Shown: positions 1 through 64,000 of the stretch, one piece after another | Numbering within the stretch: the stretch's first letter is position 1 | How the letters are laid out: each line of letters opens with the position of its first letter | Assembly: GCF_963676685.1 (NCBI RefSeq) | Contig: NC_092346.1 | Span: 30,566,001-30,630,000 of the forward strand | Direction of reading: 5' to 3' | Length of the DNA stretch: 64,000 nt | From: Mytilus edulis | Taxonomy: Eukaryota | Translations under genes and position numbers: made by a program | The notes under the pieces: generated by a model | The model's input: the letters and a program-made list of their open reading frames with translations, nothing else | Database searches by the model: none | What the model was told of the DNA's origin: nothing

Positions 1-644
1 ATCCTTATCTTTTAATCTAGATTAGTGCTCCTCATTGTTTTGTTCCTTTTTTTATCCCGATAAGAGTTAACCATTGCTAATTATAATCTATTTGTTTTCG
101 GATTAGAGAACCGAGTATTAACCCTTTTAATCCTGATTAGGATAAACAAATGCTAATTATAATATATGTGTTTTCGGATTAGAGAAACGACTCTTAATTT
201 ATATCCTAGATTAGAGGAATCCCTTTTGATAATTAACCAGTTGTTTCCAGACAATCAAAATCCAATTGTTTTCGAACTTAATTAGCGGATCCTTTGTTTG
301 AATAAAGGGAATTAATTGTAACGGAAGGAGAGACAGGCTATTTTTTTATTTTTACAGGAAATACTCTACACAACAGATTGCAAGAGAGAAGAAATATTAA
401 CAAACCGCTAACTGTATTTTCTAACAAACTAGTTGAGATAAGGATATTTAAAAAAATGAAAAAAGTTTTTCTTTCTTTCTCTTTGTAAATTCTTGATATT
501 ATTTTCTTTCTTTTCTCAATTAGTTTGTTTAAAAATAAACACCTCGTTGTCTCATCTATATATAGTTTCTTTTAACACAAAATAATAACACATTTCATGT
601 ATTAATCATTTATTTAAAATATTCTAGATTGTATTTGTTTTTTT

Positions 645-1334
645 TTAGTTAAAACATTTAAATTGTAACCATTTTTTTCTCTTCTTTTTTATTGTAAATA
701 TACTGTTTATGTCTCGTTGCACATACATTTTCTTTTGGGTTTCCAAATTAGTTTCTGTCTTTTTTGTCTTTTTATTCCGTTGGATGTATTCATTGTCACT
801 ATCTTCACTGTATTCATCTGTTTCTTCTTTCTCCTTATTTTCTTCTTTTGTTTTCTTTTCTTTATAAGAGGTAGACTCGAATCGTACTTTGTTTGTTTTT
901 TCGACATTCCTAAACAAACGAAGTGGAATGTTAGTAGACTTCAGAAATTGGTAGAATTGATGTATACCAGCTGTTAGTTTTCTACGACCAATTGGAACTG
1001 TTGAATCACGTATCAAGTCAACGATATGAGTGTTTGAAATATCTTTTCCGTCAATGCAAACTTCACCTTGTTCGTCCCACTTAATAGATGGTTGTTTTTG
1101 TAAGTAAAGCAAAAGTCGCCGGGCTTTGTCTTTATATCTAGATGGAATAGTGATATTGATTAACGATTGTAAATCATCATGTAACGGTTTCTGGTCATAA
1201 GAAAGATTGTGTTGGTTATTGTCTCGAGGTGGAGTGTCATTTAACACCACTTCCGCTTTCGGTTGATCTTCGTTTTGCTTTTGTAAGACAGCCTCGAATT
1301 TATGTTTAGGAATAAGAATCATTTCCTTCGTCAT
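645..1334 (-). CDS. Polinton PZ-like conserved protein, intact copy (229 aa)
   Basis: Motifs MILIP, P-x-x-YKDKARRLL, IKWDEQGEV-x-IDG, HIVDL and F-x-QFLKSTNIP resemble the Polinton PZ family. Lies downstream of ATPase and PW. Confidence 0.7.
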   Translation of the reverse strand: MTKEMILIPKHKFEAVLQKQNEDQPKAEVVLNDTPPRDNNQHNLSYDQKPLHDDLQSLINITIPSRYKDKARRLLLYLQKQPSIKWDEQGEVCIDGKDISNTHIVDLIRDSTVPIGRRKLTAGIHQFYQFLKSTNIPLRLFRNVEKTNKVRFESTSYKEKKTKEENKEKEETDEYSEDSDNEYIQRNKKTKKTETNLETQKKMYVQRDINSIFTIKKKRKKWLQFKCFN

Positions 1335-1610
1335 TTTAAGTGAGCAAGCACAATCTTTACTACTATAGGAATGAGATTTGATCGATACTTTAAAAGAAGT
1401 CTCTTTCGATGTAAACGTTGGGTGTCCTCGGCAGTGATTTTACGAATAACCGTTTTGTACTCCGTATTGTATAACCGTGTTGTATATACATTCTAGTAGG
1501 ATCTTAAATTGTTCGTTATTCATCGTTTTTATCATTGCGAGTCTTTGTTGATCCTCAGCGGAAGCCAATAAGGATAGAAAATTAACGTGTCTAATCACTT
1601 GCTTACTCAT
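1331..1610 (-). pseudogene. Polinton PW-like gene, frameshifted left copy
   Basis: Inverted copy of 9036..9350 in which 50 bp are replaced by 15 bp of filler (280 vs 315 bp). Confidence 0.85.
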
Positions 1611-1623
1611 AGTTTTTTAAGTA

Positions 1624-2292
1624 TTATTTCGGAAGAAAAACCATACAGTTCTCTCCAATGAATATATTTGTTCTAAGTAAATAAAGTTTGTCTGTGTGAG
1701 CGCTCAAATCAATCGTCAAGTATCCGTATTTTTTTTTGGTGGCGAGTTCGTAGGCCGACATGAAATATTTCACCTGACCTGGTAAAATTTGTTTAGCAAG
1801 TACTGTTAACTGGTGTTGATCACGATGATTTTTCAGACAAATAATGTAAGATGCATTCAGGGAAATGGTGCGCATGAATTTACCCGGAGAATGATATAAA
1901 TTCTGAGTAAGCATTAAAAGACTTATGTTTTGATGATGAGATTTTACCGTAAATAAATTTAAAACTTCCACATCATTCACTGCTGTTGCGAGCAAATCGT
2001 CTAAAACCAGAAGCATAATATGTTCCCTTTTTTCTGACCATGCATCCACTTGATCACTGCTTGGTAAACCTTCATAAAAAGTAATATTGTTTATTTCTTT
2101 TTCCATACTTGTGAATAATTCTTGATAAACAGAATAGCAATATACAATTTTTACAGGAGGGGTTGAAAACATACCTCCAGCTTGTTTAATTATGCGAAAA
2201 GTCAACATAGTCTTTCCACTTTGTGTCGGTCCCACAATTAAAATAGAACATGGTGCTTGGAAAGGTAAAAGCGTACGATCTCCACTCGACAT
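1624..2292 (-). CDS. A32/FtsK-like DNA packaging ATPase (222 aa from ATG 2292)
   Basis: Walker A GPTQSGKT, Walker B LLVLDD, and SHHQNISLLMLTQN, RTISLNASYI and YGYLTIDL motifs typical of Polinton ATPases. Confidence 0.92.
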   Translation of the reverse strand: MSSGDRTLLPFQAPCSILIVGPTQSGKTMLTFRIIKQAGGMFSTPPVKIVYCYSVYQELFTSMEKEINNITFYEGLPSSDQVDAWSEKREHIMLLVLDDLLATAVNDVEVLNLFTVKSHHQNISLLMLTQNLYHSPGKFMRTISLNASYIICLKNHRDQHQLTVLAKQILPGQVKYFMSAYELATKKKYGYLTIDLSAHTDKLYLLRTNIFIGENCMVFLPK

Positions 2293-2326
2293 GGTCTGAG
2301 TTTTTTCAGTTTTTTTTCCCACAAAT

Positions 2327-2358
2327 GACTGAAATAAAGTTTAAGTTCGAGTTTTATA
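2327..2358 (-). promoter_or_regulatory. Putative TATA box and Inr of the ATPase gene
   Basis: Minus-strand TATAAAA (2352-2358) lies ~27 nt upstream of TCAGTC. The catataaaactcgaac context is also kept in the diverged right-arm copy (~8831). Confidence 0.45.
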
Positions 2359-2727
2359 TGTTTGATACATAAGTATTTTTTGTTGATTTTTCTTTTTACA
2401 TGTATTTAGCTCCTTTTTTGTATTTTGGTATGTTTTTTTTACGTGTTTGGCATCGGTGTTCCTTTTTGACGTGTTAAGCTTCCGTTCTCAACCAACAATG
2501 CAAAAACTGTTAAAAATCATTTGACCACAGAATATTGAAAACCAACACTGAAAACCAAATCGTGAAAGAAAAGCTTCAGTTCTACCAACAAATATCAAAA
2601 AGAAAACAAGTTAAGAAATATTTATTGAACGCACAAAATTTCAAACATGAATACAAGAATATAAATAATAAATTAAATTACATACAATGTACAATATATG
2701 AAGAAATTTAAAAAAAAAATAAAAATG

Positions 2728-3117
2728 TCATATTAAGTTTTCACGTGATTTGATTCTTTTTTCCATTAAACGGTAAACATTGTCTTTTATTGTTTGACTA
2801 CGTAGTCTGTCCAATACGATCACGTTAAGTAGGAAGTAATTGCACACAAATTCTGAAGACATGTTCAGTTTTTTTACGTCTTCTCTGAATTTAATCAACA
2901 CATCTAAAAGTAAAAACGAACGACATGCTGTTTCAAAATGTCTTTCCAAGTGCTCCTGCTCGCTTTTCATCAAACATTCGTGGTTATGTTGACTGGGGTG
3001 TTCAACTTGGCAACCAGAACACGTTTCTTTCGTTTTCTTTGTAATCAATTCCTGTAACACCTCGGCAAAAGAATAGATCAAGACTGTAGTTAGAAGCTTC
3101 TTCTCCATGCCCGACAT
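2728..3117 (-). CDS. Polinton accessory protein with C-x2-C...HPSQ-x2-H-x-C putative Zn-binding motif
   Basis: CSGCQVEHPSQHNHECLM. First ATG at 3117, co-oriented with the ATPase. Confidence 0.6.
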   Translation of the reverse strand: MSGMEKKLLTTVLIYSFAEVLQELITKKTKETCSGCQVEHPSQHNHECLMKSEQEHLERHFETACRSFLLLDVLIKFREDVKKLNMSSEFVCNYFLLNVIVLDRLRSQTIKDNVYRLMEKRIKSRENLI

Positions 3118-3144
3118 GGCGATTGTTCTCAAAACAAATGAAGT

Positions 3145-3417
3145 TTAGTGATCTTCAATAAAAGAATGTAGAAACACTATACTCTCTTTCAGATTACACA
3201 ATTTTAGCCACACGTCTCTGTTGATTTTGATTTTTTTACCCTTTACAACGATATGAATGAATGTCTTTTGCTGTAGTCGTCTTCCTGTTTTCTTAATAAT
3301 TACTTTAGTCTCGTCGTCAATGGTAAACACATCTTCTCTCTTCAATAAATTTGTGTCGAGGTGTTCGTAATCACATTTGGTTGCTTCTCTCACCAAATAA
3401 ATTTGACACTGAGTCAT
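3145..3417 (-). CDS. Small Polinton accessory protein (90 aa), possibly PC4-like
   Basis: ATG-started ORF with upstream TATA-like sequence in the accessory cluster. The beta-strands-then-helix pattern is only suggestive of PC4. Confidence 0.45.
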   Translation of the reverse strand: MTQCQIYLVREATKCDYEHLDTNLLKREDVFTIDDETKVIIKKTGRRLQQKTFIHIVVKGKKIKINRDVWLKLCNLKESIVFLHSFIEDH

Positions 3418-3514
3418 GATGACTGTGGTGTTTTTATATACAGTGATTTAAATACAGGTATATTCATGCGTAGGGTCATACCATATTCGTGCATGCATAG
3501 CCATGTTTTTTTAA

Positions 3515-3791
3515 TTAAACTTTTCGGATGGATGGATTTGGTAAAATATATCCAGTACACCCACTCAATAAACTAATCCATAATTCAGTGTTTCCATTTT
3601 GCATTGTTATATCATGGAAGTATTATATTGATATATAATACTTCCATGGTTATATTAACAAGTGATGCTATAACAATTGTTATTACAATAATTATTTGAC
3701 AGAAATACACGATTTCTGCTTTGGGAATATTTTCTCCCATGAAGCGCCAAGTCGTTTGTGTGCTCTCCGTATTACTTCTTGTCTCTTCCAT
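3515..3791 (-). pseudogene. Small two-TM Polinton membrane protein gene disrupted by a 43-bp insertion
   Basis: Removing 3613-3655 restores MEETRSN...EIVYFCQIIIVITIVIASLVNITM-QNGNTELWISLLSGCTGYILPNPSIRKV*. Confidence 0.75.
3613..3648. mobile_element. 36-bp DNA-transposon excision footprint, P-element-like
   Basis: catggaagtattatat + tgat + atataatacttccatg (perfect 16-bp inverted repeats), flanked by the 7-bp direct repeat gttatat (3606-3612 and 3649-3655). Confidence 0.75.
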
Positions 3792-3879
3792 GTTGGTAAG
3801 TATAATAAAGGAACCACGTCGCTTATCACTCATACCTTTAAATACGTTTTAAAAAAAGTCAATTTTTTTTCTCTTTCAA

Positions 3880-4065
3880 TTAATTATAGGTAAAGAACAC
3901 ATTGGAAAGAAGATCCTTCTTCCACTGTTCAATTTGCTTCTTTTCCTCACACAAATGATATAGTTTAATCAATGTTTGTTTTTTTAACTTACAAAGATAT
4001 ATATACATTCTCCCTTTTCGCTCCTCGGACACGAAAGCGTTATAAATCATCTCTATCTCATTCAT
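3880..4065 (-). CDS. Hypothetical small Polinton protein (61 aa)
   Basis: ATG-started ORF co-oriented with the accessory cluster; no recognised motif. Confidence 0.3.
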   Translation of the reverse strand: MNEIEMIYNAFVSEERKGRMYIYLCKLKKQTLIKLYHLCEEKKQIEQWKKDLLSNVFFTYN

Positions 4066-5194
4066 TATTTGTATTAAATGGAAATTATGAAAAAAGTCTT
4101 AAAAGAGGGGCTAAAGATACAAGAATGACAATCAAATTCATAAATTGAAAAAAAAAATATCTGACAACATCGAGGATAAAAAAGACGAAAAGACAACGTT
4201 TGTTAAGCGTACAGTGACGAATATTACATACATATTCATTGGCACATGATTTACTAGAATACAGTTTCGCACCTCACGTGTATAAAACGTACAGTGACAA
4301 ATATAACATATGGCACATACATATTCATCGGTATCATTAACGTTTGTTAAAATTACAGTGACAAATATTACATATTGAACATACATATTCATTGGTAAAT
4401 GATTAACTAGTATGAACTAAAAAAAAAACCTTATTATTAAAAAAACACCCAATCATTTTAATTAAATCAAACAACAACAAGCATACCAACAAATTATACA
4501 CTCTTTTATAAATTGAGTGGTCTTTAATTTAAATGGACCTTACGCAGTTGTGTAAATCTTTTCTTCATTTCTAAGCGGTGTGTAAATATAAGTGCGTTAA
4601 AATCACGACTGTAAAAAAAATATTAGATATAAATTATTCGTGGTCTTCATAGAAGAATAAAACATTTGTGCTATGTTACCCAATCTCCATGTTCCAACTG
4701 GACAATTTGATTGATGATCTTAAATATCTTTTCATACTTTTCTCGCTAGACAAAGTCAGAAAATGTTTTTTTACTTTCTTTTCCTGTTTCTATTTTGTTT
4801 ACTATTTTTTATTTATTTAGTGTGTGTCTGCATTTAATATATATTTTTTTTATCTTGTTTTATATTTGTTTTGAAAATAAAAATGTACATATTCTCAACT
4901 TGTTATAGTTTAGAAGAAGAAAATTAATACAAGCATTAAAAAACTCTCCAACTCTAACTAGTAGTTTGTTTTTTGTTAAATAATAATAACAAGTGTTTAT
5001 TGGTGATACTCTAGTGGAATAAAGACATTGAGACGTAAACATACATGCATAGTGATCAAAGGTACACACTTATTTATTATGGTAAAATGAGGACGGTAAA
5101 TAGAATTTTATTGTACATTTTCACTGGTTTTAAAATTCTCATTTTTATGTATATTTCTCAAGAGTTTGTTTGGATATAAGTTCAGTATAACACG

Positions 5195-6316
5195 ATGGAT
5201 GAAGAAGTGAACAATCTTTTGACACCAATTTATTACAATATAGGAAATCCGAGTTCTTTTTCCTCAGCTAGCAAACTTTATCACATTGTTAATGCGGATG
5301 GGAAAAAAATTGGTTACCACAAGATAAAGAGATGGTTAAATGCACAAGACAATTATTCCTTACAAAAAACTCCCAGGCGTTCTTTTAGAAGATTACGTGT
5401 GTATACAACAGGAATTGGTAACTTAATGGACGTCGACCTAATGCAAGTAAGTAATTTATCACAATGGAACTCTGGATATAATTTTATACTAGTTGCCATC
5501 GATTGCTTTAGTCGACGTCTTTGGATGCAACCATCAAAGAGTAAAAAAGGTGTTGACATAGCCAAAGCTTTTGAAAAAATTCTGCAAACAGCAAAGGTAG
5601 ACAAGATCCGCTCGGACGTTGATGGATGTTTCAAGTCAAAGGTTGTTCAAAAACTTTTCAAGGAAAGAGGAGTGCGACATTTTGTAACTAAGAACGAGAT
5701 AAAAGCAAACTATGCTAAGCGTGTGATACAAACCATAAAAAATAAATTTTATCGTTACTTTACTAAAAAGAGAACGTATCGGTACATTGACAATTTACAA
5801 AAATTTGTAAAGAGCTACAATGCAACACCACACAGGTCCCTAAACTATATTGCACCCAACGACGTTACACCGGAAAACGAAGCGGATGTATGGGTTCAAC
5901 AATACTTGAATAAAAAGAAATCTCCTGATAAGACGAGTCGACCAAATACCAAAAACCCACAAAAACTTAAAACCGAAGCAGATTTGAAGAGAAAAAGAAA
6001 ATTGCAACGGCGGAAGAGTTACAAATTTAAAATCGGTTCTCTTGTTAGAATCTTCAAAGTTGTACGGAGATTGAAAAAACAGAGCATCAAGATTTATAAA
6101 TTGAGCTCTTTTTATAACGATGAGGAAATTTCTGGTGAATATTATTCTACTGAACTTCAGGCTGTTGATAAATCAGATGAATCCCTCTGGGTTGTAGAGA
6201 AAGTTCTGAAAAAGCGTAAAAGGCGAGGAAAGACCGAGTTTTTATGTAAGTTTCAAGGTTGGCCTGATAAGTATAACCAATACATTCCCGAGGAAGACAT
6301 TCAAACATTATCATGA
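5195..6316 (+). CDS. Polinton rve-type integrase with C-terminal chromodomain, probably catalytically dead
   Basis: MDVDL...LVAIDCFSR, IRSD, KANYAKRVIQTIK (normally AER), YNATPHRSL, and chromodomain VEKVLKKRKRRGKTEFLCKFQGWPDKYNQYIPEEDI. Confidence 0.9.
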   Translation: MDEEVNNLLTPIYYNIGNPSSFSSASKLYHIVNADGKKIGYHKIKRWLNAQDNYSLQKTPRRSFRRLRVYTTGIGNLMDVDLMQVSNLSQWNSGYNFILVAIDCFSRRLWMQPSKSKKGVDIAKAFEKILQTAKVDKIRSDVDGCFKSKVVQKLFKERGVRHFVTKNEIKANYAKRVIQTIKNKFYRYFTKKRTYRYIDNLQKFVKSYNATPHRSLNYIAPNDVTPENEADVWVQQYLNKKKSPDKTSRPNTKNPQKLKTEADLKRKRKLQRRKSYKFKIGSLVRIFKVVRRLKKQSIKIYKLSSFYNDEEISGEYYSTELQAVDKSDESLWVVEKVLKKRKRRGKTEFLCKFQGWPDKYNQYIPEEDIQTLS

Positions 6317-6774
6317 CAAACGACGATATTGACGAGGATCACATTATTTTCTTATTCAACGATCAATCAAATAAGTATTATCCTGAAAATATACCTTCAA
6401 ATTTTAAGGTTCACCTAAGTGACACATTGTATTTAGAAGGAAAGTGGGAAATAGCTGTTTTGGATTTTTATTCCAAGGAGAAAATTTCAACTGTTAAAAA
6501 AACTAAACACGAACTATACATTTTTTGTGACGTATGTATGGGTGTAAGTCTGTTTCACAATGAGTTTTCACTTTTACGACGTGTATTTCCTACACCAAAT
6601 AATACTTGGAATTACGTTTTTTCTAACCCTATTTTCGTACCTGTGAAAAAAACTGAAATCCGCGACTTAGAAATACATATTTTCGACGAAAGTGGAGAAC
6701 AAGCGTCATTTTTAAATCAACGTTTGTCCTGTACACTACATATTAGAAAAAGAAAGGGGAAGTATCAACGATGA
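6313..6774 (+). CDS. Minor capsid protein (penton, single jelly-roll)
   Basis: YYPENIPSNFKVHL...LEGKWEIAV, LYIFCDVC, LLRRV, FSNPIFVPV, IHIFDESG and CTLHIRK motifs. Position between integrase and MCP fits. Confidence 0.85.
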   Translation: MTNDDIDEDHIIFLFNDQSNKYYPENIPSNFKVHLSDTLYLEGKWEIAVLDFYSKEKISTVKKTKHELYIFCDVCMGVSLFHNEFSLLRRVFPTPNNTWNYVFSNPIFVPVKKTEIRDLEIHIFDESGEQASFLNQRLSCTLHIRKRKGKYQR

Positions 6775-7129
6775 ATGCAGACAAAATGTACATTCCAAGC
6801 ATGGAGAAGTGGTCGAAATATTATCAAAATGTTGTGCAGGGGAATAATAAAACGTATATAACGCACAAATACCGGACGTAATGGGTCTTTTATGATACCT
6901 ATTGAGAATCAAAAATCGCCGTCAACCTCGTCGAAATCTAATGAAAAGTACAATATTCATCTAGTTAGTCCAAGTGCGCAAATGGTCGGAGTCTTTAGAA
7001 GATGAGGGTTTGCATATAAAAGGAAAAAAACGTAAACGAAAGACCAGTCATAAGGCAACCAGCAGTGGAGTTGGCGTATGCAAAAAGAAAAGAGAACCAA
7101 AACGAGACGTTTTTTTTCAGAGTACATGA
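6771..7129 (+). pseudogene. Basic core-like (PM-like) protein gene with two frameshifts
   Basis: Three fragments in different frames: MNADKMYIPSMEKWSKYYQN / FMIPIE...IHLVSPSAQMV / IKGKKRKRK...KKKREPKRDVFFQST*. Sits between penton and MCP. Confidence 0.55.
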
Positions 7130-7136
7130 ATTAAAA

Positions 7137-8453
7137 ATGGCTTTACTAACATCACAGAACAACTTCACAGAAGCTATTCCTTCACAATTAGAAGTTTTCG
7201 AGATACCTCCATACCAGTTAGGAGTTGAGTCAATTTCGTATGAAGAATGTCGGCCTACATCACAAGTAACAGCCTACAACCCAATAGAATTTAATTTGTG
7301 TGCCCAGAACGGACTAGAATACATCGATCTCAGACGGTCGAAACTGTATGTTAAGTTGCGTGTAAAACATAGCAATGGAGACAATATTGCTATAGATTCA
7401 AAGGTGGCACCAGTAAATGAATTTTTCTATGCACTTTTTTCTCAAGTCGACTGTTACCTACAAGGTTCACTGGTATCATCAAGTAATACCAACTACTCGT
7501 ACAAATGCATGATGAAAACGCTACTCGATTATGGACAAGATGCAAAAGCATCACAACTAACGAGTGCGTTGTTTTATAAGGACAGAAGTGGACACATGGA
7601 CTCATTTGATACTAACACGGGTCTTTACGAAAGGAAAAAACTGATAGGTAATTCTAAGAGCCTTGATATGGAAGGAATGTTGTTTCACGATCTTTTTGAA
7701 ATGGATCGTTACTTATTAAATATGGTTGACGTAAAATTGAAACTTTTCAGAAGTAGACCGAGTTTCTGTCTAATGTCAAGCGAAGACGATGCGGACTATG
7801 ATGTTGTCATTGAAGATATTGTCGTTAAAGTGTGTAAAATTAAGGTCAATCCAGCTTTCATTTTTGCTCATTCGGAAGCATTGAAATCAACGAATGCTAA
7901 ATATCCCTATACAAAAACAGTAATGAAACATATTACTCTTATGATGGGTAGTACGTATGCAGTGTTGGAGAACATTTTCCAAGACGTGAAACCAAAACGA
8001 ATCATCATGGGTCTAACTTCGACAAACGCCGTGAACGGTGATTATCAACTTAATCCGTGGAATTTTCAACATTTTGACTTGCAACAAATAACTTTGTACT
8101 GTGATGGAGTTCCTGTAGATGGAATTCCTCTGAAACTACAATTCAACGAAGACAGGGGTGCAACAAATGTTGCAGCATACGTTAAAATGTTTGAAAACTG
8201 TGGAAAGTGGGGCGGAGATGCGGGGAATGAAATAACTAGATCGGACTTCAACAATGGATATGCTTTATTCTGTTTTGATTTACAACCTCACTTTTCAGAT
8301 GCCAACTATCTGTCACTGGTAAAGCAAGGAAAAGTAAGACTTGAATGTCATTTTGCATCACCCTTACCAGAAACTGTCTCTTTACTCATTGTAGCCGAAA
8401 ACTCTGGCTATTTTGAAATAACGGAAAATCGTCAGATCAAAGTAGAACACTAA
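7137..8453 (+). CDS. Major capsid protein (hexon-like double jelly-roll, PY), 438 aa from ATG 7137
   Basis: PSQLEVF-x2-PPYQ, PIEF, YIDLRRSKLYVK, FSQVD, YSYK-x4-TLLDYG, LFHDLF-x-MDRYLLN, AKYPY, NPWNFQHF, GYALFCFDL and G-x-VRLE motifs. Frame is intact. Confidence 0.92.
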   Translation: MALLTSQNNFTEAIPSQLEVFEIPPYQLGVESISYEECRPTSQVTAYNPIEFNLCAQNGLEYIDLRRSKLYVKLRVKHSNGDNIAIDSKVAPVNEFFYALFSQVDCYLQGSLVSSSNTNYSYKCMMKTLLDYGQDAKASQLTSALFYKDRSGHMDSFDTNTGLYERKKLIGNSKSLDMEGMLFHDLFEMDRYLLNMVDVKLKLFRSRPSFCLMSSEDDADYDVVIEDIVVKVCKIKVNPAFIFAHSEALKSTNAKYPYTKTVMKHITLMMGSTYAVLENIFQDVKPKRIIMGLTSTNAVNGDYQLNPWNFQHFDLQQITLYCDGVPVDGIPLKLQFNEDRGATNVAAYVKMFENCGKWGGDAGNEITRSDFNNGYALFCFDLQPHFSDANYLSLVKQGKVRLECHFASPLPETVSLLIVAENSGYFEITENRQIKVEH

Positions 8454-8892
8454 GTTCATACCTAATACTGTTTGTTGTATTTTGTCCTATTTAGATTATG
8501 TTATGACACAACCACATTATATGACATTTCTTTTTCTGTGTTTAATATTTCTATTTGTCTAATAAATATTCAAATATAATTCTTTTACTTGTTTTTTTTC
8601 TTCCTGTTCGTCTTTTAAAATGTCTTCGCTATAGAACTGATGCATTGATTTAAGTTTTTTTTTACATTGCTGCTGGTCATTTACCTGCTTTCAGGTAATT
8701 TATTAAGTTTGAAAACCAATTTGGAAATTTTGTGCAAGAGTGGTAAACATTCATTTAATTAAATGTTTTTCATCAAAACTTAAACACAACCAAAAACAAA
8801 CCAAATAAAAAAATATACGTTTGTATCAAACATATAAAACTCGAACTAAAACTTTGATTTCAACGATATGTGAAAAAAGAAGAACTCAAACC

Positions 8893-9022
8893 ATGTCAAA
8901 GGGGGGTCATTCACTTTTACCTTTCCAAACACCTTGATTAGAGTGCTCACACAGACAAACTTTATTTACTTAGAACAAATATATTCATTGGAGAGAACTG
9001 TGTGGTTTTTCTTCCGAAATAA
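8893..9022 (+). pseudogene. Internally deleted second copy of the packaging ATPase gene
   Basis: MSKGGHSLLPFQT... joins directly at 8933/8934 to the 3' end (SAHTDKLYLLRTNIFIGENCVVFLPK*). About 540 bp are missing relative to 1624..2292. Confidence 0.85.
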
Positions 9023-9035
9023 TACTTAAAAAGCT

Positions 9036-9350
9036 ATGAGTAAGCAAGTGATTAGACACGTTAATTTTCTATCCTTATTGGCTTCTGCTGAGGATCAGCA
9101 AAGACTCGCATTGATAAAAACGATGAATAACGAACAATTTAAGATCCTACTAGAATGTATATACAACATTTTACATGGAGTCGTTACACTATCTCCGCTA
9201 AATAAAAAGAAACTGTTTGAGTACAAAACGGTGATTCGCAAAATCACTGCCGAGGACACCCAACGCTTACATCGAAAGAGACTTCTTTTAAAGTATCGAT
9301 CAAATCTCATTCCTATAGTAGTAAAGATTGTGCTTGCTCACTTAAAATGA
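9036..9350 (+). CDS. Polinton PW-like basic protein, intact copy (104 aa)
   Basis: FLSLL...QRLALIKT...LECIYNILHGVVTLS...KKKL...IRKI pattern typical of the PW family. Lies between ATPase and PZ. Confidence 0.7.
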   Translation: MSKQVIRHVNFLSLLASAEDQQRLALIKTMNNEQFKILLECIYNILHGVVTLSPLNKKKLFEYKTVIRKITAEDTQRLHRKRLLLKYRSNLIPIVVKIVLAHLK

Positions 9351-10039
9351 CGAAGGAAATGATTCTTATTCCTAAACATAAATTCGAGGCTGTCTTTCAA
9401 AAACAAAACGAAGATCAATCGAAAGCGGAAGTGGTGTTACATGACACTCCACCTCGAGACAATGACCAACACAATCTGTCATATGACCAGAAACCGTTAC
9501 ATGATGATTTACGATCGTTAATCAATATCACTTTTCCATCTAGATATAAAGACAAAGCCTTGCGACTTTTGCTTTACTTACAAAAACAACCATCTATTAA
9601 GTGGGACGAACAAGGTGAAGTTTGCATTGACGGAAAAGTTATTTCAAACACTCATATCGTTGACTTGATACGTGATTCAACAGTTCCAATTGGTCGTAGA
9701 AAACTAACAGCTGGTATACATCAATTCTACCAATTTCTGAAGTCTACTAACATTCCACTTCGTTTGTTTAGGAATGTAGAAAAAAACAAACAAAGTACGA
9801 TTCGAGTCTACCTCTTATAAAGAAAAGAAAACAGAAGAAGAAAATAAGGAGAAAGAAGAAACAGATGAATACAGTGAAGATAGTGACAATGAATACATCC
9901 AACAAAATAAAAAGACAAAAAAGACAGAAACTAATTTGGAAACCAAAAAGAAAATGTATGCGCAACGAGACATAAACAGTATATTCACAATTAAAAAGAA
10001 GAGAAAAAAAAATGGTTACAATTTAAATGTTTTAACTAA
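9347..10039 (+). pseudogene. PZ-like gene, frameshifted right copy
   Basis: +1 A in the run near 9781 truncates the ORF at 9820. A further +2 A near 10005 (693 vs 690 bp). Confidence 0.75.
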
Positions 10040-10619
10040 AAAACAAATACAATCTTGAATATTTTAAATAAATGATTAATAAATGAAATGTGTTATTATT
10101 TTGTGTTTAAAGAAACTATATATAAATGAGACAACGAGGTGTTTTATTTTTAAACAAACTAATTGAGAAAAGAGAGAAAATAATTTACAAAGAGAAAGAA
10201 AGAAAAACTTTTTTCATTTTTAACTATCCTTATCTCAACTAGTTTGTAAGAAAATAAAGTTAGCGGTTTGTTAATATTTCTTCTCTCTTGGATTCTGTTG
10301 TGTAGAGTATTTCCTGTAAAAATAAAAATAGCCTGTCTCTCCTTCCGTTACAATTAATTCCCTTTATTCAAACAAAGGATCCGCTAATTAAGTTCGAAAA
10401 CAATTGGATTTTGATTGTCTGGAAACAACTGGTTAATTATCAAAAGGGATTCCTCTAATCTAGGATATAAATTAAGAGTCGTTTCTCTAATCCGAAAACA
10501 AATATATTATAATTAGCATTTGTTTATCCTAATCAGGATTAAAAGGGTTAATACTCGGTTCTCTAATCCGAAAACAAATAGATTATAATTAGCAATTGTT
10601 AACTCTTATCGGGATAAAA

Positions 10620-10909
10620 AAGGAACAAAACATTGAGGAGCACTAATCTAGATTAAAAGATAAGGATTATCTTAATCCGATTGATTGCACAATGATGTGC
10701 TTAAAGGAACAAAAACATTGAGGAGCACTAATCTAGATTAAAAGATAAGGATTATCTTTATCCGATTGATTGCATAATAAGCTGCTTAAAGTTGCATCAT
10801 AAGCTGCTTTAAATCGTACCATAAGCTGGCTTAAGAAGATTAGAGGGGATTATAAGCTGGCTTAAGAAGATTAGAGGGGATTACAGGCTCCGTACTTGAG
10901 ATTACGGAG
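10620..10909. repeat. Polinton subterminal tandem repeats and hairpin
   Basis: ~85-bp unit x2, 31-bp unit ataagctggcttaagaagattagaggggatt x2, and stem-loop ctccgta-8nt-tacggag at 10888-10909. Confidence 0.75.
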
Positions 10910-11817
10910 GGCAGTCTCATAACACACTATTATTGTCATCTGATAAAGTCATGCCGTTTATAAGATGTACAGTTTCCTCTTCAAAATCTTTCTGTTTGCA
11001 CCCGTCGACCTCGGGAACTTATCAATTATTGTTAATATTAGTTATTTGGAAAACAAAAGGGCCTGCAATGGAGTATTTTTTAATCAACAGCATTGTCTTG
11101 TATTAGTTATAAATAAAGTTGAATTCTTTGATTCAATGTTTTATGTAAAGTTAAATATTTTGATTTGTCGTTTTTACCCCATGACGGCTGACAAATTGGA
11201 CCTCGTTATTTTAGTATTATAGAAGCAACAGGTCAACTTTATTTGTTGTATGGAATTTGAAGAATTGCTAGCTGTACATGTCTGCTTGGCATGGTTCATC
11301 TGACCTTGACCTTATTTTCATCGTTCATTGGCAAATGTTTAGTTTTCTTTGTAAGTTTATTTGACAGTTGTAATAAAGCTTTACGTTTAGGACTATCAAC
11401 ATAATATCAATGATAATAAAAGAAGGCGAGACTTTTCAGCGTGTGTACTCTTGCTGATGAAGTTGAAGTTCATTCAACTTGAAACTTAGTACACATGTTC
11501 CTTATGATATGATCTTTCTAATTTTAATGCCAAATTAGACTTTTGACCCGAGTTTCTTGGTCAACTGAACATAGAAAATGATAGTGTGAGTTTCAGGTTA
11601 AAGTTTTTGGTCAAGGTATTTCTTTATGAAGTTGGAGTCCAATCAACTTGTTGTTACATAGATTTTATACAATTTTTAGCATTTTTATGAATGAAAAGAA
11701 TATCTTAATGGACCTAATTCTATTTTGAATAGTGGTATGTATCGTCTTTTAGATGGTTCATTGGTCAACGTTAAATTCTTGCGATCTTGTTTCTGGGTTG
11801 TCAATATATAAAGAAAA

Positions 11818-12455
11818 ACTCATCATAGTTACCTGGATTGAAATTTATATGTTGACGTGTGTTTCGTCTACAAAAACTCATCAGTGACCCTTGACTAAAA
11901 CAAAGTTAAAAAGGCCAAATAAAGTAAGAAGTTGAAAAGCATTGAGGACCAAAAATTCCTAAATTTTTTGCCAAACACAGCTTATCTTATCGATCCCTGG
12001 GTTAGAAAAGCCTTAATATTTCAAATATTCAAAGTTTTGTGAACTGTTTATTTATAGTTTGACCATATCAATGAGGGTCCTGATGGGGGGGGGGGGGGGG
12101 GGGGGTCTGTTATTCTGTAAACATCTAATTTTCACCCCTTTTTTCTCTAATCTTTAAAAAAAATAACCCTTTTTTTCTGTAATCTTCAAAAAATTAACCC
12201 CTTTTTTCTCTAATCTTCATTTTGTTTGCCCTTTATTCTCTAATCTTCATTTTTTAAGGGCATTATTCTTTAATCATTTAACCCCACCCAAACCCTCATA
12301 TCAATGATAATTCATGTCAACACAGAAGTGCTGACTCCTTGGGTGGTGATACCCTCGGGGAATTTAAACTCTACCAGCAGTGGCATCGACCCAGTGGTTG
12401 TAAATAAAACTTGTCATAAATACCAGGACTGACATTTAGTTTTTTTGCGCCAGAC
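11818..12455 (-). mobile_element. Degenerate hammerhead retrozyme repeat, interrupted by a MITE
   Basis: Decayed hammerhead (gtttcgtctacaaaaactcatcagtgac on +) and body homologous to the units at 16580-17385. Confidence 0.65.
12073..12297. mobile_element. MITE with GAGGG...CCCTC termini and 8-bp TSD
   Basis: atatcaat is duplicated at 12065-12072 and 12298-12305. Imperfect TIRs and internal ttctctaatct repeats. Confidence 0.75.
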
Positions 12456-14287
12456 ATATTTTTAACTTCTACTCTTTGTGTAATATTTAAAAACAAGATT
12501 GAAGTATGGAAATATAATATTTCCGAATCACAGTATGTGTTCCCTGACAGTGAAATGCTACATCAAACAATTCTCACCTTAATTGCACAAGCATGAAGCA
12601 TGCACATATGCTATTATTAATAAAATGAAAAAATAATAATTTTAATAACTTAACATTTCATGGAACAAAATATCATGATACTTACCATGATATATTGTCT
12701 CCATATACACCAAATTAAACTTTGGATAACCACCCCTTTAACGATTTTGTCCTTCTCTGGACACTTATCATAAATTGTGAAATATTACGATATGTACAAG
12801 TTATCTTCTACAATCGTTCAGGAGCATTATGCTGTAAATATTGTTATTTTCATATTTAATTGACATTGTCGAGCCTACTTACATCAACTTGAATCTAAGT
12901 ACACATGTCAGTAGAATGTGAACTTTTGAAATTATATGCATAATTACAGTTTCTCCCCGCAGTACGAGCAGTGCACGGTGTCATGTAGACACGCATTCTT
13001 GTTTCTATTCTATTCTAATGCAGTACGTATATTTGATTTACATTTTTGTATTATCATGCATCATGTTATAATTTTTACATCACCTAAACTTTGTTTTTAT
13101 GTAATACTTGTCAGCCTGTTCTTGACGTGTTACAAGCGCGTTAGTATGTGACAGGGTTATATATTTAGAAGTGTAACTAGGTTAACTAGTTCAGTCAAAA
13201 ACTAACTAAATCCCGCCAAAAAACCCACCTAGTGCTCATGTGTCTGTCGTGTCCCAATTTAAAACTACGTCGGTGGTTGTTTGTTGTCTTATCTTAGCGC
13301 TATTTGTTGTAACTTTGAGAATTTGGTGTAGATTTTTGACAGTCTCAGTTTGGTTTATGAACAACATTTTTGACTAGGGACGATTAAGAGCATAATGTCT
13401 CATTGGCATGTACATTAAAATCTCTTTATTCAGATTATTAGAGCATAACAAATTTGCTTACATAAAAAAATTGTAAAACAATAAATATCCACTGAAATGG
13501 ATTTAAGGTACCGGATAGAACCTCCTAGCTGAACAATAGCTTCAACAACTGTTAAAAATGACTTCAATAAGCACGCTTCTAAAATGATTAATATTAAAAA
13601 TGAAGAAGATAAACAAAGAAAAGTATGTCCTTGTGTATTATAAATGCCTAGCGGTAAATATTATGATTCATACAATTAATTAATATTGTGAAAAATTATA
13701 TGAAACCTCAAAAGTAGTTTATTTAAAGGACTACCGTAAATTAATGTTTTGAAAAAATATAGGAAACCACAGAATTAGTTTATTTGAAACACTACCGTTA
13801 AACATCAATATACATGTAAGCACCGATGTCAAATTCAATAAATTTAAATTAATTTGCGTTGGCGATTGCAAACAGGTTTATGTTCCGTTTGATAAATGGA
13901 AATATTCCTATGCCATATACACATGGTGCACACGAAATCAACTTTATGGATATCCGGGTTTTTTCCCCCGCGTCACTCGTACATCAGTTAAATATTAATA
14001 TATTGCACACGATTGTGCAGCTGATTGATTGACATAAATTACCAGAAAATTGGACAGTTATGATATTTCATTATTTTTTTTCCTTTCTTAGTTTTTTAAA
14101 ATTCACACGCAAACTATTACGTAATTGCTAGCATACATGTTTATGACAGTGTGGCCGGAAAAGTGTTTCGTTTTATGAATTTGAATGAAAATCACATTCA
14201 AAATTGGAACATTTAAGACAACTGTACTCTTTTCATGTTGAATATATTAACCCAATTTAGTATCATGGGATAATCGTTTGTAATTAC

Positions 14288-14480
14288 CTATCAGGTACCT
14301 GGATTATGATTTAATACACCAGACACACGTTTCGTCTACATAAGACTCATTAGTGACGCTCAGATCAAAATAGGTATAAAGCAAAACAAGTACAAAGTTG
14401 AAGAGCATTAAGGACCCAATATTCCAAAAAGTTGTGCCAAATACGGCTAAGACAATCTATGTCATCTATGCCTGGGATAA
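14288..14480 (-). mobile_element. Partial retrozyme repeat
   Basis: cgtttcgtctacataagactcattagtgacgctc plus adjacent body sequence. Confidence 0.65.
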
Positions 14481-14621
14481 AAACAAATTCTTAGTAAACC
14501 GCTCCTTCATTTTCGATCCTTGTTATGCAGCCGTATAGTTAAATGTACAGAACTTGATTTTGGGCGGGGAGGGGTATTACACATAGGTCGTTTCCCCCAA
14601 CAAACTCCAGGAGTGAATTTC

Positions 14622-15060
14622 ATGGCACAACTTTTGGGACCCACAATGCTCTTCAACTGTGTACTTGTTTGGCTTTATACATATTTTGATATGAAAGTCA
14701 CTGACGAGTCTTATGTAGACGAAACGCGCGTCTGGCGTACTAAATTTTAATCCTGGTACTTTTGATAACTATTTACACCACTAGGTCGATGCCACTGCTG
14801 GTGGACGTTTCGTCCCCGAGGGTATCACCAGCCCAGTAGTCAACACTTCGGTGTTTACATGAATATCAATAATGTGGTCATCTTTATAAATTTCCTGTTT
14901 ACAAAACTTTGAATTTTTCGAATAACTAAGTATTTTCTTATCCCAGGCATAGATTACCTTAGCTGTATTTGGCACAACTTTTTGGAATTTTGGATCCTCA
15001 TGGAGACGAAACGCGCGTCTGGCGTACTAAATTATAATCCTGGTACCTTTGATAACTATA
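14622..15060 (+). mobile_element. Retrozyme repeat (just over one unit, internal deletion near 15000)
   Basis: Hammerhead at 14695-14738 and a second partial GACGAAACGCGCGTC at ~15005. Confidence 0.75.
14695..14738 (+). ncRNA. Type I hammerhead ribozyme with minimal helix III
   Basis: CUGACGA - helix II GUCU/AGAC - GAAAC GCGC GUC (cleavage after 14732) - UGGCGU. The 5' strand of helix I is partly mutated (aagtca vs gcgtca in the other copies). Confidence 0.75.
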
Positions 15061-16579
15061 TAATTACCCCTGACCCATGGCCTATGTATGTATCAGCCAG
15101 TCTATTCAGGAAAAGGAGAAAAAGCCAAATTGACTAAGTTAAAAGAAGTGTACACAGACTCGATAAAATACACAGACTCGATAAAAGTACGTATTCTTTA
15201 ATCCCCAATTTTCTTAATCAGAAAATGTTTGTACCAAGTCAAGAATATGACAGTTGTCCATTCGATGTTTCTGAGCTCTTGATTTTGTCATTTGATTAGG
15301 GACTTTTCGTTTTGAATTTTCCTCGGAGTTTAGTATTTTTTTGATTTAACATTCTTTCATCCTATTCCATCCGACTATAAATAAAAGCACAACAACAGCT
15401 GTCGTCAAAATTACTGTAAGAATAATTACTGTGACTCAAACGAGGAAGGACACAACGCTATCGTCTGAAATATTCAGATTAAGCAAGTGTAAAGACTGTG
15501 AATTGTACGAAGTGAAAATCTTCAGTTGCGACATCGCAGAGAAGACACTAACATTCATGTATCAATTCTTATTAATCTTTGCATTTTGTCCAATACAAAA
15601 CAAGAACTATCGACAAATTAATTTTTATTTTTACTTTAATTTTTCGTTTTGAGGTGCTACCTCACAACCCTAATACCGATTTAAGGGTTGCTATGTCACC
15701 CTGCCTTATACCGGTTTAAGGTTGTTAACTTCAATGATCATAATTAAGAAAAAAATAATTCAATTATTATATGTTGAACGAATGCACAAGTTTGAGAGAA
15801 GAACTTTATTAAATAGAACCAAACATCAGTAGAAAGTAAAATACGAAAAATGCATTTTTGACGACAGTTGTTACTAGTATTATCTGATTAATATTGATGA
15901 CAGTTGTATTTACTCCTCACTGGAATATTTTATATTATTTTCTTTCAATTTGATAAAAGCTTTGGCCTTCCAATCAAACTTTAATAAAGCGTCCGTGCTT
16001 ATGGACTTTTCGTCTTCGATGGTATCACCAGCCCAGTAGTCATTATTCCAGCGGTGACATTAAATGTTGTCGGTGCAGTCATTTTATGATCGAAGGGGTA
16101 GAGTCAATTTCCTTGAATGTACTTCACTTTCAGGGCCAAAACCGAAAACTGTTGAAACATTCTTGAATTCGAATATAAAGAAGTCTAGACAACAATAACA
16201 CAAAAATACGAAAAAATGTTGTAAGAACCTCAAAAATCTTTCATACTGTGAATTCAGTGAAGATTGGAAGACTTTGTAAATATCCCAGGTGTGTATTAAA
16301 TTCTGGGGAAATGGGTTTACCCCTTTTCATTGCTCTTCAAACCTGGTTATAAAATTGTCTTCCAACTACATGTGTTTTGATTTGAGTGCTACAGATTAGT
16401 CTCATTTAAAAGTAACGTGAAACTGACATATCAAAGTTATAAACCTGATAAAAATGAAAATGGAAATGGAGAATGTGTCAAAGAGACAACAACCCCACCA
16501 TAGAGCAGACAGCATGGTATCTCTGATAAAATTAAACATTCAATGGGCCAACTCTACCACTGGGAAACGTTTTATTCGC

Positions 16580-17385
16580 AATAGTTATCAAAGGTACCAG
16601 AATTATAATTCAATACGCCAGACGCGCGTTTCTATTACATAAGACTCATTAGTGACGCTCAGATCAAAACAGTAAAAAAGCAAAACAAATACAAAGTTGA
16701 AGAGCATTGCGGACTCAAAATTCCAAAAAGTTATGCTAAATACGGCTAAGGTAATCTACTCCTGGGAGCAAGAAAATCCTTAGTTTTTCGAAAAATTCAA
16801 AGTTTTGTAAACAGAAAGTTTTATAAAATGACCATATATTTGATATTCATGTCAACACCGAAGTGCTGACTACTGGGCTGGTGATTCCCTCGGGGACGAA
16901 ACGCCCACCAGCAGTGGCATCGACACAGTGGTGTAAATAGTTATCAAAGGTACCAGGATTTTAATTTGACACTCAAGACGAGCGTTTCATCTACATAAGA
17001 CTCATCAGTGACGCTCAGACCAAAACAATTAAAAAGTCAAACAAATGCAAAGTTGAAGAGCATTGAGGACCCAAAATTCCAAAAAGTTATGCCAAATACG
17101 GCTAAGGTAATCTACTCCTGGGGGTAAGAAAATCCTTAGTTTTTCGATAAATTCAAAGTTTTGGAAACAGGAGATTTATAAAATGATCATATAATTGATA
17201 TTCATGTCAACACCGAAGTGCTGACTACTGGGCTGGTGATACCCTCGGGGACGAAACGTCTACCAGCATCGATCCAGTAGTGTAAATAGTTATCAAAGGT
17301 ACCAGGATTATAATTTAATACGCCAGACGCGCGTTTCGTCTACATAGGACTGATCAGTGACGCTCAGACCAAAACATTTAAAACT
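16580..17385 (-). mobile_element. Tandem retrozyme array (~350-bp unit, ~2.3 copies, three hammerhead motifs)
   Basis: aatagttatcaaaggtaccag recurs at ~16580, ~16936 and ~17285. Each hammerhead copy carries a core or helix mutation. Confidence 0.8.
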
Positions 17386-18279
17386 GTATCACCAGCCCAA
17401 TGGTCAGCACTCGTGTGTTGAAATGAAATATCATTAGTGCTGTCATTTACTTTTCGTAAAGTGTAAAACCTTTCCGAAACAATAAGCCTTGTATACCTTT
17501 ACCCACAAATAACCATAGCCAGACATCATATTGGAATTTTTACCTTTCAATGTAACCCTACTTTGGGATATTTTTGGCCTTCGAACAATGATGAGTCTTA
17601 TGTAGACGTAACGCACGCGTGGTTTACCAAATTATACGTTCGGTATCTTTAATGAAGTTTATTAAATAGAAATATGCTCTAAAGGTCATACGAGCCCCAT
17701 TTTACCGAAACATATGTATGTTGAGATATGTATAACAACAACAACGAACTGAAAGGTAAATTCAAAAAGGGGGAAGCCTATTAAAAATGAAAAAAACAAA
17801 TCAATACAAGAGTTTAATATTACCAACTATCGCAGGTATGGAAAAAAGCTTTCATACTCCTGATTTCCCGCAAAAAAATGTGTCGTTAACCTGATGTAAG
17901 GCTACCAAATCTCCCATTTGAATGTCAGTTGTCAATAGTTATGCTATATTGACAAAATTATATATGCAAATCATACAGACATAATTTTACGATATTTGTC
18001 ACTATTTGAACCCCGTGAGTTTAATCTAAATCTTTATCTTCAGTTGCATTGGCACCTGTTCGTCTATGAATTTTTTTTATTTTGGAGCATACTTGCAACT
18101 ATTTATCACGTTATTTTAAGTTGTTTAGCCATTTACTTAAATAATAAAAAAATATTTTACAGTTTTTCAGCTGATACAACCACAAACTGACTTTCGAAGT
18201 TCGCTTCTTTTTGTTACTTGATTGGGTTGTAGAATCATTGACAGAAGCACATCCTTATGAATCGCGGAACGTTTCTGCA

Positions 18280-19578
18280 TTCAGTTACTTTCCAAAGCTA
18301 TAGACGATTATCAACAAGAATCGTGCTTTCAGTTACATTCGAAAGCAATAGACGATTATCAACAAGAATCGTGCTTTCAGTTTCTTTCCAAAGCTATAGA
18401 CGATTATCAACAAGAACCGTGCTTTCAGTTACTTTCCAAAGCTATAGACGATTATCAAAAATAATCGTGCTTTCAGTTACTTTCCAAAGCTATAAACGAT
18501 TATCAAAAAGAATCGTGCTTTCGGTTACTTTCCAAAGCTATAGACGATTATCAACAAGAATCGTGCTTTCGGTTACTTTCCAAAGCTTTAGACGATTATC
18601 AACAAGAATCGTGCTTTCAGTTACTTTCCAAAGCTATAGACGATTATCTTATCAACAAGAATCATGCTTTCAGTTACATTCGAAAGCAATAGACGATTAT
18701 CAACAAGAATCGTGCTTTCAGTTTCTTTCTAACGCTATAGACGATAATCAACAAGAATCATGCTTTCAGTTACTTTCCAAAGCTATAAACGAGTATCAAA
18801 AAGAATCGTGCTTTCAGTTACTTTCCAAAGCTATAGACGATTATCAACAAGAATCGTGCTTTCGGTTACTTTCCAAAGCTATAGACGACTATCAACAAGA
18901 ATCGTGCTTTCAGTTTCTTTCCAAAGCTATAGACGATTATCAACAAGAATCGTTCTTTCAGGTACATTCGAAAGCAATAGACGATTATCAACAAGAATCG
19001 TGCTTTCAGTTTCTTTCCAAAGCTATAGACGATTATCAACAAGAATCGTGCTTTCAGTTACTTTCCAAAGCTATAAACGATTATCAAAAAGAATCGTGCT
19101 TTCAGTTACTTTCCAAAGCTATAAACGATTATCAAAAAGAATCGTGCTTTCAGTTACTTTCCAAAGCTATAGACGATTATCAACAAGAATCGTGCTTTCG
19201 GTTACTTTCCAAACCTTTAGACGATTATCAACAAGAATCGTGCTTTCAGTTACTTTCCAAAGCTATAGACGATTATCAAAAATAATCGTGCTTTCAGTTA
19301 CTTTCCAAAGCTATAAACGATTATCAAAAAGAATCGTGCTTTCAGTTACTTTCCAACGCTATAGACGATTATCAACAAGAATCATGCTTTCAGTTACTTT
19401 CCAAAGCTATAAACGATTATCAACAAGAATCGTGCTTTCAGTTTCTTTCCAAAGCTATACACGATTATCAACAAGAATCGTGCTTTCAGTTACTTTCCAA
19501 AGCTATAGACGATTATCAACAAGAATCGTACTTTCAGTTTCTTTCCAAAGCTATACACGATTATCAACAAGAATCGTA
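18280..19578. repeat. 48-bp minisatellite, ~27 copies
   Basis: Unit ttcagttactttccaaagctatagacgattatcaacaagaatcgtgct. Explains ORFs 18257..19285 and 18760..19644. Confidence 0.95.
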
Positions 19579-22125
19579 CAAGGAACTTTTAAAAATAAAA
19601 GAGGAACATTTAGAGCCTTTCAGAAACAATACATGAACATATAGAGATAATAAATGGTAGATAAATAAAGGCAACAGTAGTATACCGCTGTTCTATTTTC
19701 GGTAAATACCAGGTACATCAAAAGGACTACAATTGTTCAGGTTTGTCTGACCGAAGGACACAGGTCAACATCAGTACTGTTTCTTTCTTCGAAAGTTTTT
19801 ACCTTATGGAACTGTAAAAAGCAATTTGTATTTGTAAAGACGTAGACAGTCTGCTGATCATAAATCCATTTAAATTTAAATGAAATGACATTTTAGCATT
19901 TTATAAAACACATTCTCTCATATATTATATCTCTAATAGGTTTCAGGGTCACACATATCAATATAGCAATGTCAGACAGCATTATTTATGGCTAAAAGTG
20001 AGATTTTAGTGTTTAACGACATCACCGTGTCACTGCCGAAAATTTATTCTGTTATAAAAATAACGAATTACACAATTAAGAAAATTTTGCTGTTTAAGAA
20101 ATGAAGGGGAAAATTATGTTATACAATAAATATTAAATATCAAATTCTTACATTTCATTTTTAAGATTTTTTTTTATAAATTGTTCGCCAAGAAAAAATG
20201 ATTCAACATTTTCATATAAGCAATTATTGTAAGGGATATGTACGAAGAATATATTGGTTTAAGGTCATTACAAGTAAATTGGCTATGTCGCAGATTTTGC
20301 TAAAATTTTGAATATAACCTTGGCTCGATGAACCTCAACTGAAAATCTCTTTTTTTTTTTTTTTTATCTGAAACATTGAGGATTTATTTCTTTTTAATAG
20401 TTAAAAGGTAAATATTTGTATATAAAGCACATTAAACCGGTGAAAAAACATATAAAATTTGTCTTCAATCCGCCAAATCTCTAATTCCTCTCCACTTTTC
20501 TTAAAAAAAACTATATGTTGTTGACACATAAATTTCTGTTTTAATGATATAAAATAATCATATAGTGACCGATTACCTTTTTTGTCTAATAATCATTATC
20601 GGACCACAGATAAATTATCACGTTGTGATTGGTTAAACGCCGTCACATGGTGACCCCCTATGAGACTGTAGGGGGTTAGTAAGTTTCATAGGGGGTTCAT
20701 GACGCATTACTGGTGACGTCATCTATTGCTGTTGTTGTGTTACATTGTTTATTTTTCAACAAAACGCAGCAGAAAAAGTCCAGCGTCCGGCCTCACCCCC
20801 TATGGATTTTACTAACCCTCTATGGATCCGTATGCGGTCAGTAGCGAACCATATAACTTATAATATGTTACCTGGTTGGTAGTGAAAAACGTCAAAGATC
20901 AACGTTTTACTGCTGCAACGCAGCGACGTTACGATTATTTCGACGTTTTTCTTTATTTTTTTCCACAAAGAGCACAACTTTGAATGATGTATACCGTTAA
21001 AACGAAGTCGATGGCCGTATCTTTTTTTTGTATCATTTTAACGGAAATTTATGTATCAATAGCATATATTGTTTTATGAAAAATCTATGGAGTAGAACTA
21101 GAGATGTGGTGATTTTTAGACAAATTTTAGAAAGTTTTATTCCGATTTTATGTGCTTTCTATATATTTGTTCACCAATTTTGTAAGAATGCAATCATTAA
21201 TATTTTAGATGATAAATGAAATAAAAGCATTATTTTTTTCATTTTCCGTTGAAGCTCATTAAAGTGTTAATAAAGAATTAAAAGAAGAAGAAATACAGAC
21301 AACACCATGTCCCCTCCCCGAATAAAAAGACGACAAGATCAGTCCAGTAAAAGCACTACACCGAAAAATGAAATTAGACAACAACAAAATCTTGCTTTCC
21401 ACGAATGCAGGTGAAATAAAGTCGACGAGAAATCGCATTTATTGATGTCACAACCAACGAAAATACGATTTGATTAGGCACAGGCATCTGTTTTTATTTA
21501 CACATCGTTGTTAATAGAATGGAACTTTATGCGAATGTCATACTAGTGATAGGTTTAGCAGCTATAAAACTAGGTTTAATCGATCATTTTTTACATACGA
21601 AAATGACTTTACAAAGTCAGGAATATGACAGTTGTAATCCATTCATGTGTTTGAGCTTTTCATTTTGCCATTTGAAAAGGGACTTTTCGTTTTGAATTTT
21701 CGACTGAGTTCAGTATTTTTGTGATTTAACTTTTTCTAGACCATATCTTAAGCCATCTGTTTCATATTTGTCAACCAAATCATTATGGGGTCCTTGAGAT
21801 GCTTAACTTTTAACATATAAAAATTGAAATCGTATCTTTTGTCGCAAAATTAATTTCTCAATCGACTCTTATTGTCAAATTAAAAGAAACCAAACGATAT
21901 TAATCAAACCTAACTGTATCTTTGGTATCCTTTGTTGGAATTTAAATTGAATAGATGCAATTGATATAATCACCAAATTTTAATTTGAGAGAACATTGTC
22001 CATATACCTGGATATGAAGTCAAAATTAGTACTGACATTGCATCCTTTTCGAGAAGCTTCAGTAGCAATATATTAATAAGAAAATGTGAAATGATTATCA
22101 TTGAGACATCTGTCCATCAGAGACC

Positions 22126-22262
22126 AGGGTTGGAGTCATAAAACTTTGCTCCGTGCTTGGAGCACAAAAATCATGCTCGAAACATGAAATCCAGCATTTT
22201 GATTGGTTGATTTTCGAGTACTAGTACAAAAACTGAATCGAAAGTTTTATGACCACAAGGTC
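22126..22262. mobile_element. Short MITE-like element
   Basis: Inverted repeats gtcataaaacttt / aaagttttatgac; boundaries approximate. Confidence 0.5.
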
Positions 22263-23487
22263 AGATGACAAAGATATGAGCAACTACCGGTAACCGGACG
22301 ACATTTTGATGATTGCACCATAATTTCAGCAGTCAATGTTTCGGTATTAGACAGCATAACGCATGTTAACAAATTCTGACAATTGTACGGAGGTTCATCT
22401 TATATGAGTTTGTCTATTATTTTTATGACATTTTGGCTATGTAGCTTAACACATGTTTTGCTTTTTTCTATATAAAAGTACAAAAAAGACGAGAAAAGGA
22501 CTACAACAAACACCATATTTGTACTTGAACGAAATAAGCATTTGTTAGGTTACTTTCTAATCTCTTCGGTATATGATGATGGACAACTAAGAAAGATAGG
22601 ATAAAAGAAAGAAAAAAACACGTTGCATCTTTTAAATTTTTAAAAAACGGTATTGCGAGTTTGGACATGTTCCTTGTTATTACAGATGCTAATAGGATAT
22701 TATTTTTTTATATGGTAAATCATGCATAACAGGGGGATTAACATTTCTACTCTTTTGGTCATACTCCATTTGAAATTGGCTATTATTCAGACTCTTTTTA
22801 TATAAATATTTACTTAGCATTGGTATTCAATCATTTTCTACATTCGAAATACTAGTATGACAGTTGTTATCCATTCGTCTGATTTGTTCGAGCTTTTGAT
22901 TTGCCATTTGATGAGGGACTTTCCTTTTTGAATTTTCCTCGGGGTTCAGTATTTTTGTGATTCTGCTTTTTAGAGGATACTTATCTTCGAAGGTTTTACT
23001 TACCATAAACAACACAAAGGATGCAAATAGTGGAACAGCCGTCTGATAACCCTTAAGAAGCACTCATCCTTCCCAAATGTTTTATTAGGGTTCATTTCGC
23101 TCAGTCTTAGATTCTTATGTTTCTTGTGCAATCTTATATATATTTTTTGTATTTTCTTCGTTTTTCGTTTGGCTATGGTATTGAAAGGTTTTTTTTATTC
23201 ATAATTTTTTTTGGTTCCCTTAGTGATTTCTTTCTCCCTTTGATATTTTGAGCAGTTCTATAATTTTAATTACAAAAAAATAAATGAAATGAATATAACA
23301 TCGAGTTAAATTCAAGAATTTGACAATCTACGTATTATTAAAAATTTAACAAATGTTTGCAGTACCTTGTTATTCTTAAATTAAATAATTGATAACACAT
23401 GTATGAAAAAAAATTCAAATGAAATGTTATTCAACGTATAATACTGATACAGGTATCATATAACTGATATATAATGGAACATAAGTT

Positions 23488-24518
23488 TTAGGAACTATTT
23501 CTACAGTCTTTCACACTACATACATTTGGAGGGCACGATTTTTTGGAACATATTTGAGAACACCATTCATCCATTCCATAAATATCTTCAAATGCTCCAA
23601 CGGCGTGGCATTTTGTTTTAGGGACTACAACAACATCATCACATCCACATTCACACATAAACTTGACACAGTGATTGGACCTGCAGTTGTTCAGACACCA
23701 TTGGTCAATGCCTCGAGTATGTGCATATCGACCTTTTGCTTTACACCGGAAATTTGGCGAAGTTGAGTAACATTCTCCATTTTTTGAAGTTAAAGGTTGG
23801 CTAGTTTGTGAAAACAAAGGATACGTTATCGAATCACTTTTACCCGGAAAATAGTAAATATCTGGTTGTGAAGGGACAAATCTAGTTAGAAGAAGATTTC
23901 CAGGCTTTGGTTTTATCAAAATTTTTGGCGTCGTTTTCGCCGCGATTTTTTCCCAAAAAGTTAACTCTTTTGAACTTCTCGATACTGTATTCCAAGTCGT
24001 CGAGGGTGACGATTCTTCAATTCTTTTGTCCCAAAATGATTTTTTCGTTTCTACATTCTTTTTACTTGGAGTAATTTTAAGGGGAAATGTCATGTTAGCT
24101 TGGAATTTGATGTATGGAATTCCCGTCTGCCATGAAGGTTTAATCCAATTCACATGTTCATGTTTCTCTTTGATATTAGATACATCATCATTCGAAACTT
24201 TCTTTGCAATGTCTTTGGTTTGTTGCAATTTGTCATTGTAAGAAGGTTTTGGCTTAGAGCTATCACCTTTGCGGATTTCATAAGCATTGGGACTATTGTA
24301 AACCGGCAAAGTCTGCCGAAAGCGTTCTATATTAGAATCGGTGAGATTTCTATCAGATATTAAAAATAATGGTTTATGTACATTAATTTCCGTGGAAATG
24401 AAAGCTCTATCACTGAATAAGGTATCCGACTGTATTTCGATATCAGCACAATTATAAAATGTTTCCTGCCTACCACAACCCATACACTGACATTCGTTGA
24501 TCCCTCCCATTCTATATC
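23488..24518 (-). CDS. AA15/LPMO-fold (chitin-binding type-4) secreted protein, exon 3
   Basis: tttgtag acceptor, phase 1. CMGCGRQETFYNCADIEI ends the LPMO domain, followed by a low-complexity linker and two Cys-rich modules (C-x-A-x-G...G-x-D-x-WC-x3-C...C). Confidence 0.85.
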
Positions 24519-26033
24519 CTACAAAGTATATAAACAATTATTAATGTGTTAATTGTGTTATTCATGAATCATATATCATTTATGGAATTCTTTTGATTAT
24601 TTTCTTAAAATGACCTTGACCAAGTCAGGAATATGGCAGTTGTTGTCATATATTCTGTCTCTATGTATGTTGCGTTTGTTAGCAGTTCTGTGTTTCTGTT
24701 CTTTTTTTTTTCTTATAATTAATGTGTTAGTTTGTGACACGGATTTGTTTTAGTTAAATCGATTTATGACTATTGAACAGCGGCATTGCCTCTATTTAAA
24801 CATGTAAAAATTCAAATGTCCCTAATCAAATGGCGGAATCAATAAAACACATCAAATGTATGGACAACAACTGTCATATTCGTGACTTGGTACAGGCATT
24901 GAAAAGCACTATATTGAAAACTATGGTACTGACAAACACTTTGCTCTCTGTGTTTATTTCAAACATCGTTGTCAATGTAGCTATAACACCAGGTTTAATC
25001 CACAATTTCTACATAAGAAAATGCCTCTGAACAAAGTCAAGAATATGAAAATTGTAATCCATTCGTTTGATGTGTTTGAGCGTTTGATTTTGCCAGTTGA
25101 TAAAAGATTATCAGTTTGGAATGTTCCTCGAAGTTTTGTTGTTTCTGTTATTTTACTTTTTTATATGATATAATTGAAAAGAAAATTAAATTAGAAACAA
25201 TACATTATCTTACGAAAAAAAAAAAAATTTCAATAGAACCATTTCATAACGATTATCACAAGTACATTTATTCCTTAAGTTCATATATTTTTTCTAGTTT
25301 AAGAATTTCATTAAAAAGCTTAAAGAGATATTGTAGTATTTCTGATCGATTTTCATTTAAAACAAAAAATCACGAGTTTTATGCTAATTCAAAATCGTAC
25401 TAGTTTAAAGATTTGTACAACAATACTGACAAGATTAATAGACTAAAAGTATTACAATTATTGGCGCAGAAAGACAAATATTTCGACTCAACAGTTGACC
25501 TTCATCACTTTAAAGATTTGCTAAATCATTAAATCAGCTACTATTATAGAAATTCAGATTTGAATGAAAAGTGATTTGCTAAATGATTTAATTATCAAAT
25601 AGAATACATATTAATTACACAGGGATACCAGTTTATTAATTCAAGTGCATGTCGTTGCATTTATAAAAATAAAACTTTCATCTAGTTACAGTCACGTATT
25701 GGTTGCTGATTCATGAGACGTAATTTAATTTATGCAAATTATAAGTAAAAAATGTGAACGCCATTTTTTGTTAGTACGATCTGCACAACTATTGTCATAT
25801 TAAACGTCCCAAACCATATGTATAATTATGTAAATCAAACAAATACAAACCGCAAGATAGACAAAAAACTTGTATCAGTCTGTGAATATATTTAAGAAAT
25901 GTGTAACCTTATATCTGAATAGTATGTTAAAAACTCATAATTGTTTTTCTCACTGAAGTCGGGGCTAATCATTGTAAGAGATATTGTTATAGCCCTTAAA
26001 CAAAACAAAAAAAAAACTCATCACAGATACAAG

Positions 26034-26289
26034 CATACCTGTCAACTGTCACTATTTGCGGGGGATTTCCTCCATGGAGGCTTCCAAATTGAAATTTTGA
26101 AAAAGCAATTTTGCCCACAATTTAAACAAAACAATTAATTTTACAATGACTTTAGGCTTTTAAAAGTATGAAGAAGGCAAAAAACAACATTAAAATGTAT
26201 TTGCAGGCCCCCTTGAAGGTTGTTTGGGACTATAACAGCCATCTTGCATGCAAAACCCCCATAGGCATTTTGAAAAGTTGGCAGGTATG
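26034..26289. mobile_element. MITE with CATACCTG TIRs and 6-bp TSD
   Basis: catacctgtcaact / agttggcaggtatg, with tacaag duplicated on both sides. Confidence 0.8.
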
Positions 26290-26481
26290 TACAAGGCTTA
26301 TATTTTGTTTCGCCGGATTAGTGTTTCGTCTTCATAAGACTAACCAATAAATAATGAAACCAAAAGAAGTGATGACTACTAAGCTGTAGATGCAATCGGG
26401 GACTAAATGTCTACTATCATATACATCGACCTAGTAAACTTCCGGTTTATCATTTGTGAATCTGCAAACTTTTATTTATAC

Positions 26482-26839
26482 CTGTGCTGAACTTCCACTG
26501 GAAAACACAATTCGTACATGAAATATCTGCTGGTAGACGCACGTGTAAATCGTAAATTCCACCTTGACTCCCAACATAGTAACGAGTACTCCAGGACTCT
26601 TCAATCCAAAGCATATTTCGCTCGAAGCAATCGTGGGTTAAAGTATCTTTTGAACCATTTCGTGGACAAAGACGAAATTCGAAAAAACCAAGGAGATTAC
26701 TTTTCACCTCAACTGTGACATTTACATAAGCTCCTTGTTTATATGACCTGACAGTCCTGTACTCTGCGCCATTCACCATAAGGCCATCAAAAGGTTGACC
26801 ACACACGCCACACATACCACCATTCTGCTCCCATTGTAC
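26482..26839 (-). CDS. AA15/LPMO-fold secreted protein, exon 2
   Basis: AG|VQWEQNGGMCGVCG...GFFEFRLCP...LPADISCTNCVFQWKFSTG|GT. Splice phases match exons 1 and 3 (524 aa in total). Confidence 0.88.
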
Positions 26840-27091
26840 CTTTAATAAAGTTTGATTTATAAGTATGTTTTAACTAATAGGGAAATACATATGTCATACA
26901 TTTGTATGTAAATAATGTTTAATAGTTTACGCTATCGTGTTATTTAGTCTAGTCTAACGTAAAATGATAAATGTCAACATGATAATAGGATAATAATGAT
27001 TAAATAATAATAATGATAATGATGATATGACAATAATGAACCATCACGATTATACTTGTTCTTATTTTTGATATTCTTATTACCATGATAA

Positions 27092-27257
27092 NNNNNNNNN
27101 NNNNNNNNNNNNNNNNNNNNNNNNNNNNNNNNNNNNNNNNNNNNNNNNNNNNNNNNNNNNNNNNNNNNNNNNNNNNNNNNNNNNNNNNNNNNNNNNNNNN
27201 NNNNNNNNNNNNNNNNNNNNNNNNNNNNNNNNNNNNNNNNNNNNNNNNNNNNNNNNN
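27092..27257. other. Assembly gap (N run)
   Basis: Run of N bases. Confidence 1.
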
Positions 27258-30200
27258 TCATCATTTTTTTTATTAACAGAAATGAAATGATAGTGATTAA
27301 TCATATAATAGAAATTTAAAAAGCCTTTTCCGTGGTAAGTTGATAAACAAATCATCTTCAGATATTTCTTTAATTATTACAGGTGAATAGAGTTTTCTAT
27401 GATTAGTAATGGCCATTATTTTCGCTTAATCGATTTATGACTATTGAACAGCGGTACACTACTGCTGCCTTTATTTAGCTCTTACACACCGGAATTCTTA
27501 AAACATTTATGAATAGGTTTGAAATTATGCCAGTAGCATGCTTCTTTTGTGTACTGCAAGTTTTAGCAACAAAATGGACTTATATGTTTTTAGTTTTTGA
27601 TGAGGTTCGTGTTGCTTATTCTTTGGTGTTCTATGTTGTGTCGTGTGTGCTGTTGTTTGTCTGTTTGTCTTTTTTCATTTTTGGCCATGGCGTTGTCGGT
27701 TTGTTTTCGATTTATGGGTTTGACTGTCCTTCTGGTGTCTTTCGTCCCTCTTTTATGAATGTTCACAGATTATTAGTATCGAAAAAAGAGAAGTGATAAG
27801 AATAAAGGAAAATTGTCTTAAAACAAATAAGAACCTAATATAGAATTGTCAATAGATACAAATAAAAAATTCTAAATAATGATAAATTGGCCTTTTTGCA
27901 CCGAATAACTTATTTTGTTTCATAGGTGTATATACAATTTATGAACATTTTAAGTATATTATTCAGACTGAATATAATATATTCAAAACATTTAAACACC
28001 TTTACGATGTTGACCATGTGATTGAAACAAATACAGGGGTACTGCCAAGACGAAACTATAAAAGATCTGGCATAGACACAAAATTCTCCAAATTACAAAA
28101 AAGCTTGTAACATATGATATATGACAACCACTGACAATGGACAGAACTAGGGACATGCATATGTTTATGTGACTGGTTTAAGAAAGTTTATAAAAGACCA
28201 AATAATAAAATAAGACTTACAATCATTCAAATCATAATCAAAGAAATTAAACTGCTGATATGAAACCATGCCGTTTTAACATTCTAATACCGGTTGATGT
28301 TTTTGATACATTTCGTACAAAACGTCATAAATAGTACAGGAAGATGCAATCTTGAACAATGCACATAACCAACACAAGCAAAATTTTAATGCAAAGAATA
28401 AATAAGAACTTCAATTATTTGCTTTAAACTCTTGAATTGCGAATTGATGATTATCCCCAAAAACACCAGAAGCATTGATAAAAACCAAATAAGTTCACCT
28501 AGTCGACATGGAAGATAACAAGTATAATACATAAACAAACTAGCTTTATTTATAATATACGCGTTAAAAAAAAACCTCATCAATGACATTTTTATCACTG
28601 TTGTAAAGTACTTCAAGTAATGAAAACATATTGTTCATTAAAATCATATGTCACTACAAAGAAAAATGCATTTAAAAGACAATAACCACAACAAAAAAAG
28701 TCATATCTACGATAAAAAAAAAAAGAAGCTTCAAGCTAGACACGTCAACATTCGTAAACAAACAACAAACAATGCCGATTTTACTATACGTTATGCTAAA
28801 CAAAAAGTACAGTGTTAAGTTGAATGTTCGATCTAAGTTATCAAAAAAGTATACAACATTGAAACCACAGTTTTAGTTTATTTTTGGCTCGACAAAAGAA
28901 GGCATCAATTGTTTTACTAACACCAACGTAAAATAATGGCGGCAAAAGTTAAGAATCAATGTCAGCATGACAATTATAAATGATATGTTAACAATATGGA
29001 AATCGTGTGTTTGTTCCTACTGTTTGTTTATTAAAAATCCCATGATTCATTGTGAAATGCATGTTCTTCTTCCATGATTCGAAACATATTAAATAACAGA
29101 CTCCGCTCAAGATAGACAGCAATGATTTAATTAGTGTCAGTTTCAAAATGAACGACTTGTCATCTGTGTCCATGATTACAAAAAAATCCCTTAAACTATG
29201 CAACCTGACATACGCACTTTAGTCAAGAGAAAGAAGGAAGATTTACTGTTATGTATTTTGTTCAGAGTAGCGTCTCTGTGCGCCCTGATATATGTCTGAT
29301 ACCTTCATATATTAATAATATTATTAATTATAATGATATTATTATAATAATAATGAAGATAATAATACTTATAATGGTTATAGGTTATTTCTTCAAAGAC
29401 AGAAAAAAATATTACAGTCATTCCTTAATGAAATTAGTATTTGGTCAAGGTTAAACTACATCGTTATTACAGACTGAACTTGAACTGTAATGCTTAACAT
29501 CATTAATAAAAATTAATGATGATTACTTAGTTGTACATGTACTACAGTACATGTATAAAGATTCTCTGTTGATATAAAACACATGCAACATTATAATTGT
29601 TTATTGTGCAACTTAGCGATTATTTTTCATGATAACTGATAAATTGGAATATAAATATCATCAAAATGAGTAGATAAATATAACATCTTTGTCGAACCGC
29701 ATTAAATATTTTGATTTGAAGAAAAAAAAGGACACACAAGGATACAACATCAACGTAATAGATTCATGCTTTTATTTGGGTTTTTTCCTTAAAACAATCA
29801 AAAGATTAATATCCTGGCTGATTTTGAAATATTTTCATAGTATAACGATTTGAACCATAAAAAAACCCAGTAAACTTTAACATTGCTTACATTAATTAAA
29901 ATCAATCTCTTAAAACCTTGCTATCGAAAATAGTTTTCACACGTTGTAAAAATATTTTTTTTACAATTTTAATGATTTCAGTATTTTTTAGCAATCTTCA
30001 ACATGATATTATTTTTTCATTGTTTTGCCTTGTTTTCTTGTATTATTTAGTATATAATTTATTGAATGTTTTTATTCACCATATATTATTCCATTAAATA
30101 ACATATGGAGGGGCAGGGTTTAGATTTTAAAAACAAGTTTAATTCTTTTTCTTTTCGTTAGAAGAAGTTGATGTTGGTTCCAGGTCTTTCCCTTTTTGTA

Positions 30201-33200
30201 TAGTGTTCAAACTGATATAACAAAATATTATAGATAAAGGTTTAAGTAAATTTAAAAAAATAAATAAAGGCAAGATCTACATACATCTATATAACTTACA
30301 ATTCACACTTCTAATCATTCTAGCAATTGGAGCCATGGGTTACAGTAGACATATGCCCTTTGCAATGTTTATCATTATGAAAAACATAACTTTTTAGTTT
30401 ACTTTTTTATTTCATGTTGGTATATTCATAAACTAACTATTTACAAAATTTGAATTATTCGAATTACTAAAGATTATCTTCAACAGGAATAGTTTACAGT
30501 AGCTGTATTTGGTAAAACTTTTCGATTTGTTTGCCCTTCTTTATGGTCTATGACTTCATATCTTATTTAGCCTTTTAACTTTTTTGATTCGAGCGGGGTA
30601 TCTTTGAATATGTTTTCATTAATAGTACATTTACTTAAGTGTCTCTGATGACAGTTTTCGGATTCCTTTTTTGTATTCTAATTTCTTTGTAAGCAACATA
30701 AGTACCTGTCCTTAACAAATCATATTAAACTAAACAAGGTTCTGATTTTATCCCTTTAAACTTTCATCTTTTAGTAATTGTGCAAGAAATTCATGTCTCT
30801 CTTATTTATTCCTGCATGTCATTATTATTGTTCTAAAGTACGAATCTTCAATACTTAAGTTATTTACCTGTTTGATTTAAATTTTTGAACTGTAATTAAC
30901 TTATATTGTAAACCACATAATAAGGTGTTCTACGTGGGTTTTTTTTGTACTTCCGTCATGCAAGATGGCATATTTAATTTGATTGCAGATAAGAATTTTT
31001 ATCAAAATTAATGATCAATTTTCTCAAGGTGTAACATTTTCATATATAATTAAACATGGTTGGGATCCTTTTGTGGATGTTTGTTATGTTTTCTTCTGGG
31101 GAAAAACTCAACCAGAAACAATTTTTTGACCGAGTTTGCATTGACATTTTTTGAAAGCAACTGGTCCTTGTCGATTTAGGAGTTCATACGGATTTAGATT
31201 TTTTTCTCTAGGTTTGCACAATCAAATGAACTTAAAATTCAATAAACTTTTGCTGTCTTTTTCTTCATTCATTTTCATTCATGACTAAATTCGTCCTTGA
31301 ACAATGTACAATGTATATGCAGCATGTTGAGTGTACATGATTACTGCTCATTTGAGGAGTTTTTGTTTTGTTTTATCTATGGTATCACCCTCTAAAATAC
31401 ATTCATTCAGTACCATGTCTGTATATAATCGAATAATGCAAAATAATACAACTTTAGATTCATGAGGATCATATAAAATACGTATTTTAACACCGGGGTC
31501 ATAAATTGATATATTTTGAATATGTTTAGTTGTCATGTATTATTTATAAACATTCGACACATTATATAAAAACATTCGAAGAAAGCCGATTTCCTTGTCT
31601 TTTACCCATCTGAATTTTGAAAAAATGTTTATGTGTTAAAGTGTATGTAATTGTCCTTTAAAGAGTGTATCTGCAATTATATTCGGTCTTCAAATATCCA
31701 GGAAATGGAGTTATAAGAGTTTATTTTTAAATATCAGAGGGGATGCTTAAGTTATCATGTGTAATGGAGTAACTATATTTGGGTCGAATGTATCACTAAT
31801 GAATTGCAATGTATGGCACCTGTTTGGTCTTTGTTGCCCAAAAACTATCAAACACGTATAATTATTTCGACAATGTTAGTACTCTATCGACCAAAAAAAG
31901 TTATCAACAAAACATCAAATCATTTGTGCAGTCTTTGTACAAATGTAGCTTTCTAGTATATCTAGCTGTGTCAAAAAATGTAATATGTAGTATATGTCAT
32001 CAGTTTTGTTTTAGCTTCATGTTGTGAAAAATTACCACATTTCATAAGGATTATAGAAGGAAAAGGCATTATTTTGTTAATAACAAGAAAAACTAAATGA
32101 CATTACCTTAAAATAATTTATGAAAAACAAAACAGGATTACACTGTTTCCTTGTTATATAGCAAATCGTTATTTGATCATTCCTTTGTAAAATTAAACTC
32201 CTTGAGTCCCAAAGTTTTAATAATTTCATATGAATTATACAAAATTCAGTGATGATAAAAACATTGCTCAAATCACGAAAACAATCAAGCGATTATTGAC
32301 TAGCGCATGGTTCATACCGCTGCTAGTATACTGTTGGTCACCGAAGTAACATTATCTCAGTAGTAAGTACTGACATGATTTAAAACATATTCTTAGTTAA
32401 AACACCCTACATAGATAAAGGCAACAGTAGTATACCGCTGTTCAAAACTCATAAATCCATGGACAAAAAACAAAATAGGGGTAACAAACTAAAACCGAGG
32501 GAAACGCATTAAATATAAGAGGAGAACAACGACATAACACCGAAACGTAACACACACAGAAACGGACCAAGCATCAGACAAAACACCACGAGAATAACAA
32601 ATATAACATGAAAACCAAATACATAGAAATTATAAATAGACTAAGGCCTTTCCTCCTTCAGGAAATGTTAACGGTTGATAAATTTTACTATTCTGTATTA
32701 TATTTAACTGTTCCCATATTATTTGGATTTGAAATACTGACAAAAATGTATAGTCCTAAAAATATTTGTCAATACAAATAGTTTAAAGCTGTTAGTTTGT
32801 ATCCATTTTCATCATTTTGCGACTGCACTTTAAAAACTGGCTTAAATTCCGTATGCGTTTTAATTCTTAAAATTTCATCTACATGACTAATGTTTACTTT
32901 AATGAAGGTATGTGTTTGATGTGGCACCTCAACTCATTAAACCTACTTACAAATTCGTACATTCTGTTTTATTATATAATGTTAAGAAGTACTATTGATA
33001 TAAAGCAACTTGTCAATGGCATCTGACGTATTTAATTGTAAAATAAAACTTTATATAACAGTTATGAATTCGTACGATCTGTATTATCTTATATTTTACG
33101 AAATATAACACTTAGTTACATTCTTTTGACAACATCTGAAATATTCTTATGCAAAATAGTTTTATATAACAATTATGATTTCGTACAATGTACGATCTGT

Positions 33201-33288
33201 ATTATTTTATATATCAAGAAATATAACACTAAGTAACATTCTCTTTGACAACATCTGACATATTCGTATGTAAAATAGCTTGTCTTAC

Positions 33289-33474
33289 CTCGTATCCCCC
33301 GCAGTTGAGCATATCGTCCTTTGTGTTAACAGGTACTGTTTTGTCATATCTCCATAAACTGGACCGATGCGGTGGTTCAATCATCATTGCTTTATTGTCA
33401 ACGCGTCGAATTAATAAGATAATTAATACTATATTCCATAATATCAAAGGCATTTCTATCACTATAGTAGTCAT
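33289..33474 (-). CDS. AA15/LPMO-fold secreted protein, exon 1 (signal peptide and N-terminus)
   Basis: Hydrophobic signal, then KAMMIEPPHRSSLWRY...LNCGGYE|gtaaga (phase 0). Confidence 0.85.
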
Positions 33475-34370
33475 TCAACTGCCGTAGTTTTATCCATCTC
33501 TATACAAAGAAATTAATTATATCTGCACATATTCCTTGAGAATGAAAAGTGAATGCTTATACATAAAACATTCAATGATTGATAACATATATTAGCTGAT
33601 TTATATTAGACAAGTTTATATTTGACACGATATAGCGATATAAATTCAATTGAAATCTGCATAATAATTTGAAATATAAATTTTTAAGCCGATATGTTAT
33701 ATTATTACCAAACCTGTATGGATGTTGTAATTAATGTCGACAACTCATCTCCGTGATGAAACAAGATGTCATTCGACAGAAAGTCAATTTGCATCTTAAT
33801 TTATTCTTTTCGAATTAAAAATGCACCGCAAGACAGTTTACAAATTACATAACTTATTTGATTCAATATAGGTAAAAAAATTAACTATAGGTTAACCACA
33901 AACTTTCAATTTAACTGATTTCTCATCATGACATAGCTGTGTCAAAAATTCATTATATGGGGAAAAACAGATTTATGATAGGTTTTTTAAATCCATCAAA
34001 ACACCTGTGCATAATTTTGTAACATTTATAGCATGGAAGTTATATATAATTTTTCAACGTAATCCTTTTTAATAATCTTTTTTTTGTCTTTGTGTATTGA
34101 CCTGAAAATGCATGATTATTTTTTGCTTTATGATAAGCCACCAACTATCAATCAGTGTAATAATTTAATAATTAACCTCAAGTGAGGAATCACACAGGGT
34201 TGTCCCCTTTGTCATACACTGCAGTGAAATATACCATATGTGGTTAATTTTAAGAAGAAATGTATACATTTTTACAACAGTACAAAGATGTATCATGAGG
34301 ATTCCATAATTTCAATTTACAGACAATTAAATGATGCTTGATTCCCTATTATAGAACGCAACATCTTTAA

Positions 34371-34768
34371 GAGGCTGTCCAAGTAAATATCAAGCAAATC
34401 CTATGATATGGGTGGCACAACATATTTTTTTTCCCGCTGAATTTTTAGTTCCAATGCAATGTTTATATCCTACAAAGGATATATATGTCAAAGATATTTT
34501 TGAATCAACAGTAGATGGCTCAGAAAATGATTTTAAAGTTCACTGACAACGCAACAAAATGTTGTACAAAATGAAGAGTTATCTCCCCTTTTCAATGAAT
34601 TTTCAGTGCTTTCTATGTATTTTTTTTCTCTTTATTTGTTGCAGTTAATAAAAAGGCAAAATTTAACTTTAAGAAAGAATGAATTTGTAATATGAAATAG
34701 AAGAAAAAATTTTGAAAACAAAACATGTCATGTGCCATCCACTGCCTGGTTTTTCCATGGACACCCTC
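34371..34768. mobile_element. TTAA-flanked non-autonomous DNA transposon (Kolobok-like)
   Basis: ttaa|gaggctgtcca ... tggacaccctc|ttaa. Confidence 0.65.
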
Positions 34769-35356
34769 TTAATAACATTAATAACACGTGTTTTCAAAGA
34801 CGTTTCAACAAAAAGAAATATTTTAAACATATCTTAAAAAAGGTTTGACTGACTTAACAGTTTATTTCTTAGTCTTATAATAGAATGTTATTGTAAGAAA
34901 TTAATATTTTTTTTAAATATAATTTCACATTATAGAGAACTGGGAATGAGTAAACATAGCCGCCTGAACACCTAATTTTAAAAGATTGGTTTTATCTGAA
35001 ATAAGGCATGAAAGGCTCGGTATTCAGACGGGTTCAACTAACTTTGTAAATTTCAAATCTGTCCTTAGACTATTTTCTATGGATATTTGCATACCTTGTA
35101 ATGATCCCATTAACACAGATGAATACCTTAAATTGTTTAAACGGACAGAAAACATAAATCATAAGAAGATGACGATGTCTGTTATTGTCTCATCTCATTT
35201 AATATTGTTTTATGATCTTTTATGTCAAAAATAACAAAACAACAAGGTTTCGATCTGTTCTAATTAGAAAATACTTGTGTGACATGATCCAAACATTCTT
35301 GTTAGTTTGTTTTAGACCGGATACAAATAAACTGCTGTTAAAAATATGATCGACAC

Positions 35357-35642
35357 TGAGGTTCTTGGTTCGATCACCGCTCCGGGGAGAAAATTTCAGG
35401 GACTGAATTTTCGTCTCTCTCTTGACACCATTTTCGAGGAAATGATGATAGTCCGTCGGAAGGGGACGATAAATGGCTGACCCGAGTTAAGAGAGAGAGC
35501 CATATCTCTTGCACGTAAAAGACACCCTTGTATATTACGAAAAAGAGCAGTCTAATGTCGCTACAAGGCAGTATTCGCACCCGCAAAGTGGAAGAGATTG
35601 ACAATTACATGTTTGCCAATCCACTATAAATAAATATGTTTA
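35357..35642 (+). mobile_element. tRNA-derived SINE, 5'-truncated (Meta-type core)
   Basis: B-box ggttcgatc, core gtccgtcgga-ggggacg-taaatgg...gcacgtaaaagacaccc, and AT-rich tail. Confidence 0.6.
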
Positions 35643-38600
35643 AACTGACACTTCATTCTCATAATTTGAAAAGTTGGTTAGGAGAAACACTATACATTTA
35701 TTTCTCGTGCCTAAGGAGATATGAAGATCTGCTCACTCAAGAACATATAACATGACTTTTAAATGGTGATCAAATCTTCTTATCTTACTAAGCCAAGAGA
35801 AAAAAATGTTTCATTTAACCGCCTACGAAATTTTAATTTCTGAACATAAAATTATAATTTACATACTTTTTTATTTCCTTGTTTGTATAATTAAACACTT
35901 CATAAACATTGATTTAATTATTTATTCTATGACATTTTGTTGGTTTTGTTATATTTTTATATCTGAAAGAATTGTGAACACGATAATGACTATTTATATT
36001 ATCGCTATTTAGGTATAACGTGGTGTATATTCACCGCGCGTAACGCACAATATTCAGAAGGGGAATATGTAGTTTTGATCAATGTCACATTGGATATTTT
36101 AAAACAATATGATGTCGTTATCAATATTTACATACAATGGAATTATATAGATGATGACTAGGTACGCGGAATACCTCAAGAAACATGTGGTTTAATTCCA
36201 CTTATTGGTCGTATTAGACTGCGGTTAAAGAACATGAATTATCTGTTTAAAAAACTCAAGGAGAGAAAATTAAGGTTAATTCAAAGTTAATTAATGTTTT
36301 TTCTTATATATATTAAATTTTATGCGTGTTACAAAGATTTCATTATTTGTTTAGAGTAATGACTGGTTGAAGTTTCCTTTTTCATATTAAACAATGTCAT
36401 GTTATAGGTACTAAATTTTTCCAAGAAAATCAGATGAAGAAAAATATTTGTTGATAATTTTTCATTTGTAAAATAAATAAATTTAATATCAAATGCTAAA
36501 TTCATCAACCAGAACAAAATACTTGTGATTAATATTTCCGAGATGGACAACTCTCGCTTTTTGAAATTTAAACTGTTTTTCTGCAATAGCCTCCACCAAG
36601 AACATTCAAACTAAAAAGGATTGATAAATATTGAATAATTATATGACCACATGGGGAATATCAAGGAAAGCCGAATTTGAATTCAACTGTGCATGAGGGA
36701 GTTTGAAGCTTTTTTTCTTCATAATTTCTTAATTTATCAACTTAGAATTTCAGGCAAGTATGTTATAAGTTATGTCAGAGCCGACGGACTAATCTGCCGA
36801 AGATACCACCGGGAACTAACAGTTCAATAGCAGTGGTATCTGTCCAATGCTAGAAAAAGCAATTAATATATATAAAAAAACAGATGTGGTGTGATTGCAT
36901 ATGAGACAAATCTCCACAAGAGACCAAATTACACACAAATTAACAAATATATGTCACGCTACGGCCTTCAAAAATTAAGACTACATTAAATTTGGAACAT
37001 TCGAATGGCTTTTCTGGATTTTTGGAATTCGTTATCTGATTTCATTGTGTAATTTTAAAGACAGTTAACTCCATGTTTATCTAAATGAGACAACAGGATT
37101 GTTTGGCAGTCAAATGTTTACAGAGAAAAGCTTTTCAAAATTATGTTTCTATCAGCAATGTCTCTGAAAATTTCAAATTAGTGTTGATCAATTTTTATTA
37201 AAATGGTTATGCCCTTGGAAACATTAATTATGTCGATAATTTTTGCTTGAATCACTTAACCCGTTGGAGTTGCTCAAAGTCAAAACAGCAGTGACGTAGC
37301 GTAACAATAAGGACGTTATCACTGTTTCAGAGTTTGGCTTAAATTATAAGTGTCTAATTGTTTACTTGTGTAGTTGAAAATGTAAAATATTAGGTTTCAA
37401 TATAAGTCAAGCGTCCAACACGTTTCAATTTTTATCTTCATCAGACATTCAACATTCAAACCTAAACATTTGAAAGCCTATTTATAATAACTATTTCTTA
37501 ATTTATCAAAGGTGAAACAATTAGTATGTTATCATGTTCTGTGATAATCTGAATCTAGCTGTGCATTTACATTTAGGATATTGGACCATACCAGGTAAAA
37601 GTCCAAGATGTGTCAAATATTTAATCACAATCCAAATTCAGAATTGGATCAAGTTCATTTAATACTGAGCTCATGAGTTAATAAAAAAAATGTTTCAGGA
37701 AAATAGTATATACAGCAATTTGTGTATATGTAAGACATATCTTTATTTTTATAGAACTGACAGTTTTCTTTGTTATCAGTTATATACCAAACATAGGTGT
37801 TTTTGGGCAGATGTCATTTACAACCGACCGTGCAAAACCCTTATAGGTAATCAAGGTCGTTACAAAATTTCGTTAATTAATGTTTTCAAGGTACTTGATT
37901 AAATAGTAGTAATTCAATTTTCAACTTCACCAATAGATTTCTGCATTTGTATTCTATACAGTGATTTTTTTCTGAGGTAAGCATGCCATTTTTGTGAAAG
38001 CCTTCTATACTATTAAAGTTTATATTAAATTCCTGGCACAACTTTAAACACAATTTCATATATTTTCTCGGAATATTTCCAGGTAAATTATGTTAAACAA
38101 AAGACACCTGAATGGATGTTATTGTTTGTTCTTTTAACATTTGTTAGAATTGTTGTTGTCGTTATTTTTGTGCATTTCATTTTCCGTCTATGATCGCAGT
38201 TAAACTCAGAAACAGTTCTAACGTCCTCCTTGCTACGCTACGTGGACGAGATACCTGGTTGTTCTTAAGACAAGTGTTAACCTCGAGTGTTGAAGGTCGT
38301 TGGTTCAAACCTCTACCTGGCCAAACCAAATACTTAAAATAACTAATCAGGTGGCATTAAGGAGAAGGATTAAACCATTTGTTTTAACCAGTCTTGCTCT
38401 TTTTCTTATTTTGTTTGTTAAGGTAGTTTTGGTTTTAATATTATGTTAGTTTGTATTTAATGAAATTGGTTTGTTTAGTGATTGCTTGTTGGGTTTTGTT
38501 TGTTTGTTTGTATTCAATTGTTTTCTTTTGTTATTGTTTGTCGGTTTTTTTTAGGGGGTCCTGTTATCTCAATTGATACATAAAATAATTACTTAGGGCA

Positions 38601-38681
38601 TATCCAATGGGGCTTGTGTTATGTTAGGAACCTTACAATCTCTCGACAGAGAAAGGCGTCATTCGTTTACACCAGTTAATT

Positions 38682-40468
38682 TTTAGCTCACCTGGCCCAA
38701 GGGCCAAGTGAGCTTTTCTTATCACTTTGCGTCCGTCGTCCGTCGTCCGTCGTCGTTAACTTTTACAAAAATCTTCTCCTCCTAAACTACAGGGCCAAAT
38801 TAAACCAAACTTGGCCACAATCATCATTGGGGTATCTAGTTTAAAAAATGTGTCCGGTGACTCGACCAACTAACCAAGATGGCCGCCATGGCTAAAAATA
38901 GAACATAGGGGTATAATTCAGTTTTTGGCTTATAACTCAAAAACCAAAGCATTTAGAGCAAATCTGACATAAGTAAAATTGTTTATCAGGTCAGCATCTA
39001 TCTGCCCTGAAATTTTCAGATGAATCGGACAACCCGTTGTTAGGTTGCTGCCCCTGAATTTATAATTTTAAGGAAATTTTGCTGTTTTTGGTTATTATCT
39101 TGAATATTATAATAGATAGAGATAAACTGTAAACAGCAATAATGTTCAAAAAAGTAAGATTTACAAATAAGTCAACGTGACCGAAATGGTCAGTTGACCC
39201 CTTTAGGAGTTATTGCCCTTTATAGTCAATTTTTAACCATTTTTCGTAAATCTTAGTTATCTTTTACAAAACTCTTCTCCTCTTAAACTACTGGGCCAAA
39301 TTAATCCAAACTTAGCCACAATCATCTTTAGGGTACCTAGTTTAACAAATGTGTCCGATGACCCGGCCATCAAATCAAGATGGCCACCACGGCTAAAAAT
39401 AGAACATAGGGGTAAAATGCAGTTTTTGGCCTATAACTCAAAAACCAAAGCATTTAGAGCAAATCTGACATGAGTAAAATTGTTTATAAGGTCAAGATCT
39501 ATCTGCCCTCATGTTTTCACATGAATCGAACAACCCGTTGTTGGGTTGCTGCCCCTGAATTGGTAATTTTAAGGAAATTTTGCTGTTTTTGGTTATTATC
39601 TTGAATATTATTATAGATAGAGACAAACTGTAAACAGCAATAATGTACAGAAAAGACAGATTTACAAATAAGTCAACGTGACTGAAATGGTCAGTTGACC
39701 CCTATAGGAGTTATTGCCCTTTATAGTAAATTTTTAACCATTTTTCGTAAATCTTAGTTATCTTTTACAAAATTCTTCTCTTCTGAAACCACTTGGCCAA
39801 ATTCATCCAAACTTAGCCACAATCATCTTTAGGTAATCTAGTTTAAAAAATGTGTCCGGTGACCCGGCCATCAAATCAAGATGGCCGCCACGACTAAAAA
39901 TAGAACATAGGGGTAAAATGCAGTTTTTGGCTTATTACTCAAAAACCAAAGCATTTAGAGCAAATCTGACATGGGGTCAAATTGTTTATCAGGTCAAGAT
40001 CTATCTGCGCAGAAATTTTCAGATGAATCGGACAACCCGTTGTTAGGTTTCTGCCCCTGAATTGGTAATTGTAAGGAAATTTTTCTGTTTTTGGTTATTA
40101 TCTTGAATATTATTATAGATAGAGATAAACTGTAAACAGCAATAATGTTCAGCAAAGTAAGATTTACAAATAAGTCAACATGACCGAAATGGTCAATTGA
40201 CCTCCTAAGGAGTTATTGTCCTTTATAGTCAATTTTTAACAATTTTCATAAAATTTGTAAATTTTTATTAACATTTTCCACTGAAACTACTGGGCCAAGT
40301 TCATTATAGATAGAGATAATTGTAAGCAGCAAGACTGTTTAGTAAAGTAAGATGTACAAACACATTACCATCACCAAAACACAATTTTGTCATGAATCCA
40401 TCTGCTTCCTTTGTTTAATATTCACATAGACCAAGGTGAGCCACACAGGCTCTTTAGAGCCTCTAGTT
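38682..40468 (+). mobile_element. Non-autonomous Helentron/HINE-type element with internal ~501-bp tandem repeats
   Basis: 5' ttagctcacctg...gtgagct, (cgtc)n microsatellite, three ~501-bp units (38761, 39262, 39763) plus a partial unit, 3' aggtgagc and palindrome aggctctttagagcct. Confidence 0.8.
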
Positions 40469-41150
40469 CTTTTATATTTATGTCATTTTGTCATAGTCAC
40501 AATGATGAACATTTCTATCAACAGATTGAAAGGAACACTAAATATTGGTTTTACTAAAAAAAATTATAAAATTATATCATGAACTATAATTTTATTATTC
40601 TGATTATATACTGTGCGAGGAAATTCAAAATCGTAGTCATTGTCTAATTTCGTCTATCAGCCAACTATCTGTAAAAAAAAATACAATAATTAAATTATAT
40701 TTTTTACCAGGAGATATTCATTATTGATAAATACATTTTACGTAATGTGTAAATACAGACTGATGTCTGGTTTGAATGGAAAGGTTCATTCAATGTTTTG
40801 TGTATGTGCAACGCCCATTGTGACATACAGTCGAAAAATGCGACCATTCTTAACTATCATTTCTAGACAAGACAAAGTCCATGAATAATTAATTCTTGCT
40901 TCATTATAAATTGGAAATGTTATTTCTAGTTTATAATGAAGCCATGATCATGCCAGTTCAAACTACTAAATCTTATTTTAAATTTATTTGAGAATTTTCG
41001 TTGTTCGTATTGTCTATGTTAATCCACCATTACCTCTAACACTTCATCTGGCGCTTGGTCTAAACAATTCATTATAATGTATAGTTTCAGATCGCTATAG
41101 TTAAAAGTAAATAATACTTACTGGATTGAAACAAGTATACATATCATGTT

Positions 41151-41176
41151 TTAATACCCTGTATCATCACCATAAC
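41151..41176 (-). CDS. Tentative last coding exon of the repeat-protein gene (GYGDDTGY*)
   Basis: tttcag acceptor, phase 1. Composition echoes the protein's N-terminal GY/DD repeats. Confidence 0.45.
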
Positions 41177-41631
41177 CTGAAATTTAAATTAAAGCAATAT
41201 TAAAGCATACTTCAATTAACTCATCATAGATACCAGGATTGAAATTTTTTGTATTAACGCCATACCGTGTTTCTTCTACAAAAGACTCACATACTAATCT
41301 CCACGCACTTTGTGATATCCAATTATAACAAACATCGCGAACAATTCAATTTTATAATGAGAGAACATTAGTAACAATTTTAATTGTATAATTGAACAAG
41401 GGGATGGGTGGGCGTTCATCTCCTTTTTTTTCGAATCAAAACGTGATAAAAAAACAAATATACCGATGTTTGAATGGCCAGAACATACAATATATAAACT
41501 GCTATGAAATATCTCTGATAAATATCATTCCAATGTTGTAAAAGAAATACAAAGAAAATCCCATTCTCAAAAAAAAGGAACATTTATACTTCCAACTAAA
41601 ACAACACACATTTTTCATAACCAAAATTCAA

Positions 41632-41895
41632 AGTCTTGCCGAGTGGTTTAAGTAGTGGAACTACTTTTCACTTAAGCCCGTTATCACTGAGGTTGTGAGT
41701 TCAAAAATACCGTAAGTGGCAGAATCAACGCTCGACTCCAATCCTAATTGACTAGGATTGTAAGTTTTCCTACCGAAGGTCGGTGGTTCTCTACGGGTGT
41801 TCCGAAGTCCTCAACGAAAAAAAACTGACCGACCCGAAATAGCACAATGGTGTTGAAATTAGTGTTAAACATCAATCAAACAATCAATCAATCAA
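41632..41895 (+). mobile_element. tRNA-derived SINE (V-type core) with (caat)n tail
   Basis: A-box-like tgccgagtgg, B-box-like gagttcaaa, core ggtcggtggttctct-cgggt, and caatcaat tail. Confidence 0.6.
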
Positions 41896-41902
41896 TTATT
41901 AC

Positions 41903-41928
41903 CTGGTCTTCTGTTAACGTTAAACTTT
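41903..41928 (-). CDS. Tentative micro-exon 4 of the repeat-protein gene (KFNVNRRP)
   Basis: ttacag|26 nt|gtaata, phase 2 in and phase 1 out, compatible with its neighbours. Confidence 0.4.
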
Positions 41929-42711
41929 CTGTAATTTTTAGGATGGAAGACAGGAGTACCTGAAAGGAAATCTAAGTTGCAATATCTCAAGCAAGTAACA
42001 GGAATGAACAATGCCCGGTGCTTTAATACGTTAATTTGTAAACTAAACATCATGTTTATTAGAGATAGTTATTTTAAAGGCCTAAAGCCAATCAAGTTAA
42101 ATTCGTGGATGGAGTCGTTGTATTCATTTAAGCACTGCAGAATGTTTTTGTAATACAATTTATTTGGGTACGCCTGGGACTGCTTTTAAAGAACAGCAAA
42201 TCTTAATTACCAAAACGAGCCAACATTTGACAAAATATAATTTACGGTTAATATTTCCAAAAATTTTCAAGGTGATCAATATAAAATATGAAGGTTTAGT
42301 CAGTTGCTGATCATAAGTTAACTCATCGCCCATAAGTTTCTAAAAAAACCCAAATAAAAGCAAACTGTCATGAATTTATTACAACTTTTAAAATTATTCG
42401 AGCTTGATTTAACCTGGAATATCTGTTACTTTAGTTTTAATTAATGTCCTTTACAGTTATGTTTAATGGAAAAAAGCACAAATTCTTGACAAGATTTATT
42501 AAAATGAAAGGGTTCAACTGAAAAGTGCAAACCACCTAAATTTTAATTCACGACTATATTTTTTTGTTTTTATCCATTTAATTTACAGTTCCATTTCAAA
42601 AAGGTTTTTTTATATGCTTCTTTTGCAACACAACTTCTCGAAGTGCAATCTTACAAGGCCATGGACTACAATCGTTTTAGAAACTGGTAAAGTTATTGGA
42701 TTTGGTCATAC

Positions 42712-43112
42712 TTTAAATTTGCTAGTATCTCAGTTATAAGTTTATTAAAATTTGCTAGCATCTCAGTTATAAGTATATTAAAATTTGCTAGTATCTCAGT
42801 TATAAGTATATTAAAATTTGCTAGCATCTCAGTTATAAGTATATTAAAATTTGCTAGCATCTCAGTTATAAGTATATCAAAATTTGCTAGCATCTCAGTT
42901 ATAAGTATATTGAAATTTGCTAGTATCTCAGTTATAAGTATATTAAAATTTGCTAGCATCTCAGTTATAAGTATATTAAAATTTGCTAGCATCTCAGTTA
43001 TAAGTATATTAAAATTTGCTAGCATCTCAGTTATAAGTATATTAAAATTTGCTAGCATCTCAGTTATAAGTATATTAAAATTTGCTAGTATCTCAGTTAT
43101 AAGTATATCAAA
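42712..43112. repeat. 33-bp minisatellite, ~12 copies
   Basis: Unit ttaaaatttgctagcatctcagttataagtata. Confidence 0.95.
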
Positions 43113-43140
43113 CTATTAATTTTACACACAAGGCCTAAAC

Positions 43141-43186
43141 ATAAACTGTCGTCTGCCTCCGTTTCTGATTGTTATGCCATTCATAC
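43141..43186 (-). CDS. Tentative exon 3 of the repeat-protein gene (GMNGITIRNGGRR...)
   Basis: tttgttacag acceptor, phase 1. The exon end is ambiguous (43147, 43141 or 43126, all phase 2). Confidence 0.4.
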
Positions 43187-45914
43187 CTGTAACAAAAATA
43201 TTTATTTTCATAATCTTATGAAAAGGTTTTAAAAAAATATTTTTTTAGGAAGATGTCATTTGGGCAAAGACAATTCATCCAAAGACATCGGGAATAATAT
43301 GGTTTCTGAATTAATCAAACTATCGCCGGTCTTCCATGAAGTAATCAACTCCGAAGTAAGTAAATCCGCGGGAACAGTATGGTTTCTAAAGAAAAGATCG
43401 CCCCGGATACAGTACGGTTTCTGAAGTAAGAACAGGTTTTGACTTTTTCATAATCAAACGACATGATAGTTCCTTATTGTAATTAACTTCAATTTTGAAT
43501 ACTGTGGCTCTTTTTTATTTTATTATAAAAAGAATATGTGCCACATGACAACTCTCAACAAGAGACCCCATGACGCGGAAATTAACAACTGTAGGTTATC
43601 GTACGACATTCAACAATGAGTAAAACCCATACTGCATAGTCAGCTATAAAAGGTCCCGAAATGACAAATATAAAACAATTCAAACAAAAAAACTTTAGCG
43701 TTTAAATTAAGTATCAGAGTTTAAGTCGCCTAGGGCAGCAGTGAAGAGACATTTAAATTGTCGAACTGCGAATCTAGGGCAGTAAATTAATGCCGTTGTT
43801 GTTTTAATTCCATATAAAGATTAAGATGTCGATCTCGGTCAAAATAAAAGAGAAGAACTTGATTCGAAAACAGAATTGGTAAAACAATAAAAGAAGATAG
43901 AGTTCGAGAAGACTTTTAAAGCTTTTAAATCAAAGAAGGAATATTTGGAATAGCATTTCGGTAAAACAAATAGGTAAAATTTTTATACACCTTTTTTGAA
44001 TTTTGAGCAAACCGACAAATCACAAAAGAATTATCCCACTCTTGATTTCTAAATACGATTTTTTAAAGGATTTGAAAGTTTTACCTAGATTTTTTTCGAT
44101 TTAATACTTCGTTTTCAAACTAACTGTTTAAAACACCGATATAATCAGACCAACAATATATTTGGGGGTTTTATATAAACTATTAGCGTTTATTAATTAT
44201 TAATTATCTAATTTCTAACACAATTTTATATTAATATTCTTGTAATTCTTATAAAATACAACAAACTCATAGTTACAAACCTGAACTTGAACAGTATCCA
44301 ATTTTTTAGAAATTTACATGTGACGTCACTTTTGTGGCGTTGTGACTTTGATGGAGATTTGTCTCATTTGCACTCATACCACATCTTCTTATATCTATTG
44401 ACCCAGTCGTGTGAAGCCAGTTCATGGTTATGTTGTGCTGTTTTGTGTGCTGTCCTATGTTGTTTCATGTGTTCGTTTTTATTCTGTGTTTAGCATGTCG
44501 AAATGTACTATTGTATTGTTTATTGGTGTATTGATCTGTCCTGAATGTTCTTGTATTTATTTGTACTGTATTCCTGTCATGTGATGGGGCCATTTTAGTG
44601 TTATATTTAACATTGCCATCAAAAGTAAAATCACAAAAATACTGAACTCCATTGAAAAGAAAATCGGAAAGTCCCTAATCACATGGCAAAATTAAATGGC
44701 AATACACATAAAAAACGAATGGACAACAACTGTCGTATTCCTGACTTGGTAGAGGCATTTTCAAATGTAGAAAATGGTGGATTGAACCCGGTGTTATAGC
44801 GCTAAACCTCTCACTTTGTACGACAGTCTCATCAAATTCCGTTATATTTACAACGATGCGTGAACTAAACAGACACAATAAATAAAATAGTCAAAAATAT
44901 GGGTACATCAGTCGTCACCGTGTTACAATTTTACAAAAAACACAAAAGCATCAAACAAATAAAAACACAGTCATTGCTTCGCGTTTCTGACGTCAGAAAA
45001 TTTATACATCACATAGGAAGAAATTTTGTCGTTCAATGTATATACAAAATAATTTTATCATTTCACATGGGCATTGTTGGCATACAGGGTTTAAATCAAA
45101 AGTATGTTAGAATTAATTTCAGAAATAGACCGATATTTAAAACTGTCCAGAAGTTCTTTAGAATTGATAAGAATTCACAAGTGCAAGGTTTGGCTAGTCA
45201 CAGGTTCAACCCACCATTTTTCTTAAAATGTCCTGTACTAAGTCATGAAAATAGCAGTTATTATCTTATAGTTTCTCTGTGTGTTGCATTGTCACATGTA
45301 TTTTGTTCACTTCAGTGTTTCTGTTGTTTCGTTGTTCTCCTCTTATTGTTGATGTGTTTTCCTCGGTCTTAGTTTGTAACCCAGATTTATTTTTGTCTCA
45401 ATTTATTTATTTAGCGGTCTACTACGGTTGCCTTTACTTATGGAACATCGTAAAAGACCTTAAGTTAATCGTCAGTAAAATGGTATTGCATAAAACATGC
45501 AGGAAAATATCATAGATATTTACAATTTTCCCTATGTGTTACTGTTAAGGTCCTATAACTCTGGTAAGATATATCTGAAAATTTTGAAATTTTCACATTT
45601 ACTCATTCAAACAATATTGAATAATCTTTGATCCAAGCTACTCAATGATTAGTACAAAATGCAAATACAAAATTTAACCATAAAAGAGACGAGCAAAATG
45701 TTTGTCATCGTAAATAGCCTAAATAATAGTAAAGAGACTATATTTGTCAAACAACAGCGAATCTTACATAATCTTAATTCTGTCTCACACGAATGCTTGA
45801 ACAGCATTTAGGAAACTTCCTTTAAAAAACGCTTTACTGAATTAAAGATTCATGTTTCCTTTCTGGGTCATAATTGTTCATTGTTCTGATCTGTTACATT
45901 TTACTATAACTTAC

Positions 45915-48900
45915 CTCCATTGTTAACCTTTCGATACCCTGTAGACCCATAGTCATTTCCGTGACCTGAAGTAGTATGTGTGCTTTGAGATCCACCTAAG
46001 ATGTTGGATATTTGGCCGACCGAATTTCCTGTGTTGCTAGCGCTTGGTACAACTATAACCTTCTTAGATTTTTTATATCCGGAAGACCCATAGTCTTTTC
46101 CGTGACCAGACCACGGTGTATGTATGCTTTGAGATCCGCCTAAAATTGCGGCTATATGGTCAGCCGAATTTCCTGTGTTGCCAGAGTTAGATATTACAAC
46201 CTTTTTAGATTTCTTATATCCTGAAGACCCATAGTCTTTTCCTTGACCTGAAGATGTATGTGAGTTTTGGGATCCACCTAAAATTCCGGCTATAATTCGT
46301 GCCGAATGTACTGCGTTGCTAGTGTTCGGAACAACTATAACCTTCTTAGATTTTTTATATCCTGAAGACCCATAGTCTTTTCCGTGACCTGAAGATGTAT
46401 GTGAGTTTTGGGATCCACCTAAAATTCCGGCTATAATTCGTGCCGAATGTACTGCGTTGCTAGTGTTCGGAACAACTATAACCTTCTTAGATTTTTTATA
46501 TCCTGAAGACCCATAGTCGTTTCCGTGACCTGAAGATGTATGTGTGTTGTGAGATCCACCTAAAATTCCGGCTATAATTCGGGCCGAATGTACTGTGTTG
46601 CTAGTGTTCGGAACAACTGTAACCTTCTTAGATTTTTTATATCCTGAAGACCCATAGTCTTTTCCGTGACCTGAAGATGTATGTGTATTGTGAGATCCAC
46701 CTAAAATTCCGGCTATATGGTTAACTGAACTACCTGTGTTTCCAGAGTTTGATACAACTACAACTTTTTTATGTTTCTTATATCCTGAAGACCCATAGTC
46801 ATTCCCATAACCTGACGATGAATGTGTACCCTGGGATCCACCACCTAAGATTCCGGCTCGATTGCCGACTGAATTTCCTGTGCTTCCAGAGTGCGATACA
46901 ACTACAACTTTTTTTTTAGGTTTCTTATATCCTGAAGACCCATAGTCATTTCCATAACCTGACGATGTATGTGTCCCCTGAGATCCACCACCTAAGATTC
47001 CGGCTAGATTGCCGACTGAATTTCCTGTGCTTCCAGAGTTTGATACAACTACAACCTTTTTAGGTTTCTTATATCCTGAAGACCCATAGTCATTTCTATA
47101 ACCTGACGATGTATGTGTGCTTTGAGATCCACCTAAAATTCCGGCTATATGATTAACTGAACTACCTGTGTTTCCAGAGTTTGATACAACTACAACTTTT
47201 TTATGTTTCTTATATCCTGAAGACCCATAGTCATTCCCATAACCTGACGATGAATGTGTACCCTGAGATCCACCACCTAAGATTCTGGCTAGATTGCCGA
47301 CTGAATTTCCTGTGCTTCCAGAGTGCGATACAACTACAACTTTTTTAGGTTTCTTATATCCTGAAGACCCATAGTCATTTCCATAACCTGACGATGTATG
47401 TGTCCCCTGAGATCCACCACCTAAGATTCCGGCTAGATTGCCGACTGAATTTCCTGTGCTTCCAGAGTTTGATACAACTACAACCTTTTTAGGTTTCTTA
47501 TATCCTGAAGACCCATAGTCATTTCTATAACCTGACGATGTACGTGTGCTTTGAGATCCACCTAAAATTCCGGCTATATGGTTAACTGAACTACCTGTGT
47601 TTCCAGAGTTTGATTCAACTACACCTTTTTTAGGTTTCTTATATCCTGAAGACCCATAGTCATTCCCATAACCTGACGATGAATGTGTACCCTGAGATCC
47701 ACCACCTAAGATTCCGGCTAGATTGCCGACTGAATTTCCTGTGCTTCCAGAGTGCGATACAACTACAACTTTTTTAGGTTCCTTATATCCTGAAGACCCA
47801 TAGTCATTTCCATAACCTGACGATGTATGTGTGCTTTGAGATCCACCTAAAATACCGGCTATTTGGTTAACTGAATTTCCTCTGCTTCCAGAGTTCGATA
47901 CCACTACAACCTTTTTATGTTTCTTATATCCTGAAGGCCCATAGTCATTTCCATAACCTGACGATGTATGTGTACCCTGAGATCCACCACCTAAGATTCC
48001 GGCTAGATTGCCGACTGAATTTCCTGTGCTTCCAGAGTTTGATACAACTACAACCTTTTTAGGTTTCTTATATCCTGAAGACCCATAGTCATTTCCATAA
48101 CCTGACGATGTATGTGTGCTTTGAGATCCACCTAAAATACTGGCTATATGATTGACTGAATTTCCTGTGCTTCCAGAGTTCGATACAACTACAACCTTTT
48201 TATGTTTCTTATATCCTGAAGACCCATAGTCATTTCCATAACTTGAAGATGTATGTGTGCTTTGAGATCCACCTAAAATACCGGTTACATGGTTGACTGA
48301 ATTTCCTGTGTTTCCGGAGTTCGATACAACTACAACCTTTTTATGTTTCTTATATCCTGAAGACCCATAGTCATTTCCATAACCTGACGATGTATGTGTC
48401 CCCTGAGATCCACCACCTAAGATTCCGGCTAGATTGCCGACTGAATTGCCTGTGTTTCCAGAGTTTGATACAACTACAAGTTTTTTAGGTTTCTTATATC
48501 CTGAAGACCCATAGTCTTTTCCATAGCCTGAAGATGTATGTGTGTTTTGAGATCCACCTAAAATGTTAGATATGTGGCCGCCCGAATTTCCTGTGATGCT
48601 TGTGTTCGGTACCACAATAACCTTCTTAGATTTTCTATATCCAGAAGTGCCACAGTCATTTCCATGACCTGACAATATGTGTGTGCTTTGAGTTGCCCTT
48701 AAAATTCCGGCTATATGACCGACCGAATTTCCTGTGTTGCTTGTCCTTGGTACAACTACAACCTTCTTAGATTTCTTATATCCTGAAGACCCATAGTCTT
48801 TTCCATACCCTGCCGATGTATGTGAGTTTTGGGATCCACCTAAAATTCCGGCTATAATTCGGGCCGAATGTACTGTGTTGCTAGTATTCGGGACAACTAC

Positions 48901-51578
48901 AACGTTTTTATGTTCCTTATATCCTGAAGACCCATAGTCATTTCCATAACCTGAAGATTTATGTGTCACCTGAGATCCACCACCTAAGATTCCGGCTAGA
49001 TTATCGACTGAATTTCCTGTGCTTCCAGAATTTGATACACCTACAACTTTTTTATGTTTCTTATATCCTGAAGATCCATAGATATTTCCGTAAGCTGACG
49101 ACGTATGTGTACCTTGAGATCCACCACCTAAGATTCCGGCTATATGATCTACTGAATTTCCTGTTCCTCCAGAATTCGATCCAACTACAACGTTTTTAGG
49201 TTTCTTATATCCTGAAGACCCATAGTCATTTCCATAACCTGACGATGTATGTGTACCCTGAGATCCACCACCTAAGATTCCGGCTATATGGTTGACTGAA
49301 TTTCTTGTTCCTCCAGAATTCGATACAACTACAACCTTTTTATGTTTCTTATATCCTGAAGACCCATAATCATTTCCATAACCTGAAGATGTATGTGTCC
49401 CCTGAGATGCACCACCTAAGATTCCGGCTAGATTGCCGACTGAATTTCCTGTGCTTCCAGAGTTTGATACAACTACAACTTTTTTAGGTTTCTTATATCC
49501 TGAAGATCCATAGTCATTTCCATAACCTGACGATGTATGTGTACCCTGAGATCCACCACCTAAGATTCCGGCTAGATTGCCGACTGAATTTCCTGTGCTT
49601 CCAGAGTTTGATACAACTACAACCTTTTTAGGTTTCTTATATCCTGAAGACCCATAGTCATTTCCATAACCTGACGATGAATGTGTACCCTGAGATCCAC
49701 CACCTACGATTCCGGCTATATGGTTGACCGAATTTCCTGTTCCTCCAGAATTCGATACAACTACAACCTTTTTAGGTTTCTTATATCCTGAAGACCCATA
49801 GTCATTTCCATAACCTGACGATGTATGTGTACCCTGAGATCCACCACCTAAGATTCCGGCTATATGGTTGACTGAATTTCCTGTTCCTCCAGAATTCGAT
49901 ACAACTACAACCTTTTTATGTTTCTTATATCCTGAAGACCCATAATCATTTCCATAACCTGAAGGTGTATGTGTCCCCTGAGATCCACCACCTAAGATTC
50001 CGGCTAGATTGCCGACTGAATTTCCTGTGCTTCCAGAGTTTGATACAACTACAACTTTTTTAGGTTTCTTATATCCTGAAGATCCATAGTCATTTCCATA
50101 ACCTGACGATGTATGTGTACCCTGAGATCCACCACCTAAGATTCCGTCTAGATTGCCGACTGAATTTCCTGTGCTTCCAGAGTTTGATACAACTACAACC
50201 TTTTTAGGTTTCTTATATCCTGAAGACCCATAGTCATTTCCATAACCTGACGATGAATGTGTACCCTGAGATCCACCACCTAAGATTCCGGCTATATGGT
50301 TGACTGAATTTCCTGTTCCTCCAGAATTCGATACAACTACAACCTTTTTAGGTTTCTTATATCCTGAAGACCCATAGTCATTTCCATAACCTGACGATGT
50401 ATGTGTACCCTGAGATCCACCACCTGAGATTCCGGCTATATGGTTGACTGAATTTCCTGTTCCTCCAGAATTCGATACAACTACAACCTTTTTATGTTTC
50501 TTATATCCTGAAGACCCATAATCATTTCCATAACCTGAAGATGTATGTGTCCCCTGAGATCCACCACCTAAGATTCCGGCTAGATTGCCGACTGAATTTC
50601 CTGTGCTTCCAGAGTTTGATACAACTACAACTTTTTTAGGTTTCTTATATCCTGAAGATCCATAGTCATTTCCATAACCTGACGATGTATGTGTACCCTG
50701 AGATCCACCACCTAAGATTCCGGCTATATGATCTACTGAATTTCCTGTGCTTCCAGAGTTTGATACAACTACACCGTTTTTATGTTTCTTATATCCTGAA
50801 GACCCATAGTCATTTCCATAACCTGACGATGTATGTGTACCCTGAGATCCACCACCTAAGATTCCGGCTATATGGTTGACTGAATTTCCTGTTCCTCCAG
50901 AGTTCGATACAACTACACCGTTTTTATGTTTCTTGTATCCTGAAGACCCATAGTCATTTCCATAACCTGAAGATGTATGTGTTGCCTGAGATCCACCACC
51001 TAAGATTCCGGCTAGATTGCCTACTGAATTTTCTGTGCTTCCAGAGTGCGATACAACTACAACTTTTTTAGGTTTCTTATATCCTGAAGACCCATAGTCA
51101 TTTCCATAACCTGACGATGTATGTGTGGTTAGAGATCCACCACCTAAAATTCCGGCTATATGGTTGACCGAATTTCCTGTGTTTCCAGAGTGCGATACAA
51201 CTACAACCTTTTTCGATTTTTTATATCCTGAAGACCCATAGTCTTTTCTGTGACCGGACGATGTATGTGTGCTTTGAGATCCACCTAAAATTTCGGCTAT
51301 ATGGCTGACCGAATTTCCTGTGTTTCCATTACCTCCACTGTTTCCTGTTTTCCCGTAACTGTTATCGTAACCTGTTTTACCATAACCGTCACTGTATCCA
51401 TTTTTCCCGTAACTGTCATCATAAACTGTATTACTATAACCGTCACTGTATCCGTTTTTCCCTTTACTGTCACCGTGATCTGTTTTACCATGACCATGTG
51501 TCATTTTCCCGTAATGGTCATCGTATCCTGTTGGCGTACCATAACCATCGTTTGATTTGTAGTTTGGTATTAGAGATG
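45915..51578 (-). CDS. Giant secreted Gly/Ser/Lys/Tyr/His tandem-repeat protein, exon 2 (~38 repeats of ~48-49 aa)
   Basis: 5.6-kb open frame. Acceptor ttttttag at 51579-80 is in phase with exon 1. Ends at donor GAG|GTAAGT (45915), or at the stop at 45904 if unspliced. Indels between repeats are whole codons. Confidence 0.88.
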
Positions 51579-52468
51579 CTAAAAAAAATTATGAAATTTA
51601 TAAGATTCTTATTGAGTTTGGCCGTATAAATGCTGTGATTTTATGTTTGTATTGCTTGTCCTTAACTAATAAATGCGTTGTCATCTAATAACATCTATTT
51701 CAATATGTATAAATATAGTTCTTTAAGCCGGAATGTCATAAGCGGTTGATGCTGTGCTTCAAAATAATTCAAAAATATGGACTATCTGTTTTAAACTGTT
51801 GTATCTTTCGCCGTTTAAAATGTTACATTTCCTATTAGTTTTTTGTTTGTTTACTCTTTAAAATAATTTTGATAATAATAAGTTTAATTATCCTTTTAGA
51901 ACTTTACACATAAAGCTCTATCTACTATCTAAAATAAGCATTGAGTTCTGATACCGCGATAATGTCAGTTAGACCATGCGGATTCTTGGCGAGCGAGTCT
52001 GTAAGACTGTAACGCTACAATAGAGATTCAGGGGTAATTCGAGGATAAAAGATACTACAGATTTCTGATTATTTGTATGATTTCTGGAATATCAGATTAA
52101 GATTTGAACTGCAAATGGTTTTTTTTTTAAAGATTTTATCAGAATGTTCAAAATGTTTTTATTTCTAACAGGCCTAGTATTTCCGACAGAAAATATCGGC
52201 TATACATTTTATAATGGACGGCGGCCGGGCGCCCCTTTGCCAAACAGTATCTATGTATTAACTTGAAAATCTTTTCAAATATAAGGGTGTTCTTTCCTGT
52301 GACTTAATCACGGTCAAGTTCAATTTTCGCGATTTTAGCTTTTATCGTTGTTGAGTTGTAGAACTTTAAGATGCAAAAAGTGATAATTAGATTGATTTTA
52401 GCCTTTCCACTTCTGAACCCTGTATCGAATCGTTTATGTGTTTTACTTGATCCTGTTTAAGGGTCCTG

Positions 52469-52593
52469 TGCCCGTATGCACAAAGCTACTTAAGTAAAGA
52501 TTTGTTCCGAAAGGACGGATTTTTCAACATGTCTTACGATAAATTAGTACTACGATTGGATATCTTAACTTAGTGGTTTTACGCATACGGGCA
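52469..52593. mobile_element. Short MITE
   Basis: Inverted repeats tgcccgtatgc / gcatacgggca. Confidence 0.5.
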
Positions 52594-53777
52594 GATTTGT
52601 AAAAATCATTTTCACGCAGGACAATTCGGTTTGCTGTCAATCCTTTTGTTAAATATATATTTATAGTTCTAAGAAATCTAATTTCATAAGAATCTCTCTA
52701 AGATTTAGGAAGAATCAAACCTCGTTTTAATTTATATCAATAGCCCAAGTCGTATAGATATTTCAATATGGTCACATTTAAGATACCATGTTTCCTATAG
52801 ATATAGTCCTTAAAATTTAACCAGACGCTTTCTAAATCTTACGGTCCTACACTTTTCTTATTAAACTAAAGGAACCGCGTTGAATATAAAAAAAGAAGAT
52901 GTGTTATTATTAAGTCTATCAGCAGTCACAGTTTATAACAAATATGTTTGAAACATATAGCTGTAAAATATGGCTATACTAGTATACATATCAAAAACCA
53001 GTAATCAACTTATATTTTCCAGTATAATATATATATATGTAAAATACAAAGCTTAAAACAATTATACCTTTTGTTTTAAAACTATTTTTGTTTTGATCTT
53101 GGATCAATTATTTGGTTTATCGCTTATATACACTGGTGCAAAGGGGGCTGTTATGCTTAACATGCTTAAGTGGACATGCTCGTACACTGTGTTCCTATGT
53201 AAAAAAAAAAAAAAAAAAAAAAAAAAGTCAGCCGAGCGCGAACAGGTCTTGTTTTCTTTCTTGTTTAGTTCGAATCCAAAAAGAACCATGGTATAAATGT
53301 TAAAAACATACCTTAGACTTTTGGTTATTGAGATTTATTTCGGATTTAATTTGAACCACAGTAGACACAAACCAACTCTTACCCGTACGTGAGTACAGCA
53401 AGAACAAACCCAGAACTTATTACAAAAAAATGTAAACTAAAAGGACAAATCTAATGAAGAGAGTGTAGTTAATTTTGAACATGGAACGAACTTATACTTA
53501 TTTTCTTCGTAGATTCCTCTGCAATGGAGCACCCGCGTCACACGATAGTAAAATGTAAAAACATTATCTTTAGAAAAGTTTGTAAGGGGATATATTTACA
53601 GCAAGCTATTATTTATCTTTTTAGTATACTTTAAAACAACATTAGCTATGGTAAGTCAAATAAAAACGATGTTGATAAAAGAAAAACTAAAGTAAGTAAA
53701 ATTGGTGCTCAAGAATTTACAGTGGAAATATTTCCTGTAAAATTATACATGCGTAAAGATGTATCTTAAAACCTTAC

Positions 53778-53820
53778 CTGCACTTGCTGCAAGACATGTT
53801 GCTATAATTATTCGCCACAT
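53778..53820 (-). CDS. Repeat-protein gene exon 1 (signal peptide)
   Basis: accATG MWRIIIATCLAASA g|gtaagg, phase 1, joins to ASLIPNYKSNDGYG. Confidence 0.8.
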
Positions 53821-53855
53821 GGTCGACTGTGGTTCCGTTGATCAAGAAACCACTG

Positions 53856-53863
53856 TATTTATA
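53856..53863 (-). promoter_or_regulatory. Putative TATA box of the repeat-protein gene
   Basis: Minus-strand TATAAATA ~36 nt upstream of the ATG. Confidence 0.5.
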
Positions 53864-54494
53864 CCCAGGCACACCATTAGTTGAATACACCCCTACCATT
53901 ATATTACAATGCATTTGCAAATTATGTTTACTTTACAATGGGGTTTTTACTTAATAGGAAAAAATATGCATTTGCTTTCATAACCTGATTAGTTTTCGAT
54001 TACACTTCTTTTTTCCGCCAAATTATAAAATCTATATCACATATCATTAATATGTACTAAAATAAAATCATAGGAAATTGACCCTACCTATTTTTTTCTT
54101 GATGTAGCAAACTTTTATTTTACAATTTGTTTTCACTAAAAATATATTTCTTTTAGTGCGTCTTTTTAAAATTATCTATTATATTACAGGAACATTCTAG
54201 GGTAAATTGAAATATACCAATTTATACTAGTAGATACCTATTGGAATTTTGATTTGCATTGAATTTAAATAAGTAAAAATCTAAATTCCAATAACAACTA
54301 CTTGAACTAGATGATATTGGATTTAATATATATAAACTGTAAATTTAATTGAGAAAACTTACGGCGTTATCTATAATAAAACAATTTACAATTTTTTTTT
54401 AAAAAACATGACAGACCTCAACCAACAACAACAACTGATCTACAGGCTCCTGACTTGGGACAGTGACATAAAGAAGATGCGGGGTTAATAGATA

Positions 54495-54905
54495 TAGGAA
54501 GATGTGGTGTGAGTGCCAATGAGACAACTTTTTATCCAAATAACAATTTATAAAAGTAAACCATTATAGGTCAATGAACGCCCTTCAAAACGGAGCCTTG
54601 GCTCACACCGAACAACAAGCTATAAAGGGCCCCAAAATTACTAGTGTAAAACCATTCAAACGGGAAAACCAATTAACGGTCTAATCTATACAAAAAACGA
54701 GAAACGAGAAACACGTATAAATCACATAAACAAACGACAACTATTGTACATCAGATTCCTGACTTAGGACAGGTGCAAACATTTGCAGCGGGATTAAACG
54801 TTTTAATGGTACCAAACCTTCTCCCTTTTTCTGAAACAATAGTATAGCATCACAACATAGCAAAATACACGATAAAATATTAATTGAAAGGCTTAACTCA
54901 ATCAA
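54495..54905 (+). repeat. Abundant dispersed repeat family (aagatgtggt...ccaatgagacaact)
   Basis: Related copies at ~36885, 43535, 57550, 59040-59345 (minus) and 62390-63160. Confidence 0.6.
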
Positions 54906-55035
54906 AAAATGTAAATTAACACACAATGAACGAACACACAAAGAATGTTTATGAGTCTTCAACCCACCATTAACCTGTGTTACAGCACAACATAAAAACA
55001 AACTATAAAAGTTTAAAAGTCAGTCGAAAAGATCC

Positions 55036-55587
55036 GGGGCCTGTTTATCGAAACTGTCCTATAAAGATCGGTCCTAAGAATTTCTTCGGACAGAAATTAG
55101 GGTAAAGTTAGGACCGACTCACGACATGTCTCAGCATGCACATCGAAGCTATCTTAAAATTATCTTAGCTAGGATGTCCTAACCGGCGGGGGTCCGCTGT
55201 CTTACATATTGGCGTAAAAAAAATTAGCAACTTTAAAATGAAAATGTTGTATCTTTAACCAATAATCATAATTTGAAAAAAGGATTAATAATTAGAAAAT
55301 AATGAAAAAAATTACCCCCCCCCCCCCACTTCTAGAAATCAAATTGTAGCTCCTTATAGTAAATGCAACCAATACAGGACATATGTGTTTATAAAATACC
55401 ATTCTAAATTTATCCGAAAGATAGGACCATCCTAAGACCATCGTAAGACACCTAAATTTGTATTCTAAAGTTCCTAGGATTTTCCTAACTTGCGACATGT
55501 TTGGTAAACCCACTTAGGACTAAGATATGTCATAAGTTGGTCTCAGAACACGTCCGTATCCTGTGACTGCTTCGATAAACAGGTCCC
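55036..55587. mobile_element. MITE
   Basis: Inverted repeats ggggcctgtttatcgaa / ttcgataaacaggtccc. Confidence 0.6.
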
Positions 55588-58500
55588 TGATCTCATCCGA
55601 TCGATACAAAGCAGAAAAAACATATAACAAAAACACAAACCGGACGTGCGTGACAGGGTATCTATACATCCCTTACCTAAAAAAAAAAGAAGACACAAAG
55701 TACAGATCTGAGACCACTCGCACTAACAACTAGTTCAGACCCAATAACAACTAACACAAAAATCATATATCTAAGACTAAAATATCAATCGGTACACATC
55801 CACCATCCAATGGATTTAGTGTAAAGACGTCATTTACAGTCGGAAAAAAATATGACCTTGTGCAATTCCAAAATCTACCATGAATGTTCATATGTGTAGC
55901 CTTTCGAAATCACAACCTAACAGTAGCCATTTATTTAGCTAATACCATATGGAGATTTTGTTCTACTAGTGCTACATTATTTTTCATCCACCGGTCTTCT
56001 CGTGATTACCTATCACTATGTCATCACAATTTAGTCGTTGAAAACAATAGATATGTTTTGCTAAGTACGAATGGTGCATTTTCAAGCTATGTAAAAGTAC
56101 ACAGAAGGTTTGGATCATACTAGGACACATATATTTCACAACAGCAAAAGAGATAGATTTTCTGAAAAATGAATTTAGCTCATGGATATGGCTTAAGAAA
56201 AAGAAAGGTATGATGGCTAAACGAGACAAATATCAAATCGAATCTATTTAAGAATAAGATTTTTAACAACTATGGGACGCTGTTTGTCATTCATCAATAT
56301 GCAAAATTAATTGGGTACAGTAAACAATTACCAAGAATAAGCACAAATATCTATTATCTAAAAAAAGAAAAAAAAACACAGAATAATTTATAAAAGAGTA
56401 ATAGGAATTAAATTTACCAAAAAATATTGAACAGACCAACCACCAACACCTAGCACGAATAATTCACTCATTTTCAGGAGGAGTCTTTTTTACATGTTAA
56501 TATGAGGATTCATATATATATATATAGTTATAAGGAGACTTTAATACATCCAAAAAAAATGTTTCAGAAATGAACGCCAGTAAAGGACAGATAAGCAAGC
56601 TACCAATTGATTTTAATGGGGCTAGTAGGATTAAGAAAAAATGTCCTACATTTTGTTTAGTTGTAATCTCTGTCCTGTCATTTTATTTTTCACTCTCTTA
56701 GGTCCTGCCTTTTTTTGTAAGTTTGTCCAGATTTTTTTTTACATAACTTGCAATTATCATCCTGCATTTTTTTACACAAAAGTCCTGTCCTGCCCCGTTT
56801 TTTTATCATCCTGACCCCCCCCCCCCCCCCCCCTAAAAATCAAATTGTAGCGCCATTATAAGTGCAGTCTGTACTATCTGTACTTTAAATTATATAAAAA
56901 AAAATAACGTCTGCAAAAAATAAATAATAATTCAATTATTCATTTTAAAATCTATTTCCCGCAAACTACAAAAAAACAGAATATGTTAAATAGCAGTGAA
57001 AAGTAGGTTCTTTCATTAACACGCCTCTATTTTGTAAAATTGATGCTATTATGAAAATAACAATAGATGCTCACTGTGGCAGCTTGTTTATGGACAATGC
57101 TTATTTGTATTTAACATTAAACTGTTTGAAGAGAGATTAGCCATACTTTGCAACATGGTTCTGTTTACCCAAAGTGTTGTTCGATAAAACAATTTTTCCC
57201 CTAATTGATCCGTCCAGCATTTAAAAAAAAAGAGCACTTTTCAAGTTAATAGTACATGTATGAACTTAACAAAGTTTCCTTAATAAGCTTTCATTTGTTC
57301 TTTTATTTATTTTAAATACATATTTTTGTTATTTAAGGAATGAAAATATATTGTTTTTAGTGTGTTTTTTTATAATTGTTAACTTAAGTTGCTAGAGCTA
57401 AAGACATTGGTAGATTATTTTAAAATTGCTAAATGACTAAATGAACAAACTATGACATTTGACAGATGCCGATGAACCGTCATTCTTCAATCATATAGAG
57501 TGGATGTACATATTCAGATACACCGTGAATAAAACTATCACAAAATAAAAAGGAGATGCAGTTTGATTGCAAATAAGACAACTTTCAACCCAGTTTAAAT
57601 AAAGTGGATGTAAGCAATTATAGGCAACCTTGCGGCCTTCAACAATGAGAAATTTAAGCATGGAAATTTCAATGGTAATGCCTGTTTCTTCATTTTGGAA
57701 ACGATAAAAGATTAAAATGCAAAGTGTTTTTGTTATTTTTGATTAAACGTCCAATCTATTGGAAAATTTAATTATAGTTCGATTATGAATGAATACATAA
57801 GATAATATTTTTCTTCTTAAAAAAATCAATTTCTATGCTGCTAATTATATACTATATCTATATGCCAGCTCTTATGTTAACCCATATTTTATTTGAATGT
57901 CTTGTATTGTCCATAACTAGCTAGGTAGATTCTTAGAGTAACTAGCACTGATTGAATGTTATTGAAGTTGACATTCATTCGATTATCGGAACAGGAATTC
58001 GCGTGGCAACAATCAAGCAACGTATATTTATTAGTTTGATTAGAGCAATTTTGTTGAGACTATTCCGATAATAAAATTAATGTCAAGCAAAACAAATTAT
58101 AATAATAAAAGATTATAATCTATATATCAAGGAAAATCTGCATTTTTGCTTCAAAGTGTTCAACTTCGTTTTAAATAAACCGTTAGCGAATAAAATAATG
58201 ATAGTTTCGATCTATATTGTGTCACTAATTTTAACACTAAGTCAAATACTTCTTGTACCTCGTTTGTGTAAATCGGCTAATCAGACATTTTGATGTTGTC
58301 GAAATTTTAACTGTTTCGATTGTTTCAATTGCCAAGTACGTGTATCTTCACAAAGCGATATCCATGTTGATAGGAAATATGAAAGTTCGATAACATATAT
58401 GCTATAGTTCTGACAGTGCTTGCTCGAGTGGCTTTTTCTTTTTACAATACCTATTTCCAAATTTTTTTTAATGTAGTTGTTGCTTCAGTTTATCTCTCGC

Positions 58501-60023
58501 AACTGATTTGCTGGTTATATATTTATATAAGCTCATAGGTTAGATTGAAGGTCGTTACCACCAAATGCAGTATATTAATTGATTAATAGCAACTGGTACT
58601 GTGTAAGGACAAATTATCTTTTGAAAATGCACAGATATATGAAGCAACAATTTTTCTGACGGATCTACTATCTGTCGATACCTGTATCTTGGCAATGCAC
58701 AGGTCATGTTTCTCCGACTGTTTATGACGTCTTTGCACTAAATCCATTGGATGTTGGATGTGTACTGATTGATAATTTAGTCTTAGATGCTTGATTTTGT
58801 TTTATTAGTTGTGAGTGGCTTTGAACTAGCTGTCAGTAACTGTGAGTACTCTAGCATCAGTAATAAGTGTCTTTTTGTTGTTGGGATTTACAAGTACCCG
58901 GCCACGTACACTCTGTTAGATGTATTTCTATTTGTATACATCTGATGCGTTCAGCCTTTTTCAACTGATTTTTATAGCTCGTTCTTATGTTGTACTGTTA
59001 AGGCTCTGTCCCAGGTTAGGGTAGGGTTAGGATACTCCTAACATGTTTAACCCTACCACATTCTGTATGTATGTGCATGTCCAAAGTCAGGAGCCTGTCA
59101 TTCAGTGGTTGTCGTTTGTTGATGTGTCAAATATTTGTTTTTCATTCATGTTTTGTACATTAATTAGGCCGTTAGTTTTTTCGTTTGAACTGTTTTACAT
59201 TGTCATTTCGGGGCCTTTTATAGCTGACTATGCGGTATGGGCTTTGCCCCTCATTGAAGGCCTTGCGGTGATCTATAGTTGTTAATTTCTGCGTCATTTG
59301 GTCTCTTGTTGAAAGTTTTCTCATTGACAATCATACCACATTTTTTTTTTATATATATAAGTAACCGTTCGGTCTTCAATAATTAGCCAAAAAACAATGC
59401 ACTAGTAGCAAACGATAAACGATATTTACATGACTTAAGGTAAACAATTCAGACGAGAAAACCAACATCCTGAAAATATGATATTTTCATAACCATGGAA
59501 ACAACATTTAGTTTTTACTGATACAATATCATTAGGTTAGAATTCGATAGATCAATGTTCTTTGCAAAGAACAATTAGGTGCTCAGAATCACATGTCATT
59601 CACATGATCAGGGTTTTGACAATATCTTTTTCACGCCCTTGTTGAAACTAAATTATTGCTTTTCATTGAGGCAATTCGCTAAACTTCTTCACCAGTTGAT
59701 CAGTTTGAAGAGTTGTATTCAAACTGCAAATTGGTAAAGCAAGTAAACAATTTATATATTTTGTAAGGTCAGACGCTTTCCAATTTGGACAGTAAACATA
59801 TACTTTCATTAAATCAGAATTAAAGGTGAGTTCGTGTTTGTCAATCTTTAGTTTTCTGTGTTCTGTTTTGTGTAATATTGTTTGTATTTTGGTCGTTTGT
59901 TTGATTTTTTACTATGACATTGTCATTTTTGTTTTGACTTGTGATTTTGAACACCCCTTTGGTATCTTGCGGTTCTCTTTTATAAATTAAAAGTAATAAA
60001 CATTACGGACAGTACAATTTCTT

Positions 60024-60439
60024 TTATTGCGCTATGAGATAGCCAGAAAATGAACAATATAAGTCACTATCACTGTGAACAGTATAGCTACCACGAGACT
60101 TAACTGCAACTTGGTCTCCTTTCTTCAGATTTAGTACAATATTGTTTGTTCCTGTCTTATGTCTTGAACCTAGCAACCATGTGCTCTGTTGTTTGATATT
60201 ATTAAGGGAAAGGTAAACAATCAGGTATTTACCATCACCAGTAAAGACTGTATAAGAAAACTGATAAACTCCCGCAAGAGGTGCAGTAAAAATACCAGTG
60301 GTTGGATTGTAGCCATTTCGTATATTGGTGACAATTTTGTCAAACTTGATAGCATCATTAGTTCCAAGAGATTGTGGTTTAGTCAGCATTGATGAAAAGG
60401 CTGGGATTTTGTTCCTACTCAGACACTGACAGACATTGT
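60024..60439 (-). CDS. Secreted globular C1q-domain protein (C1qDC), exon 3
   Basis: PAFS...IKFDKIVTNIRNGYNPTTGIFTAPLAGVYQFS...VLNLKKGDQVAV...SFSGYLI; ttttag acceptor, phase 1. Confidence 0.93.
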
Positions 60440-61030
60440 CTAAAATAAAAAGAAAACAATTTGGCACATTGAAAATTATCAGCATTGCTTAAATTGTTTA
60501 CCTATTTAAGAAGAATACTATTATCGTCAATATTATTTAGGCTTTCATTTATATATATATATATCAACTCTCATGATAGAACTATGGTTGATTGGGTAAA
60601 AAAAAGAAAGAAATTATCATAAAAAACAAAAATGGAGTATAAAGAGAGATAACATGCTGCATGAATGTGAAATCAAAAATGTAGTGAATTAATTAATGAT
60701 ATTTAAAATTGTTTGCATTCTACTAGCAATAAAATGAGCAAGCTTCGTTAAACATAGAGTTTTTTTAAAGGACATTTGCTGCTCTTTTTAAAAATAAAAA
60801 GCTTTTTAAAGGATTGAGATAAATTAATAGTATATAAATTACGAAATGAAAAAAGCAAAAAAAATAAAAAGAATATGAAAAATACATGTCCTTGTTTTTA
60901 AGATATAAGCATTGAAAGTTTGTCGGGAAATTATTCTACAGAAGGGAAAATTTTATGCATTTTTACTGCGCCTAAATTGTACAATTGCAATAAAATATTA
61001 ATTATGAAACTTTTTAAGTATGAAACTTAC

Positions 61031-61084
61031 CTTGACCTTTATGTTTCATTGCCATTTCTAGTAGATTACCAAGAAGAGAACACT
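61031..61084 (-). CDS. C1qDC exon 2
   Basis: tttttag|ECSLLGNLLEMAMKHKGQ|gtaagt, 54 nt, phase 1-1. Confidence 0.8.
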
Positions 61085-61716
61085 CTAAAAAAAAAAGCAA
61101 TGTGTCATAAAACTAATAAATACTAGACTCCGGTTGCTGAAGTTTCTCTCGCTGCATTGAAGACCCATTGGTGGCATTCGGCTGTTACCTGCTCTTTGGT
61201 CGGGTTGTTTTCTTTTTGACACATTCTCCATTTCCATTCTCAATTTAAACATATGTGCAGAATATTTTGTAAGTATACAACTGAGTTAAATGCATTTTTT
61301 TGTCTCTGTCATTATCCAAAATAGAAATTATGTTTTATAGTATAATAGAAAAGCATTTTTTTATTAAACAATAGTGCATTGAAACGCTAATAAAGTTCTG
61401 GTTGAATATCTTACATAAATACATTTGGCATCAAGTGGAAGAACACGAAAATAATCAGAAAGAAAACAAAAATACAAAAAAGAAATGAAATTCAGGGCAA
61501 GATTTAATACCAACATCGTAACAACAAAGGATAATGTACAAAAAGGCAATTTCAATTAACAAAAAATAGAAAAATTGTCAGTTGTTGCTTCAAAGGGGTT
61601 GACATCCTTTTTCTCATGTAGCACCCTTCACATAATTCGAAAAATTATTACATTGGACAAAGGCAATACCACCGTATAAAAGTACTATGCTATCACACCT
61701 TACACCACAAGGATGT

Positions 61717-61871
61717 CAGGTCACCTTCCCGTCCGGCTTGTGACCGCCGTCCGAAACTGGTCGTGGCGCTCTACCCGAGGAAAGTGCACTCGTCGACGAC
61801 GGCCGAACGCCTGGTGGGTCTTTACGGATCCGCCGCCGCCCGACAACGACAAGTTGAATTCCCCGGGCCGA
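61717..61871 (-). pseudogene. 28S rDNA fragment (D2 expansion region) in C1qDC intron 1
   Basis: GC-rich island. Minus strand reads tcggcccggggaattcaact...gtgcactttcctcgggtagagcgccacgacc...ggaaggtgacc, which I recognise as molluscan 28S D2-like. Confidence 0.7.
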
Positions 61872-62137
61872 TGGACCAACATTGATCCATCATATGTGTA
61901 GTTATTCCAACAATGGGCCAACGTTAGACATATATAGCATACAACCATACAACGTTGGGACAACGTTGGGCCATCAGGTTGTAACGCACTATTGGTTCGC
62001 TATGTACTTATACATTACTTAAGCAACCGTGCCAAAATAATTGGGTTTTAAAGTTGTTGTTGGCAGTTATCGATGAAAAAACAATATTTTGTTACTAGTA
62101 TCTTATATGATAAAAAAAAAAAGTATAATTTATTTAC

Positions 62138-62219
62138 CTAATTTTGTGTCACATGATCCAATAACCATTTCTGCAAATAACAGCATGGTAAGAACGAAGG
62201 TGCAGTATGTAAGCTTCAT
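62138..62219 (-). CDS. C1qDC exon 1 (signal peptide)
   Basis: MKLTYCTFVLTMLLFAEMVIGSCDTKL g|gtaaat, with TATAAAA ~50 nt upstream. Full protein 183 aa. Confidence 0.82.
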
Positions 62220-64000
62220 CTCAATAGTGACTGGGGAAAAACCTAACTGAATGTTTCTGTGCTATAGCATTTTTATACAGTGGTGGTAATGATGGAATTG
62301 CCTGACTTGGTAAAAACATTCCATCAAATGAAATGGATACGGATAATGAGTTTTTATCACGCACTATAAAATAATAGCAATATTAGATATAACAAGATGT
62401 GGTATGAGTGCCAATAAGACAACTCTCCATCCAAGTCACAATTAGAAAAAAAGTAAACCATAATAGGTCAAAGTACGACCTGCAATACGCAGTCATGGCA
62501 CACACCAAAGTTGAAACAGCAATTGCGCTGTAAAGTAAAAGTAAACCATCATATATATGTCAAAGTACAGCCTTCAATATTAATGTTATAAGAACTTGAT
62601 ATTCTTTCTGTTGAAAAGTTGTTGACGTACTTTGTTTAGTACAGCACTGTCCTGTAATTAAATATAAGAAGATGTGGTATGAGTTCCAATGAGACAACTC
62701 TCAATCCAAGTAACAATTTGTAAAAGTACACCATTATAGGTCAAAGTACGGTCTTCAACACGGAGTCTTGGCTCACACCGAACAGCAACCTATAAATGAC
62801 CCAAACAATGACTAGTGTAAAACCATTCAAACGGGGAAAAACAACTGTCTATATATAAAAAAGAAGATGTGGTATGATTGCCAATGAGACAACTCTCCAC
62901 AAGATACCAAACTGTCACAGAAATTAACAACCATAGGTCACCGTACGGCCTTCAACAAAGCCCATGTCTAATCTATATTAAAACGGGAAACTAGAAACAC
63001 TTATGAACCATTTCAACAAACGACAACAAAGGAACAACAGGCTTCTGACTTAGGACAGGTATAAACAAATGCAGCTGGTTTGAACGTTTTAACAGGCCCC
63101 AACCTTCACCATAACCTGAAACAGTAGAGTAACATTATAACATAGAAAGACACGCTATAAAGTGGCTAGGATTGAGCAAAGTAAACTCTCTTTTAATTTT
63201 GGTGATTTTAACTTTTGTCATTCCAGAGTTATGAGACTTTAGACACTTAAAGATGGCCAATGTTCACCAATTGCACACGAACTCAGATTTGACTTATATC
63301 ATCAATACTTCATTCCTATTGAAATTGATAAACAAAACTGATTCGTCTTTTCAGAGTTATGGAACTTCAACCGTCAGATCATTTAATTGTTGTTTTTTTT
63401 TTTGCATTTTGACTATGTTTAAATTGATTTAATAGTTGTTGGGGCCGTTAAAAGAATAAATTTTTTTTAGAAATGATTATTATATATATATATATTACTT
63501 TTCGTATTTCATCGTATAATATTTGCGTCCTGAAAATATATGTGATAATTGCCAATGGACATTAAACATATATCTAATTATCTATTATCTTAACTTGAAA
63601 AGATTTTCCGTAATTCGTATAAAATCAATTAGGATCATTATGGAATATTTAGTATTTTGCAAGAAAATGACAACAAAGTCATTCATTGTGAAAATGATAA
63701 AATTACAAGTAAGTAAAATTGGGGAACATTTGCTACATTTTTCTATTTGTTTTCATAAATCAATTCAATTTCATCATTGTCCAATATCATTTATCCCCAA
63801 TATTTCATCTTTATTTCATTGTTTAAATAAGGACAAATGTTACATCCAATATTTACTTTCACTAAATAAGGGAAACATTCTTTTCTGTCTTTTTATACCA
63901 TATTTAAATATTTATTAATATTCTGAACAACAGCTTCATATATAAAACTACTAATTATTAGATATACTCTACAGTCCATTCAAGCAAGCACGATGAGACT

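Follow-up and report, generated by a model that had tools for sequence, protein, structure and literature searches.

At its left edge, the 64,000-nucleotide stretch of Mytilus edulis DNA analysed here (the window) carries one copy of a polymerase-less Polinton family that has been mobilised in the mussel genome. We consider it likely that this family is a long-lived helper-dependent Polinton subfamily, formed by copy-back onto the left end and internal deletions on the right, with homogenisation of its arms.

Structure of the window element

The Polinton locus is 11,588 bp long. The preliminary description of the window had placed it at 1..10931; the end at 10931 stands, the true start precedes the window by 657 bases (G000:C3:30565344), and about 0.4 kb of the left repeat is duplicated. 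Both flanks carry the same 6-bp target-site duplication (TSD), ATTGTC, beside AGTAGT termini (with one change in the last trinucleotide at the right end), so the locus is one insertion; two independent insertions facing each other, for which unrelated duplications had been expected, are thereby ruled out. Self-BLAST aligned 1..1712 with 10667..8934 in inverted orientation over 1751 columns, at 94.1% identity with gaps counted and with 48 substitutions between the copies, in agreement with the inverted copies reported earlier. The parts of the element are as follows.

1..1712, minus strand: inner part of the left inverted repeat, which continues 657 bases upstream to an AGTAGT terminus preceded by ATTGTC
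645..1334, minus strand: 229-aa ORF, left copy, frame open (PZ-like by position)
1331..1620, minus strand: 104-aa ORF, left copy, broken by the loss of 35 bp (PM-like by position)
1624..2292, minus strand: A32-type packaging ATPase, 222 aa (Pox_A32 E 1.7e-5), last 29 codons inside the repeat
2728..3833, minus strand: accessory block with a 129-aa, a 90-aa and a 91-aa ORF (the last cut to 73 aa in the window copy)
4344..4720, minus strand: decayed remnant of a 100-aa accessory gene region, marking the left junction (68-69% to polymerase-carrying relatives)
5195..6316, plus strand: rve integrase with chromodomain (rve E 4e-5, Chromo E 2e-9)
6313..6774, plus strand: 153-aa ORF in the minor-capsid (penton) position, assigned by position only (56% to the sister family)
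6771..7135, plus strand: 125-aa ORF (PW-like by position), frameshifted in the window copy
7137..8453, plus strand: major capsid protein (MCP), 438 aa, double jelly-roll (predicted fold, pLDDT 86)
8454..8933, plus strand: relic junction: post-capsid sequence for about 100 bp, followed by the decayed upstream region and first codons of the ATPase and a deletion of most of that gene
8934..10931, plus strand: right inverted repeat, 2.0 kb, with the ATPase 3' end, two ORFs and the terminus
9036..9350, plus strand: 104-aa ORF, right copy, frame open
9347..10040, plus strand: 229-aa ORF, right copy, frameshifted, reads 157 aa
10932..10937, plus strand: target-site duplication ATTGTC, identical to the left flank

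As first described, the repeats of about 2 kb bear genes and include the ATPase 3' end; they hold its last 29 codons together with the 104-aa and 229-aa ORFs, and subterminal short repeats lie near 10455-10791 in the right one. The core holds the accessory ORFs, the integrase with its rve domain and chromodomain, the 153-aa and 125-aa ORFs and the MCP. The Pox_A32 match of the ATPase is over the curated cut-off and the rve match of the integrase is below it. Foldseek matched the predicted structure of the capsid protein to the capsid proteins of PBCV-1, Sputnik and mavirus (E 3e-15 to 2e-11). Pfam searches gave no match for the 153-aa ORF and no significant match for the 104-aa and 229-aa ORFs, the Atlas search yielded no usable match for the latter, and the 129-aa and 90-aa accessory ORFs are 48-50% identical to the sister family. 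Compared with the vertebrate Maverick gene order atp-pm-pz; int-mcp-pw-Mcp, as given in the accessible part of PMC8097293, the 104-aa ORF would occupy the PM position, the 125-aa ORF the PW position and the 229-aa ORF would be PZ-like, by position only; the initial labels for integrase and MCP in the core hold and those for PW and PM were reversed. A 128-aa ORF in the outer repeat was rejected as a gene: in eight of nine comparisons pN/pS was close to 1 or higher, or silent changes were lacking. After the MCP, the copy of the ATPase upstream region seen earlier was recovered, 8781-8936 matching that region and the first codons at 76%; within the relic junction, identity is 68% to the helpers over the 100 bp or so behind the capsid gene and 75-76% over the ATPase-derived part. 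The window copy is decaying: indels affect the 125-aa ORF, the 104-aa ORF on the left and the 229-aa ORF on the right, and its integrase has an in-frame deletion and an unconserved third position of the catalytic triad, which is complete in other copies.

A mobilised family and its polymerase-carrying relatives

The genome search for the MCP-to-ATPase-remnant junction proposed in the preliminary description found it at seven dispersed loci or more. Perfect 6-bp TSDs, each distinct, flank five of the seven junction-bearing copies, and matching duplications are absent in the other two (C10a and C9a); distinct duplications around a common junction mean that a polymerase-less family was mobilised. 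The segment 8860-9000 of the window matches all six other junction copies at 93-98% and none of three polymerase-carrying relatives, and the relic segments, 68-76% identical to the helpers, are 96% identical among recent copies. No pPolB frame was found inside any of the seven copies, including the window element, for which its lack had already been reported; by this the family is a derivative of Polintons and not autonomous. Polymerase-less copies outnumber polymerase-carrying ones by at least seven to at least three, counts within this genome being minimum values from the 40 candidates scored out of 46. In C10a, a 4.8-kb insert was considered as the missing polymerase and proved to be an unrelated insertion with short inverted ends of its own.

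Among sequencing runs, X1 yields a 4204-bp contig that spans 4839-8970, and X4 and X5 cover the relic as well; the three runs represent three studies and three organism labels. Contig depths in X1 (87.6 plus 106.4 versus 192.9), which are not copy numbers, fit two repeat copies per element. In one RNA run, of which 8.7 million reads (~6%) were examined, 92 reads could be placed, 56 of them only in part; most of the core had no depth and there was next to no coverage. In six further RNA or possibly-RNA runs 0.32-0.52 of the words were present, giving no evidence of expression.

A search for pPolB-bearing relatives, likewise suggested at the outset, found elements with the same termini, among them C11a, a full-length relative present as a single decayed copy. 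No complete copy of the polymerase-less element's family was found in the assembly among the 40 of 46 candidates scored. In the polymerase-carrying relatives pPolB is internal, between the capsid gene and an accessory-ATPase block that extends to the right end in the orientation of the window's right arm; this parent order is whole in C11a and present in parts in C1a, C11b and C11d. The order in C11a is a permutation of that of the sister family, in which the polymerase comes last, behind the capsid gene. The repeats of the sister family share little with the polymerase-less family beyond the terminal six bases, which lends no support to it as a helper. C3b provides a precedent for the copy-back: its 5454-bp arms show 3 differences, and its polymerase ends before motif C. 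Within one family the end extensions are graded, at about 0.9, 2.0 and 5.5 kb.

A protease ORF was found neither in C11a nor in the three polymerase-carrying sister-family elements examined, which have no free ORF of suitable size. As a weak control, tblastn with a putative protease of family C6p from the same genome (best PDB match adenain, E 0.27) gave a best E of 0.48 in 10 other regions, and a PF00770 genome search, too insensitive for this purpose, gave one weak match elsewhere and none at the putative C6p protease. Absence of the protease thus looks like a trait of the lineage, and the original proposal that a protease/pPolB arm had been replaced does not fit relatives in which there is no protease and pPolB is internal.

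It is a tentative possibility, on the unlikely side, that the Polinton is in two parts, the polymerase-less genome giving capsid, ATPase and integrase and polymerase-only genomes such as C1a supplying replication, both being maintained with shared ends. C1a carries the one full polymerase frame in the family that is still open (1417 aa, with motifs A, B and C); it is flanked by a perfect duplication, its arms show 1 difference in 394 bases, and it has neither integrase nor ATPase and only a fragment of the capsid gene; C11a is broken in several genes; and selection on capsid genes in the polymerase-less genome (see below) is expected if helpers lack them. Bidnaviruses, as described in the available portion of PMC4061559, are two-segment relatives with conserved ends. 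Against this, C1a and C3b are single, differently built insertions and not a recurring segment, the 98% identity between C1a and C11a places full-length helpers in the recent past, and C. elegans, too, has loci with polymerase and repeats that lack integrase (10.1101/2024.01.15.575659, in part). A complementary pair is present, but the polymerase-only partner occurs once and there is a full-length copy, though a decayed one. Such an arrangement can coexist with the origin proposed below; it would be a speculative step further to see the mussel Polinton as part-way to a two-segment virus, with stable capsid-integrase-ATPase and polymerase-only genomes whose ends are matched by panhandle repair and recombination, complementing each other without a complete genome.

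Origin, homogenisation and age

Under the origin that we favour, the parent would have had the order end-X-[integrase, penton, 125 aa, capsid]-polymerase (reverse)-[accessory, ATPase, 104 aa, 229 aa]-end. Copy-back of the block on the right onto the left end would have replaced X, and deletion, presumably afterwards, of the polymerase and of the accessory genes and ATPase that had become redundant on the right would have left the 2-kb gene-bearing repeat. In this history the polymerase was internal and was probably deleted. Other parents are possible, C11a being a single decayed copy permuted relative to the sister family. In the direction proposed by the preliminary description, a parent with the inverted ATPase block already at the left would have had its polymerase-bearing right arm replaced by a copy of the left end, with later deletion of the copied ATPase. 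The copying back of one arm is retained; this direction appears unlikely, even though the sister family has the polymerase as its last gene after the capsid gene and the right junction looks identical under either model. None of the four polymerase-type relatives (C11a, C1a, C11b, C11d) shows an inverted block followed by integrase, the left junction cuts a 100-aa gene conserved in helper and sister, as a derived break would, and there was no protease to lose. The left arm is the likelier copy-back, and this is also the simpler history, pPolB being internal in the relatives.

Arm-to-arm mismatch is 0.20-2.4% in the six copies measured. Across 12 arms of six copies, 79 columns are informative. 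Of these, 48 show strict pairing within an element, 14 depart from such pairing mainly in one arm of the window element, 13 have a mixed pattern, and the remaining 4, of which three lie within 30 bp of the inner boundary, are side-specific. Alleles common to all four arms of two separate insertions were found for C7 with C10 and for C12 with C8a, which places homogenisation before insertion. These allele patterns show the two 2-kb arms evolving in concert, homogenised before insertion, and the likely route would be the panhandle of a displaced single strand in protein-primed replication; the arms of the window element are not homogenised (2.2% difference, in different clades).

Exchange was seen with polymerase-carrying relatives. 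C12a differs from C10a at 18 of 6849 core bases; at positions 1201-2450 it sides with the polymerase-carrying C3b at 17 of 21 informative sites, and beyond 2450 with C10a at 116 of 121. For this one copy the site pattern shows an exchange of its shared arm segment with a polymerase-carrying relative. Mosaicism was not found in the capsid 3' end of C1a, which sides with C11a there.

On the stem of the five recent copies, the integrase and capsid-block genes have 24 silent and 5 replacement changes (pN/pS 0.05), against 11 and 32 among private changes (pN/pS 0.74; Fisher p 2.6e-6 versus the stem); the decayed copy C9 gives 1.00. The test leans on 23 sites that a single older copy polarises; where both older copies do so, there are 5 silent changes and 1 replacement (p 0.0017). 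A closer, unseen virus with a polymerase, had it recombined with the family, could produce this signal as well. Judged by these substitutions, the genes show purifying selection within the polymerase-less family. The core dS to the full-length relative is 0.16-0.31, and that of the ATPase, 104-aa and 229-aa genes 0.02-0.045. The term "defective genome", used at first, does not suit a family that is not short-lived, its genes being under purifying selection and its sequence exchanged with polymerase-carrying relatives.

Inverted repeats 7 kb apart can convert in a chromosome. We regard as very doubtful, and already weakened, the view that the element is an ordinary non-autonomous deletion derivative, its arms matched by chromosomal gene conversion after insertion and its genes conserved through recent origin, even if such derivatives are the general rule for DNA transposons (PMC6431247, accessible part). 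Conversion inside one insertion cannot give alleles common to four arms of two insertions, the relics are far closer among recent copies than to the helpers, and silent changes are in excess on the internal branch.

Inverted repeats can also be misassembled, and an assembly artefact or two truncated insertions facing each other is essentially rejected by the matching 6-bp flanks, the same junction at seven loci with arms that differ from each other, and the short-read contig from another data set that spans the junction.

For the long-lived, helper-dependent subfamily, the shared ends and the recombinant copy point indirectly to replication in trans, relatives with the same termini supplying polymerase and terminal protein, and to arms that recombine with polymerase-carrying genomes in the one copy. 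The terminal protein of Polintons is fused to pPolB (PMC11161782, in part), so both are missing from the polymerase-less family. Helper-dependence is read from sequence; neither helper activity, virion nor extrachromosomal form was observed.

Relation to known systems and meaning

Copy-back defective genomes and adenovirus panhandle repair share with the mussel element an end copied onto the other, helper dependence and corrected repeats; the mussel element differs from copy-back defective genomes in being integrated, inherited and long-lived, with structural genes under selection. With Polintons/Mavericks it shares the rve integrase, A32 ATPase, double jelly-roll capsid, AGTAGT termini, 6-bp TSD and terminal inverted repeats, but it lacks pPolB, the protease is absent even in its polymerase-carrying relatives, and its 2-kb repeats carry two genes and the ATPase end, where 100-1500 bp is quoted in the available text of 10.1101/2023.08.22.554363. 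Polymerase-less active Polintons with gene-bearing 2-kb repeats were already reported from butterflies (10.1101/2025.02.07.637071, in part), with hexon and adenain in repeats of about 2 kb and polB-lacking yet mobile elements beside polB-carrying relatives. In that work (Pannagram), elements lost polB where they carry LINE or LTR cargo, and the question of mobilisation is left open; the portions of that preprint available describe no arm homogenisation, helper recombination, selection after polB loss or polymerase-only counterpart. The bidnavirus Bombyx mori bidensovirus shares Polinton-derived pPolB, two segments, conserved termini and one polymerase-less segment, and differs in being single-stranded, with a parvovirus-type capsid and an established bipartite life cycle, a two-part mussel system being only a hypothesis (PMC4061559, accessible part). 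Polinton-like viruses and Tlr1 share a capsid module without canonical pPolB, and Tlr1 an rve integrase, but encode another replication protein (PMC11161782, in part), for which the window element has no ORF.

Our literature search, with subscription papers mostly outside it and Repbase not covered, found nothing on mussel polymerase-less Polintons or bipartite Polintons. Repbase may list non-autonomous Polintons. The available portions of 10.1101/2023.10.06.561300, PMC8502044 and 10.1101/2022.07.12.499685 hold nothing on the structure of the mussel element.

The family leaves population-genetic footprints of replication, namely ends corrected against each other before insertion and graded end extensions. 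Replication of animal Polintons is inferred mostly from gene content. Exchange of sequence between genomes with and without the polymerase implies joint replication. Families of this kind would escape surveys that demand pPolB next to integrase, e.g. PMC8097293 in its accessible part; according to the same source, Polinton particles have not been seen. Purifying selection on capsid genes in a genome unable to replicate by itself speaks for a role of packaging in its spread.

The window element and its dispersed family

The polymerase-less Polinton at the start of the window was found to be 11,588 bp long including upstream sequence: it ends at 10931, as proposed in the preliminary description, but starts 657 bases upstream of the window, which begins at G000:C3:30566001, and not at its first base. 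The termini are of the AGTAGT type, and ATTGTC is present at both the left and the right flank, as in one unit rather than two insertions with unrelated duplications. The reported inverted copies, 1..1712 and 8934..10667, share 94.1% identity over 1751 columns, and no pPolB (protein-primed family B polymerase) was found in the element, as had been stated. The element codes for an A32 ATPase, an rve-chromodomain integrase and a capsid protein that is predicted to adopt a double jelly-roll fold (pLDDT 86). Foldseek matched the capsid protein with those of PBCV-1, Sputnik and mavirus; its closest named homologues come from Mytilus. Several frames are disrupted in the window copy, which is decaying. 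A near-palindromic 43-bp insertion inside the 91-aa accessory ORF (window 3605-3650) is missing in the other copies and matches many unrelated contigs.

A search with 7100-9400 as query yielded at least 52 matches in the assembly (40 of 46 candidates scored). The capsid gene is continuous with the relic junction, i.e. its passage through a decayed ATPase upstream region into the right arm (window ~8454-8933), at seven loci: the window copy, C12a, C8a, C7a, C8b, C9a and C10a, the last interrupted by an insert. The junction at 8860-9000 matched end to end in all six other copies and in none of the three polymerase-carrying relatives. Perfect 6-bp duplications, all distinct, flank five of the seven copies, which bears out the proposed mobilised family with one junction and different duplications; the flanks of C10a are unlike each other, and the ends of C9a were looked for and not found. 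Arm-to-arm mismatch, taken as a rough age, was 0.20% in C12a, 0.30% in C10a, 0.89% in C8a, 1.96% in C7a, 2.20% in the window copy and 2.38% in C8b. Part of the stretch is present in 20 of 24 listed sequencing runs (11 studies). Among three DNA runs compared, one of which may be the assembly's own source, a single X1 contig covers 4839-8970; X4 and X5 cover the relic, yet the capsid stop is where their listed contigs end, and among the pieces listed for X4 or X5 none bridges the inner repeat boundary under a 31-letter rule.

Other sequences were observed at C10a and elsewhere in the window:
G000:C10:4859476-4864276, the 4.8-kb C10a insert, a likely DNA transposon directly past the capsid stop and bounded by short inverted ends; the C10a element is flanked by inverted satellite-like repeats
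window 45904-51588 (-), open frame of 1894 aa with tandem 141-144-bp repeats, Gly/His/Asp/Lys-rich, no Pfam match in the scanned part
window 23488-24537 (-), open frame of 349 aa, no Pfam match, with a cysteine motif at its start, which we take to be reminiscent of chitin-active monooxygenase exons
window 18276-19577 (period ~48/96 bp), 38755-40304 (~501 bp) and 42712-43112 (~33/66 bp), tandem arrays

Polymerase-carrying relatives and the probable order of events

With the family polymerase DNA as query (17 of 17 candidates scored), we found three matches that were long and nearly identical, plus a fragment of 85 bp. The relatives, besides the full-length C11a, and a sister family are:
G000:C1:24546889-24556932, C1a, 10.0-kb insertion whose two ends are unequal, flanked by a perfect 6-bp duplication
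G000:C3:61926144-61940409, C3b, 14.3-kb palindrome with a perfect 6-bp duplication
G000:C8:33082472-33096128 (C8s), C4:79779617-79792479 (C4s) and C14 near 45.23-45.24 Mb (C14s), polymerase-carrying sister family

C11a has broken integrase, penton-position, polymerase and ATPase genes, and reads: end, segment X (the left-arm segment of the parent), integrase block, reversed polymerase, accessory genes, ATPase, 104-aa ORF, 229-aa ORF, end. Its repeats of ~880 bp end at the 229-aa stop codon, and parts of its order are kept in C1a, C11b and C11d. C1a has an open 1417-aa polymerase, lacks integrase and ATPase and retains 317 bp of the capsid gene. In C3b, a truncated polymerase that stops ahead of motif C lies between arms of 5454 bp that differ at three bases; the ATPase, the accessory genes and both terminal ORFs are present in each arm, and there is neither an integrase nor a capsid gene. 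The sister family is ~65% identical, with ~400-bp repeats and a gene order permuted relative to C11a. Matches to segment X lie mostly on contig C11 (46 of 48, ~14-62 Mb, most decayed); near 36.61 Mb they form a tandem array of 1.3 kb. This concentration may reflect a local amplification or a trap resembling a silencing cluster. At G000:C1:35776946-35785998, an unrelated element of 9 kb has repeats of 209 bp with AGTAGT ends. It encodes no more than pPolB (frame of 1443 aa), an integrase and a 604-aa protein combining zinc finger and A32 ATPase, and no capsid gene was seen; several pPolB frames of like length elsewhere may belong to this type.

Set against the C11a order, the right arm of the window element is native in place and orientation, preceded by ~100 bp of post-capsid sequence (68% identical to the helpers, as we call the polymerase-carrying relatives) and the decayed ATPase upstream region (75-76%). 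The left arm is the right gene block copied inverted, terminating within a conserved 100-aa gene and replacing X, and C3b displays the same type of event with a longer copy. Thus, from sequence comparison we infer a copy-back onto the left end together with deletions on the right. The preliminary description, correct that one arm is an inverted copy, had the right, protease- and pPolB-bearing arm replaced by a copy of the opposite end; this direction requires a parent of an order unseen among the relatives, and stays conceivable, since the C11a order and the sister order are permutations of each other. The loss of a protease arm is not supported: C11a, C8s, C4s and C14s showed no protease frame. 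Since a control protease-like protein from another family showed only a weak tie to adenain, the apparent protease absence leans mainly on the lack of an unassigned frame of suitable size.

Recombination, arm homogenisation and selection

One copy of the family, C12a, has recombined with polymerase-carrying kin. Between C12a and C11a, dS is 0.16-0.31 in core genes, 0.13-0.14 in the two accessory genes kept by C11a and 0.02-0.045 in the ATPase, 104-aa and 229-aa genes. The cores of C12a and C10a are nearly identical, with 18 differences in 6849 bases. Of the 21 informative sites at positions 1201-2450, however, 17 place C12a with C3b, and past 2450 it agrees with C10a at 116 of 121. The C3b-type alleles are present in both C12a arms.

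The arms were homogenised before insertion. Twelve arms from six copies were compared (C9a, with truncated arms, was excluded), the expectation for independent arms being a majority of side-specific columns. Among the 79 columns that were informative, strict pairing within elements was seen in 48; 14 more were paired save mainly for one window arm, 13 were mixed and four were side-specific, three of these lying no more than 30 bp from the inner boundary. All four arms share alleles in C7a with C10a and in C12a with C8a; homogenisation thus preceded those insertions. The window copy departs from this pattern: its left arm clusters with C11a and its right arm does not, which suggests a recombinant inserted unrepaired or later converted. 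Homogenisation alone would be enough to keep the duplicate genes in the arms.

Changes were counted in the integrase, penton-position, 125-aa and capsid genes. Stem changes, common to the five recent copies at sites where the C11a allele survives in an older copy, comprise 24 silent and five replacement changes scattered along the genes; silent/replacement counts for private changes are 11/32 in the recent copies, 14/55 in C9a and 20/27 in C8b. The silent excess is read as purifying selection after the polymerase loss, or possibly as import from an unseen, closer helper; both older copies polarise just six of the 29 stem sites (five silent, one replacement). The polymerase loss is at least as old as the split among the junction-bearing copies and at most as old as core dS of ~0.2-0.3.

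Probable mode of propagation of the satellite lineage

The elements integrated with 6-bp duplications and their structural genes were conserved. A relative with the same ends would supply the polymerase and the terminal protein, which Polintons make as one fused protein (PMC11161782, available text). The displaced strand, which in a Polinton model (PMC4046053, available text) closes into a panhandle via its repeats, would anneal across 2 kb, and the panhandle could be the route by which one arm is corrected from the other. The element's own predicted capsid, ATPase and integrase would then package and insert it.

In the accessible parts of the reports on butterfly polintons (repeats of ~2 kb that carry genes, and polintons without polB that stayed mobile; 2026 Pannagram preprint, 10.1101/2025.02.07.637071) and C. 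elegans (polymerase-plus-repeat loci without integrase; 10.1101/2024.01.15.575659), every feature is known singly. A literature search with little coverage of subscription journals found no published account of their combination. That the system is an incipient two-segment Polinton seems rather unlikely. New at this locus are the combination and the evidence of process: a durable satellite lineage, arm repair before insertion, recombination with helpers and a complementary polymerase-only element.

Follow-up and report, generated by a model that had tools for sequence, protein, structure and literature searches.

A gene on the minus strand of a Mytilus edulis window (the whole 64,000-nucleotide stretch of DNA analysed, to which all positions refer) raises the question of what an AA15-type protein may do once both copper-binding histidines are gone. 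The predicted mature N-terminus reads VDN-KAMMIEPPHRSS, and VKSNLLGFFEFRLCP occupies the region of the second histidine.

The gene comprises three exons (33474-33289, 26839-26482, and 24518-23488, minus strand, as all features below) joined at GT/AG sites, which encode 524 amino acids followed by TAA with 0 internal stops, a model 100% identical to a M. edulis RefSeq protein. Exon 1 (33289..33474), with a GTAAGA donor and a contig joint, encodes residues 1-62, comprising the signal peptide and the start of the AA15-like domain; exon 2 (26482..26839) encodes residues 63-181, the β-sandwich core, matching Pfam LPMO_10 (E 4.9e-7) and 5MSZ (E 2.4e-22); and exon 3 (23488..24518), supported by sequence and contigs, encodes residues 182-524 and the stop. 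Intron 1 (26840..33288; 6449 nt) contains a 166-N gap at 27092-27257, and intron 2 (24519..26481) spans 1963 nt. The exon joins are exact in contigs from three of four sequencing runs, from three studies, the RNA nature of which is presumed, their records carrying no RNA label. Contigs of runs X1, X3, and X21 display both the exon 1/exon 2 joint (33286/26836) and the exon 2/exon 3 joint (26481/24517) with CT..AC ends; X1 and X21 each provide one contig spanning all three exons with 0 mismatches in exon 1, and X2 covers only part of exon 3. Two contigs carry one-base, frameshift-like insertions at homopolymer sites within exon 3, which, together with a M. edulis GenBank model of 352 amino acids, suggest that truncating alleles may segregate. 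Upstream, the transcribed 5' flank (33475..33519) is contiguous with exon 1, the X21 contig reaching 33519 with no joint; an in-frame TGA immediately precedes the first ATG, and Met8 may be the true start codon instead of Met1. The predicted signal peptide (residues 1-27; 33394..33474) relies on a hydrophobic stretch and on the register with orthologs having G/A/C at -1. The residues before K28 are V-D-N, with an atypical Asn at -1, the orthologs reading S-D-G, V-E-C, and A-N-G.

By both sequence family and β-sandwich fold the protein belongs to AA15: phmmer matches it to 5MSZ, the structure of TdAA15A, with E 6.8e-42 and Pfam LPMO_10 with E 5e-15, and the predicted structure retrieves 5MSZ in Foldseek with E 4.9e-21, TM 0.88, rmsd 1.7, and 40% identity. 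It is not an AA9 member, the best structural match being AA15 and the first listed AA9 entry appearing at rank 49.

Inspection of the active-site face reveals the loss of both histidines. Lys28 (codon AAA, 33391..33393) stands in the His1 position, and Ser109-Asn110-Leu111 (26693..26701; Leu111 codon CTC, 26695-26693) replaces Ala89-Pro90-His91 of TdAA15A, whose APH91IGFFEFRLC segment aligns over SNL111LGFFEFRLC. The first histidine of the mature protein is residue 36, past the first β-strand, so the N-terminal His is absent. The K28/L111 states are shared by RefSeq models of M. edulis, M. galloprovincialis, and M. californianus, with Arg at position 1 in M. trossulus; the recurrence of the same residues in models of several Mytilus species rules out a sequencing error. 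Since both histidines are kept in 114 of 160 related domains, brace loss is not the normal state of the family. Read against established LPMO chemistry, the sequence indicates that the histidine brace cannot form, which makes LPMO chemistry very unlikely; with high probability the protein is not an LPMO and would not oxidise polysaccharides. The second-sphere Gln and the axial aromatic position are kept in Mytilus in Q199-E-T-F202 (24457..24468; alignment to 5MSZ), F202 being Ile in three scallop rows. On the other hand, Thr51 and Met185 stand where TdAA15A has its substrate tyrosines, Y24 and Y166, positions that are Tyr/Phe (103/114) and Trp/Tyr (97/114) in His-bearing domains, and the replacement of both flanking aromatics weakens the case for plain chitin binding.

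Following the AA15-like domain, a Lys/Ser/Thr/Pro-rich linker (residues 212-430; 23773..24429; pI ~9.6), predicted to be disordered from its composition and pLDDT (<50 across most of 219-427), leads to two Cys-rich modules recognised by cysteine spacing. Module 1 (residues 431-474; 23641..23772; C-X15-C-X3-C-X4-C-X4-C-X1-C) resembles the six-Cys repeat of LPMO15-1, and module 2 (residues 485-520; 23503..23610) ends with an X4 spacer. For these C-terminal modules, Pfam and Atlas returned 0 matches each, and VIA-align no match at Z of at least 2 among 48,161 chains, results that speak to neither novelty nor function; six-Cys modules accompany 75 of the 114 His-bearing domains as well.

Much of this agrees with an earlier sequence-only reading of the locus. 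The codons and the TdAA15A alignment bear out the claimed exchange of His1 for Lys and of the second His for Leu; the GT/AG exons, the RefSeq identity, and the spliced contigs confirm the claimed frame, splice sites, and length; and both C-terminal modules are present as described. Its wider claim of preservation stands for the frame, the cysteine scaffold, Q199/F202, and the modules, and fails for surface residues such as those now Thr51 and Met185. The same reading had allowed for another first exon supplying His1; instead, the contigs splice the present exon 1 to exon 2, and the interval from 26840 to the window end contains no second AA15-type first-exon motif.

The orthologue search that it had proposed uncovered the same brace loss across bivalve genera, comprising Mytilus, scallops, pearl oyster, clams, and freshwater mussels, with 100/99 support for the clade in a tree built with the brace columns removed; gastropods join with weaker support (87/87). 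The second-His column lacks His in 23/23 clade rows, and residue 1, in the 19 rows with a residue there, is most commonly Arg (10/19), with G in 3/19 and K in 2/19, so that a basic residue occupies it in 12/19. The sequences compared indicate an old brace loss common to bivalves and, with weaker support, to gastropods; the earlier reading had recognised neither this extent, nor Arg as the usual residue 1, nor the invariant residues and unpaired cysteine specific to the clade. The Mytilus domain is 95% identical to that of M. coruscus and 71% to that of Pecten, the linker 76% and 26%, respectively, and a His-bearing control pair 99% (M. coruscus) and 74% (Pinctada); as judged from these identities, the brace-less domain is conserved about as strongly as its His-bearing paralog. 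Copies per species are apparently few among the retrieved matches, and a metagenome scan found no ortholog DNA for dN/dS. Two candidate readings of the tree were set aside: (i) several independent brace losses, the free tree needing 4 changes, yet a single origin of all 22 brace-less rows not being rejected (p-AU 0.44); and (ii) an apparent His1 in protein P0040, whose first exon lacks the family motifs and makes this alignment an artefact.

The clade also displays gained residues of its own. The clade-specific stretch E143...G152-S153...D159-H161 (26543..26599), partly in a predicted dimer interface, includes E143 (23/23 clade rows versus 14/114 His-bearing domains), H161 (21/23 versus 2%), and D159 (17/23, rare outside). 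In addition, the β-tongue Y183-R184-M185 ... C191-x-C193-xx-C196 (24475..24516) carries three cysteines, one above the usual number; an odd tongue count occurs in 21/24 brace-less rows versus 6/114 His-bearing rows, and the count is even in three unionid rows. The homodimer prediction, run with zinc unlike its calibration, scores 0.32, exactly on the mark, against 0.01 for the best of 3 controls, which contained no His-bearing paralog; the runs agree on at least 76% of contacts, with pLDDT of at least 85. The mark is reached by 21/30 solved microbial pairs and 0/23 single chains, and by 17/29 eukaryotic pairs (animals 7/16) and 0/30 single chains; among eukaryotic pairs with no older solved relative, 1/7 reached it. 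The 17-residue predicted interface holds 5 of 10 clade-specific positions (p ~7e-4, a post hoc value over neighbouring, non-independent positions). AlphaFold2 is known to have wrongly set two LPMO domains face to face in CoAA9A (PMC10990093). A disulfide-linked dimer is plausible, at slightly less than even chances.

The location of a relative is provided by shell proteomics. The Haliotis laevigata protein CLC_18633, listed as 'Uncharacterized, Chitin-bd_N; TM', is found in the nacre and prismatic matrix with up to 9 unique peptides and up to 22.9% coverage, in both layers after three cleaning methods, at low abundance (0.001-0.012% iBAQ); non-shell proteins do appear in such shell proteomes (PMC6003135). 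Of five peptide motifs typed from the PMC6003135 supplement and compared with the stored protein set, four, all from CLC_18633, occur in the brace-less protein P0027 and three in P0028, and nowhere else in the set; one of the CLC_18633 peptides spans the lost second His. A further abalone protein, idb_67370, looks by eye like the Patella group, and none of the stored proteins contains its peptide. In Perna viridis, the shell proteome includes two PF03067 proteins, each of which has the second His and neither of which shows the clade motifs, and the M. galloprovincialis, M. coruscus, Lottia, and bivalve shell proteome supplements, files that may lack sequences, gave no match to clade members. 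The presence of the abalone relative in shell makes a structural matrix role probable and lends support to the shell-matrix role suggested from the sequence; for Mytilus itself, an extracellular matrix or shell role is considered somewhat better than even.

That the gene encodes a functional secreted protein is nearly certain, and the intact, spliced, and conserved gene without a histidine brace supports the earlier proposal of a non-catalytic AA15 derivative. The preferred explanation, with roughly even chances of being right, is a secreted, AA15-derived, non-catalytic matrix cross-linker of an old molluscan subfamily, plausibly disulfide-dimerised. The AA15-like domain would have been kept as an assembly unit after losing its copper histidines; L112, E143, G152, S153, and C191, gained beside the dead site, would provide a surface for self-association; and a disulfide from the unpaired cysteine of the tongue would join two chains. 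Such a dimer would display four six-Cys modules on basic flexible linkers of ~220 residues each, and could thereby tether chitin or other matrix components within the organic scaffold of the forming shell; what the modules would bind is presumed from their occurrence on chitinolytic AA15s. A bolder version, rather doubtful at present, holds that a chitin-cutting enzyme of early molluscs turned into a disulfide-linked multivalent shell cross-linker kept in bivalves and gastropods, a core matrix component and an animal counterpart of Arg-AA9.

The strongest competitor, itself unlikely, is a monomeric non-catalytic chitin binder or lectin acting through the old flat face in shell, periostracum, or gut matrix. 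The fold and flat face are kept, position 61 retains an aromatic (Y/F in 18/19 rows), a new Tyr/Phe appears at 183 (19/23), the six-Cys modules are those common on His-bearing domains, and the abalone member is in shell; nevertheless, the likely substrate-binding residues equivalent to Y24/Y166 are lost in Mytilus, leaving the earlier suggestion of chitin binding via the old active-site face unsupported as stated, and the clade's extra cysteine is left unexplained. Still less probable is a regulator or carrier that would use its gained surface and free cysteine to engage an active partner, such as a His-bearing AA15 paralog, a chitinase, or a matrix protein, tuning chitin remodelling. His-bearing AA15s are found in Perna shell and in Mytilus (P0033), and the surface predicted to mediate homodimers might just as well accommodate a paralog; however, the residues at the interface are specific to the clade and seldom occur in His-bearing domains, so self-pairing fits better than a paralog partner.

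Pattern recognition of microbial glycans in mucosa or haemolymph, with the abalone shell presence incidental, is quite improbable: recognition families are fast-evolving, whereas the mussel-scallop domain identity and the apparently low copy number per species point the other way. The low shell abundance and the occurrence of non-shell proteins in such proteomes (PMC6003135) would suit it, as would, weakly, a C1q-domain gene within the same window, but the abalone protein persists in both shell layers after the three cleaning methods. A relocated metal site, in which H161, E143, and D159, perhaps joined by H36, would bind Cu, Zn, or Ca for other chemistry or a structural metal, is very improbable; the three residues are frequent in the clade and rare outside, but a free N-terminal His is impossible, H36 is His in only 10/21 rows, and the homodimer prediction reports no zinc contacts. 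A decaying pseudogene, a mis-annotation, or an alternative first exon giving His1, to which the gap in intron 1 and the frameshift-like exon 3 differences might point, is hardly credible, as the contigs splice exon 1 straight to exon 2, the His91 loss sits in exon 2, where first-exon choice cannot restore it, and the same loss recurs across many genera with a domain far more conserved than the linker.

A brace-less branch conserved for so long indicates that in animals the AA15 fold also serves a second, non-oxidative function, and means that LPMO_10/Chitin_bind_3 labels in shell proteomes and mollusc CAZyme counts mix enzymes with non-enzymes; it also offers a tractable parallel to Arg-AA9. 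If the bolder version is true, a core shell-matrix component hides under the label 'chitin-binding domain', and a basic residue 1 arose twice on the LPMO fold.

Compared with known systems, the protein resembles TdAA15A in fold, signal peptide, cysteine scaffold, second-sphere Gln, and axial aromatic position, but differs in His1→Lys, His91→Leu, Ala89→Ser, Tyr24→Thr, Tyr166→Met, and Asn164→Tyr, in having 11 cysteines instead of 10, and in its long linker and two modules (5MSZ; PMC5823890). An absolutely conserved active site was part of the definition of AA15 (PMC5823890); a brace-less AA15 is not described in the literature searched, and queries with peptides or accessions brought up no publication. 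Insect group I LPMO15-1, which works in cuticle turnover, likewise combines an AA15 domain with two six-cysteine repeats (C-X15-C-X3-C-X6-9-C-X4-C-X1-C, the third spacer being X4 in Mytilus), but keeps H, Y, A, H, W, and F at six key sites, of which Mytilus keeps only the last (PMC9156745). CLC_18633 is placed among the brace-less proteins by peptides identical to stretches of P0027/P0028, and shares the RA, NLL, and GYRMG states with the bivalve proteins; at ~50% domain identity it is a relative, though not necessarily a one-to-one ortholog, of the Mytilus protein. Fungal Arg-AA9, including LsAA9B and presumably the subject of Frandsen 2019, shares the LPMO fold, a basic residue 1, and the absent brace, and provides the precedent for the molluscan proteins. 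As far as the accessible text of the sources goes, these proteins carry an N-terminal Arg for His and are devoid of the copper site (PMC10486138, PMC10354095), and that text holds neither an extra-cysteine or six-Cys-module architecture nor an account of Arg-AA9 function; belonging to another family and kingdom, they point to convergent loss. Finally, one unpaired cysteine gives CoAA9A a covalent dimer with improved polysaccharide binding, a precedent for LPMO dimers formed through a single Cys (PMC10990093); CoAA9A is an active enzyme with its cysteine in a disordered tail, whereas the Mytilus cysteine lies within the domain and its dimer is predicted.

The 524-aa window protein retains an AA15 fold around a lost copper site. 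Its domain matches a single PDB sequence, that of the structurally solved AA15 LPMO TdAA15A (PDB 5MSZ; E 6.8e-42), which is also the top fold match (E 4.9e-21, TM 0.88 by target, rmsd 1.7), and the predicted model, whose input alignment took in His-bearing relatives, averages pLDDT 87-97 over ten-residue blocks with one exception at 72. The TdAA15A site and its flanks comprise His1, His91, Ala89, Tyr184, Tyr24 and Tyr166 (PMC5823890, in its accessible part); alignment to 5MSZ places (i) Lys28 and Leu111 at the copper-holding His1 and His91, (ii) Ser109 at Ala89, (iii) Phe202 at Tyr184, and (iv) Thr51 and Met185 at Tyr24 and Tyr166, respectively, bearing out the Lys and Leu that the sequence-only reading had assigned to the two histidine positions. 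Position 1 was assigned by its residue distance upstream of the aligned PP-x-R motif; the exact signal-peptide cut site is uncertain, the presumed cut displaying an atypical Asn at -1, with Gly, Ala or Cys before Arg in the orthologs. Because the earliest histidine of the chain is residue 36, beyond the first strand, the brace cannot form at any cut site. The protein belongs to the AA15 sequence family and carries neither histidine, so that classing it as an LPMO would be wrong; judging from LPMO chemistry, it would not perform copper oxidation.

The orthologue search that the earlier reading had called for recovered brace-less orthologs in four other Mytilus species, three scallops, the pearl oyster Pinctada, the clams Mercenaria and Mactra, and the freshwater mussels Sinanodonta and Potamilus, together with gastropod relatives in Haliotis, Patella, Lymnaea, Pomacea, Batillaria, Babylonia and Gigantopelta. 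From 178 stored proteins, 160 domains were kept after removal of six fragments or redundant rows and of matches below 110 profile positions, including (i) 114 with both histidines, (ii) 24 with neither, (iii) eight with the N-terminus missing and no His2, (iv) 11 with the N-terminus missing but His2 present, and (v) three with His1 alone lost, proportions that are biased because the set represents the best 150 of 2581 matches from a brace-less profile search. In trees built without the brace columns, the larger one comprising 156 rows with four partial rows left out, the window protein falls within a 15-row bivalve clade (SH-aLRT 99) nested in a 24-row mollusc group from which His2 is absent throughout (SH-aLRT 80); a 53-row tree of chosen rows under a mixture model recovers the bivalve clade at 100/99 and the bivalve plus gastropod group at 87/87. 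A single origin of all 22 brace-less rows is not rejected (p-AU 0.44), and the other brace-less mollusc sequences may have arisen either separately or in common with the main clade. Two other Mytilus AA15-like proteins also lack the second histidine: P0096, an 846-aa protein of M. galloprovincialis that is fused to two Ig domains, and the 1110-aa P0171 of M. californianus. In both, the number of tongue cysteines is even, and the free tree places them outside the main clade. Also outside the clade, P0046 (Odontomachus), P0119 (Liolophura) and the second domain of P0023 (Lingula) have lost His1 or both histidines, the ant and brachiopod cases sitting in two-domain proteins.

Across 23 brace-less rows, Glu143 and Cys191 are invariant, Leu112 and Gly152 each occur in 22, His161 in 21, and an aromatic residue replaces Asn at position 183 in 19, the gained states at 112, 143, 152, 161, 183 and 191 being found in 0-20% of the 114 His-bearing domains. 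Residue 1 is Arg in 10/19 and Lys in 2/19 brace-less rows. The window domain contains 11 cysteines, 81 of the 114 His-bearing domains containing 10, and the β-tongue cysteine count is odd in 21/24 brace-less rows versus 6/114 His-bearing ones. A single-sequence prediction on residues 28-212, with zinc included and controls that took in no His-bearing paralog, yielded a homodimer score of 0.32 versus 0.01 for the best control, with between-run agreement of at least 76% and pLDDT of at least 85. The score mark is passed by 21/30 solved pairs and 0/23 single chains from microbes, and by 17/29 pairs (animals 7/16; without an older relative 1/7) and 0/30 single chains from eukaryotes. The predicted interface comprises residues 110, 112, 114, 143-144, 146, 148-154, 191-193 and 196, where Cys191, Cys193 and Cys196 come together across the axis, and holds five of ten clade-specific positions, a post hoc count over positions that are not independent; the modelled homodimer is borderline. 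Beyond the domain, a basic linker of ~220 residues, predicted disordered, leads to two six-cysteine modules, for which no matching solved fold was found. Such modules occur in 75/114 His-bearing and 23/32 His2-less proteins and therefore predate brace loss. A stored protein of 1459 aa (P0038, ENA) displays 13 matched stretches of the module with no LPMO domain found; the module also works as a stand-alone repeat.

An abalone member of the brace-less group is present in shell. According to the accessible part of the PMC6003135 supplement, CLC_18633 (H. laevigata, 467 aa), labelled 'Uncharacterized, Chitin-bd_N; TM' in the paper's table, was detected in nacre as well as prismatic fractions (up to 9 unique peptides, 22.9% coverage, 0.012% iBAQ), and its peptide QNLLGYFEFR crosses the lost-His2 site. 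Four of its peptide motifs match the brace-less relative P0027, three also the brace-less P0028, and none any other stored protein. The same supplement part contains another AA15-like shell protein of abalone, idb_67370, which reaches 0.14% iBAQ at most in one nacre fraction and has a peptide similar to the brace-less Patella group. In the shell supplement for Perna viridis (PMC6641155), two PF03067 proteins are listed, both with His2 and neither with the clade motifs; LPMO_10 stands among the shell-protein domains listed in PMC11464482, without testable sequences; and term searches of the supplements of PMC10639161, PMC4517812, PMC5854119 and PMC3374290, files that may hold no sequences, gave no match. 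The shell-matrix role suggested earlier is thus supported through an abalone relative and not by any bivalve member in the bivalve supplements searched.

We propose that the brace-less domain would dimerise via the rim next to the lost copper site, that the spare cysteine would lock the dimer, and that the dimer, carrying four modules on flexible arms, would act as a matrix cross-linker. We give this reading as a whole about an even chance, its dimer step being drawn from sequence and the borderline model. As the accessible part of PMC10990093 shows, a single unpaired cysteine can be enough for an LPMO to dimerise, and AlphaFold2 can wrongly set two LPMO domains face to face. A monomeric chitin binder is a distinctly less probable reading. 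A regulator of an active partner is unlikely, a pattern-recognition protein improbable, and a metal site relocated from the lost brace a slimmer prospect still.

Decay or artefact is scarcely credible. The domain shares 95% identity with M. coruscus and 71% with Pecten, versus 76% and 26% for the linker; a His-bearing Mytilus paralog shares 99% with its M. coruscus ortholog and 74% with Pinctada, the 58% of the window protein to Pinctada being too low because a segment is missing from the Pinctada model. The brace loss is old and common to bivalves and gastropods, judging from these sequences, and the domain is strongly conserved; the bivalve-gastropod split is Cambrian. The gene comprises three minus-strand exons with GT/AG sites (33474-33289, 26839-26482 and 24518-23488), encoding 524 residues up to a terminal stop codon in an uninterrupted frame. 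Its intactness, preserved splice sites and frame, as first read, are confirmed by RefSeq XP_071160543.1 (Mytilus edulis), identical at 524/524 residues, and by contigs from three of four sequencing runs (X1, X3 and X21; three studies) with exact skips of 6449 and 1963 bases bearing CT..AC ends. All three exons lie together on individual contigs of X1 and of X21, with no other letters in exon 1, and the X21 contig extends jointless to 33519. Despite a 166-N gap in intron 1, exon 1 is spliced straight to exon 2 in the contigs, and no alternative first-exon motif was found upstream of exon 2 within the window, which makes another first exon supplying His1 very unlikely. Since the RNA nature of the runs (X1, X2, X3 and X21) is presumed and a joined form in DNA runs is lacking as comparison, the joined exons could formally represent a retrocopy. 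One-base insertions in exon 3 homopolymers, at 23945 (X21 contig) and 23610 (X2 contig), and CAG2224823.1, a 352-aa M. edulis model ending within the linker near these sites, reflect either homopolymer errors or truncating alleles; all of them leave the AA15 domain untouched.

Elsewhere in the window, a presumably Polinton/Maverick-like cluster (648-9817) comprises (i) an integrase with a chromo domain (5180-6313, +), (ii) a Pox_A32 ATPase (1627-2340, -), (iii) a 477-aa stretch without a Pfam match (7020-8450, +), and (iv) near-duplicate stretches in opposite orientation (648-1439, -; 9221-9817, +). A 1894-residue stop-free stretch (45907-51588, -), with ~56-residue repeats rich in Gly, Ser, Val, Lys, Asn, Tyr and His and no convincing Pfam match, resembles a structural protein of shell, periostracum or byssus. 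In addition, there are a C1q domain exon (60027-60488, -; Pfam E 3e-25) and tandem repeat arrays with stop-free frames (18242-19641 and 42691-43116).

Compared to known systems, the modules have a cysteine spacing similar to that of the six-cysteine repeats in insect LPMO15-1 (PMC9156745, accessible part). The brace-less AA15 group is apparently undescribed, no description having been found in the accessible text of the literature searched (including PMC7924993, PMC7828015 and PMC12537917). Loss of the brace is itself known for the LPMO fold, fungal AA9 proteins having already provided an example with an N-terminal Arg (accessible parts of PMC10486138 and PMC10354095, citing Frandsen 2019).

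Follow-up and report, generated by a model that had tools for sequence, protein, structure and literature searches.

On the minus strand of the window, by which we mean the whole 64,000-nt stretch of DNA analyzed, lies a Mytilus gene of two exons that encodes a predicted product of 1,905 amino acids with a mass of 188 kDa and a pI of 9.86. Translation starts with the ATG at 53820, and exon 2, an open frame of 5.67 kb, is joined in phase 1 to exon 1. The features of the locus are:

53856 to 53863, minus strand: putative TATA box, ~35 nt upstream of the ATG, read from the sequence
53778 to 53820, minus strand: coding part of exon 1, 43 nt, with the ATG, the predicted signal peptide (residues 1-14) and the first base of codon 15
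51579 to 53777, minus strand: phase 1 GT-AG intron of 2,199 nt, with the joint 51578/53778 in spliced contigs
51244 to 51578, minus strand: start of exon 2, encoding a head of 111 residues with a partial unit included, covered in runs X1, X5, X9 and X18
45955 to 51243, minus strand: array of 37 units of 47-49 amino acids (16 H-type, 14 L-type and 7 P-type)
48517 to 48939, minus strand: first P-type block, units 17-19, with the single Cys of the array
45955 to 46659, minus strand: second divergent block, units 33-37, four of them P-type
45904 to 45954, minus strand: partial last unit (16 amino acids) and TAA stop, from the sequence
45386 to 45411, minus strand: AATAAA pair nearest to the stop, ~500 nt past it, candidate polyadenylation signal

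The initial annotation had placed the locus correctly and read from it a secreted protein of ~1,900 amino acids with a signal peptide; the gene model bears out both, whereas the boundary given at 45915 misses the stop codon, which lies just outside it at 45904-45906. The 14-residue leader encoded by exon 1 is hydrophobic (mean Kyte-Doolittle value of 2.3 over residues 4-14), and this hydropathy backs the predicted signal peptide; spliced contigs from X1 and X5 extend over exon 1. Neighboring ORFs fall into clusters with named proteins of Mytilus at the 90% level, in agreement with the mussel origin that had been claimed. An LPMO gene is found 12 kb away, a link to chitin that was judged too weak for use.

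The gene is transcribed and spliced. Its exact splice joint, at which the 2,199 nt are skipped, is found in contigs of X1 (study P1) and X5 (study P2), which come from different studies and are two of the three RNA-guessed runs compared, and the intron just past exon 2 has zero cover in all three of these runs. That these runs are RNA is a guess, with their tissues coded and none on record as RNA, so it is the splice joint that carries the claim of transcription; its presence in two independent studies speaks against the lack of expression that would have refuted the initial annotation. The stretch is also present in RNA-guessed runs of five studies. Contig depth is ~60- to 400-fold higher over the repeat than over the unique head in the RNA-guessed runs and 8-fold higher in X18; expression cannot be read from contig depths that are summed in this way, and nothing is drawn from this ratio. 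In organism B, represented by one low-depth run, two differences from the gene fall within the intron edge and the 354 nt with which exon 2 begins, as against 4 of 139 and 15 of ~350 positions in pieces of the intron.

The array consists of 37 full units, 22 of 48 amino acids, 14 of 47 and one of 49, with a partial unit at each end, which agrees with the ~38 units counted initially and with Tandem Repeats Finder, by which the array has 37.8 copies of a 144-bp repeat that are 87% identical. Each unit runs from a Tyr/Gly/Ser block through KK(P/H/S)KK to a Val run, and then through a Ser/Gly/Asn spacer and a V-x-x-(I/L)-A-G-I-L segment to a Thr-His linker, so that every block described before (Tyr-rich block, Lys cluster, Val run, spacer, amphipathic segment and His) is present. 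The two unit types distinguished before (NHI and GNL) hold, but that list was incomplete, as it lacked the seven P-type units (17-19, 33-35 and 37), in which Pro follows the Val run and the spacer is different. The head, in which short GYGK/YDD repeats had been noticed, abounds in Gly, Ser, Tyr, Asp, Asn, Lys and His and contains 9/18-residue micro-repeats in addition to its partial unit. The single Cys reported for the array is residue 990 and results from one TAT-to-TGT change in unit 19; another Cys is in the leader, and the mature chain holds one. No second copy of the unit was found elsewhere in the window. The composition (in %) is Gly 21, Ser 18, Val 9, Lys 8, Asn 8, Thr 6, Tyr 6 and His 5, and exon 2 encodes 117 Tyr, with 37 YK pairs (about one per unit) and 34 [GS]Y[GS] motifs. 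Net charge is +206 at pH 5 and +116 at pH 8 for the whole protein and +5.2 and +3.3, respectively, per unit. FoldIndex is -0.02 for the whole chain, which is borderline disorder, and -0.24 for the head. The Val run is the maximum of the unit in both beta propensity and hydropathy, while segment 25-33 has a hydrophobic moment of 0.39 as a helix vs. 0.16 as a strand.

The Lys clusters bear on the suggestion that the protein is a polyprotein, cut at basic clusters into ~37 cationic peptides with antimicrobial or signaling roles. The units are peptide-sized and net positive, KK(P/H/S)KK occurs in 31 of them, and there are 68 KK pairs overall. Prohormone convertases and furin favor Arg at P1 and disfavor Pro or beta-branched residues at P1'. 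The protein, however, contains no KR, RR or RxxR site and no Gly-dibasic amidation signal, and the residue after KK is Val 31 times, Pro 16 times, His 11 times, Ser 7 times and Leu and Gly once each, the first four accounting for 65 of the 67 cases. Because KR, RR and RxxR sites are absent, cleavage at KK, as first envisaged, is unlikely, and we consider a polyprotein very improbable. A non-hardening protein of mucus or a gel, with O-glycans on the Ser/Thr spacers, would agree with a long tandem array in which Ser and Thr make up 25% of the residues and with the presence in RNA-guessed runs of five studies, but Pro is just 1.5%, the ends carry no Cys-rich vWD or cystine-knot domains, the mature chain has its one Cys, and the protein is strongly basic with hydrophobic blocks and Tyr; such a role appears very improbable as well.

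The open frame of the array is not a chance product, as several lines of evidence demonstrate. The other five frames contain 58-173 stops, the length of every unit is a multiple of 3, and about 130 random changes would leave the frame without any stop with a probability of about 2e-4. Variant bases among units are distributed 37/36/57 over the three codon positions (binomial p = 0.008), so that unit-to-unit variation is greatest at third positions, and pN/pS is 0.50. A 48-bp array at another place in the window served as a control; its distribution is flat (27/26/21), and it has one frame-breaking step. The repeat unit is thus shown to be under moderate purifying selection.

Homology searches covered a protein collection in which four Mytilus species are represented by NCBI and UniRef entries. 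No homolog was found for the whole protein among proteins of length 1041-3315 (best 7,999 candidates scored), for the first 292 amino acids among proteins of length 160-511 (best 7,998 candidates scored) or for two units among proteins of length 169-2000 (4,307 candidates), and exact look-up of two single-exon versions of the protein found neither. An exhaustive phmmer search of 1.84 billion representatives, which in a sensitivity control still detected copies with 60% of positions redrawn, gave no true homolog; its two matches, an abalone P450 model that carries a 9-aa repeat insert and a protein whose repeats, read by eye, are fibronectin-III-like, are both spurious. There are no Pfam families at E 0.01, and at E 10 scattered chance families appear, with no curlin or Fap among the 25 of 34 listed. 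PDB sequences gave nothing under E 0.5 and one antibody chain at E 0.57; in the ESM Atlas, residues 5-300 have no usable match and residues 250-1000 have a best value of 0.76, below chance level. None of 466 and 90 pattern matches in metagenome contigs was confirmed, a literature search with five repeat motifs returned nothing related, and rows of the Perna shell proteome contain none of five candidate diagnostic motifs, the generic GYKK excepted. A Mytilisepta gill protein described as secreted and glycine-rich was rejected, as its primers read as collagen-like by hand translation. We found no relative of known function by sequence in the databases searched, and no named homolog with which the protein could be identified; as had been suspected, it is not a named mussel foot protein, with no match to mfp-1 to -15. 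With its leader, low-complexity repeats, lineage-restricted occurrence and lack of a known domain, the putative product can be placed among the molluscan RLCD secreted proteins.

The initial annotation left the choice between structural and adhesive material open, and the structural role is the stronger and the adhesive role the weaker of the two, because Tyr is only 6% and the protein is about twice as heavy as any of the named foot proteins. An mfp-like function in the byssus, as an adhesive or at an interface and mainly by DOPA-Lys surface binding, is favored by features like those described for mfp-3 and mfp-5: a basic pI, a Gly-rich chain and a YK pair in nearly every unit. Standard proteomics might also overlook the protein, as 51% of its residues are in tryptic peptides over 35 amino acids (27% are in peptides of 7-30). 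However, the named mfps, of 4-110 kDa, have GenBank entries and none matched, and each unit has two hydrophobic blocks in addition to the low Tyr. Moreover, the highest His-staining band of plaque vesicles has been attributed to mefp-12, which has a coiled coil and zinc fingers and a mass of 88 kDa (PMC13022425, in part). We therefore consider an adhesive of this kind unlikely.

AlphaFold2 offers a different picture, in which each unit would form two beta-arch rungs and the chain one long beta-solenoid, stacked end to end with others as a curli-like functional amyloid with outward-facing Tyr, Lys and His rows. The same four-strand pattern per unit is predicted in 4-unit and 8-unit fragments. 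The best match of the 4-unit model is Escherichia coli CsgA (Z 10.3, rmsd 8.6, 92 aligned), with FapC as a top Foldseek match that is not significant (E 0.087), and for the 8-unit model, Suf-type beta-helices score a Z of 16.0 (rmsd 4.2 over 243 aligned) and Pontibacter CsgA a Z of 14.7 (rmsd 9.1 over 191 aligned). Indels and all 27 prolines spare the Val run and segment 26-34. Against this, pLDDT is 46.8 for the 4-unit and 40.9 for the 8-unit solenoid, falling as units were added, with no residue above 70; the solenoid is one of five models, the other four having values of 21-36, and the input alignments were the protein's own repeats. The halves of the unit lack similarity (no peak at lag 24), the periodicity of segment 25-33 is helical rather than that of a strand, and neither a Pfam family at E 0.01 nor a curlin or Fap sequence match was obtained. 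AlphaFold2 has also been found to fold 32 of 78 random repeat sequences as solenoids (bioRxiv 10.1101/2024.10.30.621056, in the part available). Given the low pLDDT, the single model in five and this known bias for repeats, the solenoid is a lead only, and a curli-like amyloid appears about as unlikely as the adhesive. A natural amyloid glue or fiber, with 188-kDa solenoid chains stacked into fibrils that display DOPA, Lys and His rows, would be a still longer shot; if true, the CsgA-Mfp fusion adhesive made by engineering would have an equivalent in nature. The available part of a 2025 review (PMC12472103) reports amyloid-like adhesive structures, in a comparison of mussels with barnacles, for barnacles only.

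The best explanation is a lineage-specific secreted structural protein of Mytilus with the design of a multiblock polymer. More specifically, we propose, with somewhat better than even confidence, a disordered, polycationic sticker-and-spacer matrix protein that would condense on secretion and be hardened by tanning between Tyr/DOPA and Lys/His. In the inferred sequence of events, the chain would be stored soluble and mostly disordered in acidic vesicles, with a charge of about +5 per unit. On release into seawater, His would lose its charge (leaving about +3 per unit) and the Lys clusters would be screened by salt, so that the Val run, the short amphipathic segment and the Tyr residues between Gly/Ser, as the three stickers of each unit, could bring numerous chains together as a dense phase or beta-rich network, in which the Gly/Ser/Asn spacers would preserve extensibility. 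A tyrosinase or peroxidase would then cross-link Tyr/DOPA to nearby Lys and His, yielding an insoluble tanned matrix. Self-assembly or coacervation, DOPA, metal binding and a link to byssus or periostracum are all plausible by analogy. Against this matrix stand the whole-chain FoldIndex, which is borderline rather than clearly disordered, the regular beta-solenoid of the best AlphaFold2 model for both fragments, and a Tyr content that is low compared with the 10-30 mol% DOPA of mfp-3 and mfp-5, which are adhesive primers. Organic shell layers made by the mantle (periostracum, framework or ligament) are our leading candidate for the site, at somewhat less than even chances; foot or byssus is less probable, and to the same degree so is any other site, such as gill, mucus or a larval or gamete coat.

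Few bio-inspired glues and coatings are as well studied as mussel materials, and yet an expressed 188-kDa protein, predicted to be secreted, is absent from a collection that covers four Mytilus species. The masking of repeats and tryptic peptides of excessive length may be what has kept this gene, and others like it, out of sight. Lineage-specific low-complexity secreted proteins are common in molluscs; unknown disordered proteins are the products of many shell-repair genes (one study has 91 of them), and according to the accessible text of PMC13022425, little is known of what makes up the solid plaque scaffold. The 48-residue unit can be synthesized, which makes its assembly, tanning and fold directly testable and provides a new design for protein materials.

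Among known systems, CsgA and FapC share secreted Gly/Ser/Asn-rich repeats with the mussel protein and are top matches of its low-confidence model, but there is no sequence-family match, identity in the structural alignments is 6-13%, and the model may be an AlphaFold2 repeat artifact. Squid suckerins resemble it in block-copolymer design, pH- and salt-dependent beta-sheet assembly and Tyr cross-linking being described for them in the available part of PMC9999432. They share no homology with it, suckerin-19 is 39 kDa, and the mussel protein has Lys clusters and Val runs. Suckerin blocks are of the Ala/His type, and mfp-4 is a tandem-repeat protein. Like mfp-1 to -15 and TMP-1, the array protein is from Mytilus, apparently secreted, of pI >8 and Gly-rich, with Tyr-Lys pairs and His, and it agrees with the secreted, basic, Gly-rich and disordered character of the mfp, preCol and TMP proteins, the disorder of the array being borderline; it differs from all of them in lacking homology, in its 188 kDa and in its 48-aa multiblock unit. 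According to PMC9999432, as far as available, mussel foot proteins are disordered, basic chains with much Gly that are released in the form of coacervates and cured as dopaquinone forms adducts with Lys and His, mfp-1 having tandem repeats too. Mefp-12 is likewise a large, basic, His-bearing Mytilus protein, and pH-triggered phase separation is shown for a peptide of it (PMC13022425, in part); identity was rejected on architecture, as its 129-aa coiled coil and six Cys/His zinc-finger-like domains have no counterpart here. The KRMP/shematrin shell framework proteins of bivalves, which are characterized by expression at the mantle edge and for which quinone tanning and a beta-sheet framework have been proposed, and Unigene1265 of Perna viridis are also secreted and basic, with Gly/Tyr blocks beside a Lys cluster. 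For instance, the available text on KRMP-3, of the insoluble shell matrix, describes a chitin-binding Gly/Tyr region and a Lys-rich region (PMC4498902), and Unigene1265, a Perna shell protein, has a C-terminal Gly/Tyr block followed by YKK (PMC6641155, part of supplement 4). There is no sequence match, and these proteins are small with one module (~110 amino acids in Unigene1265) vs. 37 units, but their pairing of Gly/Tyr and Lys-rich regions recurs in miniature in each mussel unit, to which Val-rich and amphipathic blocks are added.

The gene on the minus strand comprises two exons. An open frame of 1,894 codons (51588 to 45904) is preceded, 2.2 kb away, by an upstream exon with an ATG at 53820, 43 coding nt and a GT donor, and a phase-1 splice to the AG acceptor at 51579 gives a 1,905-aa product with a single stop. 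A TATA box lies ~35 nt upstream of the ATG. Residues 4-14 are hydrophobic (mean hydropathy 2.3), and by eye and hydropathy this region is read as a signal peptide. The leader is followed by a 111-residue head, 37 full repeat units and a 16-residue tail, and the mature chain (187.6 kDa, pI 9.86) contains one Cys and has the composition G21 S18 V9 K8 N8 T6 Y6 H5. The ~1,900-aa protein with a leader, a repeat array and a single Cys that the initial annotation described is recovered, with 37 full units against the ~38 noted there.

The array is a gene and not a satellite. Its units are 141, 144 or 147 nt long, the other five frames contain 58-173 stops, and the absence of stops would arise by chance with p of about 2e-4. 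Variant bases are distributed 37/36/57 over the codon positions (third-position excess, p = 0.008), and unit pN/pS is 0.50. The control, a different tandem array of the window with a 48-bp repeat, showed a flat 27/26/21 and one frame shift and is therefore a non-coding minisatellite. The other features of the window are as follows.

Other features of the window (coordinates, strand, description)
39-10630: Polinton/Maverick-like element, inverted arms of ~1.6 kb with 88-97% identity
1624-2340, minus: A32-like ATPase, in this element
5180-6316, plus: integrase-chromodomain ORF, in this element
7020-8453, plus: ORF in the 'F54H12.2-like' cluster, in this element
18276-19577: 48-bp tandem array (the control), 27 copies, long plus-strand open frames
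23488-33474, minus: secreted lytic polysaccharide monooxygenase (LPMO) gene, Pfam LPMO_10 E 1.6e-9 at 26450-26869
23488-24537, minus: Cys-rich tail exon of the LPMO gene
42715-43112: 33-bp tandem array, 12 copies, 96% identity, one open frame per strand
60024-60488, minus: C1q-domain exon, E 3e-25

At ~10.6 kb, the Polinton/Maverick-like element is short for its class, and we take its 7020-8453 ORF to be capsid-like. The first LPMO exon is likely near 33229-33474 on the minus strand, and an assembly gap of Ns lies at 27092-27257 in the region of this gene. A simple scan up to 64000 found no leader exon for the C1q exon. The 33-bp array, whose variation is too scant for a codon-position test, is probably non-coding. 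An interspersed repeat at 54400-54900, ~600 nt upstream of the gene, has very high copy number (summed contig depth up to 356,000 vs ~4.5 for unique DNA in X18, a sequencing run from a second organism) and presumably resembles a known Mytilus mobile repeat.

Part of the stretch is contained in 20 of the 24 sequencing runs listed; these 20 come from 7 studies and 2 organisms, with 14 guessed to be RNA and none on record as RNA. Four of these 20 (X1, X5 and X9, all guessed RNA, and X18) were aligned to 51200-55000 only, a segment that takes in exon 1, the intron and the start of exon 2. An exact 51578-to-53778 joint is present in contigs of X1 and X5, which belong to different studies, while X9 covers exon 2 only, with no splice joint; none of these three runs covers 51581-52215. 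In X18 the intron is covered just as the exon is, the behaviour of a DNA run, and this places the locus in the second organism. The gene is real and expressed, the expression being borne out by the exact splice joint in two studies whose runs are guessed to be RNA. The points established are confined to a secretion signal, transcription and selection.

Two further observations concern X1. A loose end of 54 nt at 51288 reads as a unit variant, its first 16 bases absent from the window, and represents either an allele carrying different units or a paralog. At 53816 the spliced contig carries 26 foreign 5' bases whose manual translation is rich in Gly, Leu and Pro; they probably stem from chimera formation in the library with a second Gly-rich structural transcript from that sample.

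Three unit types can be told apart: 16 units carry (N/D/G)-H-I, 14 carry G-N-L and 7 have a Pro following the Val run. Both halves of the array end in Pro-type units (17-19 in the first, 33-35 and 37 in the second). In a FastTree tree whose branches carry no support values, units 17 and 19 cluster with 33-35 and 37; together these patterns suggest an old doubling of the array followed by homogenisation. Mean unit identity is nearly constant with distance (0.86-0.89), so the array has no strict higher-order repeat.

No homologs were found in three word-index searches (best candidates within set length ranges), and an exhaustive phmmer search of 1.84 billion representatives returned only two matches, both rejected as spurious repeat hits. 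In a sensitivity control at a database size of 5.8 billion, a 300-aa copy in which 60% of the positions had been redrawn was found at E 1e-21. Pfam, PDB sequences, the ESM Atlas and metagenome contigs likewise yielded no relative. On these searches the protein lies outside every named family; the initial annotation had not recognised its repeat as a named mussel foot protein. The protein collection contains three of the seven neighbouring ORFs exactly, and two neighbour-ORF clusters include named M. galloprovincialis, M. edulis, M. trossulus and M. coruscus proteins; the window is assigned to Mytilus. Because the collection includes Mytilus NCBI and UniRef proteins as well as repeat-laden ones (P0002), the gene seems to be unannotated as a protein, or possibly was removed by a collection filter. 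Tryptic peptides >35 aa account for half of the residues, which could explain why the protein is absent from proteomes.

Each unit contains ~3 Tyr, 4 Lys, 2 His and 1 Asp, with a net charge of +5.2 at pH 5 and +3.3 at pH 8; beta propensity is highest in the Val run, and a helical periodicity is seen in the V-x-x-I-A-G-I-L segment. The reading with most support is that of a sticker-and-spacer chain, which would condense as pH and salt rise at secretion and then be tanned via Tyr/DOPA, Lys and His, both steps being proposed by analogy with mfps, KRMP and suckerins. A curli-like beta-solenoid or amyloid is improbable. With the protein's own repeats as input alignment, AlphaFold2 predicted four strands per unit in both 4-unit and 8-unit fragments, and fold searches with the models brought up CsgA, FapC, Suf and other beta-helices; however, the solenoid appeared in 1 of 5 models at pLDDT 46.8 and 40.9, its rmsd to CsgA is near 9 A, the unit halves show no similarity and one predicted strand has helical periodicity. 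AlphaFold2 is also biased in this direction, 41% of random repeats having folded as solenoids according to a preprint (bioRxiv 10.1101/2024.10.30.621056). The Lys clusters could instead mark a polyprotein cut at basic sites, as the initial annotation had offered, but this is unlikely, since the protein contains no KR, RR, RxxR or amidation signals and KK is followed mostly by Val or Pro.

Literature searching with five motifs turned up no relevant paper, sequences printed in figures or some supplements being beyond their reach; this absence from print holds for the literature searched, and a partial sequence may stand elsewhere. Named foot proteins span 4-110 kDa in two sources, and none listed there fits (PMC9999432; PMC13022425). 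Disordered proteins of no known identity are described as common in Mytilus mantle (PMC8194122), and KRMPs and shematrins are as defined in PMC4498902 and PMC4521380. Among the sources consulted, the closest echo is a Perna shell protein with a terminal Gly/Tyr block and YKK (PMC6641155). By analogy, we propose that the protein works in the manner of the low-complexity matrix proteins that bivalves secrete; it belongs to no named family.
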